This document shows positions 1 to 64,000 of a DNA stretch of 64,000 bases, in pieces. The stretch is from Erythrobacteraceae bacterium. Lineage in GTDB: Bacteria > Pseudomonadota > Alphaproteobacteria > Sphingomonadales > Sphingomonadaceae. The stretch covers positions 70-64,069 of the forward strand of contig JAIYAM010000026.1 in NCBI GenBank assembly GCA_027489065.1, read 5' to 3'. A program made the translations under genes and the position numbers. The notes beneath the pieces were generated by a model. The model was not told the DNA's origin and did not search any database. It was given only the letters and a program-made list of their open reading frames with translations. Each line of letters begins with the position of its first letter. Position 1 is the stretch's first letter.

Positions 1-50
1 TCAGGGCCGGACTCTAATCGAGACTGGAGGAAAATCAGGGGGTCAGGTCA
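1..50 (-). mobile_element. Left end of an IS3-family (IS407/IS511-like) insertion sequence; the rest lies outside the window
   Basis: Reverse complement of 1-50 is TGACCTGACCCCCTGATTTTCCTCCAGTCTCGATTAGAGTCCGGCCCTGA: 5'-TG start and resemblance, from recall, to IS511-like left ends. It supplies the stop codon of the adjacent ORF. Confidence 0.65.
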
Positions 51-1383
51 CGTGACAGCGATCCAAGACGCCGTAATGAGCCCATTTTTCATGGTCAGCC
101 ACCCCTGCCTTAGGCCCATAGTTTACAAGCACGGTTGTCGCGTGCGGGTGAGCCTTGGCATAGTCTACCAGCGCGGCACCGAACGTGGTCACCGCAGGCG
201 TCTTATAGTGTTTGACCTCGATGATAAGATCGCAACGATCGGCCCCTTTCGGCCCTGCCCACAAACCATAGTCAGGCTGAACGTTATTGGTACGGTTCTT
301 GCCGATCGGGTCGATGCATCGCTCTCGTCGCTCCGCCCAAAGAAACTTCTCGCCTTCGGCGCTCTCGATCGTGGCGAGCTGGGTCTCCTGAAAGGCGAAG
401 GGAAGGGCGCCTTGCGCATCGGTGTGGACTGCTACTCGCTCCGGCTCGATCGCGCTTACGATGCGTGTGGCGATCCACACCGCGTATACCTCAAAGCGTT
501 TTTTCCAGGCCGGAAGAGACAACACCTTTTCTAGCGCCTCAAACTCCCCCGTCGTCGACACAGGTACGCGGGGAATTCGCGCGAACACACGACGAATGGC
601 GGCGCTCAGGGCGGAGTTATCTCGTTCCATCGCCGCATGTCCCAAGACGCGGATCAGGGGACCGACCAGATCATGTTCGACCATTGCGACAGCAATCGGA
701 TCCCGAATTTTGCCCAGACCGATGGCAGAAAGTTGGTGGCTTGCCAGCAGCGAATCGCGTTTGTCGCGAGATTGAATGACTGAGCGCAATGCGTTGAGGG
801 CGGTGGCGGCGACCCAAGCTAGATCGGCAAGGTCGTTATCGAGACGTTCGGGGTGAAGACTAGACGGCAGTTCACGAAACTCGCCGCGATCGAAGTTATC
901 TAGCCAGATTTTGACGTCCTGTGACAACGCTTCGCCCCGCAAACTTGACCTGGCGGCATTCGCCAGATCAAAAGCATCGTCGATGGTTGCATCCCAAACT
1001 TCGGTCACTCCTGGCGCGTGCCGCAGCGTCCTGATGAATTCCTCGAAATGCTCAAGCCCGAGGATCGAAGTTTCGATCGCGATCTGAATCGAGGCCTTTC
1101 CTCGCCGAGCGCCGGCGGCGCGCATGAAGCCGATGATCTCCTGCGACATCGCACTAAATGGCGCGACCACGTCAAACATTGCGCGCACCAGCGTTTCATT
1201 GTCCGGACATCGGGTAAGCGCATCGGTTATATTTAAAGCCTTCGGGTCTAGCGCCGTTTTGACCAGATCAACGAAGTCATTGTCGCGTCCAGCTGGCTCG
1301 AGCCCACCGATCTGGATAATTCGTTGCCAAGTTTCTGAAGGACTGCGGGCTGGTTGTGACGTCTCTGGAGCGCTCTTTTTCAC
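43..1383 (-). CDS. Putative PD-(D/E)XK nuclease with McrC-like C-terminal domain; probably 3'-truncated by the IS
   Basis: C-terminal motifs FEVYAVW, QPDYGLW and DLIIEVKHYK. Likely GTG start at 1383 (ORF track starts at TTG 1425). The last codons (V-T-stop) run into the IS end at position 50. Confidence 0.55.
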   Translation of the reverse strand: MKKSAPETSQPARSPSETWQRIIQIGGLEPAGRDNDFVDLVKTALDPKALNITDALTRCPDNETLVRAMFDVVAPFSAMSQEIIGFMRAAGARRGKASIQIAIETSILGLEHFEEFIRTLRHAPGVTEVWDATIDDAFDLANAARSSLRGEALSQDVKIWLDNFDRGEFRELPSSLHPERLDNDLADLAWVAATALNALRSVIQSRDKRDSLLASHQLSAIGLGKIRDPIAVAMVEHDLVGPLIRVLGHAAMERDNSALSAAIRRVFARIPRVPVSTTGEFEALEKVLSLPAWKKRFEVYAVWIATRIVSAIEPERVAVHTDAQGALPFAFQETQLATIESAEGEKFLWAERRERCIDPIGKNRTNNVQPDYGLWAGPKGADRCDLIIEVKHYKTPAVTTFGAALVDYAKAHPHATTVLVNYGPKAGVADHEKWAHYGVLDRCHVT

Positions 1384-1746
1384 TATCTTTCCCTGCAAAT
1401 TCAGTTGGACGTATACGTGGTGCAAAACCGAAGTCTAGGAACGCTATTGGATCCTGCGAAACGAGCTTGCGAACGACGGTGTCGGGGCGCTTCGCTGGCC
1501 TTGTGCTTCGCAGCGTTATATCGCGGCCTCCATCTGGATCTCACTTTGATGTGAGCGACCGGGTCTGGTGAGACACAGGCCGCATATAAATCAACGGATC
1601 AAGCCCCCAAAGCATTGCCGATTGGGTGGGGGGCTGAGCACGTAGTCCTATCCCGACTTGAGCCGTCGGCCTTTGGAATCGTTCGCGTGAAACGAGCCAA
1701 AGCGCCTTATTCCGGTAAATCCGCAATGGGAGCAAATCACGGCCGG

Positions 1747-3207
1747 TCAAATGTACTTGCGATAGTCTGTGCTTTCGACCTGACCTTCTTTCATGTATTT
1801 TAGAATTTCGCCCACCATTCGTGCGGCCCGGATTGGGATAGGTAGGCGCTGGTTCATTTGGGTCGAATTCCAATTGATCTTGGTGAGGGAGAAAACCTCC
1901 TCTGCCAGCTGAGCGACGGTGCTGTCACAGGTCGGATGGGGACAGAGCAGCAGCGGACGCGGGTCGTACATGCCAGGATAAGTCCCATAATAGGGCATGC
2001 TGCCGTTCGTGTAGAGAAGTCCGTTACCGCCTAGGTCGATGAACGTGCCACGCAGAACCGGGTAGTTCCCGTCACGGAGCAGCTTCACCGAGTACGATTC
2101 CTGGACCCAGACCAAGTCACGCATTTCGGTGCCGGCAGCTTCCAGAGCCTCAAGAATGCCGTCGGCCTCTTCGTCCTTGAAGCGCGACGTCTTCAGCACG
2201 ATCACACGGGCAGGAAGTGTCTTGTGGTGCGTTTTGTAAGCGGCAAGCACGTTCTCAACAATCTCGCGGGCGTCTTCGCGCGTCATGTAAGGGTGGCGGC
2301 CACGACTCTCGGTATGGGCGCGCTTGCCTTTAAGCACGAAGCCGCGCCCGCGTTCGTCAAACATCTGGGCGGCGCTGGTGAAGAGCTGCTGACCGCCAGC
2401 TTCGCGATAGAAACTGATGCCGATGTAGCAGGCGGTGTAATCTCCTTCCTTTGGCAGGCGCCGCCAGGGAATACGGCCGCTCCCCTTGTAGTAGAGCGTG
2501 GTCAGAAGGTTCCAACTGCGGCCAGCTACGTCTTGGATCTTGCGGGCGCTGCTTTCCTTGATTTTCTGGGGAATTGAAACTTTGTCGTCGACCGTATCCT
2601 CCCAGACGATCTGGATCGGAAAGGTGAGATGCATTGCGCGAGCCTTCAGCATGCCGCGGAAGTTCGGAGCGTCGGAGCCGCTGCTGTCGTCTTTCTCAAT
2701 TGTCCCGCCAGCGTCGACCTTCGCGTTCCAGACGCGCTCGAGTAGTCGCACTGGCAGTGCAACGATCGCCACATCAGGGCGGTTGCCACCATCAGCTAGG
2801 GACTCCAGCTCTGCGACGATCTCGTCCACCGCCATCTCGACGGCCTTCTGATGGTCAGGCTCTTTTGCAATCTTGTCGAGCTTGCTCTGCGATAGCACGG
2901 CGGTGGCGCCGTCCTCGATATCGAAGCGGCAGCGGTAGGGGCTTTGATTGCCCAGGCCCGGGAACGCAGGATGCATGTTCGGGTGCTTTTCCGACTTGCC
3001 ATCGACGCCACTCGCCGCTGCATCCAAAAATTTCCGGGTGTCCTCTATTGTCTTGGCGCTGCCTACTACGCCGATCTTGATCACGTCCCCGACGAACGGC
3101 TGAAGAGGGCCTGCCTCGAACAGCCCTAAACGGGGATCCGGATGGTGATGGTGGTCCCCAAACTCCAGCTCGGGTTCTTTGAACACGCGGGTTTCAAAGT
3201 TGGTCAC
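1747..3207 (-). CDS. ago: Short prokaryotic Argonaute (MID-PIWI), catalytically inactive type
   Basis: 486 aa. N-terminal EPELEFG, MID motifs ([16 protein letters not shown]), PIWI region CYIGISFY / VIVLKTSRF / LTKINWN and C-terminal DYRKYI. The catalytic Asp positions appear substituted (GIS, KT). GTG start overlaps the upstream stop (GTGA). Confidence 0.9.
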
Positions 3208-4538
3208 GCGAATAGCCCACCTTGCTGATCGTCTGGGTCAGCTTTCTTCTTGCCTCCTCCCCATCCATCCTCTGGCACCCGGGTTTCGAGCTCGACGGTC
3301 GGTGGCTCGCCAAAACGAAGTCTTGGTTCTGTATCTACCTCCGAGCCGAACAGGTCGCCTGCGGTGCTGTCGGCATCGCGATCGGCTTGGGTTAGAAAGC
3401 GGTGCCACATAATTACCTGGCCTCTCAGCGCAGCGCTTTTGTCGAGGCGTTTTTTGCCCGCTAGTAAGGCTCCGGGATGCGAATGAGGGGTAAATCCATT
3501 TGTTGTGAAATAGTATGTGGGCGAGATGATCAAATACCAACGGTCGCCCAGGCGCTCGAAGCGCGGCGAGAAGGCATGGTGCCGAACGAACGAGACCTTG
3601 CCCTCCTCCTTGTCGCTCATCGCGACCATGACCACGTCAGCGTCGGTTTTCTTCTTGGCAGATTCGTAAGCGAAGTTGCGCGACGCATCCTTCTCCAGTG
3701 CACGGAAATATAGGATCTTTCTGTCCTTACTCCAATTCAGGTCCTCGCGCGTCTGGTGCCGGAGCGTCTGGCGCAGCAGGTGCATGAACCGGTTCTGCTC
3801 GTCGATATCATCATGGAAGGCCAAGTCTTCCGTGTCGATTGCGTCGACTAGGTCCAGATCCACGATCTGGTTACAAGCTGAGGTGCGTGGATCGTGGAAG
3901 GACCAGAACGTTCCGCCTGCAATCGACCAATCGAAGCGGGGCGTCTCTTCGCCGTCAAGGAGGACTGCAGTCGCACGCCGACCATCGTACGGCGTCGAGG
4001 CTATGAAGATTTCCTTGGGGAGTTCGATCGGCAGTATGTTGACCAGTGCTTCTTCGCCGCCGCCGAGTGCAGGGACATAGTAGCCGAAACCCGCCTTTGG
4101 CACGGTGAGCCCGGCGAGCCGATTGATGCTGGTGTTGTCGAGTACGTCGGCACTCTTATCAATTTGCAGGCGCCGCTCCGCCTGGTCGTTATCCCGCGAC
4201 ACCTCCTTCCAATAGAAGCTGTTGTCGGACTTCCGGTAGAAGACGACTATCACCGGTAGGTTTGACCCCTTCCAGTAATCCAGGTCTTGCTGACGAAGCA
4301 GATAAGCGAACCCGTCATCGGTCTCCGAGGCGTAGCGCCCATCTTCTTTGGCCTTTACCTGGACCGCGATCATTCGGGCCATAGGCTGACCCTTTTCCAT
4401 CACCTCGGCAATCCCGTCGATGCCAGCCTCGAGTCTTGAGCGGCCGTCGAACTGGAAGCCCATCGAGAGGAATCGACCGCGGACTGCGTTCTCGCCGATC
4501 TCGCCAAGAATTTGGTTGGGAGTTAGGTGCTTAGGCAT
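3204..4538 (-). CDS. DUF4365-type nuclease-APAZ fusion, partner of the short pAgo (SPARDA-type system)
   Basis: N-terminus GEIGENAV...[10 protein letters not shown]...IAVQVKA is a PD-(D/E)XK Mrr/DUF4365-like motif. The ~290-aa C-terminal region is translationally coupled to a short pAgo, the arrangement expected of an APAZ partner. Confidence 0.85.
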
Positions 4539-4550
4539 GGATGTAGATTA

Positions 4551-4565
4551 GAACATTCAATGAAC
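4551..4565. promoter_or_regulatory. Alphaproteobacterial LexA (SOS) box, GAAC-N7-GAAC
   Basis: GAACattcaatGAAC (minus strand TGTTC-N6-TGTTC), 12 nt before the ATG at 4538 and just downstream of the predicted -10. Confidence 0.7.
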
Positions 4566-4567
4566 AA

Positions 4568-4596
4568 ATCATAGCAGAATCATTTCTGCATGTCGG
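4568..4596 (-). promoter_or_regulatory. Putative sigma70 promoter of the Argonaute operon
   Basis: Minus strand CCGACA-N17-TATGAT with an extended -10 (TGcTATGAT). The spacer contains the inverted repeat GCAGAA-N4-TTCTGC. Confidence 0.5.
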
Positions 4597-4674
4597 CTAC
4601 TATCGCTTGGAGTGGTCAAAACCGCTGACCCAGGTGCCACTATCTCAGGGCGCGGCTGAGGGTTTGCTAGGCGC

Positions 4675-4723
4675 TAACATGACACTCGCCACATGTTAAA
4701 AAATTGGCGATTGTTTTAACATG
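4675..4723. repeat. Three alternating TAACATG boxes forming two inverted repeats
   Basis: TAACATG 4675-4681, CATGTTA 4692-4698, TAACATG 4717-4723. The second pair extends to a 10-bp inverted repeat (CATGTTAAAA-N12-TTTTAACATG). Confidence 0.7.
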
Positions 4724-4858
4724 ACGGCAGCCGCCCCAAGGCGGGATGCGGAACGCTTCCACTTGCGATTTGCGTCGAGGCCAAATTCAAGCAACCCTCT
4801 GTGAGCACGGCTTGCCTACCGTTGCACGCAGAATTGACGTTGATTTAACGTATTATTT

Positions 4859-7138
4859 TCAACTGCCCCTGAGTGATCCGAACATCTCTGAGATGCTTCG
4901 ATCACCATACCGCTCCATACGCGACCGCTCTTTCCATTCATCCTGCATGTGATCGGCGTACCGATCTTCGTCCTCTTCGAACTCTGCGTTTGCCTCCTCG
5001 ACACGCTGGATCATTGAGTTGACGTCGACGCCGAGCTCACTGCGGAAAAATTCTAGGTCCTCGATAAGACCAGAAAACTGCTCCCGTGATCGGCATTCTC
5101 TAAGTTCATCAGAAAAGTACCGCCGCCGATACGTGTCGAAGCTTTCTATGGCGATCGTTGCCTCATGCCCCCCCTCGCATATTTCAACGACGCACAGAAG
5201 CTCCCGCAGTTCGTCCGATCGGCAGCCAGTCCGCGCCTCTTCCAAGACTGCGTCAAGTACTGCCTTTCGCATCTGACTAATGCCGTCAGCGGGCAGCGAA
5301 ACCGCGGCGTCTAGCGCACGGATGAGCTCAACCGCATCATTAATCTCTGGCCGCACCGCGTCCCATTCCTCGATCAGCCGCGCATAAGCCGGTGTGATCA
5401 GCGCAACGATTTCAGACGTACCGAGCCGCTGGGACATCTCGACGATGATCGCGAGACGTTGTTCAAATGTCGGACCGTAGTAAGCGGTGCCGCCACCCTC
5501 CATGGTGATCCGACGACGTTGGCGTGCCGACCGGGCAATCGATGGCGCGATCCGCTGTGAATCGCGTTTCAGCGCGGCCAAGATTTTCCCGCCCTGCTCG
5601 GCTTTTGCTAAGCTCCAAATTTGCTCGATCTGCTCAAAGCGTGCCGCTCCCTCGATCATGTCGACGGCGTTGTCCGGCGCGCCGCGCGCGACGGCATTGA
5701 GCAGATCGAGCACGGAAGGATCGATAACCTCGAACCCCTCCTGACCCCAGGGCTTGATGAAGCTATTCACCACTTCGCGGATGCCAGCTCTGAGATCGTC
5801 GGGCCGTGTCGAGAAGTTGTAACGCGCGGCGCGATGCGCGTGGAGCGGCCCGAAGGCGTCTTCCAGCACGCGCCCACCACATTTACCGCCGAGAGTGCGC
5901 ATGGCGAGCAGCACCGAGCGGCCCGCGTCGGAGATTTCCTGCTCATAGGCGTGGCGCCAAATTTCGGATGGATCGCACAGGAGATTATCGACGAAGCCGC
6001 GATAGCTGTTGACCGGGACCTGCTTCAGTCGGCGGTAGGATGACAGCCACTCGATTAGGCGCGGATTGAACTTCTTATGCTTGACGATCCGCATGTAGAA
6101 TTCACCGCGCAATAGCTCGTCGCGATAAACGTCGGGCAGGTCGCTGAAGTAAAGGTGGTTGTAGAGGATGCGGGCACGCTGCATCGTCGTGTAGCTCGGC
6201 ATGTTCAACATGACACGCAGATCATCCAGCCCGGCATGGCGAAGTCGTTCGGAGCGGCCAAGCGCTTGGGCGAAGACATGCTCGCGGGTGGTCAGCACAA
6301 GTCGCGCGTCGGGCGTCGCCCTGACCATCGCAATAAAGTTGAGCAGCGCGCGGTCGTTGGAGCCGTGAACGCGGTCCCCGGCGAAAGTCGCACCCATGAA
6401 GTCATCAAAATAGAAAATCTGCCGTAAGCCAGGCTGGAATAGCTTTTCGCCCTCCTCGACGTCGCGCTGGATTAGGACGGCCTGATACCCCTGCTCGAGG
6501 TGCGCGTAGAGCAGCAGATCTGCGAGCGTCGTCTTGCCGACGCCCGGCGGTCCTGCAATGATAACGACCCGTTGATCCGCAAGCATCTGCAAAGCTTTAG
6601 GATAGACATCACTCGCTACATACCGGCGCGCCTGCTCAAAGACTTGGCGCGCCTTGAACTCGCTGCGGGTCAGCGCCGCGTTGTGTATGACCCGGTCAAG
6701 GACGCCTCGGCTTGCCAGCCAAAGCTTATAGTGGCGGCCCTCTACATCGGAATGCTGGCCGATCAGGTTATTGAGGTCTTCCGCTCCGAGGATATCCTGA
6801 GGTTGCAGATACTCTTTGCCGATGATCCCGGCGATTGCGTCCTTATTTGTCGGAGACAAAGGAACCGAGGTAACAAGGATGTACCGCGAGGGAGCCAGAT
6901 TGCGAACCTTTACCGCCTCTAGCTCTAAATCGCGCATCAGGCCCTTGAGACCAGTTCGAAGGTAATGCTTTACCTGTATGATCGTCTTTGATGGCCCAAC
7001 AGCATGACGGAGATCTATGCCGCCGTCTTGGCCTGACTTGAAACTTTCGATGTGGACGCCCCAATGCGCCTGCAGCAAGTCGCGAGTAAGAACCTCCAAA
7101 TCGTCCGGAGATAGTTGGTGAAAGTCATACTCGGGCAT
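4859..7138 (-). CDS. Mrr-like restriction endonuclease domain fused to a STAND-class (nSTAND3-like) NTPase
   Basis: N-terminal LEVLTRDLL...GQDGGIDL...IIQVKHY (Mrr_cat pattern), Walker A GPPGVGKTT, Walker B YFDDFMG, sensor LVLTTRE, helical C-terminus; 759 aa. Confidence 0.75.
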   Translation of the reverse strand: MPEYDFHQLSPDDLEVLTRDLLQAHWGVHIESFKSGQDGGIDLRHAVGPSKTIIQVKHYLRTGLKGLMRDLELEAVKVRNLAPSRYILVTSVPLSPTNKDAIAGIIGKEYLQPQDILGAEDLNNLIGQHSDVEGRHYKLWLASRGVLDRVIHNAALTRSEFKARQVFEQARRYVASDVYPKALQMLADQRVVIIAGPPGVGKTTLADLLLYAHLEQGYQAVLIQRDVEEGEKLFQPGLRQIFYFDDFMGATFAGDRVHGSNDRALLNFIAMVRATPDARLVLTTREHVFAQALGRSERLRHAGLDDLRVMLNMPSYTTMQRARILYNHLYFSDLPDVYRDELLRGEFYMRIVKHKKFNPRLIEWLSSYRRLKQVPVNSYRGFVDNLLCDPSEIWRHAYEQEISDAGRSVLLAMRTLGGKCGGRVLEDAFGPLHAHRAARYNFSTRPDDLRAGIREVVNSFIKPWGQEGFEVIDPSVLDLLNAVARGAPDNAVDMIEGAARFEQIEQIWSLAKAEQGGKILAALKRDSQRIAPSIARSARQRRRITMEGGGTAYYGPTFEQRLAIIVEMSQRLGTSEIVALITPAYARLIEEWDAVRPEINDAVELIRALDAAVSLPADGISQMRKAVLDAVLEEARTGCRSDELRELLCVVEICEGGHEATIAIESFDTYRRRYFSDELRECRSREQFSGLIEDLEFFRSELGVDVNSMIQRVEEANAEFEEDEDRYADHMQDEWKERSRMERYGDRSISEMFGSLRGS

Positions 7139-7288
7139 CGCTGTCAGGTGACCTCATCCTTCATGGCATTCTCGATATTCATGCGGGTCTGCAGATTCTT
7201 ATTGCTGCTGAGTCCCTCGCGACCATCAAGGTCTTCATGTTAGGAAACAGGAACGTGCCCACAAAGGGTACCTGTCTCCATGTCGAAA

Positions 7289-8782
7289 CTAGGGATTTTT
7301 CGCCGGCCTACCTTGCTTGCGCTCCCGCGCATCGCGAGCGCGGTCTGGGTCCTCCTTTGACGGCACAGATTCGACATAGCGGCTGACATAGTCAGGTGGC
7401 AGATTATGCTCGGCGCAGCCCGCGACGACAAAATCTTTGTACCAATCGTAGGGCAACAGACTGTCGTCGATGGCATCTGCAGTCGCAAGATACGTCAGGA
7501 CCTTGGACCGCCGCCCCTGAGCGTTGATCACCGTGACCGTTGCGTGCTCATATCCGTTCCCAAGGCCCTCGGCTTTATCAAGCGCAGGACGTTCGGCGGG
7601 ATCAAAGCGGAACAGGACACCGATCACCTGTTGGTCGTCGTTCGTCGCGAAGGCATTGCATTTGCCGGACTTGTCCTTGCTGCGTTTGTGGAACCGCAAA
7701 GCATGGCCCGGTAGGACTGCCATGCCGAGCGGTTCGCAACTCGGCATGCGCGCGCGCAGCCTTTGTGTCGACATGTTCGACCCGTATGCGAAATAGACGG
7801 AATGCTCCGGCGGGCCGATTTCCATGTCAGTCAAAGGTGCAGCTGCCGTTTCGCCCGGCTTGATGATCGTGCGTAGCGGTACCGACATTATGCTGTGCTC
7901 ATCCGTTGGCTCGCCTTCTCGAACGAGAATCGACAACTCACTCTCTTTGTCAAACACAGCCACAGGCCTGCCCTCCCAACCACACTCGGGACAAACAGGC
8001 TGCTCCCACACCATTCCTGGGGTTGCACTGAACTCGCCATGCTCCGGTTCAAGATCCGGCGATCCGCAGGAGGGGCATTCCTCGGGCACACCGCGCAGTG
8101 ACCGCAGGATTTGTGTCATTGCAATGTTCACCGCTTGCTGAGCCAATGAATGCGCCATGTCGGCGTCCAGCCAAGCTGCCGACTTGGCGTGAGTCAGCCA
8201 GTTGTTGAACGTCCAAGCGATTTCAAGCGTTTGCTTGATTGCGCTGCGTCTCTCTTTGTTCGTTTCCCGCGGCAGGAGATCGTTGAAGATGATGTCAACC
8301 CAAGCACGAAAATTCGCGCGTTGCGGCGGCGTGTCCGTCCAGACTGCTGCATCCTGCGTCACTCCAATAATGCTGAGCAATGTCTCGCGACAGCGGACGC
8401 CGATCGCCTGATAATCTGACACGCTTCGGGCCTGTGCGAGAGCCTTACTGACGGCTTCCATTTGCTCCATGACCGGCGCGAAAGGGAGAACCCGGATGTC
8501 CTGCTTCTGTTGGTCCTGCGTGCGCGGGATACGCAGCATCAGGCCAATATGAAAGGTGAGCGCCAGATCCATATTCGGGAACTGCGCCTGCGAATAGAGA
8601 TTAGTGCCTCCGGTGATAACCCACCACCGATCCTTATTGGTATGGACATCCCAAACATGATGGCGCGTATTCAGTATGGCATCGGAGTAAACCTTCTGGA
8701 GGAAGGTCACCTCAAGGTCGGGAGCTTGCCACTCGAAGTACTCACGGACATGCTCGGTCTCTGCTTCGCTCGCCCTTAGCAC
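7289..8782 (-). CDS. Multidomain protein: uncharacterised N-terminal domain, helical domain, Zn ribbon and C-terminal gamma-glutamylcyclotransferase (GGCT/AIG2-like) domain
   Basis: GTG start with GGAGG RBS. Zn knuckles CPSCGS and CPECGW. GGCT motifs YFAYGSNM and LDKAEG-GYE in the last ~170 aa. Confidence 0.75.
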   Translation of the reverse strand: MLRASEAETEHVREYFEWQAPDLEVTFLQKVYSDAILNTRHHVWDVHTNKDRWWVITGGTNLYSQAQFPNMDLALTFHIGLMLRIPRTQDQQKQDIRVLPFAPVMEQMEAVSKALAQARSVSDYQAIGVRCRETLLSIIGVTQDAAVWTDTPPQRANFRAWVDIIFNDLLPRETNKERRSAIKQTLEIAWTFNNWLTHAKSAAWLDADMAHSLAQQAVNIAMTQILRSLRGVPEECPSCGSPDLEPEHGEFSATPGMVWEQPVCPECGWEGRPVAVFDKESELSILVREGEPTDEHSIMSVPLRTIIKPGETAAAPLTDMEIGPPEHSVYFAYGSNMSTQRLRARMPSCEPLGMAVLPGHALRFHKRSKDKSGKCNAFATNDDQQVIGVLFRFDPAERPALDKAEGLGNGYEHATVTVINAQGRRSKVLTYLATADAIDDSLLPYDWYKDFVVAGCAEHNLPPDYVSRYVESVPSKEDPDRARDARERKQGRPAKNP

Positions 8783-8908
8783 TGTTTAGCCTCCAGACAT
8801 CTCGCGGTTCCGTGGCGCGCTAGTCGCGCAAGGATCCAAGCACTGCGTCGCTGTTCCTCAAGTTCTAGCTTTTGCTGTAGATTGCGAAACTGCTATCGTC
8901 ATCCTCCG

Positions 8909-9364
8909 ATGGAACAATCGATCCAAGCAATCTGGAATCAGGACGAAATCCCGGTCGTTCTGCGACGCACGGGGAAAGGCGAACTCCTGCGTGTGCGCTT
9001 GCCGTTCAGTAGCGACAACCGCCAGTGGTTGCAGAATGCTCGCCGCACGACGCCTGCTTGGATCGCATCGCGCAAATTCTGGGAAATACCTAAAGCGTGG
9101 TTCGACGACTTCGTGAATCGCGCGCTGCAGAGATATGGCCGCCTCTACGTGATCCAGCCTTATCGCGAACAGGAGATATGCTCACCGTCCTGCCAGAATG
9201 CCAAGGGGCATGAGTGCCAATGTTCCTGTATGGGCGTCCATCACGGGACCGGGGGGGATGGTAGCTGGTTTGAGGTGTCGGATGCCTTTTCGACCCGCTG
9301 GGGGGAACGGATGCTTGCCTGTCGCCTAATGGTTGCCAAGGTTCCGCCACGCTCTGAGCTTTAG
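8909..9364 (+). CDS. Small hypothetical protein with a Cys/His-rich putative metal-binding C-terminus
   Basis: ATG at 8909 (ORF track starts at TTG 8882). Motif CSPSCQNAKGHECQCSCMGVHHG. Divergent from the GGCT fusion gene. Confidence 0.6.
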   Translation: MEQSIQAIWNQDEIPVVLRRTGKGELLRVRLPFSSDNRQWLQNARRTTPAWIASRKFWEIPKAWFDDFVNRALQRYGRLYVIQPYREQEICSPSCQNAKGHECQCSCMGVHHGTGGDGSWFEVSDAFSTRWGERMLACRLMVAKVPPRSEL

Positions 9365-9468
9365 GGGGAACTCTGATGAACATACCCCGCTGCGGGAGCG
9401 GGTGTGAGTTGGGAGATGGACTCAGTTCATGGTTTGAGCGGCCAAGAACTTGAGGTATCCCGGCCAGC

Positions 9469-12400
9469 GTGCAAATCATTGATAACATCAACGTGTTGCT
9501 CGGGGACGAGCTCAAGAAAGACATCAAGCGCGGTCAGCGGCTCCGCATTGCTGCGTCGAGCTTCTCCATTTTCGCGTTCGAGGCTCTGCGCAAGGAGCTT
9601 CAGCATATCGAAGAGCTGCAATTTCTGTTCACCGAGCAGACGTTCACTGCTGAGCGTGCGACAGACGGGAAGACGCGTGAGCGCCGCGAGTTCTTCATCC
9701 CCAAATCCAAAAGGGTTGCCGGTCTCTCCGGGTCGGAGTTCGAGATCCAGCTCCGCAACCGACTGACCCAGCGGGCGATCGCGCGCGAGTGCGCTGAATG
9801 GATCCGCAAGAAGGCGCGCTTCAAATCCAATGCGTCCTCGGCCCCAATGCAGCAGTTTCTCTCGGTCGACGGAGCGCCGGCCAGCGTCGCCTACATGCCG
9901 CTGTCTGGCTTCACGGCAGTCGACTTGGGCTATGCTCAGGGCAACGCCGTATCCAATTTCGTGAATCGCTTCGACGAGGCGATGCACACCCAGAGCTACA
10001 TCCAGCTCTTCGACACCATCTGGTCCGACCCGTCGCGCGTGGAAGACGTTACCGACGCGATATGCGACCACATCGCCTCGGTCTATCGGGAGAATTCCCC
10101 CGAGCGCGTCTATTTCATCATGCTCTACAATATCTTCCACGCATTTCTGGAGGATATCGACGAGGACGTGCTGCCCAATGACCGGACGGGCTATCAGGAG
10201 AGCCTCGTCTGGCAGAAGCTGTTCAACTACCAGCGTGATGCTGCAACCGGGATCATCAACAAGCTCGAGACCTTCAACGGCTGCATCCTGGCGGACAGCG
10301 TCGGGTTGGGGAAGACGTTCACCGCCCTGGCGGTGATCAAGTACTACGAGCTGCGCAACCGCTCGGTCCTAGTGCTGTGTCCGAAGAAGCTGACCGATAA
10401 CTGGCTGAACTATAACACCAACCTGAAAACCAATCCGTTCGCCCGGGATCGGTTCAATTATGACGTCCTGTGCCACACGGACCTGTCTCGCACCTCGGGC
10501 TCATCGAACGGCATTCCGCTCAACCGGGTGAACTGGGGCAACTACGATCTCGTGGTGATCGACGAGTCCCACAACTTCCGGAACAACGATGCCTTCAAGG
10601 AGAAGGAGACCCGCTACCAGAAGCTCATGAATCAGGTCATCCGGGCCGGCGTGAAGACGAAAGTGCTGATGCTGTCTGCGACACCCGTGAACAACCGATT
10701 CAATGATCTGCGCAACCAGCTGGCCCTAGCCTACGAAGGCCACTCCGACACGCTGTCGGAGAAGCTGAACACCACCGCCAGCGTCGAGGAGATCTTCCGC
10801 CGGGCGCAGGCTGCCTTCAATCGCTGGTCCAAACTCCCGCCCGAGCAAAGGACTGCGGAGACGATCCTGACCGAACTCGATTTCGATTTCTTCGAGCTGC
10901 TCGACAGCGTGACGATCGCCCGGTCGCGCAAGCATATCACTACTTTCTACGACATGACCGACATCGGCCATTTCCCGCAGCGCCTGAAGCCGTTGTCCTT
11001 CAGGCCGCCGCTCACCGATGTTCCGGGCGCGATGGATCTCAACGAGATCGTGGCGCAGCTGACGCTGCTCAAGCTCTCGGTCTACGCGCCAACCAGCTAC
11101 ATCCTGCCGAGCCGCCTCGCCAAGTATGAGGCGCTCTACGACACGGACGTCTCGAGCGGTGGTGGGAAACTGCGGCAAGCCGACCGCGACAAGAGCCTGC
11201 AGGCCCTGATGACGGTCAACCTGCTGAAGCGCCTTGAAAGCTCAATCCACGCATTCCGGCTGACCTTGGGCTCATTGGCTGACAACATTCGCAAGACGCT
11301 GGAGGTGGTTGAGGACTACCGCTCTGGCCGCGGCGCCAGTTCTATCGTCGACTATGCTGACGACATCGAAACACTCGAGGCCGAAGATGATGAGCTGGAG
11401 GGTTTCGGGGCCTACCGTGTCGGCGGCAAGGTCCGGATCGATCTTGCGGACATGGACGTGCCCGGCTTCGCACATGATCTTGAAGCAGATCTCGCCCTGA
11501 TCGATGCCCTTCTGGGTGAGATGACCCGCATCACGCCTGACCATGACAAGAAGCTTCAGCATCTGAAGAGCCTGATCGGCGAGAAGCTGGACCGGCCGAT
11601 CAACCCAGGCAACCCCAAGGTGATCATCTTCACCGCCTTCGCTGACACGGCGCACTACCTCTATGACCAGATCGCGGCAGAGATGCTTACCCAGCACCGC
11701 CTTCACACCGGGCGCGTGACCGGATCGGACGCCCCCAAATCCACGCTCGGGAAGGGGCATGACTTCCAGACGCTGCTGACTCTGTTCTCGCCGCGCTCAA
11801 AGGAGAAGGCGGCAATCATGCCCGATGAGCCGGGTGAGATCGACATTCTGATCGCCACCGACTGCATCTCGGAAGGCCAGAACCTCCAGGACTGCGACTT
11901 CCTGGTGAACTACGACATTCACTGGAACCCCGTCCGGATCATTCAACGGTTTGGGCGGATCGACCGCATTGGCTCTCCCAATGCGCAGATCCAGCTGGCG
12001 AACTATTGGCCGGACATCACTCTCGACGATTACATCAAGCTCAAGGAGCGCGTGGAAAACCGGATGATCATCGCCGACGTTACCGCGACCGGCGATGACA
12101 ATGTGCTGACCGCCAAAGCCAGCGACACTGCCTATCGCCGCGAACAGCTGCGCCGGCTGCAGGAAGAGGTCATCGAGCTCGAGGATGTCCGTACCGGCAT
12201 TTCGATCACGGATCTGGGGCTGAACGATTTCCGCATGGACCTGCTCAACTACGTGAAAGAGCATGGGGACCTCGCATCGACACCCAAGGGGCTTCATGCC
12301 GTGGTCCCGGCTGAACCCGCCAAGGGCCTGGAGCCGGGCATTATCTTCGCTTTAAAGGCCGTAGGGGGAGATGCCTCGACCAACCGGCAGAACCGCCTGC

Positions 12401-12756
12401 ATCCCTACTATCTGATCTACATGGGCAATGATGGGAGCGTCGTCGCCGATCAGACCCAAGTGAAGCGCCTGCTCGATCTGGTGCGGACTGCGGCCAAAGG
12501 CGTGACAGCCCCGGTTCCGCCAGCATTCCGGCCCTTCAATGCCCGAACGGCAGACGGGCAGGATATGAGCGGGCCCTCCCAGCTGCTCAACGCCGCAATC
12601 CGCGCCATGATTGACGCCAAGGAGGAGCGGGATCTCGACAGCCTGTTCTCGGCCGGCGCCACCACTGCGCTCTCCCACACCATCCGCGGTCTTGAGGACT
12701 TTGAACTGATCGCCTTCGTCGTTGTGGAGCAGGCAGAGGCCGGAGCTGCTGCGTGA
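9469..12756 (+). CDS. SNF2-family helicase associated with type III R-M; N-terminal degenerate PLD-like domain
   Basis: ADSVGLGKT (motif I), IDESHNFRN (II), MLSATPVNN (III), ISEGQNLQ (V), WNPVRIIQRFGRIDR (VI); 1095 aa. Confidence 0.9.
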   Translation: MQIIDNINVLLGDELKKDIKRGQRLRIAASSFSIFAFEALRKELQHIEELQFLFTEQTFTAERATDGKTRERREFFIPKSKRVAGLSGSEFEIQLRNRLTQRAIARECAEWIRKKARFKSNASSAPMQQFLSVDGAPASVAYMPLSGFTAVDLGYAQGNAVSNFVNRFDEAMHTQSYIQLFDTIWSDPSRVEDVTDAICDHIASVYRENSPERVYFIMLYNIFHAFLEDIDEDVLPNDRTGYQESLVWQKLFNYQRDAATGIINKLETFNGCILADSVGLGKTFTALAVIKYYELRNRSVLVLCPKKLTDNWLNYNTNLKTNPFARDRFNYDVLCHTDLSRTSGSSNGIPLNRVNWGNYDLVVIDESHNFRNNDAFKEKETRYQKLMNQVIRAGVKTKVLMLSATPVNNRFNDLRNQLALAYEGHSDTLSEKLNTTASVEEIFRRAQAAFNRWSKLPPEQRTAETILTELDFDFFELLDSVTIARSRKHITTFYDMTDIGHFPQRLKPLSFRPPLTDVPGAMDLNEIVAQLTLLKLSVYAPTSYILPSRLAKYEALYDTDVSSGGGKLRQADRDKSLQALMTVNLLKRLESSIHAFRLTLGSLADNIRKTLEVVEDYRSGRGASSIVDYADDIETLEAEDDELEGFGAYRVGGKVRIDLADMDVPGFAHDLEADLALIDALLGEMTRITPDHDKKLQHLKSLIGEKLDRPINPGNPKVIIFTAFADTAHYLYDQIAAEMLTQHRLHTGRVTGSDAPKSTLGKGHDFQTLLTLFSPRSKEKAAIMPDEPGEIDILIATDCISEGQNLQDCDFLVNYDIHWNPVRIIQRFGRIDRIGSPNAQIQLANYWPDITLDDYIKLKERVENRMIIADVTATGDDNVLTAKASDTAYRREQLRRLQEEVIELEDVRTGISITDLGLNDFRMDLLNYVKEHGDLASTPKGLHAVVPAEPAKGLEPGIIFALKAVGGDASTNRQNRLHPYYLIYMGNDGSVVADQTQVKRLLDLVRTAAKGVTAPVPPAFRPFNARTADGQDMSGPSQLLNAAIRAMIDAKEERDLDSLFSAGATTALSHTIRGLEDFELIAFVVVEQAEAGAAA

Positions 12757-13412
12757 CCCTCTATGCGTGGCCGCCGCGAACGGCATTTGGACGCGCGATC
12801 CCGAAGAGCCGGATATACGGCGCCGCGCAGGTTCCGCGCGCGATGCAGGCCAAATTCGTCGATCAGGTCGAGCGCATGGAGTGGACCCACGTGCTTCGCG
12901 CGGATCGGTTAAACCTACGTCCGTCGGCAGACGTCGAGGAGATAGCCGTTATTGCGATCGACCTGCATACGCCGGACGTCGAACCGGCAGTCCTGGTGGC
13001 GATCGAGAAGGCCATTCCGCGGCCTCTGATCCTCGAACTCAACCATGCCGGGCGCACTCGGATGGCAATGGCGTGGAAGCGCCCAAGCCAGGCGGAGGCG
13101 GGCAAGTGGGTCACCGCAACGCACGCCTTCACCGCTTGGGAAGCGGGGGACGCACCGCGTCAGGCTCTGCCCACCGCGCTGGACATGGGCACGCTCTATG
13201 CACGGCTGCTCGAGCCTCTGCTACCGCCTAAGCGAAGCGACGACGAGCCGATTGCAGCGCGTGTCGCCCGGGCGGAAGAGGCCGCACAGATTGAGCGTGA
13301 GATCACGCGCCTTGAAAATGCTCTGGCGAGGGAAAAGCAGTTCAACCGGAAGGTTGAGGTTAACGCGGCGCTTCGTGCGGCGAAAGCGAAGCTCGACGCG
13401 CTGCGAACCTGA
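12753..13412 (+). CDS. DUF4391-family protein
   Basis: GTGA overlap with the helicase. TAFGRAIPKS-type N-terminus and coiled C-terminus REKQFNRKVEVNAALR, typical of the gene between SNF2 helicase and mod. Confidence 0.8.
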   Translation: MTLYAWPPRTAFGRAIPKSRIYGAAQVPRAMQAKFVDQVERMEWTHVLRADRLNLRPSADVEEIAVIAIDLHTPDVEPAVLVAIEKAIPRPLILELNHAGRTRMAMAWKRPSQAEAGKWVTATHAFTAWEAGDAPRQALPTALDMGTLYARLLEPLLPPKRSDDEPIAARVARAEEAAQIEREITRLENALAREKQFNRKVEVNAALRAAKAKLDALRT

Positions 13413-13427
13413 CCGTCGCGGTAAATG

Positions 13428-13455
13428 TTGCGTTTTTTCGTAAATTGTGTATAAT
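13428..13455 (+). promoter_or_regulatory. Near-consensus sigma70 promoter
   Basis: TTGCGT-N16-TATAAT in an AT-rich patch immediately after the DUF4391 stop. Confidence 0.6.
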
Positions 13456-13460
13456 TGAAC

Positions 13461-13577
13461 CCAACATCTTCCACTTCGGGGGTTGGAGTCGGTTCGAATC
13501 CGGCGGCTGCACTAGTCCTGATTGCCCTTCTTTCAATCTTTCGCTTCCTCGGAAGCAAGTTTTTTAAGGAGAAGGCT
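13461..13577 (+). ncRNA. Candidate structured RNA leader or small RNA with cUUCGg hairpin, tRNA T-arm-like hairpin and anti-SD segment
   Basis: CCAA/TTGG-closed hairpin with C-TTCG-G loop (13461-13486); GTCGG-TTCGAAT-CCGGC (13488-13504); GCTTCC/GGAAGC hairpin followed by T6 (13543-13565); TTGCCCTTCT (13522-13531) is complementary to the SD/start region. Confidence 0.4.
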
Positions 13578-13730
13578 ATGGGCAAAAAACTGAAGAATTC
13601 TATTTCGAAAGTCCATGTAGTTAACCGTTGCTGTGCAAATCTGGTCAAGTTCGTCCCTCATTTCATCGAGACTGTGTGGGCGGTTGGGGCTGGTGTAGCC
13701 GCATCGGTGGTATCCACCTCCACCCATTGA
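13578..13730 (+). CDS. Small 50-aa ORF with hydrophobic C-terminal segment
   Basis: Strong SD AAGGAGAAGG 2 nt before the ATG. MGKKLKNSISKVHVVNRCCANLVKFVPHFIETVWAVGAGVAASVVSTSTH. A terminator-like hairpin overlaps the stop. Confidence 0.45.
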   Translation: MGKKLKNSISKVHVVNRCCANLVKFVPHFIETVWAVGAGVAASVVSTSTH

Positions 13731-13763
13731 GCGGGCAGCCCAACAGCTGCCCGCTCCTCATTT
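13729..13763 (+). terminator. Intrinsic terminator-like hairpin
   Basis: Perfect 11-bp stem GAGCGGGCAGC-ccaaca-GCTGCCCGCTC followed by CTCATTT (short U tract). Confidence 0.55.
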
Positions 13764-13823
13764 GCCCATCAAGTGCCGCTGTCTGTTCGACAAAAGCTGT
13801 CGTGGCCGCTAGGAATTCGGGCC

Positions 13824-15920
13824 ATGGACAAGATGAAAATGCACAGCCCGGACCTGTCTCAGGACAACGTTGCCAAGATCCGCGCCCTTTTCCCTGATTG
13901 CGTGACAGAGGCCGCCGACGAGCAGGGCAACATCCGGCTCGCCGTTGACTTCGACCAGCTGCGCCAGACGCTTTCGGATCATATCGTCGAAGGGCCGCAG
14001 GAGCGTTATCGGCTCGACTGGCCCGGCAAGCGCGAGGCGCTTCTCACTGCCAATGCTCCGATCGCCAAGACCCTCCGCCCCTGCCGCGAGGAGAGCGTGG
14101 ACTTCGACACCACCCAGAACCTCTTCATCGAAGGCGACAACCTCGATGCGCTGAAGCTCCTTCAGGAAAGCTATCTTGGTAAGGTAAAGCTGATCTACAT
14201 CGATCCGCCCTATAACACCGGCAAAGACTTCATTTATCGAGATAAGTTTTCGTCTTTGAAGGCCCAGTATGAGAATCTTACTGAGCAGCGCGACGCCGAC
14301 GGCGGTCTGCTGGTAGCTAATCCTGAAACCAAGGGTCGGTACCATTCCGACTGGCTCACTATGATCTACTCTCGCCTGAAGGTTGCGAGAAACCTGCTAG
14401 CAGAGGACGGTCTGATCTTCATCAGTATCGACGATGTGGAACAGGCTGCCCTGAAGCAGATCTGTGCAGAAATATTCGGTGAGAAGAACTTTATTGCCCA
14501 GCTGACTTGGGAAAAGGGTCGAAAGAACGACGCGAAATTCTTTTCACTCGGCCATGAGTACATGCTTGTGTATGCACGCAATCAGCTAGTGCTGCGTGAG
14601 CGAGGCGAAATTTGGCGCGAAGAAAAGCCTGGCGCTAAAGAAATTTGGGATGAATTCGTACGCCTGCGCAGCATATACGCTGACAATTTCGGTCAAATGG
14701 AAAAGGCCTTGTCGGAGTGGTACTCCGATTTACCGAAGTCTCACCCATCGAAAAAGTGGTCGCGGTATAAGCGCATCGACAAGAATGGACCTTGGCGAGA
14801 CCGCGACATCTCATGGCCGGGCGGTGATGGCCCTAAGTACGATGTGATCCACCCTGTCACAAAGCTGCCTTGTGCAGTTCCCGAGGCTGGATGGCGTTAT
14901 GCTTCGCCCGATGAGATGCAGCGGCAGATCAAGCTTGGACTGGTAGAATTTCGCGCTGACCACACCGAGCCGCCCTTCCGCAAAGCCCATATTCGTCCGA
15001 TCCCCGAGGAGTGTGACGACATCAACGAAGGTGATGAAGGTGAGGGCGGTGAAGAAGGGGAGTCTGAATTCGCCACTCAGGTCCGAGCGTCAGTGATTTA
15101 CAAGCAGTCCCAAGTTGCGGTTAAATATTTGCGGGGTCTGATGGGTGGCAAAGTTTTTAGCAACCCAAAAGATCACGATGAACTTGCTAAAATTTTTGCT
15201 TACGCTACGCCGCGCAACCCGAACGCAATCATCATGGATTTCTTCGCGGGCTCAGGGAGCGCAGCCGAAGCAGTTTTGACCGCGAATGCGACCGCTGGTA
15301 CCAGTTACAAATTCGTGGTGGTACAGTTGCCTGAAGACCTTGATAAGGCCGCTGCGGCAACGTCGGGCACAGCCAAGAAGACGGTGCAAAACGCCATCAA
15401 ATTGCTCGACAAGTTGGGTAGGCCGCACCTGCTTTCCGAAGTGACTAAAGAGCGCATTCGCCTCGCGGGCATGGAAGCCTTGAAGGGGGATGTCAGTGAG
15501 GGCTGGAACCGAGACGTCGGTTTTCGCGTGCTGAAGATCGACAGCTCTAACATGAGCGACGTCTACTACCGTCCCGACGAGGTGAGTCAGGACGAACTCT
15601 TTGGGCAAGTCGACAGCGTGAAGCCGGATCGCACCGGCGAGGATCTGCTGTTTCAGGTGCTGATCGACTGGGGCGTAGAGTTGACCCTGCCGATCGACCG
15701 CGAAACCCTGCACGGCAAGACCGTTTATTCGGTGGACGGTAATGCGTTGATCGCCTGTGTCGACACCGGCGTCACCGATGAGTTGGTGAAGGAGATCGCC
15801 GCTCGCGCGCCACTGCGTGCCGTGTTCCGCGACACCAGCTTTGCCCGCGATGCCGATCGCATCAACGCCGAGCAGCTCTTCCGCCAGCTCTCGCCGGGCA
15901 CCGAACTGAAGGCCATCTGA
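13824..15920 (+). CDS. mod: Type III R-M DNA methyltransferase (Mod; N6-adenine, beta class)
   Basis: ATG 13824 MDKMKMHSPDL. IYIDPPYNTG catalytic motif precedes the IIMDFFAGSGS SAM motif. The central TRD is lower in GC. Confidence 0.95.
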   Translation: MDKMKMHSPDLSQDNVAKIRALFPDCVTEAADEQGNIRLAVDFDQLRQTLSDHIVEGPQERYRLDWPGKREALLTANAPIAKTLRPCREESVDFDTTQNLFIEGDNLDALKLLQESYLGKVKLIYIDPPYNTGKDFIYRDKFSSLKAQYENLTEQRDADGGLLVANPETKGRYHSDWLTMIYSRLKVARNLLAEDGLIFISIDDVEQAALKQICAEIFGEKNFIAQLTWEKGRKNDAKFFSLGHEYMLVYARNQLVLRERGEIWREEKPGAKEIWDEFVRLRSIYADNFGQMEKALSEWYSDLPKSHPSKKWSRYKRIDKNGPWRDRDISWPGGDGPKYDVIHPVTKLPCAVPEAGWRYASPDEMQRQIKLGLVEFRADHTEPPFRKAHIRPIPEECDDINEGDEGEGGEEGESEFATQVRASVIYKQSQVAVKYLRGLMGGKVFSNPKDHDELAKIFAYATPRNPNAIIMDFFAGSGSAAEAVLTANATAGTSYKFVVVQLPEDLDKAAAATSGTAKKTVQNAIKLLDKLGRPHLLSEVTKERIRLAGMEALKGDVSEGWNRDVGFRVLKIDSSNMSDVYYRPDEVSQDELFGQVDSVKPDRTGEDLLFQVLIDWGVELTLPIDRETLHGKTVYSVDGNALIACVDTGVTDELVKEIAARAPLRAVFRDTSFARDADRINAEQLFRQLSPGTELKAI

Positions 15921-15923
15921 CCG

Positions 15924-17594
15924 ATGGATCAGGCCGCGCTCACTTCTCTGCTCGCCCAGCTTATCGCCCATTGGGAGGATGAGGTGGTGGAGTTCAAGCG
16001 CGGTAAAGACAGCTATTCCGTGAGCGACCTGGGCAAATATCTCTCGGCCCTGGCCAATGAGGCGAACCTGCGCGGCAAGGATCGCGCATGGATCGTGTTC
16101 GGGGTCGATAACAAAACCCGCCAGGTGGTGGGTACAACCTACAAAGAAAGTTCCGAGCACCTGCAGGCCACGAAGAAGCAGGTGTTAGACGGAACGAGTA
16201 GCATTACCTTCCGCGACATCCACGAGCTGCTGCATCCCGATGGCCGCGTCATACTGTTCGAAGTGCCGGCAGCGCCGCGGGGCATGCCAATCAATTGGAG
16301 CGGCCACGCTTATGGGCGAGCGGGCGAGAGCCTGACCGCTCTGCCACCAGACAAGCTGGACGAGATCCGCAACCAGACTATCGCAACCGATTGGACGGCG
16401 CAGGTGGTCGAAGGGGCAACGCTGGCCGACCTTGACCCAAAGGCGATCTCTGTCGCGCGAGAACGATTTGCTGAGAAGCATGCACGTCGGGTCTCGTCAG
16501 AAGAAGTGGCAGGCTGGAGTGACGCAACCTTCCTCGACAGAGCGAAAGTTACCCAGAATGGCGCGATAACCCGCGCAGGACTGCTGCTGCTCGGCAAGAT
16601 GGAGGCGGCAGGGAAGCTAAGTCCGCACCCGGCCGAGATCACCTGGAGCCTGCGCGGGGAAGAGCAGGCCTATGAGCATTTCTACCCGCCGTTTTTGCTC
16701 ACATCCTCCGAGGTCTTTGCCCGCATCCGGAACGTGCAGATCCGCATCCTGCCACAGGACCAGCTGCTGGCGCATGAGGTGTCGAAATATGACCAAAGCG
16801 TGGTTCTTGAGGCCCTGCACAACTGCATCGCCCACCAGGACTACACCCGCAACGGCCGTATCGTCGTTACCGAATATCTCGATAGGCTGACTTTCGAGAG
16901 CGAGGGCGGTTTCGTGGATGGCGAGCCCACGGATTATGCCACTGGTGCCCGCTCGACCCCGCGCCGCTATCGTAACAGCTGGCTGGTCCAGGCAATGGCC
17001 GAGCTCAATATGATCGACCAGATGGGGTATGGCATTCAGCGCATCTATGAGGCACAGCGGAGGCGGTTCTTCCCGTTGCCCGATTATGATGTGAAGGATC
17101 CGACCGCGGTCAGCCTGACAATCCATGGCCGCGTGGTCGACCCCGCCTATAGCCGCTTGCTGATGCAGCAGACCGAGCTTGATCTGGTCGATGTCGTCAA
17201 TCTCGATCGGGTGCAGAAGAAGCTGCCCATTACCGACGACGCCATCAAGCACCTGCGCCGCCGGAAGCTCATCGAGGGGCGCAAACCGAACTTCCATGTC
17301 TCAGCGACGGTAGCAGCGGCAACTGCCACGATGGCCGACTATGTCCGCACCCGCGCCCAGGATGATGAGTTCTATGCGAAGCTACTGACCGACTATCTCG
17401 GGGGCGCAGGCCGTGCCACACGTCGGGAGGTCGACCAGCTGTTGCTCGACAAGCTGAGCGACGCCCTCACGCCCGAACAGCGCACCAAGAAGATTGCCAA
17501 CCTGCTTACCAAGCTGCGGCGGCAGGGGGTGATCGTGAACAAGGGTCCGCGGGCGGCGCCGCAATGGATGCTTGCAGAAAGAAATGCGCGATGA
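15924..17594 (+). CDS. Schlafen/AlbA_2 domain protein with HATPase_c_4-like and C-terminal HTH domains
   Basis: EDEVVEFKRG...LSALANEAN...WIVFGVDN (AlbA_2 pattern); EALHNCIAHQDY...SEGGF...RNSWLVQAM-ELNMIDQMGYGI (HATPase_c_4 pattern). Confidence 0.85.
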   Translation: MDQAALTSLLAQLIAHWEDEVVEFKRGKDSYSVSDLGKYLSALANEANLRGKDRAWIVFGVDNKTRQVVGTTYKESSEHLQATKKQVLDGTSSITFRDIHELLHPDGRVILFEVPAAPRGMPINWSGHAYGRAGESLTALPPDKLDEIRNQTIATDWTAQVVEGATLADLDPKAISVARERFAEKHARRVSSEEVAGWSDATFLDRAKVTQNGAITRAGLLLLGKMEAAGKLSPHPAEITWSLRGEEQAYEHFYPPFLLTSSEVFARIRNVQIRILPQDQLLAHEVSKYDQSVVLEALHNCIAHQDYTRNGRIVVTEYLDRLTFESEGGFVDGEPTDYATGARSTPRRYRNSWLVQAMAELNMIDQMGYGIQRIYEAQRRRFFPLPDYDVKDPTAVSLTIHGRVVDPAYSRLLMQQTELDLVDVVNLDRVQKKLPITDDAIKHLRRRKLIEGRKPNFHVSATVAAATATMADYVRTRAQDDEFYAKLLTDYLGGAGRATRREVDQLLLDKLSDALTPEQRTKKIANLLTKLRRQGVIVNKGPRAAPQWMLAERNAR

Positions 17595-17701
17595 TTGCGG
17601 CCTCTTGCAGAAAGGTCGGGCGGATAAGTCCTAGGGATTCCGTCGTTTCCCTCTTTCTGCACAGTGGAAAATTCTCTCTCCAAAGTTATGAATGCAGAAA
17701 G
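17573..17701. repeat. Four copies of TGCAGAAAG (three direct, one inverted)
   Basis: Copies at 17573-17581, 17606-17614 and 17693-17701 (+) and 17653-17661 (-), spanning the end of the Schlafen gene and the gap before res. Confidence 0.8.
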
Positions 17702-17715
17702 GGCCTGCGTCGGCC

Positions 17716-20700
17716 ATGAAGCTCAAATTCAAGGTTCAACCCTACCAGACCATGGCCGTCGACGCGGTGGTCGATTGCTTTGCGGGCCAGCCCTTCAGCG
17801 TCGGTCCGGCCTACAGGATCGACCCGGGCAAGCGGAACCAGGCAGAGGCGTTTGATGATGAAGGGTTCCGCAACCCGGATATCGCGCTCACCGACGCGCA
17901 GTTGCTGACGAACATCAACGCGGTCCAGCGCCGGCAAAATCTCCCACAATCGCCATCCCTGACCAGCTTTGTCACGCGGGACGCGAAGGGCAGGGCGGTG
18001 CCCGCTCCGGCTGCCTATCTCAAGAATATGGCCGCCGCCGCACCGCTTCATCTCGATGTCGAGATGGAAACGGGGACCGGCAAGACCTACTGCTACATCA
18101 AGACGATGTTCGAGCTGAACCGGCGCTATGGCTGGTCGAAGTTCATCATCATCGTCCCGAGCATCGCCATCCGCGAGGGTGTCGCCAAGTCGCTTTCGAT
18201 CACAGCGGAGCACTTCACCGAGACCTACGGGAAGAAGGCCCGCTTCTTCATCTACAACTCGAAGCGCCTGCACGAGCTGGAGAGCTTCTCCTCCGATGCC
18301 GGACTGAACGTGATGGTCATGAACATCCAGGCCTTCAACGCCAGCGGCAAGGATAACCGCCGCATCTATGACGCCCTCGATGACTTCCAGTCACGCAAGC
18401 CGATCGATGTGATCGCCGCCAACCGGCCGATCCTGATCCTCGATGAGCCGCAAAAGATGGAAGGCAAGGCCACGGTCGAAGCGCTTCCCAAGTTCCGCCC
18501 CCTGTTCATCATGCGTTATTCGGCAACGCACCGGACCGAGCACACCAAGATTCATCGGCTCGACGCGCTGGACGCCTACAACCAGAAGCTGGTGAAGAAG
18601 ATCCAGGTCCGGGGCATTGCGCTCAAGGGACTGACCGGCACGACGGCCTATCTCTATCTCGAGGGGATTGAGACAGTCGGCCGCGGCAAGGGCGGCCCAT
18701 TTGCCCGCCTGGAGATGGAGGTCAAGGACACCAATGGAACGATCAAGCGCCGGCTGAAACGCCTCAGGTTCCGCGATGACCTCTACGATCTGTCAGGCGG
18801 GCTCGACCAGTACCGTGACTTCGTCGTATCGCAGATCGATGCCACCGCCGATACCGTCGAGTTCACCAATGGGATCACGCTTAAGGCCGGCGAGGCTTAT
18901 GGCGACCTGTCGGAGCGGGACATCCGCCGGATTCAGATCCGCGAAACGATCTGCGCCCATCTTGAAAAGGAGCGTCAGCTCTTCGCCCAAGGGGTCAAGG
19001 TCTTGTCGCTGTTCTTCATCGACGAGGTGGCCAAGTACCGCGACTACAGCCGTGACGATCAGAACGGCGAGTATGCCCGCATGTTCGAGGAAGAATATGC
19101 CGAGGCTGTTGCGCTTGTGCTCGCGGAACTACCTCTCGAAGAAGCAGCTTGGCGGAAGCACCTCGAGGCGATCCCTGTAGCCAAGACACACGATGGCTAT
19201 TTCTCGATCGACAAGAAGACCAAGCGGTTGAAGGATCCAGAATTCAAGGTCATCAAGGATGAGGAAACTGGAAAAAAGACCGAGAAGTCTGATGATAGCG
19301 ACGCTTATGATCTGATCCTCAAAAACAAGGAACGGCTGCTCTCATTCGAAGAGCCGGTCCGTTTTTTGTTCTCGCATTCTGCGCTCCGGGAGGGTTGGGA
19401 TAACCCGAACGTGTTCGTCATGTGCATGCTGAAGCAAAGTCTCAACATGATCTCCCGCCGGCAGGAAGTCGGCCGCGGTCTCCGACTGGCCGTAGACCGG
19501 TTTGGCGATCGGCTCGACCATCCCGCGACCGTCCACGACATCAATATTCTCTCGGTGATCGCGAGCGAAAGCTACACCGATTTCGTAGCGGGACTGCAGA
19601 AGGAGATCGCCGAAAGCCTCTCCGCCCGGCCGCGCAAGGCCAGCCAAGCCTTCTTCGTGGGCAAACAGCTGCATACGCCGGAAGGGCCCGTGACTGTCAC
19701 CGACCAGATGGCGACGCAGATTCACCGTTACCTGATCAAGCACGACTACATCGACGACGCAGATCAGATGACGGACACCTATTATACCGCGAAGGCCGAG
19801 GGCACTTTGGCCGTGCTGCATGACGATCTGGTCCCGTACCAGGCTGAGGTCTTCAGCCTGATCGACAGCGTCTACAGCGATGCCGCTCTTCCCAAGTTCG
19901 AGGACGGACGGAAGCCCAAGCGCAACCCGCTGAACGACAATTTTCACAAGGGTGCCTTCCAGGAACTCTGGAGCCGGATCAACCGAAAGGCCGTCTACCG
20001 CGTGGAGTTCGACACGTCGGAGCTGATCCAGAAATGTATCAGTGCCCTCAACAGCGAATTGCGCGTGACCAAGCTGCAATACACCGTGCAGACGGGGATC
20101 CAGTCGGACAAGGTCACCGATGAGCAATTGTGGGGTGGGACTGGTTTCAGCGTCACGCGTAACGAAACCGTCCAGGCCGCGTCGGCCCGCTCGGCGGTTA
20201 AGTACGATCTTTTGGGGAAAGTCTCAGACGCGACCGACCTCCTGCGGCAGACCGTGGCCCAGATCCTCACCGGCATCGAGCCTGCGATCTTCGACCAATA
20301 TCGCGCCAATCCCGAGCACTTCATTTCTGAGGCGGCGCGGCTGATCAAGGAACAGAAGGCAGGGCACCTGATCGAGCAGCTCGTCTACGATCCGATCGAT
20401 GAGCGTTATGACGCCGACATCTTCACTGCGGCCGAGATCGGCCAGGATTTTTCCCGGGCGACCGAGCGGCTGAAGAACCACGTCTTCGACTATTGCATCA
20501 CAGACTCAGGGGTCGAGCGCGACTTCGTCGGGGAGCTGGATACAAGTGCAGAGGTCGAGGTCTATGCAAAGCTGCCACGCGGCTTCCTCATCCCGACCCC
20601 AGTAGGCGACTACAATCCCGATTGGGCCATTGTGTTTCGCGCCGGTGCCGTGAAGCACATCTATTTCGTCGCTGAAACCAAGGGGTCGATGTCGTCACTC

Positions 20701-20841
20701 GCGCTTCGAGACCTCGAGCGGGCGAAAATCGACTGCGCCAAGAAGTTCTTCGCCAAGCTAGCGGAATCGAACCCGACGCCCAATGTCAGGTACGGGGTAG
20801 CTGATAGCTACAACAAGCTGATGGAAATCGTGACGACTTGA
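17716..20841 (+). CDS. res: Type III restriction endonuclease subunit (Res)
   Basis: ATG 17716 [52 protein letters not shown], and C-terminal nuclease YNPDWAI...VAETKG. Confidence 0.95.
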
Positions 20842-20883
20842 TCATTGCCCCCGGGCCTCTCAGCTCGCCCGAATAGGGCGCGG

Positions 20884-21459
20884 TCAAAGTCCACCACGCC
20901 GGATTGTCCGATACACGGTCGGCCGCGAGACCTTGAACAGCTTGCCGAGGTCGCTGATCGAGTATTCGCCGGCGGTGTGCATCTTGAGCAGCTCACGCTG
21001 CTGGAGGTCGGACAGCTTCGGCGGCTTGCCTCGGAGCTTGCCCTTGTCCCGGGCGATCTTCATGCCCTCGCGGGTGCGCAGCCGGATGAGGTCGCTCTCG
21101 AACTCGGCGAAGGTGGCGAGGATGTTGAAGAACATCCGGCCCATTGGGTCGTTGGGGTCGTAGACCTGCTTGCCGAGCGCGAGGCTCACGCCGCGTTTCT
21201 CCAGCTCATCGGCGATCGCCCGGGCGTCGGGCACCGATCGGGCGAGGCGATCCAGCTTCGGCACGACCAGTGTTTCGCCGGCGCGGACCGCGGCCAGTGC
21301 CTGTGCGAGACCGGGGCGATCGCGGTTGCGGCCGGTGAGGCCATGGTCGGTGTAGATGCGATCCTCGGGCACGCCGAGCTCGATCAGCGCCTGGCGCTGG
21401 GCGGTCAGATCCTGCTTGTCGGTCGAGCAGCGGGCATATCCGATGAGAGTGTCGGTCAT
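20884..21459 (-). CDS. Serine recombinase (resolvase/invertase)
   Basis: IGYARCSTDKQ catalytic motif, VPKLDRLARS, C-terminal HTH (VSRPTVYR); 191 aa. Confidence 0.92.
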   Translation of the reverse strand: MTDTLIGYARCSTDKQDLTAQRQALIELGVPEDRIYTDHGLTGRNRDRPGLAQALAAVRAGETLVVPKLDRLARSVPDARAIADELEKRGVSLALGKQVYDPNDPMGRMFFNILATFAEFESDLIRLRTREGMKIARDKGKLRGKPPKLSDLQQRELLKMHTAGEYSISDLGKLFKVSRPTVYRTIRRGGL

Positions 21460-21640
21460 TTGTAACGGATGGGGCCCCTGTGTGAGAATATAAAGCGTAC
21501 CACCTTAATGAGAGACCCTGCAAGCCGGATTTGCGGAGGGCAGGGGGGTCTGACCTCTGCTCCCTCAAAAGTGTCCGGTGAGCGATCCCTTTTGGACAGG
21601 TGGCGGCTAGGTGCCCTCGCGGGTGTGATGGGCACGCTCG
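21460..21640. promoter_or_regulatory. Probable res site / promoter region of the resolvase
   Basis: Non-coding segment directly upstream of the resolvase containing GTGTCCGG...TTTTGGACAG-type half sites; subsites not resolved. Confidence 0.35.
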
Positions 21641-21802
21641 TTGACAGCTGCCAGTCAGCGAGGCGCTAATAGATGTTTCGACCGCATGAGATTTGATGTG
21701 TCACCTGTGACAAGCCGTACCTCAGTTTGGAATTTGTTGAAATTCGGGAGCAGTATGGTTAGAGCCCCTTTCTCAGCTAAGATCATAGGAATCGGAGCGC
21801 GA

Positions 21803-22048
21803 ATGACAGTTCAAGTCAACATCACGCCCAATGGGCGGATGAGCCTGCCCGCTGACATCCGTAAGCGGCTCGGGCTGGTCGGTGGCGGTGCGGTTTATCT
21901 GGATGAGACGCCTGATGGTCTGGTGCTGCGAACGGCCGCTCAGGCTGTTGCGCGCGCGCAGGCCTTGGCGAAGCAATACACCGAAGGAAACCCGGATGCG
22001 TCGGTCGACGCTTTCCTCGCCAAGCGCCGCGAGGAAAGCGGAGAGTGA
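21803..22048 (+). CDS. vapB: AbrB/MazE/SpoVT-family antitoxin (VapB-type)
   Basis: VNITPNGRMSLPADIRKRLGL swapped-hairpin motif; GGAG RBS; GTGA overlap with the PIN toxin. Confidence 0.85.
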   Translation: MTVQVNITPNGRMSLPADIRKRLGLVGGGAVYLDETPDGLVLRTAAQAVARAQALAKQYTEGNPDASVDAFLAKRREESGE

Positions 22049-22434
22049 GCGAGATCGTATTGGATGCCTCCGCCCTCATCGCCATGCTGAAGGGGGAGAA
22101 GGGTGCTGACAAGGTCGCCGCGGCGATCGCAGACGCCCGGATATGCACCATCAACTATGCCGAGGTGGTCACCCACTTCATTCATCTCGGCATGCCCGAG
22201 CGCGAGGTTGACGCCATGCTCGATCCTCTGCCGATGACGATTGTGCCGACCGACAAGGCCCTGGCGCAATTGGCTGGGCGGTTGAGAGCTGTCACGGCCG
22301 GTCACGGTCTATCGCTCGGCGATCGATTCTGTCTTGCTCTAGCGCAGCGGGACGGTTTGTCGGCTTGGACCAGCGATCGTAGCTGGAAGGCAGTCGCCGA
22401 CGCGGCCAAAGCCAAGGTCGTTGCTATTCGATGA
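22045..22434 (+). CDS. vapC: PIN-domain toxin
   Basis: IVLDASALIA, NYAEV, LSLGDRFCLALA, WTSDR PIN motifs; 129 aa. Confidence 0.9.
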   Translation: MSEIVLDASALIAMLKGEKGADKVAAAIADARICTINYAEVVTHFIHLGMPEREVDAMLDPLPMTIVPTDKALAQLAGRLRAVTAGHGLSLGDRFCLALAQRDGLSAWTSDRSWKAVADAAKAKVVAIR

Positions 22435-22555
22435 TGTCCAGCGGGAAGGGCAGGGCGGTTGCCATCTCAATGCTATTGAGCCGCCATAATCCTGCCTGGC
22501 AGCTTCGACGGCGTTCGTCCCCAAAAGCGGAAATTCGCTAACCGACTCAAAGTCG

Positions 22556-23607
22556 TCATTCTGGCGAGACAGCTTTTGACCCAGAAAGGGCATTTGCCAA
22601 ATCGCGCGCGGTCCTGGCGGCGCCCATCAAAGTTGCTGACCCCGGTCCCGTCCAGTCGCCATAACCAGCAAGCCAAAGGCGTTGCTCCTTACTTGCACGC
22701 TGGCCTTCGACAAGGACACGACCATCCTCCTCGATCACACCGAGGCCGCGCAGATGATCCAGCGCAGGGCGAAAGCCGGTGCACCAGATGATCGCATCGA
22801 CCGCCTTTGCAGAACCATCGGGCCAGATCACGCCTTCGGTTGTCAGCCGCTCGAACTGCCTGACGGAGGACAAATCGCCGCGATCGCGCGCTGCCTTCAC
22901 TGGTGGGACCATCACGATGTCACCGATGCCGCCGACCGGGGTGTCGCCGGGACCAGCCTTCATTCGGGCAACAGCGCGTTCGAACAGAACGAGCCCATCG
23001 ACATCGTCCGGCAGAAACAACGGTTCCTGGAGCGTGACCCACAATGCACGAGCAATCGGGGCCACTTCGGCCATAATCTGCGCGCCGCTGTTGCCGCCGC
23101 CAACAACGAGCACGGTTTGACCAGCAAAATCCTCCGGTCGCTCGTAGTGGGCAGAATGAACTTGGCGACCCTTGAATAGGTCGCGCCCTGCGACTTCCGG
23201 AATGTAGGGTTTCGACCAAGTGCCGGTGGCGCTGACGACATTGCGCGCGGCGAAATCGCCGGCATCGGTGCGCACCAGTAGATGCGGATCGCCGCGCTCA
23301 ACCCCTTGCACGCACACCGGACGAAGGATCGGCAGCTGATAGCGTTCCTCGTATCGGGTGAGGTAATCGAGCACGTCGTCGCGCGTGGGATAGCCCTTGT
23401 GATCAGGCGGCGCATCAGCCACCCCGGCAACGACCTATATCCGGCGGGTGAGAACAACCGCAGCGAATCCCACCCGTGCCGCCACGCTCCCCCTGGACCA
23501 TCTTCGGCATCGAGGATCAGGAAGTCTGCCTGGGCCCTTCGCAGGTAGTAACCCAAAGAGATCCCCATCTGGCCGCCGCCGATGATGACAATGTCGTGGC
23601 GTTCCAT
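22556..23607 (-). pseudogene. arsO: ArsO-like flavin-dependent monooxygenase, frameshifted
   Basis: N-terminal [19 protein letters not shown] lies in one frame and [25 protein letters not shown] in another. A single missing C near 23410-23414 (atg-cg-ccg-cct-gat) joins the halves. Confidence 0.75.
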
Positions 23608-23735
23608 GTTCGATTCCTCAGGCGAGCCTCGGTGACAGTCCGGCGTTAATTAGGGTCATGAGCCCAACCCACGCGCAATTATGGTTTGCATTGAGGTCCA
23701 TGGTCTTTGGCACAGATCAAAGCCAGAGCAATCGT

Positions 23736-23757
23736 TCGATAATTTTGGAATTGTCGA
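23736..23757. promoter_or_regulatory. Imperfect inverted repeat, likely ArsR operator
   Basis: TCGATAATT-ttgg-AATTGTCGA (8/9 symmetric) between the divergent arsO and arsR. Confidence 0.5.
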
Positions 23758-23806
23758 TTGACTGCATTGAGGCACTGGCTATTTCCATGTCTATCGAAAG
23801 GGCACG

Positions 23807-24172
23807 ATGATAGACGATCTCAACGCACAAGTCTGGGCGGTAGATGCGCTCGGAGCGCTGGCACATGAAACCCGCTTGTCGGTGTTCCGCGCACTGGTGA
23901 AGGCAGGCGCAGATGGCATGATCGCCGGCGCAATCGCCGAGCATCAGGGCGTGCCGCCGTCTACGATGTCGCATCATCTGGCGACGCTGGAGCGCGCGGG
24001 CCTTGTCCAGTCGGAGCGCGAGAGCCGGCTGATCCATTACCGTGCCGACTTCGCAGGCATGCGGCGCCTGCTGACTTTCCTGATGCAGGATTGCTGCCAA
24101 GGCGCTCCAGAGATGTGCGGCGACTTGCTGGCTGAACTCTCCTGCAACGCTGATCAACCCGTGAACGCCTGA
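23807..24172 (+). CDS. arsR: ArsR/SmtB-family repressor with C-terminal Cys site
   Basis: ALAHETRLSVFRALV...HHLATL...ESRLIHY; C-terminal DCCQGAPEMC. Confidence 0.92.
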   Translation: MIDDLNAQVWAVDALGALAHETRLSVFRALVKAGADGMIAGAIAEHQGVPPSTMSHHLATLERAGLVQSERESRLIHYRADFAGMRRLLTFLMQDCCQGAPEMCGDLLAELSCNADQPVNA

Positions 24173-24180
24173 GGCTTTAG

Positions 24181-24702
24181 ATGGCAGACAAGATCTACAA
24201 CGTCCTGTTTCTGTGCACCGGCAACAGCGCTCGCTCCATCCTGGGCGAAGCGCTGATGAACAAGCTGGGGGAAGGCCACTTCGCCGCTTACAGCGCCGGG
24301 AGTCAGCCCAAGGGGGATGTCCACCCGATGGCGATCGAGGTGCTCGAAGGCTTCGGCTTTGCGACCGATGGCCTGCGGTCAAAAAGTTGGGATGAGTTCA
24401 CCCGTCCCGGTGCGCCCGAATTCGATTTCATCTTCACCGTGTGCGACAATGCCGCCGGGGAAAGCTGCCCGGTGTTTCCAGGCAAGGCGATCACCGCCCA
24501 TTGGGGCGTCGAAGATCCCGCCGCCGTTGAAGGGGACGGTCAACGCAAGGCATTTCAGGATGCGTTGAGCTACCTCAAGCGCCGGATCGATCTGTTCCTG
24601 ATGCTTCCCCTCAAGAGCATCGACGAATTGGCCATGCGGCGCAAACTGGCTGAAATCGGGCGCGAGGAAGGCGCCAGCATCCGGGCAAAGGACACCCAAT
24701 GA
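24181..24702 (+). CDS. arsC: Arsenate reductase, LMW-PTP (thioredoxin-coupled) family
   Basis: FLCTGNSARS P-loop, TVCDNAAGESCP, HWGVEDP. Confidence 0.9.
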   Translation: MADKIYNVLFLCTGNSARSILGEALMNKLGEGHFAAYSAGSQPKGDVHPMAIEVLEGFGFATDGLRSKSWDEFTRPGAPEFDFIFTVCDNAAGESCPVFPGKAITAHWGVEDPAAVEGDGQRKAFQDALSYLKRRIDLFLMLPLKSIDELAMRRKLAEIGREEGASIRAKDTQ

Positions 24703-25127
24703 ACACCGACATCGTCATCTACCACAATCCTGAATGTGGGACGTCGCGCAACACGCTGGCGATGATCCGCAATGCCGGGATCGAGCCGCATGTAGTGGAA
24801 TACCTGAAAACCCCGCCCTCGCGCCCACTGCTGGAAAGCCTGATTGACCGCGCGGGCATGACGCCCCGTGCCTTGCTGCGCGAGAAGGGCACGCCGTTTG
24901 CGGAGCTCGGCCTGGATGATCCTGCACTGACCGATGCGCAGCTGATCGACGCGATGATGGCCCACCCGATCCTCATCAACCGTCCGCTGGTAGTCTCGCC
25001 GCTGGGAGTGAAGCTGTGCCGCCCATCGGAAGAAGTGCTCGACCTGATCCCTGCCGATCAGCGCGGCGCTTTCACCAAGGAAGACGGCGAACAGGTGGTC
25101 GATGCATCGGGGCAGCGCGTCAAATGA
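24699..25127 (+). CDS. arsC: Arsenate reductase, glutaredoxin-coupled family
   Basis: [26 protein letters not shown]. Confidence 0.93.
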
Positions 25128-26194
25128 CCCAGACCCTCGCCAATCCCGCCCCGGCTGCTTCGCCGCTCGGCACTTTCGAACGCTATCTTTCGGTGTGGGT
25201 GCTGCTCGCCATTCTAGCGGGGCTTGGCCTGGGGCTGGCCGCACCCGATGCGGTCGGGGTGCTCGCAGGGCTTGAATATGCCTCGGTCAATCTCGTGGTC
25301 GCAGTGCTGATCTGGGCGATGATCTTCCCGATGATGGTCGGCGTCGATTTCGGCAGCATCAAGGACATCGGCCGCAAGCCCAAAGGGTTGGTCATCACGC
25401 TAGTGGTGAACTGGTTGGTGAAGCCGTTCACAATGGCAGCGCTAGCGGTGCTGTTCTTCGACTATTTCTACGCCGGATTGATGAGCGAAGGCGATGCCGA
25501 TCAATACATTGCGGGCCTGATACTGCTGGGCACGGCGCCGTGCACGGCGATGGTGTTCGTGTGGTCGCAGATGACCAAGGGCGATCCGGCCTACACGCTG
25601 GTGCAAGTCTCGTTGAACGATCTGGTGATGATCGTTGCCTTTGCGCCGATCGTGGCGTTGCTGCTGGGAGTGACCGACATCGTGGTGCCATGGGATACTT
25701 TGCTGCTGTCGGTGGTGCTTTATGTGGTGGTGCCATTGGTGGCAGGGGCGCTGACCCGTAGCCGGGTAATCGCATCGCATGGCGGTGATGAAGCGGCGGT
25801 CGATGCCTTGACCGGGCGATTGAAGCCGTGGTCGATCATCGGCCTGCTGGCAACAGTGGTGCTGTTGTTTGCATTCCAGGCCGGCACGATCATATCCAAT
25901 CCGCTGCTGATCGTGTTGATCGCGATTCCGATCATCATCCAGTCATACGCCATCTTTGCGGTCGCCTATGCCGCTGCAATGGCGTGGAAGGTGCCGCACA
26001 ATATCGCCGCCCCTTGCGCGCTGATCGGCACATCGAACTTCTTCGAGCTGGCCGTAGCGGTGGCTATCGGTCTGTTCGGCCTCAGCAGCGGGGCGGCTCT
26101 GGCCACTGTTGTCGGCGTGCTGGTCGAAGTGCCGGTGATGCTATCGTTGGTCGCCTTCACCAATCGCACCCGCGACCGATTCCCCGCCGCATGA
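25124..26194 (+). CDS. acr3: Acr3 arsenite efflux transporter
   Basis: [48 protein letters not shown]; ATGA overlap with arsC. Confidence 0.95.
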
Positions 26195-26952
26195 TCGAAA
26201 GCACGCCGATGAACCGCCTGCGCACGCTGCCCGACCCGGCGCACCTGCCCGCGCTGAAGCCAGAATATGTCCACCAGCGCCCCGCGCTCGGCCTTGGCCC
26301 AATGAACCCGCCGCCCCGCGTGCTGCTGCTCTATGGCTCTCTGCGGGAGCGCTCCTTCTCGCGCCTTGCCGTGGAGGAAGCGGCGCGGCTGCTGCAATTC
26401 TTCGGCTGCGAGACGCGCATTTTCGATCCTTCCGACCTGCCGCTGCCCGATCAAGTGTCCGGCGACGATCACCCGGCGGTGCACGAGCTGCGCGAGCATT
26501 CTTTGTGGTCGGAAGCCCAGGTGTGGTGCAGCCCGGAACGTCACGGCACGATCACCGGGATCATGAAGGCGCAGATCGATCACCTGCCGCTCGCCTACAA
26601 GGGCTTGCGCCCGACGCAGGGACGCACGCTGGCGGTGATGCAGGTTAACGCCGGGTCGCAGAGCTTCAACACGGTCAACACCCTGCGGGTTCTGGGCCGG
26701 TGGATGCGGATGTTCACCATCCCCAACCAGTCATCGGTCGCCAAAGCTTACGAGGAATTCGACGAGGCCGGACGGATGAAGCCGTCCGCCTATTACGACC
26801 GGATCGTCGATGTGATGGAGGAACTGGTGCGCCTCACAGTGCTGCTGCGCCCGCACGCAGAGCAGTTGGTCGATCGCTACTCCGAGCGGGTTGAGCGCGA
26901 CTTGCCGGTCGTAACTCCGGTTGAGGCAGCCGGGCTTGCAGCAAAATCGTAG
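26191..26952 (+). CDS. arsH: ArsH NADPH-dependent FMN oxidoreductase
   Basis: [49 protein letters not shown]; ATGA overlap with acr3. Confidence 0.95.
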
Positions 26953-26991
26953 CAATCGCGATGGCGCGGACGCCAGCAGCAAGGGGGCTAA

Positions 26992-27699
26992 ATGAGGAAG
27001 GCATTTTCAGCAAGTGGCCAGCGCGGTCACCTCCGGCCTGTTCTTGCAGCTTCGCTGCTCGGACTGGTGCCGGGTCCGCTTGCCGCGCAGGATCATGACC
27101 TTCAGCAATGGACGTTGCTGGTCGCGCAAGGACCCATCAGTGATAACTTGCTGGTGCAGGCGGAAATTCAGCCGCGCATGACCAACGACGCGAGCCGATT
27201 GGGGCAGTTCCAGATCAGCCCTGCAATCGGTTATCGGGTGAGCAAGAAGGCCACAGTGTTCGTCGGCTACATGTTCGTCCACACCGATCCGGTGGACCGC
27301 CCCGCGTTCGACGAAAACCGGTTCTATCAGCACATCGTGTTCCCCCTCGGCAAGGTAGGTGACGTGACGGTCACGGCGCGAACCCGGATGGAAGCCCGAA
27401 CGGTCGTAGGTGCCGAAGATCTCGCGTGGCGATTCCGCCAGCAGGTGCGGGCGCAGATGCCCCTGAAAGAGGACAAGGGACCGCTTCTGGTCGCTTGGAG
27501 CGAAGTGTTTGTAAACCTCAATGATGCCGACTGGGGACCGCGCGAGGGCATGGACCGCTGGCGCAATTTCGTGGGAGTGTCGGTGCCCGTAGCAAAGGGC
27601 GTCGTGCTTGAGCCGGGATATCTCAATCAGGCGGTGTTCCGCCGGGGGGAGGATCGGTTTGACCATATCGCGAGCGTGACGATGTTCTACCGGTTCTAG
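26992..27699 (+). CDS. DUF2490-like outer-membrane beta-barrel protein
   Basis: Signal-like N-terminus, ENRFYQ motif, alternating beta-strand pattern, C-terminal YRF. Confidence 0.7.
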   Translation: MRKAFSASGQRGHLRPVLAASLLGLVPGPLAAQDHDLQQWTLLVAQGPISDNLLVQAEIQPRMTNDASRLGQFQISPAIGYRVSKKATVFVGYMFVHTDPVDRPAFDENRFYQHIVFPLGKVGDVTVTARTRMEARTVVGAEDLAWRFRQQVRAQMPLKEDKGPLLVAWSEVFVNLNDADWGPREGMDRWRNFVGVSVPVAKGVVLEPGYLNQAVFRRGEDRFDHIASVTMFYRF

Positions 27700-28089
27700 C
27701 TGAACGCCTTTTTGGCGGAGCTTGAGGCCGCCCTCATGGAGAAACCCAGACATAGCCGAAGCTTAGGAGCGAAGTGACGCATCACGCTCACAGCAACACT
27801 GATGGTCTCGGCTTTCGACATCGGCAATGTGGCGCGGGGGTTCGACACGGCCCGCATGTGAGTGCTCAACCGCACGCTGCGGCAGTGTGGGGTTGAGGCC
27901 TCGCTGGTCGCGCCCATCGGCTAGGTGGAGGTAGTGGCTGGGGCGCGCTATCTCGATGCGCTTATTACCGAAGCGAGCGGCCTCAGCGCCGAGATCGTGA
28001 ACCAACCGCGCTGGCATGGGTGAATGAACGCGCGGCAGGGCGCCCGCTTTTCAGTAATCGATTGCGGCAGGCGCGCTTCCAAAGAACAG

Positions 28090-28509
28090 TCAAAAGTCGG
28101 AACGGCCGCCGTCGCACAGCTCATGGTTCGCTAAAGCAGCGATTACCCGGCAGTCGACGGAAAGGCCCCCACGGCAGCGGCTGATGATCCTGCTCAATTC
28201 ATCCCGCAAAGCAGTGAGCTGCAAAATTCTGGCTTCAACCTCCGCGAGATGGCGAGAGGCGATGAGGTCAGCCGCCTGGCAGTCGCGGTCTGGATGATCG
28301 GACAGATCGAGCAGCGAGCGGATCTCCTCGATAGTGAACCCGAGATCGCGCGAATGGCGGATGAAGGAAAGGCGCTGACGCTCCACTGGCCCGTAAGAGC
28401 GGTAATTGCCTGATGTGCGCGGTGGTGGCGGCAGCAGCCCGATCCGCTCGTAATACCGGATGGTTTCGACATTGGTGCCGGTGGCCTTCGATAGTTCGCC
28501 GATTTTCAT
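28090..28509 (-). CDS. MerR-family regulator, CadR/PbrR-like (three-Cys divalent type)
   Basis: MKIGEL...ETIRYYERIGLL HTH; Cys in DRDCQAAD plus a C-x7-C loop (CRGGLSVDC). Confidence 0.9.
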   Translation of the reverse strand: MKIGELSKATGTNVETIRYYERIGLLPPPPRTSGNYRSYGPVERQRLSFIRHSRDLGFTIEEIRSLLDLSDHPDRDCQAADLIASRHLAEVEARILQLTALRDELSRIISRCRGGLSVDCRVIAALANHELCDGGRSDF

Positions 28510-28512
28510 CGC

Positions 28513-28543
28513 TTGACCCTGTAGCTGCTACAGGGTGCATAAG
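28513..28543 (+). promoter_or_regulatory. MerR-type promoter/operator
   Basis: TTGACC-N19-CATAAG with perfect 10-bp inverted repeat ACCCTGTAGC-t-GCTACAGGGT (28516-28536). Confidence 0.8.
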
Positions 28544-28579
28544 CCTCAGCGACTCGAACACGAAGCGAAGATTGGGGCA

Positions 28580-28927
28580 ATGAGCATCATTCGAACAGCC
28601 TATCGAAAAGAGCTGGCGGCATATCGCGTCGCGCGTGCCAACGGCGATCACGTCAGTGCCTGGCAAAGGCTCGAACGCGGGCACATCATCGCCCAGGGTA
28701 GTCTGCCGCTGCATCTCCACTCGCACGGCGTAATGCTGGCATTCGCGGTGTCGCGGCGCGAATGGGCCGAGGTTGCAGGCCAGGTGCTGCGTCTGTTTCT
28801 AGCGCCATTGGGCACACTGACCGGTCGCACGCCGATGGGAAATACCGGGCGATCGGACGTCAGTGCTTTTGCCTCTATGCCAATACCGGCGGATATTGCG
28901 CAGATCGTGAATGCAGGCCGTGATTGA
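28580..28927 (+). CDS. DUF3703-family protein
   Basis: AWQRLERGHIIAQ, HLHSHGVML, GRTPMGNTGRSDVSAF-MPIP; likely ATG at 28580. Confidence 0.8.
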   Translation: MSIIRTAYRKELAAYRVARANGDHVSAWQRLERGHIIAQGSLPLHLHSHGVMLAFAVSRREWAEVAGQVLRLFLAPLGTLTGRTPMGNTGRSDVSAFASMPIPADIAQIVNAGRD

Positions 28928-28970
28928 TTGTCAGAGCGTGCGCTGCCTTAGGGTTAGAACCCCCAATTGG

Positions 28971-31454
28971 TCAGGCGCGGTACGCCAAAAGCCGAAGTGC
29001 ATTAACCACCACAATGATGGTCGATCCCTCATGCACGGCCACTGCTGGACCGATGCCGAGACCCATGATCGTGGCGGGAACCAGGAACCCTACAACGCCG
29101 AGGCTCACAAATACGTTCTGCCTGATGATCCCGCGTGTGTGCCGGCTCAAGCCCACAGCGAATGGCAAGTGCGCGAGGTCGTCGGCCATGAGGGCAACGT
29201 CGGCTGTCTCCAGCGCCACATCCGATCCTGCTGCCCCCATGGCGATGCCGACCGTAGCACTGGCCATAGCAGGTGCATCATTGACGCCGTCGCCAACCAT
29301 CGCGACCCTGTCTTCGCCCGCAAGCTTTTTGATCGCGAAAACCTTGTCCTCCGGCATGAGATCACCCCATGCTTCATCAATCCCGACGTCCTTGGCGATG
29401 GCTTCGGCAACCTTTTGATGATCCCCCGAGATCATGATCATCCGGGTGATGCCCAACTCACGCAAGCGGAGCAGCGCGGATTTGGCCGCTTCGCGAGGTG
29501 TATCAAGCAGGCCGATCGCGCCGAGGTCACGATTCCCTTTTCGGACCAGCATCGTCGTTCGTCCGTTTTCGCGCAGTGACGCTATCGCGTCCTGTGCCTC
29601 CTGCCCCAGCGCCGGAATTGCGTCCTTACCGAACATTTCGGATTTGCCGATCCACACCGTCTCGCCGTCCACGGTCGCGGTAACACCCCGGCCGGTAAGA
29701 CTCTTGAGATCGGCGGCATGGGGCAGGGCGCGCGCCCCCAGACGTGCGCTACCATCCCTGACGATCGCCTGGGCCAGTGGATGATCGCTCAATGCTTCGA
29801 CAGCGACCGCAGTCGCAAGCAGTTCACTTTCATCAGTGCCACCGAGAGGGACGATGTCGGTAATGCGCGGGCGGCCTTCGGTCAAAGTGCCGGTCTTGTC
29901 GAATGCTATTGCCTTGAGGGAACCTAGATTTTCCAAGGGTGCGCCGCCCTTGATAAGTACACCGCCGCGCGCTGCGCGCGCCACACCCGATAGAACCGCG
30001 CTTGGCGTCGCAATGGCAAGCGCGCAGGGGCTCGCCGCAACCAGCACCGCCATCGCGCGGTAGAAGCTGTCGCGGAACGGCTCGTCGATAACGGTCCAGG
30101 CAAACAGCAACACGACCGACATAATCAGGACAGCGGCGACGAAGACCCTTTCGAAACGGTCGGTAAAGCGCTGCGTCGGGGATTTTTGCGTCTCCGCTTC
30201 GCTCACCATCTTCACGACTTTCGCGAGCGCGCTTTCACTGGAGCGGCGGGTCACCTCAATCTCGATCGCGCCGCTGCCATTGATCGTTCCGGCAAATACC
30301 CGGCTTTGCGGATCAACCATATCGGGCTTGGCGCGTGCCGCGACCACGTCGGCTACCGGTATCTTGTCGACCGGGATGCTTTCGCCGGTGACGGGCGCTT
30401 GGTTGATCGCACTCGTTCCCTTCAGGACGAAGCCGTCGGCGGGCAAGCGCTCGTTCGGACGCACGATGACGATGTCGCCGACTACCATTTGTCCGACGTC
30501 GATTTCGCTGGTCGCCCCATCGCGGCGCACCGTTGCGGTCTCAGGGGCGAGCTTCGCCAGGGCTTCAATTGCCTTCTTGGCACGGCCCATGGCATAGTGC
30601 TCCAGCGCATGTCCGAGACTGAACAGGAACAGGAGTAGTGCGCCTTCGGCCCACGCCCCCAAGGCGGCTGCCCCGGCGGCGGCGACCAGCATCAGGGTGT
30701 CGATCTCGAACTTCTTCAACCGAAGATTATCAATCGCCTCGCGCAGCGTGAAGAAACCACCGAAAAAATAGGCTGCCATATAGCAGGCGGTCGGGAGCCA
30801 AGCGGGCGGACCGGCTATCAGCTTCTCAATTGCAAAGCCGATCCCCAGCAGCGCGCCGCAGGCGAGGGCAAAGATCAGTTCAGTGTTGGGGCCCAGAAAA
30901 TTAGCGTGGCTGTGATCGTGACCATCACCGGAGCTATGCCGTTCCTCAGCCGCACCATGGCTACCAGCCCCATGATCATGACCGGCATGGTCATCGGCAC
31001 TGACCCGCTTTTCGATGCCAACCTTGAGTTTGCGAAGGGCCGAAAGCACTTCCTCTTCGGTGGTCTCGCGGCGATCATATTCGACCCGCACAGACCCACC
31101 TGAACTGGCGCTGGCCTGTACCACGCCGGGCAAGGCGCACAGCGCATCGCTGATCGTTCGAGCGCGACGCTCGTGGTTGATCCCCGTCGCTTGCCAGATT
31201 GCATGACCATAGCGCTCGGTGATTTCAGCGCCGGCCGCGCGCACGATTTTGCGCAAACGCGGCAATGGCAGCTTGGCAGCGTCGAAATGTATGCACAGCG
31301 CCGCTGGCGTATCGTCGTCGACACAGATGACATGCGCCCGCTCAACGCCTTCGCGCTTCGTCAGCGTTGCTACAAGACGATCGAGACATGCGTCAGCTGC
31401 GTCGGGAAGGTCGGGCAATAGTACCGGAATGTCGAGTTCGAGCTTGTCATTCAT
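28971..31454 (-). CDS. Heavy-metal P1B-type ATPase, P1B-4 (CzcP/CoaT-like) subclass
   Basis: TGES, SPC transmembrane motif, DKTGT, HP, GDGVND and HEGST in the last TM; His-rich N-terminal linker; ATG at 31454. Confidence 0.92.
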   Translation of the reverse strand: MNDKLELDIPVLLPDLPDAADACLDRLVATLTKREGVERAHVICVDDDTPAALCIHFDAAKLPLPRLRKIVRAAGAEITERYGHAIWQATGINHERRARTISDALCALPGVVQASASSGGSVRVEYDRRETTEEEVLSALRKLKVGIEKRVSADDHAGHDHGAGSHGAAEERHSSGDGHDHSHANFLGPNTELIFALACGALLGIGFAIEKLIAGPPAWLPTACYMAAYFFGGFFTLREAIDNLRLKKFEIDTLMLVAAAGAAALGAWAEGALLLFLFSLGHALEHYAMGRAKKAIEALAKLAPETATVRRDGATSEIDVGQMVVGDIVIVRPNERLPADGFVLKGTSAINQAPVTGESIPVDKIPVADVVAARAKPDMVDPQSRVFAGTINGSGAIEIEVTRRSSESALAKVVKMVSEAETQKSPTQRFTDRFERVFVAAVLIMSVVLLFAWTVIDEPFRDSFYRAMAVLVAASPCALAIATPSAVLSGVARAARGGVLIKGGAPLENLGSLKAIAFDKTGTLTEGRPRITDIVPLGGTDESELLATAVAVEALSDHPLAQAIVRDGSARLGARALPHAADLKSLTGRGVTATVDGETVWIGKSEMFGKDAIPALGQEAQDAIASLRENGRTTMLVRKGNRDLGAIGLLDTPREAAKSALLRLRELGITRMIMISGDHQKVAEAIAKDVGIDEAWGDLMPEDKVFAIKKLAGEDRVAMVGDGVNDAPAMASATVGIAMGAAGSDVALETADVALMADDLAHLPFAVGLSRHTRGIIRQNVFVSLGVVGFLVPATIMGLGIGPAVAVHEGSTIIVVVNALRLLAYRA

Positions 31455-32058
31455 GACGACCTCCCTTCGTTGTATCGGGTTCGGTGCGTGCGTCGCGCAG
31501 GATTTCGAAGCCGCCCTTGATGGCGATGAGGGCGGTAGCGAAACCGACGAGCAAGTCCGGCCAGTTCGTACCCAGCCAGAACACCAGCACGCCGGCAATC
31601 AGGATGCCGCCGTTGGAGATGAAGTCGTTGAAGCTGAAAGTGGTCGCGGCCCGGAGATTGACGTCCGGTTCCTTGATGCGTTGAAGCAGCCGAAGGCAGA
31701 GGTAGTTTACCGCGCCAGCAATCGCGGACATCACCATCATGGTCGGTCCGATGGGCTCGCTCCCCTGGATAAAGCGCCGCCCGACATCGAGCAGGATGCC
31801 CCCCGCAAACAACAGCAGCATGACGCCTGAAGCCATCGCTGCGCGGGTCTTCCATGTCTGACCCCGGGTCAGTGCTACAAGGCTCAGCGCGTAAACGGCC
31901 GTATCGGACAGGTTATCGACGCCATTGGCGATCAGCGCGCTCGAATCTGCAACAGCGCCGGTAACAAAGAAGCCCCCCGCGATTGCCGCATTGAGCAGCA
32001 GCACGATCCAGAGCGTGCGGCGCTCCTGCGAGTTGTCATTGTCGTTCACGGCAATCAC
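31447..32058 (-). CDS. Short CDF-family cation transporter
   Basis: LWIVLLLNA, ADSSALIANGVDNLSD, FSFNDFISN, WPDL; about six TM segments; start uncertain (GTG 32058 or 32049). Confidence 0.8.
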   Translation of the reverse strand: MIAVNDNDNSQERRTLWIVLLLNAAIAGGFFVTGAVADSSALIANGVDNLSDTAVYALSLVALTRGQTWKTRAAMASGVMLLLFAGGILLDVGRRFIQGSEPIGPTMMVMSAIAGAVNYLCLRLLQRIKEPDVNLRAATTFSFNDFISNGGILIAGVLVFWLGTNWPDLLVGFATALIAIKGGFEILRDARTEPDTTKGGRHE

Positions 32059-32206
32059 GGCTTTCTCTCGCCAACCACGAGGCTCGCAAAGCTCCGGAGT
32101 ACGCAAGGGGCAGGGCAGCCGGACAACGTGCTATCTTGGGGCAGCAGCCGATCCCGGCGGTGCTTGAGTGCACCAAGCTCACCTTGCTTCATGATCGACA
32201 AGAATC

Positions 32207-32581
32207 TCATCTTTTTCGTCCTCGCTCGCAAACAACCTTTGCCCCTTCACTAGTGACGAGGACCAGATTGGTGTTCCGAAAATGTGCACTGAGGTTAGCG
32301 CTGCGGTACTGAAAGCCCTGCGCAGGCGCATTCAGGACAAGCGGCTCGCCTTCGTAAGATTTGCGGACTTCCATGGTGAGACCTTCGTTCTTGAAGTCCA
32401 CAAACCGGCTTCGCCCATCAGTACATTGGTATGGGTGTCGACCCGATGGGGCGGACCCGTCCTGGATCTGCGACGCGTGGATATCTCGCTCCGATGTCGG
32501 CATTTGCTCCGGATCGCCCGAGCACGCTGAAAAGCCCGCCGCTATGGCAACGATAGAAATCAAAGGCATGACTTTCCGCAT
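32207..32581 (-). CDS. Hypothetical lipoprotein
   Basis: Lipobox-like FSAC after a hydrophobic stretch; two further Cys; directly downstream of czcA. Confidence 0.55.
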   Translation of the reverse strand: MRKVMPLISIVAIAAGFSACSGDPEQMPTSERDIHASQIQDGSAPSGRHPYQCTDGRSRFVDFKNEGLTMEVRKSYEGEPLVLNAPAQGFQYRSANLSAHFRNTNLVLVTSEGAKVVCERGRKR

Positions 32582-32700
32582 AGGCTGGCTCTGGGTCTCT
32601 GAACTGCTGAAGGACATCGCTGCCGAACCTGACAATCGGGCCTCCTGTGCAGTTGCGACAAGGGTAAGCGGGGCGATCACCGACCGCCCCGCTGGATTTT

Positions 32701-35700
32701 TCATGACGACGTCTCCACGATAGTCTGCCCGTGGTCGGCGCCTTCGAACGCCTCATTGTAGTGTTCGGGCTGTCTGATGGTCTTCTGGCCGAACCGGGCA
32801 TAAAGCGTCGGCAGGACAAACAGCGTCAGCAGGGTGGCCGAGATCAAGCCACCGATTACCACCGTTGCCAGGGGCTTCTGGACCTCAGCACCGGCGCCGG
32901 CGCCCAGCGCCATCGGAACGAACCCCAGGCTCGCAACAAGGGCTGTCATCACGACTGGTCGCAGGCGCTGCATGGCTCCCACATAGGCCGCCTCCTCCCG
33001 GGACATTCCAGAGCGGATCAGATCCTGGATCGAACTGACCATGACCAGGCCATTGAGAACAGCGATGCCTGACAACGCGATGAAGCCAACGGCGGCGGAA
33101 ATGGAGAAGTCCATTCCGCGTGCGAACAACAGCAAGACACCGCCAACCAGCGCAAAGGGCACGCCAGTGAACACGATCGCTGCATCTCTGGCCGAACCCA
33201 ATGCGCCGTAAAGCAGCACCAGGATCAGAATGAAGCAGGCCGGGATGACAAGCTTCAGTCTCTCGCTTGCTGACTGGAGGTTTTCAAATTGACCTCCCCA
33301 TTCCAGATAGACACCAGCTGGCAAGCGAATCTCCTTCGCGATGACCTCCTGGGCATCGGCGACAACCGATCCTACGTCCCTGCCGCGGACATTGGCCTGG
33401 ACCACCACACGCCGCTTGCCATTCTCGCGGCTGATTTGATTGGGTCCGTCGACCACCTGGATGTCGGCAACACTGGAAAGCGGCACACTACCGCCACCCG
33501 CGACAGGTACAGGAACCTGCTCCAGCACGCTGATGTCCGAGCGTTGGGTCTCCGCGAGACGCAGCACCACCGGAAACCGGCGATCGCCTTCGAAGATCTG
33601 CCCGGAAACCCGGCCACCGAGCGTTGCTGTCACCGTATCCTGAACGTCTTGAGACGTGACCCCGAGCCGCGCCATTGCGTCGCGATTGACGCGAATGTCG
33701 AGCATGGGAAGACCGGTTGTCTGCTCGACCTTCACGTCAGCTGCGCCCTCGGTTCGGCGGAGCACCGCGGCAATCTCCTCGGCGGTCCGGTTCATCTGGT
33801 TGAAGTCGTCGCCGAAGACCTTGACTGCTATGTCACCGCGAACGCCGGCGATTAATTCATTGAACCGCATCTGGATGGGCTGGGTAATCTCGTAGGCATT
33901 GCCCGGAATCTTCGAAAGATTGCTCTCGATCCGGCTTACGAGCTCTTCCTTCGGAAGCTCAGGGTTGGGCCATTCCTCACGCGGTTTCAGGATCACGAAC
34001 ATGTCGGTTGCATTCGGGGGCATCGGATCCGAAGCAAGTTCGGCCGTGCCGGTTTTAGAATAGACGAACGCGACCTCAGGTTGCTTCGACATCATTCGCT
34101 CGATCGGCACCTGCATCGCCTGGCTCTGCTGGACAGACGTTGCCGGGATACGCAGCGACTGGATCAGCAGATCGCCCTCATCGAGCTGCGGCAGGAACAC
34201 CGAGCCGAGGGTTGTGAACGCCAGTGCCGCCATCACGAGGCTGGCGACACCGGCTCCGATCGTTACCGTCGGGCGCTTCATCGCCCGCTCGAGGCCAGGC
34301 TCATAACGCTGCTTGAGCCATGTGATGATGCGGCCATCCTTCTCCTCAACCTTTTTGGACAGCCAGATTGCGATCATCGCCGGAACGAATGTGAGTGAGA
34401 GAACAAACGCGAAGGCGAGGGCGATGATGACGGTCAGCGCCATAGGCACGAAGGTCTTGCCCTCGACGCCTGTCAGGGTCAGCAAGGGGACGTAAACGAG
34501 GATAATGATGGCCTGCCCGTAGACAGATGGCCTAATCATCTCACGGGCAGCAGAGGCGACGGTTGCCAATCGCTCCTTGACGCTGAGGAGACGTCCCTCG
34601 TGGTGCTGCTGCTCGGCAAGTCGCCTCAAGGCATTCTCGACGATGATAACGGCGCCATCAACGATCAGGCCAAAATCGAGTGCGCCGAGACTCATCAGGT
34701 TGGCCGACACGCCGACACGCAGCATCCCGAAACCAGTCAACATCATCGTGATCGGAATCACCAAGGCAGCGATCAGCGCTGCCCGGAAATTGCCGAGCAA
34801 AATGAAGAGCACGACGATGACCAGCAAAGCGCCCTCAGACAGGTTCTTGGCAACCGTTGAAATCGTTGAATTGACGAGTTCGGTGCGATTGAGGACGGGT
34901 TGGATCACCACATCCGGGGGCAGGGATGCGTTGATTGTCTTGAGTTTCTCGGCGACCGCTGTCGACACAATGCGGCTGTTTTCTCCGATCCGCATGATCG
35001 CGGTGCCGACGACAACTTCGGTTCCGTTCTCCGACGCTGAGCCCATGCGGATAGCCTGACCCGTCTTGACGGTGGCCACCTGCTCGACCGTGATCGGCAC
35101 GCCATTGCGCGTCGCAATAACGGTTCTTCCCAATTCAGCGGCATTACGGATCAGTGCGTCGGAACGCACCGCCAGACCTTCGCCGTTTCGGTTCACAAAG
35201 CCGCCGCCCACGCTGGTGTTGTTCTGCTCCAACGCATTGCCAAGTTCGGTCAGGGATATGCCAAGCGAGGCCAGCTTCTGCACATCGGGCACTACAAGAA
35301 ACTGCTTGGCATAGCCGCCGATCGAATCGACGCCGGCAAGGCCTGGGGTGCCTTTGAGCAGAGGCGTGACAATCCAGTCCTGTGCCGTTCGCAGATAGGT
35401 CGCCTTGTCGACCTCGGTCGTCAGCCGCTCGCCCTCGGGCGTGATATAGCTACCGTCCGGCTGCTGGCCCGGTTCGCCCGGCTTGTGCTGGTCGTCATCG
35501 CGGTGGTCTAGCCGGACCGTGTACATGTACACTTCGCCCAAGCCAGTCGCGATCGGTCCCATTTCAGGGTTTACACCGTCGGGGAGGTTTTCCTGCACCC
35601 CCTGCAACCGTTCCCCCACCTGCTGGCGCGCGAAGTAGATGTCCGTGGTGTCGGAAAATACGGCCGTGATCTGGGCAAAGCCATTGCGGCTCAGGGATCT

Positions 35701-35946
35701 TGTGTATTCAAGACCCGGGGTCCCGGCGAGCGCCGTTTCGATCGGGAAGGAGACCTGCTTCTCGACCAGTTCGGGTGACAGCGCGGGCGCGCGGACGTTG
35801 ATTTGCACCTGGTTGTTGGTGATATCCGGAACAGCGTCAATCGGCAGCCGGTAAAGGGAATATGCGCCAATGGCGGCGGCAATGACGGTGAGGAGCAGGA
35901 CGAGCCAGCGCTTCTCGACCGCCCATGTAACGATGCGGGCGATCAT
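32701..35946 (-). CDS. czcA: HME-RND divalent-cation efflux pump (CzcA/NccA-like)
   Basis: LPIDAVPDITNNQVQ, DFGLIVDGAVIIVEN, GFIALSGIAVLNG, RLRPVVMTA; 1081 aa. Confidence 0.93.
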   Translation of the reverse strand: MIARIVTWAVEKRWLVLLLTVIAAAIGAYSLYRLPIDAVPDITNNQVQINVRAPALSPELVEKQVSFPIETALAGTPGLEYTRSLSRNGFAQITAVFSDTTDIYFARQQVGERLQGVQENLPDGVNPEMGPIATGLGEVYMYTVRLDHRDDDQHKPGEPGQQPDGSYITPEGERLTTEVDKATYLRTAQDWIVTPLLKGTPGLAGVDSIGGYAKQFLVVPDVQKLASLGISLTELGNALEQNNTSVGGGFVNRNGEGLAVRSDALIRNAAELGRTVIATRNGVPITVEQVATVKTGQAIRMGSASENGTEVVVGTAIMRIGENSRIVSTAVAEKLKTINASLPPDVVIQPVLNRTELVNSTISTVAKNLSEGALLVIVVLFILLGNFRAALIAALVIPITMMLTGFGMLRVGVSANLMSLGALDFGLIVDGAVIIVENALRRLAEQQHHEGRLLSVKERLATVASAAREMIRPSVYGQAIIILVYVPLLTLTGVEGKTFVPMALTVIIALAFAFVLSLTFVPAMIAIWLSKKVEEKDGRIITWLKQRYEPGLERAMKRPTVTIGAGVASLVMAALAFTTLGSVFLPQLDEGDLLIQSLRIPATSVQQSQAMQVPIERMMSKQPEVAFVYSKTGTAELASDPMPPNATDMFVILKPREEWPNPELPKEELVSRIESNLSKIPGNAYEITQPIQMRFNELIAGVRGDIAVKVFGDDFNQMNRTAEEIAAVLRRTEGAADVKVEQTTGLPMLDIRVNRDAMARLGVTSQDVQDTVTATLGGRVSGQIFEGDRRFPVVLRLAETQRSDISVLEQVPVPVAGGGSVPLSSVADIQVVDGPNQISRENGKRRVVVQANVRGRDVGSVVADAQEVIAKEIRLPAGVYLEWGGQFENLQSASERLKLVIPACFILILVLLYGALGSARDAAIVFTGVPFALVGGVLLLFARGMDFSISAAVGFIALSGIAVLNGLVMVSSIQDLIRSGMSREEAAYVGAMQRLRPVVMTALVASLGFVPMALGAGAGAEVQKPLATVVIGGLISATLLTLFVLPTLYARFGQKTIRQPEHYNEAFEGADHGQTIVETSS

Positions 35947-35949
35947 GGC

Positions 35950-37101
35950 TCAATCCTCATGACTGGCTTCGCCCTTGCCGATTTCGGCTTTGAGCGTGAA
36001 GCTTCCGGTGGTGGCGATTTGTTCGTTACCCTTCAGTCCAGACTTGACGATCACGGTATCGCCCGATGCGTCGCCTAGTTGAACCGGGACTGCCTTGAAG
36101 CCGGTGGGGGTGCGGACGAAAACGACCGTTTTCCCTTCGAGGCTTTGGACCGCTGTTGATGGCACGCGGATAGCGCCGCTACCGCCGCTGCCCGTGAGCT
36201 CTATGGCGACCATGACCGGCTCGCCAACCCGCCATTGCCCGCCGCGATTGTTGAGCGTGGCAATCGAAGGGACGAGGCGCGTCTGGGGGTCGAGAGCTGG
36301 CGAGACGAATGTGATGCGGGCGCTCGCTTCGCGCCCCGCCGCCCTCACAGTCACCAGATTGCCAGGCCGAACCCGCCCGGCATCCTCAGGCTTGAGGTTC
36401 AGCGCGATCGACACCTGACCCAGATTGGCGATTCGATAGAGCTCGGCGTCGGCCGCAACCGTTTGCCCCAGCGTGACCGGACGGCCGATGATCTGGCCTG
36501 AAATCGGAGCTGTGATGCCGAGCCGGTTCAGGCCGGCGCCGCCGACACCCGCAGCCGAGACCATGCTTTGTGCCTGCGTCAGCGCGATGCGTGCTTCCGT
36601 TGCAGCCGTTCGAGCGGTGATGAGATCCTGTTCGGGCGAGACCTTTTCGTCAAACAGCCGTTGCTCTCGCGCAAGGTTCGAATTGGCCAGAGCAAGGCGC
36701 GCCCGAGCGGCTTCGACCTCGCCCTTCATCTGGGCGACGTCGCGGCTTTCGATTACGGCGATTGTCTGACCGCGCCCGACCGTCTCACCGAGATTGCGTG
36801 TCAGCGCCACTACACGCCCGCCGATGGCCGCTGAAACCACCTGGGTGTTTTGCGGATCACCTTCAACGATAGCCGGTAGTTCGATCGTGCCGGCGCCGCC
36901 AACGATGGGCCGGCCCACCTCGACACCCGCTGCAGCAATCTGCTCGGCCGTGAGGGTCACCTGCCCTTCGTTGGCATGGTCGGCTTCAGCGCCCGCGTCT
37001 GCAGAACCAGAACCAGTCTGCTCCTTGGATGGATCTGCGCCACCACAGCTTGCCAAAAGGAGCGCACTGATCGTCGCTCCAACAAGATAATGCTTCTTCA
37101 T
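35950..37101 (-). CDS. czcB: RND membrane-fusion protein
   Basis: Lipobox LASC, ITAPISG biotinyl-like motif, DPQTR; located between TolC and RND genes. Confidence 0.88.
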   Translation of the reverse strand: MKKHYLVGATISALLLASCGGADPSKEQTGSGSADAGAEADHANEGQVTLTAEQIAAAGVEVGRPIVGGAGTIELPAIVEGDPQNTQVVSAAIGGRVVALTRNLGETVGRGQTIAVIESRDVAQMKGEVEAARARLALANSNLAREQRLFDEKVSPEQDLITARTAATEARIALTQAQSMVSAAGVGGAGLNRLGITAPISGQIIGRPVTLGQTVAADAELYRIANLGQVSIALNLKPEDAGRVRPGNLVTVRAAGREASARITFVSPALDPQTRLVPSIATLNNRGGQWRVGEPVMVAIELTGSGGSGAIRVPSTAVQSLEGKTVVFVRTPTGFKAVPVQLGDASGDTVIVKSGLKGNEQIATTGSFTLKAEIGKGEASHED

Positions 37102-37103
37102 GA

Positions 37104-38378
37104 TTAGTACTCCGCATTGGGCGCACGGGCGGTCAATCGCTCCAATTGCGCTCGGGCATTCTGATAGGCGGCAAGTGCATCGATCGCTGCGACCCGCGTC
37201 TCTGCAAGGGTGCGTTCGGCGTCGAGCAATTCGAGCTGTCCAAACTTGCCTTCGCGGTAACCGATCCGTGCAATGCGCGCGGCTTCCTGCGCGCTGGCCA
37301 ACGCCGGACCTGCCGCCGCGCGCGCCGTGGTGGCGGCATTGGCCGCCTCGGCCTGCGCATCAGTGATCGCTTGCTCGATATCCAGGGCCGTCAAGCGGCG
37401 GAGAGCATCAGCTTGGGTTTGCTGCGCAGTCGCCTGAGCGATTGCCGCGCGCCCGTTGTTGAAAACCGGTATCGGGATAGTGACAGTGAATACCGCAGCC
37501 AGATCGTTGGTCGCCTCAAGGCGGCGGATAGCGGGGCCGACGTTGAGGTCAGGGACCCGGTTTGCGCGGGCAAGCCGCACGCCGGCTTCGGCTATCGTGA
37601 AATCGGCGTTTGCTGCTGCGAGGGCAAGGGTGCCAGATGGGTCCACCGGCACAGCCGGTCCATACACATTTGTACCCGGGAGGATGTCGAGCACCGATTC
37701 ATCCAGTATGCCACTGATAGGCTGCCCGATCCGGCGCACGAGATTGATCCGGGCTGCTTCAGCCAGACGAGCTTGCCGTTCAACATTGGCTTCCGCATAG
37801 GTAACAGCAACATCTGCACGTTGTCGTTCAAGAGGCGAGGCTCGTCCCGCCTGCACCCTTATGCCTGCCGCGCGCAGTGCATCGTTGGCAATCCGGGCCT
37901 GGTCTCTCGCGGTGGCAAGACGCCGTTCGGCCGCTACTGCTTCGACATAGAGTTGAGTAACCTGCAGCCTGACATCGGCGGCAGTGATCGCTTGCTGGAT
38001 CTCCGCGCGGGTCAGCTGTGCCCGTGCTACGGCGACGCGGGCGCTTCGCTTACCGCCGAGCTCGATGGGAATCGCGGGGCCTATGGTGGTTTCAGCGCTT
38101 CTCAAGCCGCGGTAAGGCCCGGAACCAGCGATGTTTTCTACCTGTACTTGTACCACCGGGTTGGGGCGCAAGCCTGCCAACCTTTGGCCTGCTTCTGCTG
38201 CCTCAACTGCAGCTACTGCAGCCTCGGAAGCCGGTGCTGCGCCGCCGGCAGCCGCGACAGCTTCCTTGAGAGTAAATACCTTCGCAGCGGGGATAACCTG
38301 CGTATCCCCTTGCGGTTGCGCCTGCACCACTGATGCACAGGTCGCAGCAGCCAGAACGGCTGCTCGCACGATCTTCAT
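37104..38378 (-). CDS. czcC: TolC-family outer-membrane factor
   Basis: PIELGGKRSARV, IPIPVFNNG, YREGKFGQLELLDA; likely ATG at 38378. Confidence 0.88.
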   Translation of the reverse strand: MKIVRAAVLAAATCASVVQAQPQGDTQVIPAAKVFTLKEAVAAAGGAAPASEAAVAAVEAAEAGQRLAGLRPNPVVQVQVENIAGSGPYRGLRSAETTIGPAIPIELGGKRSARVAVARAQLTRAEIQQAITAADVRLQVTQLYVEAVAAERRLATARDQARIANDALRAAGIRVQAGRASPLERQRADVAVTYAEANVERQARLAEAARINLVRRIGQPISGILDESVLDILPGTNVYGPAVPVDPSGTLALAAANADFTIAEAGVRLARANRVPDLNVGPAIRRLEATNDLAAVFTVTIPIPVFNNGRAAIAQATAQQTQADALRRLTALDIEQAITDAQAEAANAATTARAAAGPALASAQEAARIARIGYREGKFGQLELLDAERTLAETRVAAIDALAAYQNARAQLERLTARAPNAEY

Positions 38379-38432
38379 TGGGAATTCTCCTGACAGATAA
38401 CCTCGGCCGGAAACTCCGGCCAGTGTCATGTG

Positions 38433-38762
38433 TCAGGCGTTTGGTGGCCTCAGGCCCGGTTCGGGCGCGCTAGAATCAAGCGGAGGCGTGGAGCGCGCGA
38501 ACAGCGGCACTGAAAGCGAGCCAAATCGGGGCGCAACGCCGATATCAGCTGGAGCCTGGATCGCCGGACAATGGCAAATGCCGTGGTGATGGGGGAGGGC
38601 CTTGTCAGCCGTGCCCTGCTCGCTCCCGCTGCTCTTTTCGTCATGAAATTCAGCGGCGCACTCTGACGCCGGCGCACCCGGCAGTTCCCCGGCCTCGAGG
38701 GTGACGCTCGTAACGAGCGCTGACAATACGAGTGTCAGAATGAGACGCGAGAGAAACAGCAC
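38433..38762 (-). CDS. CzcI/DUF2946-like small leader protein
   Basis: N-terminal hydrophobic segment, HHHGICHC motif, Pro-rich end PEPGLRPPNA; first gene of the czc-like operon. Confidence 0.6.
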   Translation of the reverse strand: MLFLSRLILTLVLSALVTSVTLEAGELPGAPASECAAEFHDEKSSGSEQGTADKALPHHHGICHCPAIQAPADIGVAPRFGSLSVPLFARSTPPLDSSAPEPGLRPPNA

Positions 38763-38940
38763 ACGGCCTTCTAGCAGGCATCAGCCCGGGTGTCATGCGG
38801 AATAACCCAGCACAGGCACCAGAAGAACTCGCCGGAGATGCATGGCCGTTGCAGCCGCCAGCCTCTGGCAGGTTTCTTCGAAATCCTGGTCTGGTCCGTT
38901 ATTTTCCAAGCGACCATTTGCAGACCGCTGAAGCTCAACC

Positions 38941-39324
38941 CTATTCGACGGCCGGATTTTGTGCGGATATCCTTGTTATCCGCCCTACCTTGCCATCCCA
39001 ATCGATCTCGAAATCCACCCTGTCGCCCACCTTGACCCCACCGAGTTGCTCTGGTTCAGCGGTGAATTCCATAGTCATGGCGGGCCACTCCACGCCGCTC
39101 ATCGGTCCGTGATCAAGCGTGATCGCCCCCTTGGCGGCATCGATGGCGGTGACGGTACCGACCGCGACACCATGCTGCATTGCTCCGGCGGCAGGCATGT
39201 CAGCCATATCGCCTGACTTGGTGTTGCCGCTCGGGACAGCTGCGGTGGTGTCCGATTTCTCCTGACAAGCGGTAAGGGCGGCCATCAGCGTAAGGCTGGA
39301 TGCAAAAATAAGGGCTTTCTTCAC
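38941..39324 (-). CDS. cusF: CusF-like periplasmic Cu/Ag chaperone (lipoprotein)
   Basis: ITLDHGPM...WPAMTMEF (H/W/M/M site); lipobox LTAC. Confidence 0.85.
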
Positions 39325-42300
39325 TTAACTTCTCCTTCGAGTAGGGTCAGATGAACAGAACGTCGGCGCATCAGCAGATAAGCTGCCGGGATGACGAGCA
39401 TCGAAAGCAGCGGAGCGGTGAGCATGCCGCCGACCATGGGTGCAGCGATGCGGCTCATCACTTCTGACCCGGTGCCGCTCCCGATCAGGACCGGCAGAAG
39501 GCCTGCGAGGATCACCGCAACCGTCATCGCCTTCGGCCGCACCCGGAGCAATGCGCCTTCGCGCACCGCGTGAGCAACATCGCCAGACGCAGGCGCCTCG
39601 AGTGCCTGTTTCAGGTAGATCAGCATCACCACTCCGAACTCTGCCGCAACGCCGGCGAGTGCGATGAAGCCCACTGAAGTTGCAACTGACTGGTTGTAGC
39701 CGAGCCAGTAGAGCATCCACAGCCCTCCGGTGAGTGCAAAGGGGAGCGTGACCATAATCAACAGCGCCTCGTCCCAACGGCGGAACGTGAGGTAGAGCAA
39801 AGCAAAAATGATTGCGAGCGTGACGGGGATGACCAGCTTCATTCGCTCTTTGGCGCGGACCAGAAATTCATACTGGCCAGTGTACGATACGCTGACACCT
39901 GGCGGCAAGGTGACCTTCGTGGTCAAGGCTCGGTTGATGTCTCCCACCAGCTGCTGCATGTCGCTCTGGGTCCCATCGACATAGATCCAGGTGACCGGCC
40001 GGCCGTTTTCGCTACGCAACATTGGCGGTCCATCGCTTATTCGCAAAGCTGCAACTGTGCCGAGCGTGATTTGCTGGCCTGAGGGAGTAAGCACCGGGAG
40101 ATCCATGAGCTTTTCGACACTGTCGCGCATTTCGCGCGGATAGCGTACACTGATGGGGTAACGAGCAAGCCCTTCGACCGTCTGACCGATGGTCTCGCCG
40201 CCAATTGCTCCCGAAACCACGGCATGAACGTCTGCGACATTAAGGCCGAAACGCGCAGCGGCGGCGCGGTTGACATCGATATCAATATAGCGCCCGCCAG
40301 AAAGCCGTTCTGCGATCGCAGATGAGACACCCGGCACGCCCTTTACCACCGTCTCGATGCGCTTTGCGGCTTGGTCGATCTCCGTGAGGTTCGATCCGGC
40401 AACCTTGATCCCGATCGGGCTCTTGATCCCGGTGGCCAGCATGTCGATGCGGTTACGGATCGGCGGAATCCAGAAGTTTGCAAGGCCTGGCACTTTTACC
40501 CTCGCATCAAGTTCATCGCGAAGTTTTTCAGGGGTCATGCCTGCTCGCCACTTGTCGCGGGATTTGAAACGGATCGTCGTCTCGAACATTTCGAGCGGGG
40601 CAGGGTCGGTTGCGCTGTCAGCACGGCCGGCCTTTCCAAAAACACTCTCAACCTCGGGCACGGTCTTGATCAGCCGGTTGGTCTGCTGGAGCAAACGGCC
40701 AGCCTCAGCTGCCGAAAGGCCGGGCAGTGCCGAGGGCATATAGAGAAGGTCGCCCTCGTCCATTTGTGGCAGAAACTCGGCTCCAATACGAGAAGCCGGC
40801 CAAATGCTGGTGGCGAAAACCAGCATGGCGATCAGCAAGGTCTGTTTCGGGCGCCTGAGCACCCAGTCGATCAGGGGGCGGTACATGCGGGCAAGAAAAC
40901 GGTTAAGCGGATTTTCCTCCTCGCTCGGGATCCTGCCTTTGATGAGCAGGCCCATCAGCACCGGAACCAGCGTGATCGACAGTATCGCCGCGGCGGCCAT
41001 GGCATAGGTTTTTGTGAAAGCAAGCGGCGCGAACAGGCGGCCTTCCTGGCCTTGCAGCGCGAAGATCGGCAAGAACGAGAATGTGATGATGAGGAGGCTG
41101 AGGAACAGCGCGGGACCAACCTCGCTGGCTGCCGTGGTAATCAGCGCCCAACGCGTGGTCGTGTCAGGCTCTGTGTCCTCGTGCTCGTGACGCCAGTGCT
41201 CAAGATGCTTGTGCGCGTTCTCGATCATCACGACCGCGGCATCGACCATCGCGCCGATCGCGATGGCAAGGCCGCCCAATGACAGGATATTGGCATTGAG
41301 GCCCTGCAAGCGCATCACCATGACCGCCATCAAAATGCCCAGCGGAAGCGTGAGGATCGCTACCAGCGCGGAGCGCGCGTGCCAGAGAAACAGCGCGCAG
41401 ATCAAACCGACAACAATAAACTCCTCAATCAGCTTCGCAGTCAGGTTTTCGATTGCGCGGTCGATCAGGCCAGAACGATCATAGGTGGTAACCACTTCGA
41501 CGCCCGGAGGCAGACTCTTTGTGAGCTCGTCGAGTTTGCTGCGAACACCTTTGATCACATCGCGCGCATTCTGGCCCTGACGCATGACAATCACGCCCCC
41601 GGCGACTTCGCCCTCGCCATTGAGTTCCGCAATTCCGCGCCGCATTTCAGGCCCAAGCTGGACGATGGCGACATTATCCACGGTCACCGGTACGCCGGAA
41701 GCGGCGGTGCGGATCGGCACGGCGCGGAAATCCTCGATCGATCTGAGGTAGCCGCTTGCACGCACCGTATACTCTGCGCCCGCCAGCTCGATGCTCGATC
41801 CGCCAGTTTCCTGATTGGCCCGCTTCAGAGCTTCAACGACATCCTCACTTGTCACCCCAAAGGCGGCAAGCTTAATTGGATCGAGCACGACCTGATACTG
41901 CTTCACCATACCGCCGATACTGGCGACCTCGGCAACACCCGGTACGGTCTTCAGTTCGTACCGAAGAAACCAGTCCTGCAGTGACCGGAGTTGCGACAAA
42001 TCGTGCCGCCCCGTCTTGTCAATGAGCGCGTATTCATAGACCCAGCCCACCCCTGTTGCGTCCGGACCGAGAGATGCGCTTGCGCCTTCCGGTAGACGAC
42101 TTTGCACCTGGCTGAGATATTCGAGTACGCGGCTGCGCGCCCAGTAAAGATCGGTCCCGTCATCGAAGAGGACGTAGACGAAACTGTCGCCGGTGAATGA
42201 ATAGCCGCGCACCACCCGCGCGCCGGGCACCGAGAGCATGGTCGAGGCGACGGGCGTGGTGACCTGATTTTCGATGATCTGTGGGGCCTGCCCCGGCCAT

Positions 42301-42455
42301 GATGTTCGGATGATGACTTGCACATCGGACAGGTCGGGCAGGGCGTCGACCGGTGTGTTGCGCAGTGATACAATTCCCGCGACGGCCAGAACGAGCGCGG
42401 CGGCGATAATTATGCGGCGCCGCTTGATCGCGGCACGGATGATCGCGGCAATCAC
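39321..42455 (-). CDS. cusA: CusA/SilA-type Cu(I)/Ag(I) RND pump
   Basis: [35 protein letters not shown], Met triad contexts LLYMP, LEMFET and IDMLATG. Confidence 0.93.
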
Positions 42456-43684
42456 TGCTTATCTCCAATGGGTCTGGCAGAGACACCAGCGAGACTTGCT
42501 TCGGAATCGAGCAGGAATTGACCCGAGACTACGACCTTTTCGCCAGCGGACAGTCCTGCAACAATTTCTGTCTTGTCGCCGCTCTCCCGCCCGGTACGAA
42601 CTTCAGCGGGGCGGTACCGGCCATCGGGAAGGGCCAGCATGATGAGCGTTCGCGCACCGGTGCGGATCAGAGCGTCTCTCGGGACAAGCAACGCGGACCT
42701 GTTGTCTCCGTCAAAACTGACACTTGCGAACATGCCTGGGCGCAGGCGTCCCCCACGATTGGCAAGCTCGATCCGCACGGTCATCGTGCGGCTGTCGGGC
42801 TGCGTGATCGGCAGGATCGCTGTGACCTTGCCGGTGAAGCTCTCACCAGGGAAGGCGCTGAGTGCTATCCTTGCTCCTTGACCAATACGGATGAGGTTCG
42901 CCTGCGCTTCCGGCACTGCGGCATTAAGCCACACTGTCCTGATCCCGCTTATCTGTGCAAGGCTCTGCCCTGCCGCGACCGTCATTCCCTCACGCACGTC
43001 AAGCGCCTGTATCGCACCAGCAATTGGTGCGCGAATAGTCACAGTCCCGTTGGTTCGGCCGGTTCGCTCGACCTCATTGATCAGTGCATCTGACATGCCC
43101 ATGAGCTTCAGACGCTGCCTGGCTGCGTGGGCGAGGTCTTCCTGCCCGAGCCGCTTGACTGCCAGAAACTCGCCTTGCGCGCCGCCCCATTCGGGTAACT
43201 GGAGATCGGCAATCGGTGCGCCCGCACCGATCACATCGCCCGCGGCACGGGCGTTGACGCGGGTGACAAAGCCGCTCGAACGCGACTGGACAATAGCAAT
43301 ATCGCGCTGATTGAAATCGATCGTGCCTGTAACCGTCAGGCCCGATGGGAGAGAGCCAAATGTCACCGTTGCGACGCGCATTCCGAGACTTTGTCTCGCA
43401 GCGGCATCCACGCGCACACCTGGCCCTGCGTCCGGAACTTCATCGGCATATTTCGGGATGGTCTTCATTCCCATCGAAGAGAGCGAGTTGGGATTGTCGT
43501 AGCGTTCGGTCGGCACCATGGGATCGTACCAGTAGAGGATCTTGCGGCCGTTCTGCGCCGCGCTCGTATCACTGCGTTGTGAGGGGTCACGCTTCCCTAA
43601 CCAGAACCCGCCAACGCCAGCAACGGATGCAACTGCCAGACATGCCGCAGCCCATCGCGCGGTATTTTTCAGGTTCATTGTCAT
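42452..43684 (-). CDS. cusB: CusB-type membrane-fusion protein
   Basis: YWYDPMVP...SSMGM heavy-metal binding N-terminus, [19 protein letters not shown]. Confidence 0.9.
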
Positions 43685-44922
43685 GGCTTGACTCCTCGAT
43701 AGGTGTAGCTGATCCGCACAGCGTCGCGGGCCGCGTCGGCTTCGCGCGCCAGCGCGTCGACTTCTGCTTCTGCGAGAGCAAGCGATGACAAGAGCGCGCT
43801 GCCCAGGTCGAGCCTGCCAGCCGCATAGCTCGCCAGGTCGAGCTCAGCCCGGCGCTTGGCGAGTGGGACCAGCACCTTTTGTGCGTTCGCCACAAGCTCA
43901 ACATGCATGGCATGAGTTGCAAGGTCGGTTTCGAGTGACGCGAGGATTTCTCGCTCTGCGGCGACCCGCGTCAGATGCGCCCGCGTCTCGCCGAGAAGGC
44001 TGGCAGCGATTCTGGGGTTCTGCCGACGCTTGGCGAACAGCGGCAGATCTATACTCACACCGACCGAGACCATGTCGCCGAAGGCCGGGTCACGGCGACC
44101 GTAGCTTGCGCCAATCCGCCAGTCGGGATGCTTGTCAGCACGGGCGAGCCCGGTATCGGCTTCGGCGCCGGTGATCCCGGCATCTAGCGCCTTCAGGCGT
44201 GGAAGCAACGAGATATCTTTAGTCAACGCATTGCGGTCTATGGCGAAAACAGGAGGATCGCCCATGACATCGGCAGTAGGGTCACCAGTAAAGCGGACCA
44301 GCTGGGCGCGTGCGCGCGAGACCTCTGCGGCCAGTTCACTGCGCCGATCATTGACGGCGGCACGCAACTGCTCGGGTTCCAGCGCCAGGGCTGGACGAGC
44401 AGAGCCTGAAGCCAAGCGGGCAGAGACGGTCGACTGAAGATCGTTCAAAGCTTCGTCGAGTTGCTTCAGCTGTGCCAGTTGCCGCTTGGCGTAATGGAGA
44501 TCGATCCACGCAAGTGCGGTCGCGAGCCGAACATTCTGAGCCTCAATCGCCAGCTCAGCCTCGGCCATGCCAATGTCCGCGATTGCCCGTGTGCGCTGCG
44601 CACTGCGTTTGGCCGGATTGGGAAATGGCTGCTCGATCCCGATCCGCGTCATCGTCATGCTATCTGCAGTAAAGCTATAGGCCGGCGGGCCGGAGACCGG
44701 AAAATTGTCGATACCGAGGTTGAGGCTCGGATCGGGCAAGCGCCCTGCGGCCACCGCCGCATCTCGACTTGCCTCGACGCCGGATACGCCAGCCCGGATC
44801 GATGGTGCATCGCGCGTGGCACGTTCGATTGCCGCCTCGAAGGAGAGCGGTTCGGCAAGCGCCGCACCAGACACTGCCGCGAGAAATGGTGCCAAAAGAG
44901 GTAGGTAATGGATTGTTTGCAT
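43681..44922 (-). CDS. cusC: TolC-family outer-membrane factor of the Cus system
   Basis: LPDP-L-LG..N.P, IEQPFPNPAKR, SIDLPLF; translationally coupled to cusB. Confidence 0.8.
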   Translation of the reverse strand: MQTIHYLPLLAPFLAAVSGAALAEPLSFEAAIERATRDAPSIRAGVSGVEASRDAAVAAGRLPDPSLNLGIDNFPVSGPPAYSFTADSMTMTRIGIEQPFPNPAKRSAQRTRAIADIGMAEAELAIEAQNVRLATALAWIDLHYAKRQLAQLKQLDEALNDLQSTVSARLASGSARPALALEPEQLRAAVNDRRSELAAEVSRARAQLVRFTGDPTADVMGDPPVFAIDRNALTKDISLLPRLKALDAGITGAEADTGLARADKHPDWRIGASYGRRDPAFGDMVSVGVSIDLPLFAKRRQNPRIAASLLGETRAHLTRVAAEREILASLETDLATHAMHVELVANAQKVLVPLAKRRAELDLASYAAGRLDLGSALLSSLALAEAEVDALAREADAARDAVRISYTYRGVKP

Positions 44923-45058
44923 GAAGCTCTCCTCGTGGAGGCTACCGTGCCGATATAGATGGCCGGGCTCGGACTGACGCGGCGCCGACGGAGAAGATAC
45001 CTCCGCCGACGCCGCGTGCCCGGCCAGTCATTTTCTGGTTATCGGCCAGGCAACGGCC

Positions 45059-45325
45059 TTAACCGATTGAGGGAACCCGGGCCTTGCCGGACATGTCCAT
45101 CGTGCATCCCGATGTATCAGCCTTCATCGCGGAGCATTTGCACGCGGCGGCGTTCGCCACGTCATCGCTGATCCATACGCGGACAAGCGCCGGCGTTGTT
45201 GGTCTGGGCCCTAGTTGAGAGCGGGAGCGCCATTCCCAATGGCCGCCTTCAGGCGCATGGGCGGAAGCGGCAGAGACGGGGACTAGAAGCCCTATCGCAG
45301 CGGCGAGCAAAAGTCTTGTCTTCAT
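45059..45325 (-). CDS. Small secreted protein with Cys/Met cluster
   Basis: Signal peptide (ASA-HA), GHWEW, CKCSAM...CTMDM. Confidence 0.6.
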   Translation of the reverse strand: MKTRLLLAAAIGLLVPVSAASAHAPEGGHWEWRSRSQLGPRPTTPALVRVWISDDVANAAACKCSAMKADTSGCTMDMSGKARVPSIG

Positions 45326-45396
45326 GAGTATTTCCTTGCTTGAACGATTTGACCGCGCGCAGGCAAGCAGACGGGCCCGCAGCGCTACACCTCGGC

Positions 45397-45765
45397 TCAG
45401 GCAAGATTTGTAGGCGGCTCGGGCTCAGGACCGATAATGCGACCTGTTAACGTGGCGACAGGCCTTCGCGCTGGAATCCAGGCGTGAAACAACATCGGCT
45501 CTGTGATCGGCAGCAAAGGAACCAGAGCCACCGGCACAGCGCAGCCCATCTTCGCAACGCATTCGGGCGTCATGCCTTCACAGGGCTTTTCGGGCTTATC
45601 CGGTTGAGCGACCCCCATCATCTCGGCGCAAACAGGATCCATCGCGCCAGCATCAGTGTTTTGATTAGCCCAGGTCAGGGGCATGCTGTTCGCGAACGCG
45701 GTTTCCTGGCCCAGGAGACCCACCAACGCTCCGACAAGCATTATCAAGGAGAAAAGCCGCCTCAC
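45397..45765 (-). CDS. Small Cys/Met-rich leader-type protein upstream of cusCBA
   Basis: Hydrophobic N-terminus, CAEMM...C..M..EC..KMGC, Pro-rich end GPEPEPPT; TTGACA-N17-GATTAT lies 6 nt before the GTG. Confidence 0.6.
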   Translation of the reverse strand: MRRLFSLIMLVGALVGLLGQETAFANSMPLTWANQNTDAGAMDPVCAEMMGVAQPDKPEKPCEGMTPECVAKMGCAVPVALVPLLPITEPMLFHAWIPARRPVATLTGRIIGPEPEPPTNLA

Positions 45766-45908
45766 ACGTTTATAATCGGCGTGGATGCGAAACGTGTCAA
45801 ATCTATTCGATCTCTTCTCTCAGTTTACGAGTTAAAGCCGCACATCCTTCTCCGGGCTGCTCACCTCTGCTTTGGCCGGCGGGAGGCCCTGCGATCAGCA
45901 CCATCTGC

Positions 45909-46637
45909 TCAATGATGGTCGTACAGCCCACGATTACGGATGTTGTTCCAACTGTCGGTGGTGTGGCATGCAACACATTGATTGACCGGAGCGCGTTCCC
46001 TCGCAACGCGCTGAGAGACCATCTCGAAGTGCATCATGAAGTGACTGGGCGGTGCCTTGTGGCACCCGGCGCACTGGCGTGAGTTGACAGATGGGTGCCT
46101 GAAGGCGTCGATCTTCCAGTCGACCACAGCATGGCAATTCTGGCAGTCCTTGCCGAACGAACCTTGATGCCGATCGCGCGCCGCATGGCAGCTTACGCAA
46201 TTGAGCGCGTCCGTGGTCTCTGGATGTGTTTTCGAGATGCGTGCATCTCGGGGCCGAAGCGGACCGCGCCAAAGGTCTGGATCGAGCAAGGCCTCATGAT
46301 CCATGCGAGCAAGGCTCGCGCCCCCGTCATGTTCAACATGACAGCTTGTGCAGTCTTTCGCTTTGGCATGAAAACGGGTCGACGCCTTGGTCCCGAAATC
46401 GGTTTGGATGTGGCAGGTGATGCATTTCTGCGCCTCAACGCCTTGGTGCGGTGTGTGGCAGGTTTCGCAATTGCGCCGAAGCGAGGCGTGAGCGGGCGAC
46501 AAAGGTCCAGGTTCAATCAGCGCGGTCCAACCTGCAATCGCGCGGCTTCCAGCGGAATGGGTCGTCAGCGGGACGATGACGACGAGCATCGCCAGTACGA
46601 GGGCATACATGCCGTAGAGGAGGCGCGCGCCATTCAC
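45909..46637 (-). CDS. Membrane-anchored multiheme cytochrome c (7 CxxCH motifs)
   Basis: CETCH, CITCH, CTSCH, CVSCH, CQNCH, CAGCH, CVACH; N-terminal TM anchor; GTG start overlaps the upstream stop (GTGA). Confidence 0.88.
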   Translation of the reverse strand: MNGARLLYGMYALVLAMLVVIVPLTTHSAGSRAIAGWTALIEPGPLSPAHASLRRNCETCHTPHQGVEAQKCITCHIQTDFGTKASTRFHAKAKDCTSCHVEHDGGASLARMDHEALLDPDLWRGPLRPRDARISKTHPETTDALNCVSCHAARDRHQGSFGKDCQNCHAVVDWKIDAFRHPSVNSRQCAGCHKAPPSHFMMHFEMVSQRVARERAPVNQCVACHTTDSWNNIRNRGLYDHH

Positions 46638-47362
46638 AGCCACCGAAACCCGAAATAATAGCCAGCCCAGATGTGGAGCAGCAGCAGCGCATAGAGAAGT
46701 GTGCTGGTGACGACATGGATCGCTCGCCATCCCCCAAACAGGCCGGCAGCCGCGCGTTCGGCGCGCACGGCGTATTCGGCATCGGCAAGAGCCTCGGCAC
46801 GTCGTCTGGCATCAGCGATATCGGTGAGCTCGAATTCGTCGGCCGGGGCGAACAAGAACCGCCAACCTTTGCTTTTCGCTCGACCTTCGCCTGCAATGGG
46901 CACGGCACTTGCAAGATCCGCGTCGAGTCGCAAGCGGAGCGCTGCAAGTTCGGATGTGCGGGCGCGGACGGCTCTTGTGATCTGGACCAGGAAATAACGA
47001 CCGACAAACCCGCTCCAGACGACCAGTATGACAGTGCCGGTCAGTGCGATGCCGAGCGGGCTCTCGAACTTGTGTGCCGCGTGGACAAGTGCGAGGATTG
47101 GCCCCGCCACACCCGCATAGATGTGTATCGCCAGCAAAGTCCGCTTCTCGATCCTATGATCGAGCCATCGTCCAAAACGCCCAATACGCCGAGCTGCGAC
47201 ATGGACGAGAGGAAGGAGCATCAGTACCGCAGCCGCGATCCCGATCAAGCTTCCCGCCAGACTGCCGGGAAAGCGCGGCGACGCGTGAACCACGAAACCG
47301 AGTGGAAAGAGAAGCACGAAGGCTGCCGCCAAGGTCATCAAGATGTCGCCGCGCTCGCGCAT
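46634..47362 (-). CDS. Ferric-reductase-like transmembrane di-heme b protein
   Basis: Several TM segments with two H-x13-H pairs (HIYAGVAGPILALVH and HVVTSTLLYALLLLH); ATG overlaps the upstream TGA. Confidence 0.75.
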   Translation of the reverse strand: MRERGDILMTLAAAFVLLFPLGFVVHASPRFPGSLAGSLIGIAAAVLMLLPLVHVAARRIGRFGRWLDHRIEKRTLLAIHIYAGVAGPILALVHAAHKFESPLGIALTGTVILVVWSGFVGRYFLVQITRAVRARTSELAALRLRLDADLASAVPIAGEGRAKSKGWRFLFAPADEFELTDIADARRRAEALADAEYAVRAERAAAGLFGGWRAIHVVTSTLLYALLLLHIWAGYYFGFRWL

Positions 47363-49278
47363 CAGGCTTCCACCACCAAAGGGCCTCGGGTGCAACGTGC
47401 CTGACAGGCGAGCACATAGCCTTGTGCCCTGTCGTCGGGGTCGAGACCGGTCTCGGTCTCCATCGCGATTTCCCCTGCTAGCAGGCGGGTAACGCAAACC
47501 CCGCATTCGCCGACCCGGCACGAATAGGGGATCTCAACACCGGCTGTTTCGGCAGCCTCGAGGATCGTCTCGTCGGTGTGGAGTGGCGCCGAAACGCCGG
47601 CTACCGAGAAGGTTACCGTAGTTGCCGCCAACCGTGCACGGGCCGACGCAGCGGGCGGGGGGACCGCATGCGCGGCACTCTGCTCGCCAGGTTCGTCGAT
47701 TGGCAGCGAAGCGGGTCCGAACGCCTCGCTGAATATCTGCGCCTCGGGCACCCCGATCTGCATCAGGATTTCGCGCATGGCGGCCATCATTGGCGGTGGC
47801 CCGCACAGATGGACGCGCCGTCCGACGATTTCGGGAACCGCGCTTTCAAGCAACTCGCGGGTGATGTGTCCTTTGGGTCCATGCCAGACCGTTCCCGGCG
47901 ATCGTTCCATCGATGCAAAAACACTGAGATTGGGGTGGCGGCGCTCGAGCTGTTCGATCTCCTCCCGGAAGACAAATTCGTCGGTCGAGCGGGCTGCGAA
48001 GACGAAGAAAATCTCGCCGGGCCAGGCCGTATCGGTCAGGAAGCGCAGTACTGACATCATCGGCGTGATGCCGACGCCGCCGGCAATCAGAACGATGCTC
48101 TCAGCTTCGCTCCCGGTGAAGGTGAAACGGCCGAATGGTCCTGCAATTTGAACCAGGTCGCCGGTCGTGACGCTATCGTGCAGATGGCGTGAGACAGCGC
48201 CCTGCGTCTCGCGCTTGATGGTCAATTCAACATAGGCGCGCTGCGTCGGTGAAGAGGCGATCGTGTATGACCGCTTGGCTTTGGTGCCGTCCTCCTTCAA
48301 TACTTCGATTTGCAGGAACTGGCCGGGCAGGAACTCGAAAGGAAGCTGATCGGAGCCTGGGAGCACCAAGCGGAAGGTCTTGACTGTCGGCGTTTCGTTG
48401 AAGATCTGGGCGACGCGCAGCTCGCCGCTCCAGGGGCGAGGTTTGCCCGTGGGGGCAAGACCAGACAAATCCGGTTGGCGTGTCGGCCAGACTGCAGGGC
48501 TCGAGATGCGCTGGCTGGCGGCATCCTGGCCTGGGGCGACCGGTGCCGGGCTCGTCAAGTCGGCTATCGGGCCTGCGTGCGGAACCGGGGCGACAAGTGC
48601 CCTGACTTTCCGTAGCCGCAGCATCTGCAGAGCTAACAGCGCTGCCAATGCGAGCAGGGTGGCCGCCATCAACAGCCAGTGTGCCGGCGCAAGGCCCCAC
48701 AGCCGTCCGGTGATCGAAGCGCTCGCAACGCGGGGTGTGAGCCCGGTCTCCTTGCGAAACCAGTCATTCGCCGCGCTGTCGCTGTTTTTTTGGCCTGCTA
48801 GTACGGCGATCATGGCCGATCCGCTTTCAATAAGTGTCGCTGCCTCGCGAAGCTGGTTGGCCATCTCAATCCCGTCAGGCTGATCCGGACCATGGGCTTT
48901 GCTTGTGATCTCGCTGGCAATGCTCAAGCCGCGGTGGAGTCGCGCATTCGCTTGCGCCGCGGCCTCCTTTCGCGCAGCCTCATCGCGTTCGGGCAGTGCC
49001 AGAAAAGCGGAATAGCTGCTGAACTGCTGGCTCAGCTGACTCTCGCCGCCTGTCATCTGTTTCATCATTTCGGTCATGGGGCTGGCGCGGCTCATGCTGG
49101 ATTGCGCCGGAACGCGAGACTGGGCCACTGTCCTCTCAGCGCTCGTCGACGCGGCTTTGCCTCCGGGATGGTGCGCGGTGTGATTGGCGGCAGATTGTGC
49201 GGCTGCCGCCTGGCCGATGACGGCCGCAGCCGCGATGAGGAGTATCCGCGCCGGGCGTTCTGCGAAAACGAAGTTCAT
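47362..49278 (-). CDS. Membrane-anchored FAD/NAD(P)H oxidoreductase with C-terminal [2Fe-2S] ferredoxin and an exported N-terminal domain
   Basis: RSYTIASS, GGVGITP, CGPPPMM and EAF (FNR family); CRVGECGVC...LAC (plant-type ferredoxin); signal peptide plus one TM followed by RLRKVR. Confidence 0.85.
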   Translation of the reverse strand: MNFVFAERPARILLIAAAAVIGQAAAAQSAANHTAHHPGGKAASTSAERTVAQSRVPAQSSMSRASPMTEMMKQMTGGESQLSQQFSSYSAFLALPERDEAARKEAAAQANARLHRGLSIASEITSKAHGPDQPDGIEMANQLREAATLIESGSAMIAVLAGQKNSDSAANDWFRKETGLTPRVASASITGRLWGLAPAHWLLMAATLLALAALLALQMLRLRKVRALVAPVPHAGPIADLTSPAPVAPGQDAASQRISSPAVWPTRQPDLSGLAPTGKPRPWSGELRVAQIFNETPTVKTFRLVLPGSDQLPFEFLPGQFLQIEVLKEDGTKAKRSYTIASSPTQRAYVELTIKRETQGAVSRHLHDSVTTGDLVQIAGPFGRFTFTGSEAESIVLIAGGVGITPMMSVLRFLTDTAWPGEIFFVFAARSTDEFVFREEIEQLERRHPNLSVFASMERSPGTVWHGPKGHITRELLESAVPEIVGRRVHLCGPPPMMAAMREILMQIGVPEAQIFSEAFGPASLPIDEPGEQSAAHAVPPPAASARARLAATTVTFSVAGVSAPLHTDETILEAAETAGVEIPYSCRVGECGVCVTRLLAGEIAMETETGLDPDDRAQGYVLACQARCTRGPLVVEA

Positions 49279-49304
49279 GTCACCCCATTTGCCGGCCCAA
49301 TTGC

Positions 49305-49646
49305 CTACATGTCGCTCATTGGCATCGGATCCGCCTTGTCCTTGGGCGCAGGCTCGGGAGCGGGCTTGTTCCCCATTCCCTGCATCGCGGGGCCGTGGGT
49401 CCCGTCCGGCCCCATCTGGTCAGCGGGCATAGTTCCATTCTGCATGGAATCGTGCATGGCTTCACCCTCGTTCATCTGATCGTGCATTTCGCGGGCAACT
49501 TCTGACGGGTTGTCTTCCGGAATGCTGGTATCGGTGTTGGGTGCAGCGACATTGTCGGCCTCTGACGCCGGGCTACAGGCACCCAGCGCTGCGGTAATCA
49601 CGAGTGCCGATACAATCGGGGTCCATTTGGGGCTGAGCAAAGTCAT
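49305..49646 (-). CDS. Met/His-rich lipoprotein, putative metal-binding
   Basis: Lipobox LGAC; MHDQMNEGEAMHDSMQNGTM...MPMSDM. Confidence 0.7.
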   Translation of the reverse strand: MTLLSPKWTPIVSALVITAALGACSPASEADNVAAPNTDTSIPEDNPSEVAREMHDQMNEGEAMHDSMQNGTMPADQMGPDGTHGPAMQGMGNKPAPEPAPKDKADPMPMSDM

Positions 49647-49732
49647 GATCGTTCCTTTCTTCTGAATGGGATTTCGCCGTTAAGCAGCGCTGGCTGACCA
49701 AGACCGTGCGCGGGAGACGCCTTGCGGCGAGG

Positions 49733-50191
49733 TTAGCCAGCAACCTGCTGATGGGGGTTTTCGGATCTCTGCCTGAGCTGGCGACGGGAATGCGGATGGG
49801 CGATATACCCGAGGATCGGGCAGTCACTGACAGGCACATCCACAGGACAATCCGCGACAAGTTGAGCAAGAGCTCGTTTAATTGTTCGGAGCTGCGAAAG
49901 CTTGTCTGACAGGCTGCGGATCTTCTTTTCTGTCAGTTCGACAACCTCGGCAGCAGACTTGGCCTGAGAGTGCCGCAACGATAACAGCAGCACGATCTCG
50001 CTCAGGGTAAACCCGAGCAGCTGCGCGGTCTTGATGAAGTTGACCCGTTCGACATCGTCGCGCCCATAGATGCGATAGCCGGAGGCCGTCCGGTCGGGTT
50101 CGGGCAAAAGACCAGAGCGCTCATAATAGCGAATGGTATCGCGCCGCACGCCACATGCTGAAGCCAGCGCCCCGATGGTGTAACCTTGCAT
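49733..50191 (-). CDS. MerR-family regulator, two-Cys (monovalent-type) site
   Basis: YTIGALA...DTIRYYERSGLL; Ala rather than Cys at the helix-5 position (KSAAEV); C-x8-C loop (CPVDVPVSDC). Confidence 0.88.
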   Translation of the reverse strand: MQGYTIGALASACGVRRDTIRYYERSGLLPEPDRTASGYRIYGRDDVERVNFIKTAQLLGFTLSEIVLLLSLRHSQAKSAAEVVELTEKKIRSLSDKLSQLRTIKRALAQLVADCPVDVPVSDCPILGYIAHPHSRRQLRQRSENPHQQVAG

Positions 50192-50273
50192 TTGCGGCTC
50201 CTTTCAGATGGGTTCGCTTGTTCCCAGATCCGTTGGCATCGTCTCTTTGGGGCCATGCATCCATCTTGGGCTG

Positions 50274-50308
50274 GAGCGGGGCAGCCGCCGGCCTGCGCTG
50301 CCCCGCTC
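50274..50308 (-). repeat. 12-bp perfect inverted repeat downstream of the 50314-50664 gene
   Basis: GAGCGGGGCAGC-N11-GCTGCCCCGCTC, with no U tract on the minus strand. Confidence 0.7.
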
Positions 50309-50313
50309 ACTGC

Positions 50314-50664
50314 TCATTTGCGGCTGAGCTCGACGATGTCGTGCTCCTTGAGCTTGCCGTCGGTCACCTGCGTGCGAGCAAAATGATCATCGATGATCTC
50401 GGTGATCTTGACCTCGCCAACCTTCACCCGCTTGTAACTCGTCTGCTCGGGTCGGTGCGCGTGCCGGTACTCAACCCGGTAAACATCCAGAACCTGACCG
50501 GTCTGCGCGCCGTCGGCCTTGCCGATGCAGATCACCGGGCCCGTATCCTCCATCGCGACGACGTGTCCGCGCATGAAAAAGCTGTGCCCCATGCCCTGGG
50601 CGATCGACGGTGAAGCGCTGATCAGCGCGGCGCCGATCAGCAGGGATGCGAAAATTTTCTTCAT
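50314..50664 (-). CDS. Small secreted beta-rich hypothetical protein
   Basis: Signal peptide (SIA-Q), MGHSFFMRGH N-terminus, GGAG RBS; first gene after the MerR-type promoter. Confidence 0.7.
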   Translation of the reverse strand: MKKIFASLLIGAALISASPSIAQGMGHSFFMRGHVVAMEDTGPVICIGKADGAQTGQVLDVYRVEYRHAHRPEQTSYKRVKVGEVKITEIIDDHFARTQVTDGKLKEHDIVELSRK

Positions 50665-50811
50665 GTCACGTTGCTCCTTCGAAAAAGGCCGCCGCCGCTG
50701 TCGCAGCCAGCGATTAAACCGTTAATCATGCACGCATAATCAGCACTTTGGGCAGACATACGTCGGGGCGAGAAGGCGCATGGTCCATGTCTGATCGCAG
50801 CACCGAACGGG

Positions 50812-50843
50812 CTTATGCACCTTCGACCATGGTCATAGGTCAA
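50812..50843 (-). promoter_or_regulatory. MerR-type promoter/operator of the leftward operon
   Basis: Minus strand TTGACC-N20-CATAAG with a 22-bp palindrome ACCTATGACCATGGTCGAAGGT (18/22 symmetric). Confidence 0.75.
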
Positions 50844-50905
50844 GGGAAATCTGGATCATTGATCTTCGTCAAAATGCGATCAGAAAAAATCCCAAAAATC
50901 GAACA

Positions 50906-50937
50906 TTGACCCGGGACCGTAGTCCGGAGGGTAGAAC
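50906..50937 (+). promoter_or_regulatory. Second MerR-type promoter, upstream of csp
   Basis: TTGACC-N20-TAGAAC sharing the GACCnTnGTC core with the divergent operator. Confidence 0.5.
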
Positions 50938-50978
50938 GCCAAACGACCTGACAAAGGTCTCAACTCGTTTGGAGAAAG

Positions 50979-51314
50979 ATGATGTCGAACAACCATCTCG
51001 ATTGCCTTGCCGCATGCAACGCCTGCGCAGATGCCTGCGATACTTGCACCGTCTCATGTCTCAGGTCAGATCATGTTGAGGCCATGACGCGATGCATCGA
51101 GCTCACGCTCGATTGCGCAGCCCTTTGTCGTCTCGCGGCTAGTTTCGTCGCGCGCAAAAGCAGCTTCGCCAAGCAGCTTTGTGCGCTCTGTGCGGAGGTA
51201 TGCGAAAGCTGCGCCGCTGAATGCGGACAACATGCTCATGATCACTGCCAGGCTTGTGCAGCTGCATGCCGCATATGTGCCGACGAATGCCGCAAAATGA
51301 TCGCAGCTTCCTGA
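50979..51314 (+). CDS. Four-helix-bundle copper storage protein (Csp/DUF326, cytosolic type)
   Basis: Dense CxxC and CxxxC repeats along helices (CLAACNACADAC...CAAECGQHAHDHCQACAAAC); no signal peptide. Confidence 0.9.
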   Translation: MMSNNHLDCLAACNACADACDTCTVSCLRSDHVEAMTRCIELTLDCAALCRLAASFVARKSSFAKQLCALCAEVCESCAAECGQHAHDHCQACAAACRICADECRKMIAAS

Positions 51315-51510
51315 TCCAGCCGAGGTCGCCGTCGCTCGGTTACCCGGACAACGGCGACCTCATTCACCAACTACATCGATGGGCAACGAAGCGGCGCGAC
51401 AAGCGGTCGCGCAGTCTGACTTCTTCTGGTTCTCGAGGCCAGAGATGTTTACATCCTGCTCCGGCAGAAGTGCAAAAATCCTGGAATTCAGAAATCTGTC
51501 CTCGTAGAAG

Positions 51511-53862
51511 TCACAGAGAAATCTGTCGAAGCCGCAACGAATTGCCGATCACGCTCACCGAAGACAGCGCCATGGCCGCAGCAGCAATGATGGGTGACAG
51601 CATGATCCCGAATACGGGATAGAGTATTCCCGCTGCCACCGGAATGCCTGCGACATTGTAGGCAAAGGCAAAGAACAGGTTTTGGCGGATGTTTTTCATG
51701 GTAGCATGGCTGAGGCGGCGAGCGCGCACAATCCCGGTCAGATCACCTCTCAGCAAGGTTACGCCGGCGCTCTCGATCGCGACATCGGTCCCCGAACCCA
51801 TCGCGATACCCACATCTGCGGCCGCCAGTGCCGGTGCATCGTTTACTCCATCGCCGGCCATGGCGACGATGCGTCCTTCATCCCGCAGCCGTTTCACGAT
51901 CGCGCTTTTCTGATCCGGTAGCACATCGGCTTCAACATCCGCAATGCCGAGACGCCGGGCGATTGCTTCGGCGGTGACGCGATTGTCACCTGTCAGCATG
52001 ATGACATGAATGCCTGCTTGAGCCAGAGCAAGGAGCGCTGCGGGCGTCGTCTGCTTGACCGGATCGGCGATGCCGATGGCGCCGGCAGCCTGGCCGTCGA
52101 TGCCAAGAAAAATGGCTGTTGCGCCCTCACTGCGCAGGTCATCTGCGCGCTCCGCAAGGGCGCCGAGCTGGATGCCCTGTTCGCCAAGAAAACGAGCATT
52201 GCCCGCAACGAGGCTGCGGCCATCGACCTGGCCGATGATGCCCTTGCCGACGGGTTGATTGACATTGGTCGGCTCGCTGATCGCGAGGCCTCTGATTTCG
52301 GCTTCGCGTACAATCGCCAACGCCAGCGGATGTTCACTACTGCGTTCAAGACTGGCGGCAAGGCGAAGAAGATCGTCCTCATCGAAGCCGCGAGCGGTTT
52401 CGATAGCAACGACAGCCGGCTTGCCTTCCGTCAGTGTTCCGGTCTTGTCGACCACCAGCGTGTCGATCTTCTCCATACGCTCGAGGGCTTCAGCGTTCTT
52501 GATCAGAATCCCGGACTGAGCGCCGCGACCGACGCCCACCATTATCGACATGGGCGTGGCAAGACCGAGTGCACAGGGGCACGCGATGATCAAGACGGCT
52601 ACCGCCGCAATTAAGCCATAACCCATAGCCGGTGACGGTCCGACCAGTGACCAGGAGACGAAGGCTATAGCAGCGACAGCGATGACTATCGGCACAAACC
52701 AGCCAGAAACGGTATCGGCAAGCCGCTGGATCGGCGCCCGGCTTCGCTGAGCATCCGCGACCATCTGGACAATGCGCGCGAGCATGGTGTCGCGCCCGAC
52801 TCGTTCCGCACGCATGACCAGACCCCCGGTCTGATTGATTGTGCCGCCAACCAGTTTGGAACCTGCTTCCTTGGTGACCGGCATCGATTCGCCTGTGACC
52901 ATGGATTCGTCGATCGTGCTGCGGCCCTCGACGACCGCGCCATCGACGGGCACTTTTTCTCCCGGACGCACGCGCAACGTGTCGCCGACCAGGACCTGGT
53001 CCAGCGCAATCTCTTCATCGCTGCCATTATCGCGAACACGGCGAGCGAGCTTGGGGGAGAGATCGAGCAATGCACGAATCGCGCCGCTGGTCGTCTCCCG
53101 GGCCCGCAATTCAAGCAGCTGGCCAAGCAAGACGAGCACCGTGATAACCGCTGCGGCTTCGAAATAGACAGCAACCGAACCGTCATCGGAGCGAAACGCT
53201 GGCGGAAATATTCCCGGCACCAGAGAGGCGGCCATGCTGTAGATCCAGGCGACCCCGGTCCCCATGGCAATCAGCGTGAACATGTTGAGACTGCGACTTT
53301 TGATCGATGCCCAACCGCGCTCGAAAAATGGCCAGCCCGCCCACAAAACCACGGGTGTTGCCAGCACCATCTGGATCAGGTTTGCAAGGTTTCCGTCCAG
53401 AACATGACGCAGGCCTGTCATGTGCCCACCCATTTCGAGCGCGACCACCGGCAAGGCGAGCACGAGGCCGATCGCGAAGCGGCGCTTCATATCCTTGTAT
53501 TCGTCCGATGGCCCATCGCTGAGGGTCGGGGTCATTGGCTCAAGCGCCATGCCGCAGATCGGACAGCTTCCTGGGCCGGACTGCTGGATCTCCGGATGCA
53601 TCGGACAGGTCCAGATTGCGCCTTTTGGAACGAGACTGGGCAGCTGGGGGGAATCGCTTATGTACCGGCCAGGATCGGCAGTGAACTTAGTAAGACAGCC
53701 CGCGCTGCAGAAAAAGTGATGGGCTCCAGCATGGGTCACGACATGCTTTGTGGTTTCAGGATTGACCCTCATCCCGCAGACCGGATCCGTCGCCATCTTT
53801 TCTGCCGTGGAGTGAGGATCAGCATCCTCACCATGGTGACGCACTGTCTCGGTCATAATCAT
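51511..53862 (-). CDS. copA: Cu(I)-translocating P1B-1 ATPase with YHS and CPMH domains
   Basis: DPVCGM...FCSAGC, TCPMHP, CPC, DKTGT, HP, GDGVND, YN and MALSS transmembrane motifs. Confidence 0.95.
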
Positions 53863-53987
53863 GTCCCTTGGCTAGTCTGCTGCATGTTGCGACACGATCT
53901 CGGCCCAGCAGCCGAGAGATTCGTCGCCAATCCAGCGTCATTGACGCCTGGCCTTGTCTCTCAATGCTCTGCCATCAAGACTCGCTC

Positions 53988-54419
53988 CTAGTAGCTCTTG
54001 AAGATTGTCGGCCTGGCTGTACCAAAAGCAAAGACATGGTATCTGTCTCTTGGGCGGCCCGGTGCTTCCATTCCCGGCGAACCGAGCGGCATGCCGGCCA
54101 CCGCCAGGCCCTTCACGCCCTTTGGCTTGGTGGTAAGAACGCGCTTCATGTCGGCAATGGGGACGTGACCTTCAAAGGCCATGCCGTCGATCAGCGCGGT
54201 ATGGCACGACACAAGGTTTGCGGGCAGACCAATCTTGCGCTGCAAGTTTGATCGTTGCCGGTCATCGATGACCTGGACTTTGCGACCGAACGCCGAGCGC
54301 ACCTGTGCGGCCCACTTTTCACAACATCCGCAGCCCGGATCACGGTGCATGACGATGTCGTTAGCCGCCAAGGCGGATGACGACATCAGAGCGAGCAAAA
54401 TCGCGAACGTCTTGACCAT
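53988..54419 (-). CDS. DUF411 (CopG-like) periplasmic metal-binding protein
   Basis: RDPGCGCCEKW, SCHTA, EGHVP, GMPLGSPGME. Confidence 0.88.
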   Translation of the reverse strand: MVKTFAILLALMSSSALAANDIVMHRDPGCGCCEKWAAQVRSAFGRKVQVIDDRQRSNLQRKIGLPANLVSCHTALIDGMAFEGHVPIADMKRVLTTKPKGVKGLAVAGMPLGSPGMEAPGRPRDRYHVFAFGTARPTIFKSY

Positions 54420-55093
54420 TAGTGCAATCCTTTCATGATGTCTTCACTGCTTGGCACAACAAAGATCGAAATCGTCCCTGTCGGCGTATCCAACTGATAG
54501 CTTGGTGAGACCGTGCGGCCACCAAGCTTTTCGAGCTCCGCCTCAAGGAAACCTTCGACATGGGGCTGGGTGTCGGTCTGTCCGTCTATCAACTGGATAA
54601 TCCGAAAGGCTTGTCGCATGATCCAATTGGTAGGCCGGGCGTAATCGGCAACGAACACTTTGCCGCCGGGGGCAGCAGCGGCGAACATCGCGGCGAGCCC
54701 CGTCCGCTTTCCCTCGAGTGGCACCTGATGGAATACGAGGCTCGACACGACCTTGTTGGCCGGGCCGCAGGCTACCGCATCCTGCGCGAAACCCTTCTTC
54801 CATTCGATGGAAACGCCTGCGACTGCGGCTTTCTCTCTTGCGATCGCCAAGGCTTGCCCGTCAGGGTCAAGGCCAATGATGGTGGCTTGGGGTTCGCGCT
54901 GCTTCATGAGGATCGCAAGCGATCCGGTCCCGCACCCCACATCGAGGATCGTTTCCCCAGCCTTGGGGTCAAGCAGATCCAGCAAGGCACTGCGCCAGCG
55001 ACGTTCGCGCGTCAGCAGTGCCACGCCGCGGTCATACAATTTTGTCGACGCAAATCGGCCTGCAGCCGGAGTGAAAGTTGGGGTTTCGCTCAT
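54419..55093 (-). CDS. Class I SAM-dependent methyltransferase
   Basis: ILDVGCGTG, IGLDPD, VSSLVFHQV, VFVADY; likely ATG at 55093. Confidence 0.88.
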   Translation of the reverse strand: MSETPTFTPAAGRFASTKLYDRGVALLTRERRWRSALLDLLDPKAGETILDVGCGTGSLAILMKQREPQATIIGLDPDGQALAIAREKAAVAGVSIEWKKGFAQDAVACGPANKVVSSLVFHQVPLEGKRTGLAAMFAAAAPGGKVFVADYARPTNWIMRQAFRIIQLIDGQTDTQPHVEGFLEAELEKLGGRTVSPSYQLDTPTGTISIFVVPSSEDIMKGLH

Positions 55094-55166
55094 GCTGCAT
55101 CCTCGTACTGTCAATCACGGCAAGTCGCCGACTTTGCGATCGATCCCGTTGTCCACACACACACTG

Positions 55167-55193
55167 ATACGCATGTCGCCGCATTATCCCTCA
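55167..55193 (-). promoter_or_regulatory. ECF-sigma promoter (CnrH-like), leftward
   Basis: TGAGGG-N16-CGTAT on the minus strand, upstream of the methyltransferase-DUF411-copA genes. Confidence 0.7.
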
Positions 55194-55215
55194 CGATGGT
55201 TGGGCAAAAATTTCT

Positions 55216-55242
55216 TGAGGGATCTTATCATAAGATGCGTAT
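55216..55242 (+). promoter_or_regulatory. ECF-sigma promoter (CnrH-like), upstream of the anti-sigma/sensor/sigma operon
   Basis: TGAGGG-N16-CGTAT, same motif and spacing as at 55167-55193 and 56759-56785. Confidence 0.7.
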
Positions 55243-55269
55243 GTGAAATGAACGTCCGGGAGATTGTAA

Positions 55270-55548
55270 ATGTATGACCTTGACCATTCGCTGCGGGCCC
55301 TTGCTGCACAGCCCATTCCCGCGCATCTCGCTATGATCGACGAGGCCGTGTTCGCAGGTCTGGAGGCACATCGGCGCGAAGTTGGTGCCGGATCCCGGCT
55401 GATGGGCCTGGCCGGCGCGTTTGCATTAGTGCTCGGCGTCATCTCCGGTACATTGGCGGATGCCAGCCCCGCGATAGCCCAGCCACTTTCGCCTTTTTCG
55501 CCTGACAATCCCCTGGCGCCCTCCACGCTGCTGGACGTTCATGCATGA
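55270..55548 (+). CDS. CnrY-like single-TM anti-sigma factor
   Basis: 92 aa, one central TM, C-terminal LSPFSP.NPLAPSTLL; first gene of a three-gene ECF operon. Confidence 0.65.
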   Translation: MYDLDHSLRALAAQPIPAHLAMIDEAVFAGLEAHRREVGAGSRLMGLAGAFALVLGVISGTLADASPAIAQPLSPFSPDNPLAPSTLLDVHA

Positions 55549-55985
55549 CCTGGACAAAGCGACTGCTTGTGATTGGGCTTGTTGCATTCGGGGCAGCTCT
55601 CGGGGGCACGTATCTTGGCCGTGAGCTGCTTGCGAGCACAGGCGAGGACGAGACGGAGTTGCATGCGCTCCTGCACAGCGAGCTTGACCTTGACGCGCAG
55701 CAGGCGGCAAAAATCGAGTTGATTGAACGCCGTTTTTCAACCCGCCGGAAAGCACTCGAGCTCGAGATGCGCGCCGCCAATGCCCATCTTGCCGAAGCGA
55801 TGGAGGCCGAACACGGCTACGGGCCGGAGGTTTCGGCTGCGGTCGATCACACCCATCGGGTAATGGGCGAACTGCAAAAAGAAACGCTGGAGCATCTTTT
55901 CGCCATGCGTGCGGTGCTTACGCCCGACCAGGCAGCACGGTTTGACCGTACCGTAACAAAAGCGCTGACACCAGAAGTGCAGTGA
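55545..55985 (+). CDS. CnrX/NccX-like periplasmic heavy-metal sensor
   Basis: N-terminal TM; LHALLH, IELIE and TLEHLFAM reproduce the H-x3-H / E / H-x3-M ligand pattern of CnrX. Confidence 0.8.
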   Translation: MTWTKRLLVIGLVAFGAALGGTYLGRELLASTGEDETELHALLHSELDLDAQQAAKIELIERRFSTRRKALELEMRAANAHLAEAMEAEHGYGPEVSAAVDHTHRVMGELQKETLEHLFAMRAVLTPDQAARFDRTVTKALTPEVQ

Positions 55986-56548
55986 CTTTCCCGCTCAGCC
56001 AGGGGAGCGACAGCGAACTCGCGGTTCTCGCGCTTGCTGGTCGTCAGGATGCTTACCGGGAGCTGCTGGCACGCTACCGTGAGAAAATCTTCCGGTTCGT
56101 GGCTGCGTTGGTTGGGGATTCCCAAGAGGCAGTAGACCTCACGCAGGAGACGTTCGTTGCAGCATTCGCTGCACTTGGAAGATATGACCATGACCGACCA
56201 TTCCTGTTCTGGCTGAAGCGTATCGCGCTCAACAAGTGTCGCGATTGGTCGCGAAGACGAAAAGCCCGGGCATTTTTCGTTCGGGCGGAACCGCTCGAGC
56301 TGGCATTTGAAGTCGCTGATGACGCCATATCCGCCGATGTGCAGGCAGAGAGCCGGGCTGAACTGAAGCGGGTTTCAGCCGCTATCTCGCGCCTTCCGTC
56401 ACGGCTCAGGGAAGCGCTCGTGCTTCGCACGATCGATGGGCTAAGTCAGTCAGAAGCGGCTGCTGTCCTGGGGGTAAGCGAAAAGGCGGTCGAGACGCGT
56501 CTGCATCGCGCGCGAGCCCGATTGAAAGCAAATCTCGAAAGCAAATGA
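55982..56548 (+). CDS. ECF RNA polymerase sigma factor (CnrH-like)
   Basis: DLTQETFVAAF, WLKRIALNKCRD (region 2); LSQSEAAAVLGVSEKAVETRLHRAR (region 4). Confidence 0.92.
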   Translation: MTFPLSQGSDSELAVLALAGRQDAYRELLARYREKIFRFVAALVGDSQEAVDLTQETFVAAFAALGRYDHDRPFLFWLKRIALNKCRDWSRRRKARAFFVRAEPLELAFEVADDAISADVQAESRAELKRVSAAISRLPSRLREALVLRTIDGLSQSEAAAVLGVSEKAVETRLHRARARLKANLESK

Positions 56549-56758
56549 CCACCGGCCGCCGAATTTAGGCGCGGGGACTATGGCTGATCCCGAGTGAGCC
56601 AGTGCGTCTCGCCGATAAAGCTGGTCATCGTCATGCAAAGCGGCCATCGCAAGCAAGTGCGCTGATCGCCCCGAGCTGACGCCTATCCTGCGCAGCAGCC
56701 GATTCCGCCCTGCTAGCATAGTTCACCACTGCAAAAGTCGAGAGACGCGAAAAAAATT

Positions 56759-56785
56759 TGAGGGGTGTCCGGATCAGGCGCGTAT
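56759..56785 (+). promoter_or_regulatory. ECF-sigma promoter of copABCD; transcript possibly leaderless
   Basis: TGAGGG-N16-CGTAT; the ATG lies 7 nt after CGTATA with no SD. Confidence 0.7.
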
Positions 56786-56793
56786 ATGCTTGT

Positions 56794-58671
56794 ATGAACA
56801 CTCCGATCCTTACCCGCCGCCACCTGATTGCAGGCCTCGGTGCCGCGTCAGCCTTTGCCACAGTGCCTGCCTGGGCGCAGGGTCACAACATTCACCGCGA
56901 TCAGGGAGGCGGTCACGGTCGGGGTGGCCCGCTCATTCCTGCTGGGTTCGGTGAGCTTTCCGGCGAAGTGATCGATCTGACCGTGGCCAGCGGTCATCGC
57001 ATCGTCGAAGGACGGCGTGGTCCCGGTGTCGCGGTCAACGGGAGCGTACCGGGTCCCTTGATCCGCTTGCGCGAAGGGCAGAACGTCCGTCTCAATGTCA
57101 CGAACAAACTGGGTTCGGACACGTCAATCCATTGGCACGGCCTGCTCGTTCCATTTCATATGGATGGTGTTCCCGGCGTGAGTTTCCCTGGCATTCATCC
57201 CGGCCAGACATTCAGCTACGAATTTCCGATCCGGCAGGCGGGGACCTATTGGTATCACAGCCATTCAGGCCTGCAGGAACAGTCGGGGCATTATGGCCCT
57301 CTGGTTATCGATCCGTCTGGTCCGGAGCCTGTCGAATTTGACCGGGACTACATTCTGCTTCTCAGCGATTTCACGGTGCTCGACCCGCATTTCATCATGA
57401 GCCGTTTGCGCACCGGTGAAGGCTATTTCAATCGCCAGCAGAGCACCTGGACCGACGACTATCCGCTGTCTGCGCAAGAGCGACGCATGTGGGCCCAAAT
57501 GCGGATGATGCCCACCGATATCATGGATATCGGCTCTCCGACCTACACCTTCCTTGCCAATGGGCGAGGGCCGACCGAGGGGCTTGAATACCTGTTTCGT
57601 GCCGGTGAGCGCGTGAGGTTGCGGGTCATCAACGGCTCGGCGCAGAGCTTCTTCAACGTCCGCATTCCCGGCTTGGCAATGACCATCATCGCCGCAGATG
57701 GCCAGAACGTCCGGCCGGTTGAAGTCGATGAATTTCAGATCGGCACGGCAGAAACCTATGACGTGATTGTCACGCCGGGCAATGCCGAGGCCTATGCCAT
57801 AGTCGGTGAGTCGATGGATCGGTCGGGAATGGCGCTGGCCATGCTGGCGAGCCGTCCCGGAGCGCGGGCGGATGTCCCCGCTCTGCGCGATCCACCGCTG
57901 CTGACGATGGGCGACATGGGCATGGATCACGGCTCGGGCGGCATGGACCATAGCGCGCCTTCTGCCGATACCGGTGCCAAGGAAGCAATGGGTAGTGTGG
58001 GCCCCATGGACCATGCGGCGATGGGTCATGCCACACCAGATGCATCAATGGGCGCTTCGGATGACACTATGGCCGGAATGGCAATGGGCGGCATGAGCAT
58101 GGCCGGCATGAAGATGCGCGACACAACACTGCTGCCTCCCGATGTCAAGGTCGGCCCGGGCGTCGACATGGTTTCGATGTCTCCGGTGGACAAGATGGGA
58201 GATCCCGGTCTTGGCCTGCGCGACGTGGATCACCGCGTGCTCAACTATCGCATGCTGACGGCGCTTGAGCCGAACCAAGACACGCGCGAACCTTCGCGGC
58301 TCCTCGAGCTGCATCTCACGGGCAATATGGACCGCTACATGTGGTCTTTTGACGGAAGAATGTACTCTTCTGTCAGTGATGTTCCAATCCGCTTCGCCTG
58401 GAACGAGCGGGTCCGGGTGAAGCTCATCAACAATACCATGATGGCGCACCCGATCCATCTTCACGGCATGTTCTTCGAGCTGGTCAATGGTGCCGAGCCA
58501 GCCCATCAGCCTCGAAAGAACATCGTGATCGTGCAACCGGGCGCCAGCGCTCAGTTCGACCTCACTGCCAACGAGCCGGGTGACTGGGCGTTCCACTGCC
58601 ACCTGCTTTACCACATGCACGGCGGCATGATGCAGACCGTGACCGTGGTCGGCCCGGGCGGTGCAGCATGA
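56794..58671 (+). CDS. copA: Multicopper oxidase CopA/PcoA (Tat-exported)
   Basis: Tat signal TRRHLIAG; HWHG, WYHSH, HPIHLHG and HCHLLYHM; Met/His-rich insert. Confidence 0.95.
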   Translation: MNTPILTRRHLIAGLGAASAFATVPAWAQGHNIHRDQGGGHGRGGPLIPAGFGELSGEVIDLTVASGHRIVEGRRGPGVAVNGSVPGPLIRLREGQNVRLNVTNKLGSDTSIHWHGLLVPFHMDGVPGVSFPGIHPGQTFSYEFPIRQAGTYWYHSHSGLQEQSGHYGPLVIDPSGPEPVEFDRDYILLLSDFTVLDPHFIMSRLRTGEGYFNRQQSTWTDDYPLSAQERRMWAQMRMMPTDIMDIGSPTYTFLANGRGPTEGLEYLFRAGERVRLRVINGSAQSFFNVRIPGLAMTIIAADGQNVRPVEVDEFQIGTAETYDVIVTPGNAEAYAIVGESMDRSGMALAMLASRPGARADVPALRDPPLLTMGDMGMDHGSGGMDHSAPSADTGAKEAMGSVGPMDHAAMGHATPDASMGASDDTMAGMAMGGMSMAGMKMRDTTLLPPDVKVGPGVDMVSMSPVDKMGDPGLGLRDVDHRVLNYRMLTALEPNQDTREPSRLLELHLTGNMDRYMWSFDGRMYSSVSDVPIRFAWNERVRVKLINNTMMAHPIHLHGMFFELVNGAEPAHQPRKNIVIVQPGASAQFDLTANEPGDWAFHCHLLYHMHGGMMQTVTVVGPGGAA

Positions 58672-59750
58672 ACGTCCGGCCCCTCGTCTCACTCTTCCTT
58701 GCGGGAGCGTCCCTGAGCGCAGCACCGGCGATGGCCCAGCATCAGGGGCATGCCATGCCAATGCCGATGCCGCCACCGGCGCCGGCCCCGAGTCCGGCTC
58801 CCGCACCGCAGCAGCCAGATCCCCACGCCGGGCATGTGATGCCCGATCGTCCTGCGGCATCCGAAGAGGAAACGGTCGATCCGCACGCAGGCCATGCCAT
58901 GCCCGAAGGATCAATGCCGGCTCCCGATGCCATGGCCGACATGAAGCAGGAAACCATGGATCATAGCGCCATGGATGGCGCCATGCCTGCCTCGCCCGGG
59001 CCCGAGATGGAAACCCCCCCGCCGCCAGAGGCGGGGAGCGGTCCTCCGCGCGCCGCCGACGCCATCTGGGGCGCCGATGCAATGCGGGCCTCGCGAGACG
59101 ATCTCAGGCGCGAAAGCGGTGATTTCCCGGTTTTCTGGTTTCAGGGTGATCGTTTGGAAATCCATGCCCGCGAGGGTGCAGAAGACTACATCTGGGATTT
59201 TCAGGGGTATTACGGCGGTCCAACGAGCCGGTTCTGGTTCAAAACTGAAGGTGAGGGAGCCTTCGGCGACAAGCCCGAAAGCGCTGAGTTTCAAGCCCTC
59301 TATTCACGGGCGATCAGGCCATTCTGGGACCTCCAGGCCGGCGTGCGCCAGGACCTCGCAGGACCCGATACGACCTATGCCGTTCTGGGCATCCAAGGTG
59401 TTGCGCCCTATCTTTTTCAGGTTGATGCGGCGGCTTTCGTCTCACAACGCGGCGACGTTACGGCCAGAATCGAGGCAGAGCTTGACCAGCGCATTACCCA
59501 GCGCCTGATCTTCCAGCCGCGTGTTGAGATCAACATGGCTGCCCAGGACATTCCGATCCTTGGCGTCGGAGCGGGGATCGACAAGGTCGAGGCTGGCTTG
59601 CGTTTGCGTTACGAGATTATCCGCGAATTTGTGCCTTACATCGGGATCGAACAGACGTGGCGCATTGGCAACGGCGCGGACTTCGCCCGCGCCCGCGGCG
59701 AGGATCCGAGTGCCACCAACTATCTTGTCGGCATCCGGTTTTGGTTTTGA
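58668..59750 (+). CDS. copB: CopB/PcoB outer-membrane copper resistance protein
   Basis: His/Met-rich N-terminus, WFKTEGEG, LQAGVRQD, GLRLRYEI.REF.PYIG, C-terminal RFWF. Confidence 0.92.
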   Translation: MNVRPLVSLFLAGASLSAAPAMAQHQGHAMPMPMPPPAPAPSPAPAPQQPDPHAGHVMPDRPAASEEETVDPHAGHAMPEGSMPAPDAMADMKQETMDHSAMDGAMPASPGPEMETPPPPEAGSGPPRAADAIWGADAMRASRDDLRRESGDFPVFWFQGDRLEIHAREGAEDYIWDFQGYYGGPTSRFWFKTEGEGAFGDKPESAEFQALYSRAIRPFWDLQAGVRQDLAGPDTTYAVLGIQGVAPYLFQVDAAAFVSQRGDVTARIEAELDQRITQRLIFQPRVEINMAAQDIPILGVGAGIDKVEAGLRLRYEIIREFVPYIGIEQTWRIGNGADFARARGEDPSATNYLVGIRFWF

Positions 59751-59766
59751 AATGAAGGAAAATCCA

Positions 59767-60156
59767 ATGAAATTTGCTTCGATTTTCGCCGCTCTTGCAG
59801 TGGTTGCGTCGCCTTTGGCACTCCCATCGATGGCTTCTGCTCACACTCGCGTTGTCGCCTCGACCCCGGCAGAGGGCGCGACCGTTGCTGGCACGCGCAC
59901 AGTCACGCTGACCTTCAATGAAGCGCTGTTGCCCCCCACTGCTGCTGCCAGCATCGTAATGACGGCGATGCCGGGGATGGCAAATCACAGTCCGATGGCG
60001 ATCCGCAATTTCGCCACTGCCTGGTCAAACGGGAACAAGACCATGACCCTCACGCTTACCAAACCTTTGGCGAAGGGCAGCTATGAGGTGCGCTGGCAAG
60101 CCGCAGGTGCTGATGGTCACCGCATGAACGGCACTGTCAAGTTTACCGTCAGCTGA
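59767..60156 (+). CDS. copC: CopC periplasmic copper-binding protein
   Basis: Mature N-terminal His (ASA-HT), LTFNE, MPGM, W...DGH; AAGGAA RBS. Confidence 0.9.
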   Translation: MKFASIFAALAVVASPLALPSMASAHTRVVASTPAEGATVAGTRTVTLTFNEALLPPTAAASIVMTAMPGMANHSPMAIRNFATAWSNGNKTMTLTLTKPLAKGSYEVRWQAAGADGHRMNGTVKFTVS

Positions 60157-60163
60157 TCGCGCT

Positions 60164-61090
60164 ATGGGGTGGGCGATCGAACCTGGTTTGCGTTTTCTGA
60201 ATTACGCGGTGCTCCTGGGGATGTTCGGGAGCACCGCGTTTCGATTAATCGCGCTTCGGAGCGCCCACTTTCTCTCTGTCGGTAATCGGACGTCGCTAGG
60301 CCTGATCGGGGGGGCTGCGGCTGCATTCGTTCTCTCCGTCGTTCTTATGCTCGTCTCGGTGGCGGCAATGATGGGCATGCCCCTATCCGACCTTGACTGG
60401 CCGACGATCTCCATGATGGCGTTCGGCACGGATATCGGTATTGCATTTGCCGTTCGCATCATCCTGCTGTTTCTCGCATTATGCTTTCTTGTCGCCGTCA
60501 GGGCCACGAAACTCAGCCAGGTAGCCGTCGCCGCCTGTTTCGCAGCGGCTCTTCTCTCGCTCGGATGGAGCGGTCACGCCGCTGCTGGCGAGGGAGGCAT
60601 CGGGCTCCTGCATCGGCTCAACAATGGCGCACACCTGATTGCCGCAGGTTTGTGGCTTGGCGCTATCATTTGCTTTGTTGACCTCACTGTGAAGTTGCAT
60701 CGGCGGCCGGATCGAGAGCAGGCTCTCGCATTGCTTTCGCAGATCCATGCGTTCGCGCCGCTCGGCGTGGGCTTGGTGGCAGTGGTGGCCATCACGGGCC
60801 TCATAAATTCCCAGCTGATATTCGGTATTCAAAACAGCTTGGTCGTTCTGAGTACGCCTTATGGGTTGATGCTGGCTGCCAAACTGATCCTCGTCTGCGG
60901 CATGGTTGCGTTCGGTGCGAACAACGCGGCGATTGGACGCCGTTTCGCAACGTCTGGTGAACCATCGGAAAATTCGGTGCACGACGTGCTAGCGCGGTTG
61001 CGCCTCAGTCTGGGAGGTGAGCTTTGTCTTGCCGTCGGCGTTCTGGGCCTCGTAGCTGTTCTGGGCCTCGCGTCGCCAGGAATGCTGTAG
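60164..61090 (+). CDS. copD: CopD inner-membrane copper protein
   Basis: WSGHAAA, HLIAAGLWLG, VAITGLIN, YGLMLAAKL. Confidence 0.88.
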   Translation: MGWAIEPGLRFLNYAVLLGMFGSTAFRLIALRSAHFLSVGNRTSLGLIGGAAAAFVLSVVLMLVSVAAMMGMPLSDLDWPTISMMAFGTDIGIAFAVRIILLFLALCFLVAVRATKLSQVAVAACFAAALLSLGWSGHAAAGEGGIGLLHRLNNGAHLIAAGLWLGAIICFVDLTVKLHRRPDREQALALLSQIHAFAPLGVGLVAVVAITGLINSQLIFGIQNSLVVLSTPYGLMLAAKLILVCGMVAFGANNAAIGRRFATSGEPSENSVHDVLARLRLSLGGELCLAVGVLGLVAVLGLASPGML

Positions 61091-61119
61091 ATCGAAAGTT
61101 CATGAAAAAGGGGGTTTCA

Positions 61120-61632
61120 ATGGTTCGATATGGAGCATGCAAAATTGCGGGAGTATTGGCGGGCGTGATCATGCTGATACAAAGCCCAGTATTGGCGCAC
61201 CCCAGTACTACCGCGAAGGGGAGGGACGCTGAAGAAGGGGCCACAGTGGCTACGGCCTTGGATGGTCCCGTTGAAGCGGTAGCGAACTTTCATGATGCGC
61301 TAGCGAAGGGCGATACTGCCGCCGCACTTTCGCTTCTGGCCGAAGACGTGCTCATTTTCGAATCCGGTGGGACGGAGAACAGCCGAGCAGAATATGAAAG
61401 TCATCATCTCAAATCGGATGCCGCTTTCAGCGCCGCCGTTCCGCGCATGCTCATCAGCAGAACGCATGGTGAACAGGGCGATACAGCCTGGGTGATGAGC
61501 GTCGAGAATGTCGAGGGAACGTACCGCGATCGGCAGATCAAGAGTCGGTCTGTCGAAACGATGCTGCTTCGGCGCGTAAACGGAAGCTGGCAGATATTTC
61601 ATATCCATTGGTCGTCTTCGGACCAGCGTTGA
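61120..61632 (+). CDS. Secreted NTF2/SnoaL-like (DUF4440-type) protein
   Basis: Signal peptide; FHDALAKGD, FESGG, YESHHL, W.I.HIHWS; start at 61120 or 61102. Confidence 0.75.
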   Translation: MVRYGACKIAGVLAGVIMLIQSPVLAHPSTTAKGRDAEEGATVATALDGPVEAVANFHDALAKGDTAAALSLLAEDVLIFESGGTENSRAEYESHHLKSDAAFSAAVPRMLISRTHGEQGDTAWVMSVENVEGTYRDRQIKSRSVETMLLRRVNGSWQIFHIHWSSSDQR

Positions 61633-61720
61633 CAAAGGTCCTCGACCAGCGCCAGCCAATGTCCGGTCGGGCGTCCAGCTGGGCAAATCTGCTTTCCAGC
61701 CTGGATCGGTACGTCGGCAC

Positions 61721-62458
61721 ATGAGGTCTCCTTGCCGCCTATCCGCACTGAATGAAGACCCCGTCTTTCGTGGACACAAAATGGGGCACAATGGAGCGTC
61801 TGAGGAAGCCCTGCCGATGGCCCGCCAACACAGAGTCGCTTCGATCTTGGAAGCCGAAGGAGTGAAGCGTAGAGACGCCTGGCTGAGGGCACGCATCAAG
61901 GATTTCCTTAAGCGAGCTTTGTCCAGTATTGTGGATTACCGTATCAACTGGATTTTCGCGCAGAACACAGCTGTTGAATCGCCCGCCCTGCCGCCATCTA
62001 TCGAAATCACTGTTTTCGATGAGCAGCATCTTGCCGCCTTTGCACGTCATCCTGACGTGCGTGTCCGAAGTGCAATGAGTTTCGAGCGCGCGGGATGTAT
62101 CGGCTTTGTACTTCTGGCCGATGCCGAGCCGGCAGCCTGCATCCATTTCGCCGATAGATCGAACTATGAAAGTGTCTCGACCTGGCCGCTTGCGAACAAC
62201 GAAGTCGCTTTGGTCAACGTCATAACTTTGCCCGAGCATCGATCGCGGCGCTACGGATCCCTCTTGATTACGCAAGCAACGAGCTCGCTGGTTCCCAGTC
62301 GCTATCGGCGCGCCCTTGCCTATATCTGGTGGAACCACCACGCATCGTTGCGCGCATTCAGAAATGCAGGGTGGCAGCGGGTCGGCATTTCGATCGAGAT
62401 ATCGCGGCGCAAGGGACGCTGGTATTCAGTACACCTTCCTTGGAAGGTCCGCCGTTAG
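61721..62458 (+). CDS. GNAT-like acetyltransferase; start uncertain
   Basis: VITLPEHRSRRYGSLL (motif A-like) and NHHASLRAFRNAGW (motif B-like); lower GC than neighbouring genes. Confidence 0.6.
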   Translation: MRSPCRLSALNEDPVFRGHKMGHNGASEEALPMARQHRVASILEAEGVKRRDAWLRARIKDFLKRALSSIVDYRINWIFAQNTAVESPALPPSIEITVFDEQHLAAFARHPDVRVRSAMSFERAGCIGFVLLADAEPAACIHFADRSNYESVSTWPLANNEVALVNVITLPEHRSRRYGSLLITQATSSLVPSRYRRALAYIWWNHHASLRAFRNAGWQRVGISIEISRRKGRWYSVHLPWKVRR

Positions 62459-62627
62459 AAGCGCACCTGTGGAAGGGCGTTCGAACACAACGCTTGCGTA
62501 CGCCGTGATGGTCAGGTGTGGCCTTTCGGCTAGGCATTGTACGTAACCATTCTCGATGTCAGCTCGCTGGCTTTACAGTCCTTCGGGACGTACGGCGATG
62601 TCGAGCATCGATCCAGCCAGCTGTTTC

Positions 62628-62815
62628 GTAAGCGTCCGGTGAAACGTAAGCGTCCGGCCAGCCACGAGTTGCGCGGTCGGCGCTGGACGGTGAAGGACGG
62701 ATCCTGAACGGAGTTCTTTCTGGACTCCAGAAGGAGGTCCTGTGAGCGAAGGTGGCGGCGTGATCGTGCGCACGGAGCGGCGGCGGCGCTATTCTGACAC
62801 AGAGAAGGCGGCGAT
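62628..62815 (+). mobile_element. IS66-family left end(s) and 5' fragment of tnpA
   Basis: GTAAGCGTCCGG occurs twice (62628, 62646). AAGGAGG RBS and GTG at 62742 give MSEGGGVIVRTERRRRYSDTEKAAI, cut at codon 25 by the next IS. Confidence 0.7.
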
Positions 62816-62827
62816 TGTTGTTGCCCC

Positions 62828-63673
62828 TTAATTCCCGGACAGTTCCTCACTGGTTGATTGGGTGATGTATTCGCGCGGGGCGAGGTAGCCAAGTGCGCGA
62901 TGCGGGTGGACGGTGTTGTAGTGGTGGAACCAGCTGGGCAGCTGGTTGATCACGGCTCTGGCGTTGGGCTTTTCGGCGATGCGAACGTAGTCCCGCTTCA
63001 TGGTCCGCACGAACGCTTCGGCCATGCCGTTGGATTGCGGGCTTTCGATGGGTGTTGTGCGGGGCCTGAGGTTGATCTCGCGGGCGAAGCGGCGGGTCTC
63101 CCTGGCGGTGTAGCAGCTGCCGTTATCCGTCAGCCATTCGATGGTGGCAGGCAAGCGGTTCACGCGGCCGAAGCGGTGCTCGACGGTGGCGGTCATCAGA
63201 TCGCGCACATCCTCGGCGGATATGCCAGCAGTGGTGGCAACGAAGCCCATGGCCTCGCGATCGCAGCAGTCGAGCGAGAAGGCGACGCGCACCTTCTCGC
63301 CGTTGTCGCAGCCGATCTCGAAGCCGTCGGAGCACCAGCGGGTGTTGCGGGTATCAACCGCGACGCGCCCGTCGTGGCGCCGCTCGTCAGCCTTGCCGCT
63401 GTGCCGCTGGAGCAGCAGGCCATGCACCTTCATCACCCGGTAGACCCGCTTGGCATTGGGCGCAGAAGGGCCGCCATTGCGTGCCTGCCGCCGCAGGAGC
63501 GCATGGATCCGGCGGTAGCCATAGGTCGGCAGTTCGGCGATCAGAGCCTGGATACGCGCGACGAGATCCTCCTCGGGCAGCGGAGGTCGGCCGCGGCGGC
63601 GCGCAGGGGCCTTGCGCCTGGCCGACGAGAGATGCTGCCGCGAGACGCCGAGCGCGTTCGCCACTGCGCTCAC
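62828..63673 (-). CDS. IS3-family transposase OrfB (DDE)
   Basis: YGYRRIHA, WCSDG, LTDNGSCY, SNGMAE, YNTVHPHRALG. Confidence 0.92.
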   Translation of the reverse strand: MSAVANALGVSRQHLSSARRKAPARRRGRPPLPEEDLVARIQALIAELPTYGYRRIHALLRRQARNGGPSAPNAKRVYRVMKVHGLLLQRHSGKADERRHDGRVAVDTRNTRWCSDGFEIGCDNGEKVRVAFSLDCCDREAMGFVATTAGISAEDVRDLMTATVEHRFGRVNRLPATIEWLTDNGSCYTARETRRFAREINLRPRTTPIESPQSNGMAEAFVRTMKRDYVRIAEKPNARAVINQLPSWFHHYNTVHPHRALGYLAPREYITQSTSEELSGN

Positions 63674-64000
63674 AGGTCGCCCTCCGGCAACGAGATCGTG
63701 CGCAAGGCGGTTTTTTTGGGACCTGCCACCCGCGAGATCGCCTCGCGCAGGATCTCGTTCTCCATGGTCTTCTTGCCCAGCATGCGCTGCAGCTCGCGCA
63801 CCTGGTTCTCGAGCGCGCGATACTCGCTGGCCGGAACCACCTCGCCGCCGGCACGGGTAGCGGTCAAGGCGCCGCTTGCCGCCTGTCGGCGCCAGCCAAA
63901 CAGCTGGTTGGGCGCTACCCCGTGCATGCGCGCCACACGCGACACGCTGTTGCCGGGCAGGAAGGTCTCTTCGACCATGCGGAGCTTCTCTTCCGGGGTC
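63670..64000 (-). CDS. IS3-family transposase OrfA; 5' end outside the window
   Basis: TPEEKLRMVEE...VSRVARMHGV...WRRQ...VVPASEY...LGKKTMENEILREA, similar to IS2 OrfA; the frame stays open to the window edge. Confidence 0.88.
   Translation of the reverse strand, partial: TPEEKLRMVEETFLPGNSVSRVARMHGVAPNQLFGWRRQAASGALTATRAGGEVVPASEYRALENQVRELQRMLGKKTMENEILREAISRVAGPKKTALRTISLPEGDL

Follow-up and report, generated by a model that had tools for sequence, protein, structure and literature searches.

A predicted LexA operator conserved in the promoter of an alphaproteobacterial SPARDA operon

The SPARDA operon and its surroundings

The window, a stretch of 64,000 nucleotides from the draft genome of an Erythrobacteraceae bacterium (3.38 Mb, 66.8% G+C), carries on its minus strand a two-gene operon encoding a short prokaryotic Argonaute (pAgo) and its effector partner (Table 1). 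The ATG of the first gene, P0001 (4538–4536), is the first start codon past an in-frame TAA. Its N-terminal domain belongs to the DUF4365 family (Pfam, 4.9e-25) and the whole protein matches the PADLOC profile Aga_REase-PNTD1-PNTD2 (9.5e-175) and, over its full length, the solved DREN-APAZ chain PDB 9jsb_D (8e-206). Residues D41, Q60, and K62 of P0001 are invariant among 21 homologs. The second gene, P0002, matches PADLOC pAgo_I (3.9e-173) and the Ago chain PDB 9jsb_A, again over its full length (1.8e-283), and its GTG start overlaps the stop codon of P0001 by 4 nt (GTGA). The locus thus combines the features by which SPARDA is recognised, a partner with an N-terminal DUF4365/DREN and a C-terminal APAZ domain and a MID-PIWI-only pAgo in the same operon. 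Judged by these matches it is a bona fide SPARDA of the Novosphingopyxis baekryungensis type (NbaSPARDA), with which it shares two-gene architecture and family. Homology to XauSPARDA of Xanthobacter autotrophicus (bioRxiv 10.1101/2025.04.08.647717; PDB 9qbl, 9qbq), likewise an alphaproteobacterial system, is more distant, with values of 6.7e-116 and 3.5e-177 for P0001 and P0002 against its structures.

Table 1. Features of the SPARDA locus, in coordinates of the window
Feature	Position	Strand	Basis
SPARDA gene P0001: DREN(DUF4365)-APAZ effector, 444 aa	3204..4538	(-)	Pfam, PADLOC, PDB matches
SPARDA gene P0002: short pAgo (MID-PIWI), 486 aa	1747..3207	(-)	PADLOC, PDB matches
ACATCC, 6 nt between -10 and ATG	4544-4539	(-)	sequence
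Conserved -10 hexamer TAATCT (TAnnnT), abutting the predicted operator	4545..4550	(-)	ortholog profile
Predicted LexA operator, alphaproteobacterial type: TGTTC-ATTGAA-TGTTC	4551..4566	(-)	GTTC-N7-GTTC at 4565-4551
TATGAT, the -10 of the earlier note (TG at 4576-4575)	4568..4573	(-)	occupies the -35 of the conserved promoter, with 17 nt before TAATCT
Extended -10 TGcTATGAT	4576-4568	(-)	consensus scan
CCGACA, -35 of the alternative promoter, 17-nt spacer	4591..4596	(-)	consensus scan; specific to this locus
Direct repeat TAACATGAC	4675-4683 and 4717-4725		
Further inverted repeat of 10 bp	4682-4691 and 4705-4714		
Perfect 10-bp inverted repeat CATGTTAAAA / TTTTAACATG	4692-4701 and 4714-4723		
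P0003, Mrr-nSTAND3 protein	4859-7138		

The immediate upstream neighbour of the operon is P0003, and P0004 lies downstream. Neither is regarded as part of the SPARDA unit, as no homologs of P0003 or P0004 were found when these were sought beside 80 orthologous operons; hence the conserved unit consists of the two genes and a promoter of ~45 nt. The cassette encodes no regulator gene. Since the DREN-APAZ gene is absent from two same-genus genomes in the sampled set, and SPARDA homologs occur in 23 plasmid records, 15 of these conjugative, the cassette is considered both accessory and mobile. Interleaved repeats built around CATGTTA / TAACATG are also present at 4675-4725, in the stretch that separates the Mrr-STAND gene from the SPARDA promoter. 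A terminator-like hairpin at 4589-4574 was set aside because it is weak and such sites are rarer here than in shuffled controls (2 found vs. 3.6 expected).

The minus strand upstream of the operon reads ccgaca tgcagaaatgattctgc TATGAT t TGTTC attgaa TGTTC TAATCT acatcc ATG. An earlier note on this DNA placed a TGTTC-N6-TGTTC repeat between an extended -10, TGcTATGAT, and the start codon, and all of the named elements are present at the places it gave. The repeat ends 12 nt upstream of the P0001 ATG (4538).

The box and the SOS regulon of the host

GTTCN7GTTC is the published SOS box of Caulobacter (da Rocha 2008, tabulated in PMC9578287). The boxes of recA, uvrA, lexA, and imuA described for Caulobacter, Rhodobacter, and Rhizobium have this repeat and spacing (da Rocha 2008, cited in PMC9578287). 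The host genome contains 65 exact GTTC-N7-GTTC sites, among which the regulon sites are those where a T precedes both half-sites and the spacer is rich in A/T. Boxes of this kind lie directly upstream of uvrA, lexA, uvrD/pcrA, radA, ada, and nrdA, as well as a ligase-associated pdeM, two repair-type radical-SAM genes, and an MBL hydrolase gene. The host lexA gives an equivalog match of 171.8 bits and has its own box upstream, its product is 95–97% identical to LexA of Porphyrobacter/Erythrobacter, and RecA is present. On sequence grounds this motif set is a classical alphaproteobacterial SOS regulon, which bears out the reading of GTTC-N7-GTTC as a LexA site in this organism.

The bare pattern says little within the window, where 2 matches occur against 1.75 expected, which is chance level. 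A host-specific matrix and comparison of orthologs were therefore used instead. The matrix covers 21 positions and was built from 10 host sites upstream of repair genes, with the candidate excluded; the recA promoter is not among them, as recA is cut by a contig end in the assembly. On this matrix the SPARDA box scores 24.1 bits and ranks tenth in the entire 3.4 Mb genome, and the leave-one-out scores of the true host sites range from 7.6 to 28.3 bits. As the promoter is A+T-rich (39% G+C over 4539-4620), the exact tail probability was computed at a range of base compositions. The value for 40% G+C is ~2e-7 per position, or ~6e-5 per 150-nt promoter with both strands counted. The only other exact GTTC-N7-GTTC in the window (61460-61474) has a poor matrix score, and the next best matrix match (~32268-32292) has one mismatch and lies within ORFs, in keeping with the earlier note's remark that the other defence genes of the window have no such box.

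Several further strong sites of the host were observed. Two tandem boxes occur at G000 C51:136942-136991, between an 88-aa ORF of no known family and rpsB. The second of them scores 27.7 bits, and this is an unusual site for a strong LexA box. Additional high-scoring boxes (17–27 bits, 10-site matrix) are present at C58:16668, C9:16990, C43:11394, C1:18149, C6:6437, and C7:171, some of them beside ORFs that match no Pfam or NCBIfam family. Judging by position, the 261-aa ORF behind the C9:16990 box could be imuA. The ORFs behind other strong boxes (L002, L015, L016, L012) have no Pfam or NCBIfam match, and that behind another (L007) encodes only a glyoxalase-fold protein.

Conservation of the box and architecture of the promoter

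Orthologous operons were collected with a query alignment of 21 homologs, each species being represented by a single genome. The scan returned 80 loci, 79 of which have an upstream region and form the basis of the counts given here. All named records belong to Alphaproteobacteria, with 58–91% protein identity to P0001, and they range over Sphingomonadales, Hyphomicrobiales, Rhodobacterales, Caulobacterales, Acetobacteraceae, Thalassospira, Sneathiella, and Micavibrio. Searches of 400 genomes sampled from the phylum and of the plasmid collection likewise returned SPARDA from Alphaproteobacteria only.

By the earlier note's own criterion, its proposal would be refuted if orthologous promoters lacked the box, and the outcome was the opposite. 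An exact GTTC-N7-GTTC in sense orientation is kept within 60 nt upstream of the start in 60 of the 79 operons, against 0.23 expected from how often the box occurs elsewhere in these loci (1.09 million strand-nucleotides). The distance from the end of the box to the start codon is 12 nt in 45 loci, 11 nt in five, and 13 nt in eight. With redundant promoters (above 70% mutual identity) removed, the exact box is retained in 57 of 74 non-redundant promoters and a box with one mismatch in 6 more. Both the sequence and the spacing are specific. When the 12 permutations of GTTC were each searched for as N7 direct repeats, GTTC itself was found in 60 loci and the others in 0–1; when the spacer was varied from N3 to N12, N7 again gave 60 loci and the other spacings 0–2.

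Aligned on the box, the promoters carry 1.7–2.0 bits at both GTTC half-sites and 1.0–1.6 bits at the A-T-T just ahead of the second one. The rest of the spacer and the sequence further upstream have ~0 bits, which indicates that the promoters have diverged to saturation outside the conserved positions. The spacer of the present locus differs from that of its closest relatives while the half-sites are the same, indicating continuing selection on the box. Conservation is not universal, as 19 of the 79 orthologs do not have an exact box. In four of the loci (L086, L088, L101, L102) the box has decayed and the promoter TTGGCA-17-TATCAT-6-ATG is retained, hence LexA control would be dispensable in some lineages. 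The locus of N. baekryungensis DSM 16222 itself (L036, 67% identity) has ATTC-N7-GTTC and a weak -10, and so differs by one mismatch from the exact box found here.

The conserved positions continue downstream of the box and outline a promoter. Directly after the box, T is present in 97% and A in 94% of orthologs (1.6–1.8 bits), with a further T four bases on in 87% (1.25 bits). The resulting TAnnnT begins 12 nt upstream of the start in 51 of the 79 orthologs and 11 or 13 nt upstream in 13 more, 64 in total. The six bases between TAnnnT and ATG are not conserved. The start codon is ATG in 75 of 79 orthologs, and a Shine-Dalgarno-like tetramer precedes it in only one; none is present before the P0001 ATG. 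This arrangement of TAnnnT, 6 nt, and an ATG without a Shine-Dalgarno sequence most likely specifies a leaderless mRNA, with transcription predicted to begin at the start codon's A or next to it. The box-less lineages support this reading independently of the box, since they keep the same promoter. The predicted operator then fills the spacer between -35 and -10. The -35 itself is poorly defined, with only its first T conserved (89%), and it is weak in this locus (TATGAT).

A different anatomy was favoured by the earlier note, which took TGcTATGAT as the -10. With CCGACA as the -35, transcription would start near 4561, the leader would be 22 nt long, and the box would lie over +1, spanning roughly -5 to +11. 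CCGACA-N17-TGcTATGAT is indeed the best sigma-70-type match in the region (9/12 plus the extended -10 TG), and the weakness of the conserved -35 at this locus also speaks in its favour. However, no conservation is seen at the place of CCGACA in the orthologs, TATGAT is conserved only in its first T, the conserved -10 is TAATCT downstream of the box, and a 22-nt leader would have no Shine-Dalgarno sequence. TGcTATGAT is thus present as described, but as the active promoter of the operon CCGACA-N17-TGcTATGAT seems unlikely, given that the leaderless arrangement recurs across orthologs and outlives the box. The two promoters could coexist, and the alternative one may be active as well. The choice concerns anatomy only; the box sits in the core promoter under both models, and LexA bound to it would block either one.

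Two conserved features upstream of the box were also noted. Counted from the first G of the box, position -8 is a T in 89% of orthologs (4573 (-) in this locus), as expected of a -35 at its first base. Positions -15 to -13, some 7 nt farther from the box, hold a conserved AAT that is often AATC (4578-4580 (-)); it may represent an UP-like element or belong to another binding site. The CcrM motif GANTC was rejected as a source of the conserved AATC, as many orthologs have TAATC or CAATC.

Proposed SOS control and other short-pAgo families

The best explanation of these observations is that the direct repeat is a functional LexA operator conferring SOS-dependent expression on the SPARDA operon. 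We place the probability of this reading, which is drawn from comparative sequence evidence, at roughly 0.85. The principal competing explanation is that the box is a selected element bound by a factor other than LexA, or one needed for promoter function. Conservation demonstrates selection and not the identity of the binder, and part of it is due to the promoter since the TA right after the box serves the -10; furthermore, the conserved AAT and T upstream of the box are not explained by LexA. Nonetheless, the half-site sequence, orientation, and N7 spacing are identical to those of the host SOS sites, and the flank preferences agree too, with T ahead of each GTTC and A/T ahead of the second one. 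Promoter spacers are not normally constrained in sequence. The cassette brings no regulator and its neighbours are not conserved, while the element spans many orders that share only class-wide factors. Another binder, or a purely promoter-related role, is therefore judged improbable. The chance-level frequency of the bare pattern, the A+T-rich region, and the horizontal mobility of the cassette might suggest that the box arose by chance or was inherited as a relic, and that it regulates nothing in this genome. This is less probable still in view of the full-matrix probability at local composition, the genome-wide rank, the half-sites kept beside a changed spacer, and the intact host LexA regulon.

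LexA is a repressor that is removed upon DNA damage. For the SPARDA operon we infer LexA binding, repression, and induction along the following lines. In undamaged cells, a LexA dimer on the promoter spacer, abutting the -10, would block RNA polymerase and so keep a potentially suicidal nuclease complex scarce. RecA filaments formed on single-stranded DNA would trigger self-cleavage of LexA and derepress the operon; DNA damage, incoming conjugative DNA, phage replication, and prophage induction are all possible sources of such DNA. The leaderless bicistronic mRNA would then yield DREN-APAZ and pAgo, coupled through the GTGA overlap. With derepression, more SPARDA complexes would become available to load RNA guides, and a guided complex that finds complementary DNA would start collateral DNA degradation. 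As SPARDA needs a single-stranded target and single-stranded DNA is also what activates RecA, one signal may both arm the system and supply its target. Counting against this scheme are a preprint reporting that the expression of defence systems in E. coli tends to correlate negatively with that of recA, the orthologs and more distant short-pAgo operons that have no exact box, and the weak -35 of the conserved promoter.

Such control would address a gap in the description of SPARDA. NbaSPARDA has been expressed from pBAD in E. coli, and guide-dependent collateral nuclease activity and protection against plasmids or phages have been shown for it (bioRxiv 10.1101/2023.06.08.544223; PMC12205087; PMC12774872). 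In these reports the system activates spontaneously and kills cells upon expression, and double-stranded targets cannot be used. Their authors regard activation in native hosts as unresolved and spontaneous firing as possible. Neither of two SPARDA preprints refers to SOS, to DNA damage, or to a native promoter. The accessible literature describes artificial induction in E. coli of a system that kills or arrests its own cell. A conserved LexA operator would be a concrete answer to how SPARDA stays silent and when it is armed, and, if true, would explain how a suicidal nuclease is tolerated in native hosts. Argonaute immunity would then be tied to conjugative entry, phage replication, or prophage induction.

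The predicted SPARDA operator has the flank preferences of the host's own SOS sites and, like known alphaproteobacterial SOS boxes, overlaps the core promoter. Classical SOS boxes serve repair and mutagenesis genes, whereas here the box precedes an abortive-type immune system on a mobile cassette. Moreover, unlike classical SOS boxes, this one is embedded in a portable, probably leaderless promoter. This ~45-nt, putatively LexA-gated promoter may represent a compact natural part usable across many orders, and the alphaproteobacterial SOS regulon would gain an immune effector.

Damage-responsive control of costly functions has precedents. CapH/CapP are damage-responsive regulators of defence, and tisB and the colicins are LexA-controlled toxins. 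The DNA-damage-responsive WYL-domain regulators CapW for CBASS (PMC9122588) and BrxR for BREX (PMC9122589) likewise couple costly or suicidal immunity to a DNA-damage signal. However, the CapW and BrxR systems carry a dedicated regulator gene, whereas the SPARDA cassette carries only an operator and appears to borrow the SOS repressor of its host. It would thus be a mobile defence cassette using a global stress repressor of the host instead of its own regulator.

The earlier note had stated that SOS control of short pAgos was not known to have been described, and a full-text literature search agrees with this. It found no publication linking LexA or SOS control to short pAgos and no paper containing both SPARDA and LexA. 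Searches on LexA, Argonaute, and SOS returned only the physiology of long pAgos, and those on DUF4365 and SOS only unrelated work. SPARDA and the alphaproteobacterial SOS box are each known; their conserved combination appears to be undescribed.

Boxes also occur in front of other short-pAgo operons. In a class sample of 400 genomes, 11 others have a class-I short pAgo. One of these belongs to the same SPARDA clade and has the box in place. Five encode a 937-aa SIR2-APAZ partner, and two of these five operons have an exact box 50–51 nt before the start (L143 in G679, L144 in G703), one has GTAC-N7-GTTC, and two have no box. Among metagenome relatives of this SIR2-APAZ family, two more distinct promoters carry exact boxes (the L146 group and L148), and L145 does not. 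Overall, the exact boxes of this family lie 43–51 nt before the start (L143, L144, L146-L150, L152). A plasmid search with the SIR2-APAZ partner gave one weak match. Four further operons, two of TIR-APAZ type and two whose SIR2-type partner is a different one, showed no box in the 900 nt retrieved per operon, which comprise the beginning of the partner gene together with a few hundred nt of upstream sequence.

A further group is the Rhizobium-type DREN-APAZ clade, which has ~31% identity to P0001. Exact boxes in three of its loci (L111, L153, L156) share the common core GTTCCTCCTATGTTC and have differing flanks, L154 has a box in the opposite orientation, and L155 has none. The boxes of this clade end 36–78 nt before the start. 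No box is present in a Rhodoplanes-type DREN-APAZ relative or in distant plasmid DREN-APAZ operons of 27–51% identity (Sulfitobacter, Methylosinus, Haematobacter, Bradyrhizobium elkanii).

Exact boxes therefore occur in at least three short-pAgo families, the NbaSPARDA-like DREN-APAZ, the Rhizobium-type DREN-APAZ, and the 937-aa SIR2-APAZ systems, between which promoter sequences, distances, and box orientations are unrelated. With a background of ~0.014 exact boxes per 150-nt promoter this recurrence is unlikely to be due to chance, although the samples are small and were not chosen from a tree. On balance we lean slightly towards gating by the SOS repressor being a recurrent design of alphaproteobacterial short-Argonaute immunity, one that probably evolved more than once.

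One of the SIR2-APAZ/pAgo operons (L139; G541:C18, ~69.2–69.8 kb) adjoins the 3' end of an apparent tRNA gene (GGTTCGAATCC...CCA), which suggests integration at a tRNA site.

Follow-up and report, generated by a model that had tools for sequence, protein, structure and literature searches.

A mobile defence-island gene joins a previously undescribed three-part module to a gamma-glutamylcyclotransferase (GGCT) domain

Within the window analysed here (the whole stretch of DNA under study, 64,000 nucleotides from an Erythrobacteraceae bacterium), one gene encodes a GGCT/AIG2-type domain joined to a previously undescribed N-terminal module of three parts (residues 1-288, referred to below as the N-module), in which an alpha/beta domain is followed by a helical domain and then by a Cys4 zinc ribbon. 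Its patchy distribution, its horizontal transfer and its lack of a fixed partner are those of a defence-island gene, and we consider it an evenly balanced proposition that it is a self-contained, horizontally mobile defence system, most likely anti-phage and of the abortive-infection type, in which sensor and effector lie in one protein and a gamma-glutamyl metabolite is destroyed. The features of the locus are:

7289..8782, minus strand: whole coding sequence, 497 aa plus stop (ORF list and translation, single frame)
8528..8782, minus strand: N-terminal alpha/beta domain, residues 1-85 (AF2 and conservation)
8093..8518, minus strand: five-helix domain, residues 89-230 (AF2 and conservation)
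7943..8086, minus strand: zinc ribbon with two CPxC knuckles, residues 233-280 (sequence and family alignment)
7817..7918, minus strand: acidic disordered linker, residues 289-322 (pLDDT <50)
7307..7816, minus strand: GGCT/AIG2 domain, residues 323-492 (Pfam, human GGCT alignment, Foldseek)
7775-7786, minus strand: YGSN motif, within YFAYGSN at residues 330-336 (alignment)
7568-7570, minus strand: GAG codon of the putative catalytic Glu405 (alignment to human GGCT)
within the GGCT domain: clade-specific motifs HKxSxDxSGKCN (residues 365-376) and PYxWYK (residues 444-449) (homologue alignment)
8912..9364, plus strand: divergently transcribed 150-aa Cys-rich gene (neighbour comparison)

The GTG start at position 8782 has GGAGG just upstream and lines up with the position at which the three closest homologues begin with ATG; homologues of full length (about 496 aa) align over 98-100% of the 497-aa protein. 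The original prediction, which gave no strand, had described a fusion protein at 7289-8782 from a handful of motifs, and all of them are present in the translation of this one frame, in the order alpha/beta domain, five-helix domain, zinc ribbon, acidic linker and GGCT/AIG2 domain: the N-terminal pattern WDVHT..RWWVIT..TNLY..FP..D..L.FHIGLM at residues 44-82, the end of the helical domain (NNWLTHAK) at residues 193-200, the two CPxC knuckles as C236-P-S-C239 and C264-P-E-C267, the acidic linker, disordered by prediction, at about residues 279-322, and LDKAEG, with its putative catalytic Glu, at residues 401-406 of a GGCT domain that passes the Pfam thresholds.

The alpha/beta domain is laid out as a helix, a four-stranded meander and another helix (AF2 pLDDT mostly >90), with W54, N61, Y63, H78 and G80 invariant and R84 near-invariant; it has no match in Pfam, the PDB or BFVD, and the PDB and BFVD searches with the fold of the N-module gave no significant match either. 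Invariant residues of the five-helix domain are Q125, G128, R132, R179, W190, T197 and H198, the last two within the motif NWLTH, while the zinc ribbon has all four cysteines (C236, C239, C264 and C267) invariant, followed by an invariant W269. Pfam zinc-ribbon matches are weak across the family and are of the TFIIB type in 32 of 130 members. By alignment, the closest relatives that lack an effector also retain the first part of the linker (DEHSIMSVPLRTIIKPG) at their C-terminus, and a stand-alone GGCT from Agrobacterium keeps the linker as well, its match starting at residue 289.

It had been suggested that the helical domain might be HEPN/Abi_C-like, an assignment that the profile searches do not support. 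The Rx4-6H motif is absent (the family consensus is LVNWLTH, in which H198 is invariant and no Arg occurs 4-6 residues earlier), and not one of 130 N-module family members matches a HEPN-clan Pfam profile even at E <= 1. Probabilities from hhalign were 0.1% against a DUF4145(-GGCT) protein and 3.4% against an Abi_C protein, the targets being single sequences and the test therefore a weak one. The hints from fold are also weak: Foldseek aligns the helical domain to the HEPN structures 4nqf, 7bxo, 2hsb, 8xeh and 2q00 with probabilities of 0.85-0.97, but the same matches have E values of 0.1-0.3 and target TM scores of 0.4-0.6, and cytochrome b562 bundles score equally.

The GGCT domain, judged by its sequence and its predicted structure, looks catalytically competent. 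Its scores exceed the curated cut-offs of two Pfam families (PF13772, AIG2_2: 42 bits against 27; PF06094, GGACT: 39 bits against 22.8), its sequence matches that of human GGCT with an E value of 1.3e-10 in an alignment that places E405 opposite the catalytic Glu (human E98, motif LDEQEG), and its AF2 model (pLDDT about 87-93) superimposes on 3cry and 2rbh with a Foldseek E of 2e-10, a target TM of 0.81 and an rmsd of about 2 A. Conservation points the same way: E405 is present in 48 of 49 aligned fusion homologues, in which YFAYGSN is nearly invariant, and of 121 homologues 112 carry the YGSN motif together with the catalytic Glu. The active site of the fusions is thus under clear purifying selection, which argues that the GGCT domain is no passenger.

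The 497-aa protein resembles human GGCT (C7orf24) in its fold, its YGSN motif and the equivalent catalytic Glu, yet differs in that the domain here is the C-terminal third of a longer chain, tethered to a module of 288 aa, and in that its genomic setting is one of defence islands and mobile elements rather than the gamma-glutamyl cycle. It also carries HKxSxDxSGKCN and PYxWYK as invariant motifs that have no counterpart in the human enzyme, so the actual substrate may differ entirely. With the glutathione-specific ChaC enzymes the superfold and chemistry are common, but the similarity is much weaker and the protein is no member of that group: ChaC2 and yeast ChaC rank below GGCT and YkqA in Foldseek (TM 0.51-0.60), with a target TM of 0.55-0.60 and an rmsd of 5-6 A for the ChaC family, the ChaC Pfam profile PF04752 does not match the protein at E <= 0.01, and only 5 of 130 relatives reach an E of about 0.03 with it. 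The earlier proposal that the protein depletes glutathione was a guess; the domain is much nearer to canonical GGCT than to ChaC.

The original prediction also placed the gene among defence genes, which is true of both sides. One flank holds a short pAgo with its REase-APAZ partner and a PDC-S73 Mrr-nSTAND3 protein, and the other a cluster of SNF2 helicase, DUF4391, type III methylase, Schlafen-AlbA and type III Res genes. The 497-aa protein itself matches no family among the PADLOC-DB v2.0 profiles at E <= 0.01. The association of the fusion with known defence genes is strong: the 141 non-redundant neighbours within two positions of 50 fusion loci match 202 PADLOC families, compared with 7, all generic, when 138 genes drawn at random from the genome that contains the window are called in the same way, a contrast that is exaggerated by tallying families matched and that draws its control from one genome. 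The enrichment of homologues in defence islands that had been anticipated is therefore borne out, and their contexts are not mainly housekeeping ones. The matches among the neighbours include GajA (4e-244), DRT UG20 (1e-233), LmuB (5e-168) and Dsr2 (6e-144), and the systems adjoining homologues include Gabija, Qat, Shedu, Lamassu, DRT, TIR and SIR2. Integrases and conjugation genes are also among the neighbours. At the close loci the company is Gabija and SIR2 (Sphingobium), TIR and QatABCD (Novosphingobium), or Shedu with integrases (a Rhizobium plasmid).

The two halves keep similar company when they occur separately. An N-module-only gene on an Agrobacterium plasmid lies between Qat and a Gabija-like pair, and another adjoins a restriction enzyme; stand-alone GGCTs have Cap4 nuclease, RT-SLATT and AbiTii for neighbours, or else sit between Qat and pP_pnuc_1. 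Clustering of the neighbours within four positions of 51 loci revealed no conserved partner gene, the biggest cluster accounting for 7 of the 51 at varying positions. A type II toxin-antitoxin pair was rejected for want of a conserved adjacent partner at these loci, and an operon with the downstream PDC-S73 gene was rejected because that neighbour is kept in no homologous locus.

The fusion is patchy and horizontally transferred, including between Alpha- and Betaproteobacteria. It occurs in only one of 36 other species genomes searched from the same genus, and copies from Paraburkholderia and Burkholderia are 65-66% identical, roughly like those of Hyphomicrobiales. The GGCT-fusion family comprises at least 731 clusters; many copies are chromosomal, and others reside on conjugative and mobilisable plasmids near toxin-antitoxin pairs and transfer genes. 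The N-module family is larger (at least 2,656 clusters), and extends beyond Proteobacteria to Actinobacteria and other phyla. A search of 2.9 million viral contigs turned up only 13 N-module loci, so that the gene counts as cellular or plasmid-borne.

Both halves of the fusion are swapped modularly between proteins. The N-module may stand by itself, or be joined either to GGCT or to an HNH endonuclease and a SEC-C motif (in one such protein, P0163, the PHROG HNH match has an E of 1.9e-8). The GGCT clade, at about 50% identity, is also joined to HEPN_RES_NTD1 plus RES, to DUF4145, and to a nucleoside deoxyribosyltransferase-like domain; one form has a hydrophobic, membrane-like N-terminal region, as judged by eye from its residues, and in a Shedu/Gabija-like island a gene of the clade comes after a DUF6119 gene. 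In another protein, P0213, an N-terminal extension seemed caspase-like by eye (SGHG...DSCYSG), a reading set aside as neither Pfam nor PDB sequences support it.

We infer a defence function for the fusion, together with a sensor role for the N-module, a substrate and an abortive outcome. The N-module would keep the enzyme inactive and respond to an infection cue, perhaps a phage protein or nucleic acid, its control being linked to the GGCT domain through a flexible tether of roughly 35 residues. Once freed, the GGCT domain would act on a gamma-glutamyl amide whose alpha-amino group is free, yielding 5-oxoproline and the released amine; likely substrates would be gamma-glutamyl-cysteine or other gamma-glutamyl amino acids, with glutathione itself less probable. 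Drainage of the thiol and gamma-glutamyl pool would then be expected to arrest the infected cell or phage replication. Glutathione-deficient laboratory bacteria are viable, which puts in doubt whether such drainage would suffice to stop a phage. There is also a bolder version, towards which we are inclined to be sceptical while thinking it possible: upon phage sensing the GGCT domain would bring down the gamma-glutamyl-cysteine/glutathione pool or take a gamma-glutamyl mark off a specific target, a new immune chemistry driven by a widespread sensor module that also drives HNH nucleases, with the effector reused by RES-, DUF4145- and DUF6119-linked systems.

The strongest competitor to a sensor-effector arrangement arises from the N-module family itself. 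The majority of its clusters are stand-alone proteins of 270-340 aa with no extra domain that nevertheless occur in defence islands and on small plasmids, so the module may do the work itself instead of acting as a sensor. It might be a non-canonical HEPN-like RNase, a nucleic-acid binder or a stoichiometric inhibitor, with GGCT or HNH as a dispensable extra that strengthens or tunes it, and the gene would still be one of defence or conflict. The many invariant polar residues (N61, Y63, H78, Q125, R132, R179, T197 and H198, with near-invariant R84) and the weak fold resemblance to HEPN bundles are in keeping with such a role, whereas the missing Rx4-6H motif, the lack of HEPN-clan matches in 130 members and the hhalign values given above speak against it. 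Selection on the active site of the fused GGCT, as noted, is not what one expects of a passenger, and the swap of GGCT and HNH at one C-terminal position is the usual pattern of effectors. On balance we think it unlikely that the N-module is the working part.

The presence of homologues on conjugative and mobilisable plasmids, near toxin-antitoxin pairs and transfer genes, raises the thought that the gene serves plasmids and integrative elements for addiction, stabilisation or exclusion and is no anti-phage gene, in which case the N-module would be a built-in antitoxin and GGCT a toxin that fires on loss of the element or entry of a competitor. An extreme case is a Paracoccus plasmid of 5.85 kb, on which an N-module-only gene is one of just ten and which also bears HigBA. 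But a single stable polypeptide, with no labile partner gene, has no obvious means of sensing that an element has been lost; the neighbours are chiefly bona fide anti-phage systems, and many copies are chromosomal, all of which makes such a function rather improbable.

Another reading is that the gene encodes an ordinary accessory metabolic enzyme, a regulated GGCT for the salvage of gamma-glutamyl peptides or the production of 5-oxoproline, found in variable regions because it is non-essential. Its fold and catalytic residues do match those of metabolic enzymes, the source annotation is plain gamma-glutamylcyclotransferase or ChaC, and some loci have metabolic or transport neighbours, among them housekeeping flanks in Bradyrhizobium japonicum and ordinary metabolic genes immediately adjacent, including four adh_short proteins. 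This sits poorly with an N-module that bears an HNH nuclease in other proteins, with a GGCT clade fused to the RES and DUF4145 conflict domains, with the excess of defence families among the neighbours (202 against 7) and with a patchy distribution marked by cross-class transfer; moreover, no inspected locus links the gene to glutathione or gamma-glutamyl-cycle genes. We judge a purely metabolic role to be distinctly improbable. Least probable of all is a counter-defence or signal-erasing enzyme that removes a gamma-glutamyl-type modification set by phages or other elements from a macromolecule or small signal, with no pool depletion: phages do carry GGCT genes (PHROG 2520; Bacillus phage G) and residues conserved specifically in this clade point to a specialised substrate, but the idea is purely speculative, no amidoligase was seen at any inspected locus, and cyclotransferase chemistry requires a gamma-glutamyl group with a free alpha-amino group, which restricts the macromolecular targets.

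A sensor-effector protein of the kind favoured here would resemble known systems in part. Among the anti-phage effectors described so far are those that cleave nucleic acids, those that disrupt membranes and those that deplete NAD+, ATP or dNTPs, and the outcome proposed for the fusion, depletion of a central metabolite, would be like that of the metabolite-depleting SIR2/TIR NADases and dNTP-depleting enzymes. We know of no anti-phage effector that targets gamma-glutamyl or thiol metabolism. No defence system with a GGCT effector is present in PADLOC v2 or in the literature searched, and the literature search likewise returned nothing relevant that links GGCT, AIG2 or cyclotransferase to phage defence, glutathione or conflict systems; two apparent hits turned out to be an accession number and a metabolic gene of a virus. 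In its architecture the fusion recalls the single-polypeptide Abi proteins with exchangeable effectors, headed by AbiJ-NTD or HEPN/RES-NTD1, that have been catalogued previously (Anantharaman et al., 2013; PMC3710099): there too a conserved head is combined with alternative effectors (here GGCT or HNH), an effector with alternative heads (here RES or DUF4145), and the genes stand alone in defence islands, although the N-module matches none of the catalogued N-terminal domains (Pfam, PADLOC, PDB and BFVD).

If the protein does defend against phage, bacterial immunity would gain a new metabolic target and the large N-module family a function, and the recurrence of GGCT-fold genes on both sides of the phage-host conflict would be explained. 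As the idea concerns one gene, whose enzyme could be knocked out by exchanging one catalytic residue (E405), it can be put to the test directly.

A last observation concerns the divergently transcribed 150-aa Cys-rich gene, which lies beside the fusion gene in the three closest loci too, its copies there being 84-87% identical. Its product has no match in Pfam, NCBIfam, PADLOC or PHROG. It occurs in 45 plasmid records, and at the three plasmid loci inspected it adjoins CBASS (two) or a SIR2/DUF87 (SIR2-HerA) cluster, with no GGCT gene. A role as functional partner of the fusion was therefore rejected, and the gene, found as it is beside other defence systems, is probably a hotspot or backbone gene.

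The gene at 7289-8782 on the minus strand is a single open frame of 497 codons that begins with a GTG at 8782, which is preceded by GGAGG and coincides in alignment with the ATG of the three closest loci. All the motifs quoted in the original prediction, which had proposed a candidate defence gene, are found in the translated frame, including the acidic stretch. In an AlphaFold2 model of the full fusion protein based on an alignment of 131 homologues (mean pLDDT 83.8), the chain is laid out as follows:

Residues 1-85: N-terminal alpha/beta domain (helix, four strands, helix), with WDVHT...RWWVIT...TNLY...FHIGLM at residues 44-82
Residues 89-230: five long helices, with NNWLTHAK at residues 193-200
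Residues 233-280: zinc ribbon, modelled as three-stranded at ~245-278, with CPSC at residues 236-239 and CPEC at residues 264-267
Residues 289-322: disordered linker (pLDDT <50)
Residues 323-492: C-terminal alpha/beta domain, with YFAYGSN at residues 330-336 and LDKAEG at residues 401-406

Residues 1-290 modelled alone gave a pLDDT of 88.2 and a pTM of 0.71. In outline, a conserved zinc-binding module of three domains is connected through a flexible linker to a gamma-glutamylcyclotransferase (GGCT) domain.

On every count that could be tested, the C-terminal domain belongs to the GGCT/AIG2 family. Its AIG2_2 and GGACT scores exceed the Pfam gathering thresholds, and phmmer matches the fusion protein to human gamma-glutamyl cyclotransferase (E 1.3e-10) in an alignment that pairs YFAYGSN with the identical human motif and E405 with the Glu of human LDEQEG, the catalytic Glu98. 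The top Foldseek matches are human GGCT structures (E 2e-10, target TM 0.81, rmsd ~2 A), followed by B. subtilis YkqA, with the glutathione-specific ChaC enzymes and GGACT far lower at a target TM of 0.5-0.6. Among 49 aligned full-length homologues, Y330, F331, A332, Y333, S335 and N336 are present in all and E405 and G334 in 48 each; with these residues retained, the enzyme is under selection to work, and the domain looks active and catalytically intact. The domain shares with human GGCT the fold, the YGSN motif and the catalytic Glu, but its clade has further invariant residues that have no human counterpart (H365, K366, D370, S372, K374, C375 and N376, and also P444, Y445, W447, Y448 and K449), so that its substrate need not match that of the human enzyme. 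The original assignment of a GGCT with a putative catalytic Glu in LDKAEG is borne out, whereas its suggestion of glutathione as the target is not supported, since the fold is nearer to canonical GGCT than to ChaC; the domain does not belong to the ChaC group.

Judged by its matches, the N-terminal part of the protein (residues 1-288, the N-module) constitutes a family of its own. It matches nothing in Pfam, NCBIfam or PADLOC, and the PHROGs match to the fusion protein is confined to the GGCT domain. When 1.84 billion representative proteins were searched exhaustively, two independent sets of matches emerged, one covering only residues 2-310 (proteins of 270-340 aa and a few longer ones) and the other only residues 325-490 (proteins of 160-200 aa and longer fusions). 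Clustered at 90% identity, the N-module family as found by profile search numbers at least 2,656 clusters, nearly all of 266-364 aa and without a Pfam domain. Invariant in the module are W54, N61, Y63, H78, G80, Q125, G128, R132, R179, W190, T197 and H198, together with the four Cys, P237 and W269. Foldseek against PDB and BFVD returned nothing at E <= 0.001 for the module; for the helical part there are weak matches to HEPN domains and, equally, to cytochrome b562 bundles. It had been proposed that this helical domain might be HEPN/Abi_C-like, but no Rx4-6H motif is present in it. Under relaxed cut-offs, Pfam returned zinc-ribbon families only among 130 family members, and hhalign gave a probability of 0.1% against a DUF4145-containing protein and 3.4% against an Abi_C protein. 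With these negatives and the equal b562 resemblance, the suggested HEPN identity is not supported, and we do not class the module there.

Each of the two parts is exchangeable: it recurs in other proteins with a different effector or head in place of its counterpart. In two proteins (P0163 and P0171) the N-module is followed by ~230 residues ending in a SEC-C motif; in P0163, the one tested, this region matches HNH endonuclease PHROGs (E 1.9e-8 to 9e-5). Two others (P0213 and P0180) carry additional N-terminal regions. Residues 1-248 of P0213, ahead of the N-module, contain SGHG...DSCYSG, resembling a caspase/CHAT His-Cys dyad, for which Pfam and PDB sequence searches offered no support. Among clade members whose GGCT is ~50% identical to the fusion domain, the GGCT follows HEPN_RES_NTD1 and RES domains (P0148, P0151), a DUF4145 domain with a visible Rx6H motif (P0267), a nucleoside deoxyribosyltransferase-like domain (P0183) or, as read from sequence alone, a hydrophobic and putatively membrane-like N-terminal region (P0178); tandem GGCT copies also occur. 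On a Rhizobium ruizarguesonis plasmid (L100, 4141-6543) a 610-aa DUF6119 protein is followed, 15 nt further on, by a stand-alone GGCT of 184 aa that shares 38% identity with the fusion domain. DUF3800, a Gabija-like pair of AAA ATPase and UvrD, and Shedu lie in the same island, and the DUF6119 and GGCT genes are possibly a two-gene version of a GGCT-effector system. At an Agrobacterium tumefaciens chromosomal locus (L130, 6127-8600), a 199-aa GGCT, 64% identical to fusion residues 289-475, keeps the linker without the N-module. Upstream of it, in the same orientation, lie ORFs of 255 and 162 aa with no Pfam or PHROGs match, which may represent a split head module of another kind. Established comparative-genomics reasoning treats such swapping of heads and tails as the usual signature of conflict systems (for example PMC3710099).

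The original prediction placed the gene among defence genes, and it is indeed flanked by them on both sides:

43-1425, minus strand: 460-aa ORF just downstream of the pAgo pair, no family match
1747-4538, minus strand: short pAgo and DUF4365 REase-APAZ partner (PADLOC pAgo_I, E 4e-173; Aga_REase-PNTD1-PNTD2, E 1e-174), genes overlapping by 4 nt
4859-7138, minus strand: PDC-S73 (Mrr-nSTAND3), 759 aa, a PADLOC candidate single-gene system, full length, E 5e-146
8912-9364, plus strand: divergent gene, 150 aa, Cys-rich, without family annotation
9469-20841, plus strand: five-gene cluster of SNF2-type helicase (PADLOC C3a139 HKD+Snf2-like, E 6e-125), DUF4391, type III methyltransferase (E 2e-215), Schlafen/AlbA_2 protein also carrying HATPase_c_4, and type III restriction endonuclease (NF012027, 355 bits, under the 564-bit cut-off)

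The pAgo pair is a SPARDA-type short pAgo system. The PDC-S73 gene lies 150 nt downstream of the fusion gene, a pairing seen in none of the homologous loci. Past the defence genes, 25016-42455 encodes resistance-type cargo, namely an ACR3/SBF-family transporter, a P-type ATPase and a pair of RND efflux pumps together with their membrane-fusion and outer-membrane components, which fits a large region that is mobile or variable.

Clustering of four genes on either side of 51 full-length homologues revealed no conserved partner gene, the best neighbour cluster occurring in 7 of the loci at differing positions. Defence genes are frequent company. In a crude statistic, 141 non-redundant neighbours one or two genes away at 50 loci matched 202 PADLOC families (E <= 1e-10). 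For a control of 138 genes drawn at random from 14 further contigs of the window's genome, under identical gene calling, the figure was 7. The contrast is overstated by counting families matched, because one defence protein matches several related models, and it rests on a single control genome. All 7 control families are generic cross-matches (cysteine desulfurase-like SspA/DndA, mad2/3, RtcR); strong matches among the neighbours include GajA, LmuB/LmuC, AriA, DRT UG20/UG21, AbiEi, RT-TIR and Dsr2. Pfam adds integrases, coupling proteins, reverse transcriptases and ABC-3C components, as well as four short-chain dehydrogenases and other ordinary genes. Fusion copies on plasmids adjoin Shedu, transposases and integrases (Rhizobium) or, cut by IS21, lie among TA pairs and transfer genes (Nitratireductor); the Bradyrhizobium japonicum copy sits between a nucleoside transporter and ogt/groESL. 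The association with defence genes is strong, not universal. Relatives with one half of the fusion keep similar company: genes for the N-module only are found between Qat and a Gabija-like pair (Agrobacterium plasmid), beside a restriction enzyme, beside Abi_C and HNH genes, and with HigBA on a 5.85-kb Paracoccus plasmid, and stand-alone GGCT genes beside Cap4 nuclease, RT-SLATT_5 and AbiTii (Agrobacterium) or between QatABCD and a pPIWI-associated nuclease (Devosia). The stand-alone GGCT of L130 is flanked by a SNF2 and methylase pair resembling that of the window.

At the three closest loci (75% identity) the defence systems differ, with a Gabija-type OLD ATPase and UvrD helicase and a SIR2 protein in Sphingobium, and a TIR protein and QatABCD in Novosphingobium and a MAG; the divergent gene is the sole common neighbour, and its 84-87% identity there at first suggested a two-gene unit. 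By tblastn it occurs in 45 plasmid records, at 50-70% identity on alphaproteobacterial plasmids, the remaining matches being more distant. At three inspected plasmid loci (L097, L098, L099) it stands directly beside CBASS (two) or a SIR2/DUF87/SbcCD-like cluster (one), and none of them has a GGCT gene close by. The operons that it heads also differ (SNF2/RM in the window, Gabija in Sphingobium). It is probably not a functional partner; in our reading it belongs to the backbone or hotspot next to which defence cargo varies, and it looks like a marker of such a hotspot. Its distant Streptomyces relatives are annotated 'endonuclease domain-containing'.

The proposed defence candidacy holds up. 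What is observed, then, is a single gene in defence neighbourhoods, and we see about an even chance that its product is a defence sensor-effector. The N-module would keep the GGCT off and sense infection; the enzyme, once released, would form 5-oxoproline by cyclising a gamma-glutamyl amide whose alpha-amine is free. Canonical GGCT acts on gamma-glutamyl amino acids including gamma-Glu-Cys and is not known to act on glutathione; given this range and the nearest fold, a collapse of the thiol pool would more likely proceed via gamma-Glu-Cys or a futile cycle with GshA than by ChaC-like glutathione cleavage. RES is an NAD+-degrading toxin, and its recurrent fusion to this GGCT fits a logic of depleting a central metabolite. 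The chief point against this reading is that most N-module proteins have no effector domain; the N-module could be the active part itself, an alternative that we hold to be rather unlikely. On the sensor-effector reading, the protein is a candidate for single-gene defence whose effector chemistry would be without precedent and whose head module lacks annotation; it matches no PADLOC v2 model, and a full-text literature search found no paper tying GGCT-fold enzymes to anti-phage defence.

The full-length fusion is represented by at least 731 clusters whose identity to the query ranges over 65-97%. Its hosts belong to Hyphomicrobiales, Sphingomonadales, Caulobacterales and Rhodospirillales, and there are Paraburkholderia and Burkholderia copies at 65-66%. 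Within the genus it was found in one of 36 other species genomes (65% identity), and two genomes of another family of the same order had GGCT-domain matches only. Conjugative plasmids carry copies; in phage records the fusion is nearly absent, the matches being to the GGCT domain only, and among 2.9 million IMG/VR contigs 13 have the N-module. Accessory genes that move horizontally show this kind of distribution. On Agrobacterium and Bosea plasmids (L013, 1-3513; L099, 14761-18441), defence cargo is repeatedly bordered by a block of site-specific integrase, DUF3800 and RHE_PE00001 family protein, possibly the sign of an integrative element by which defence genes are moved.
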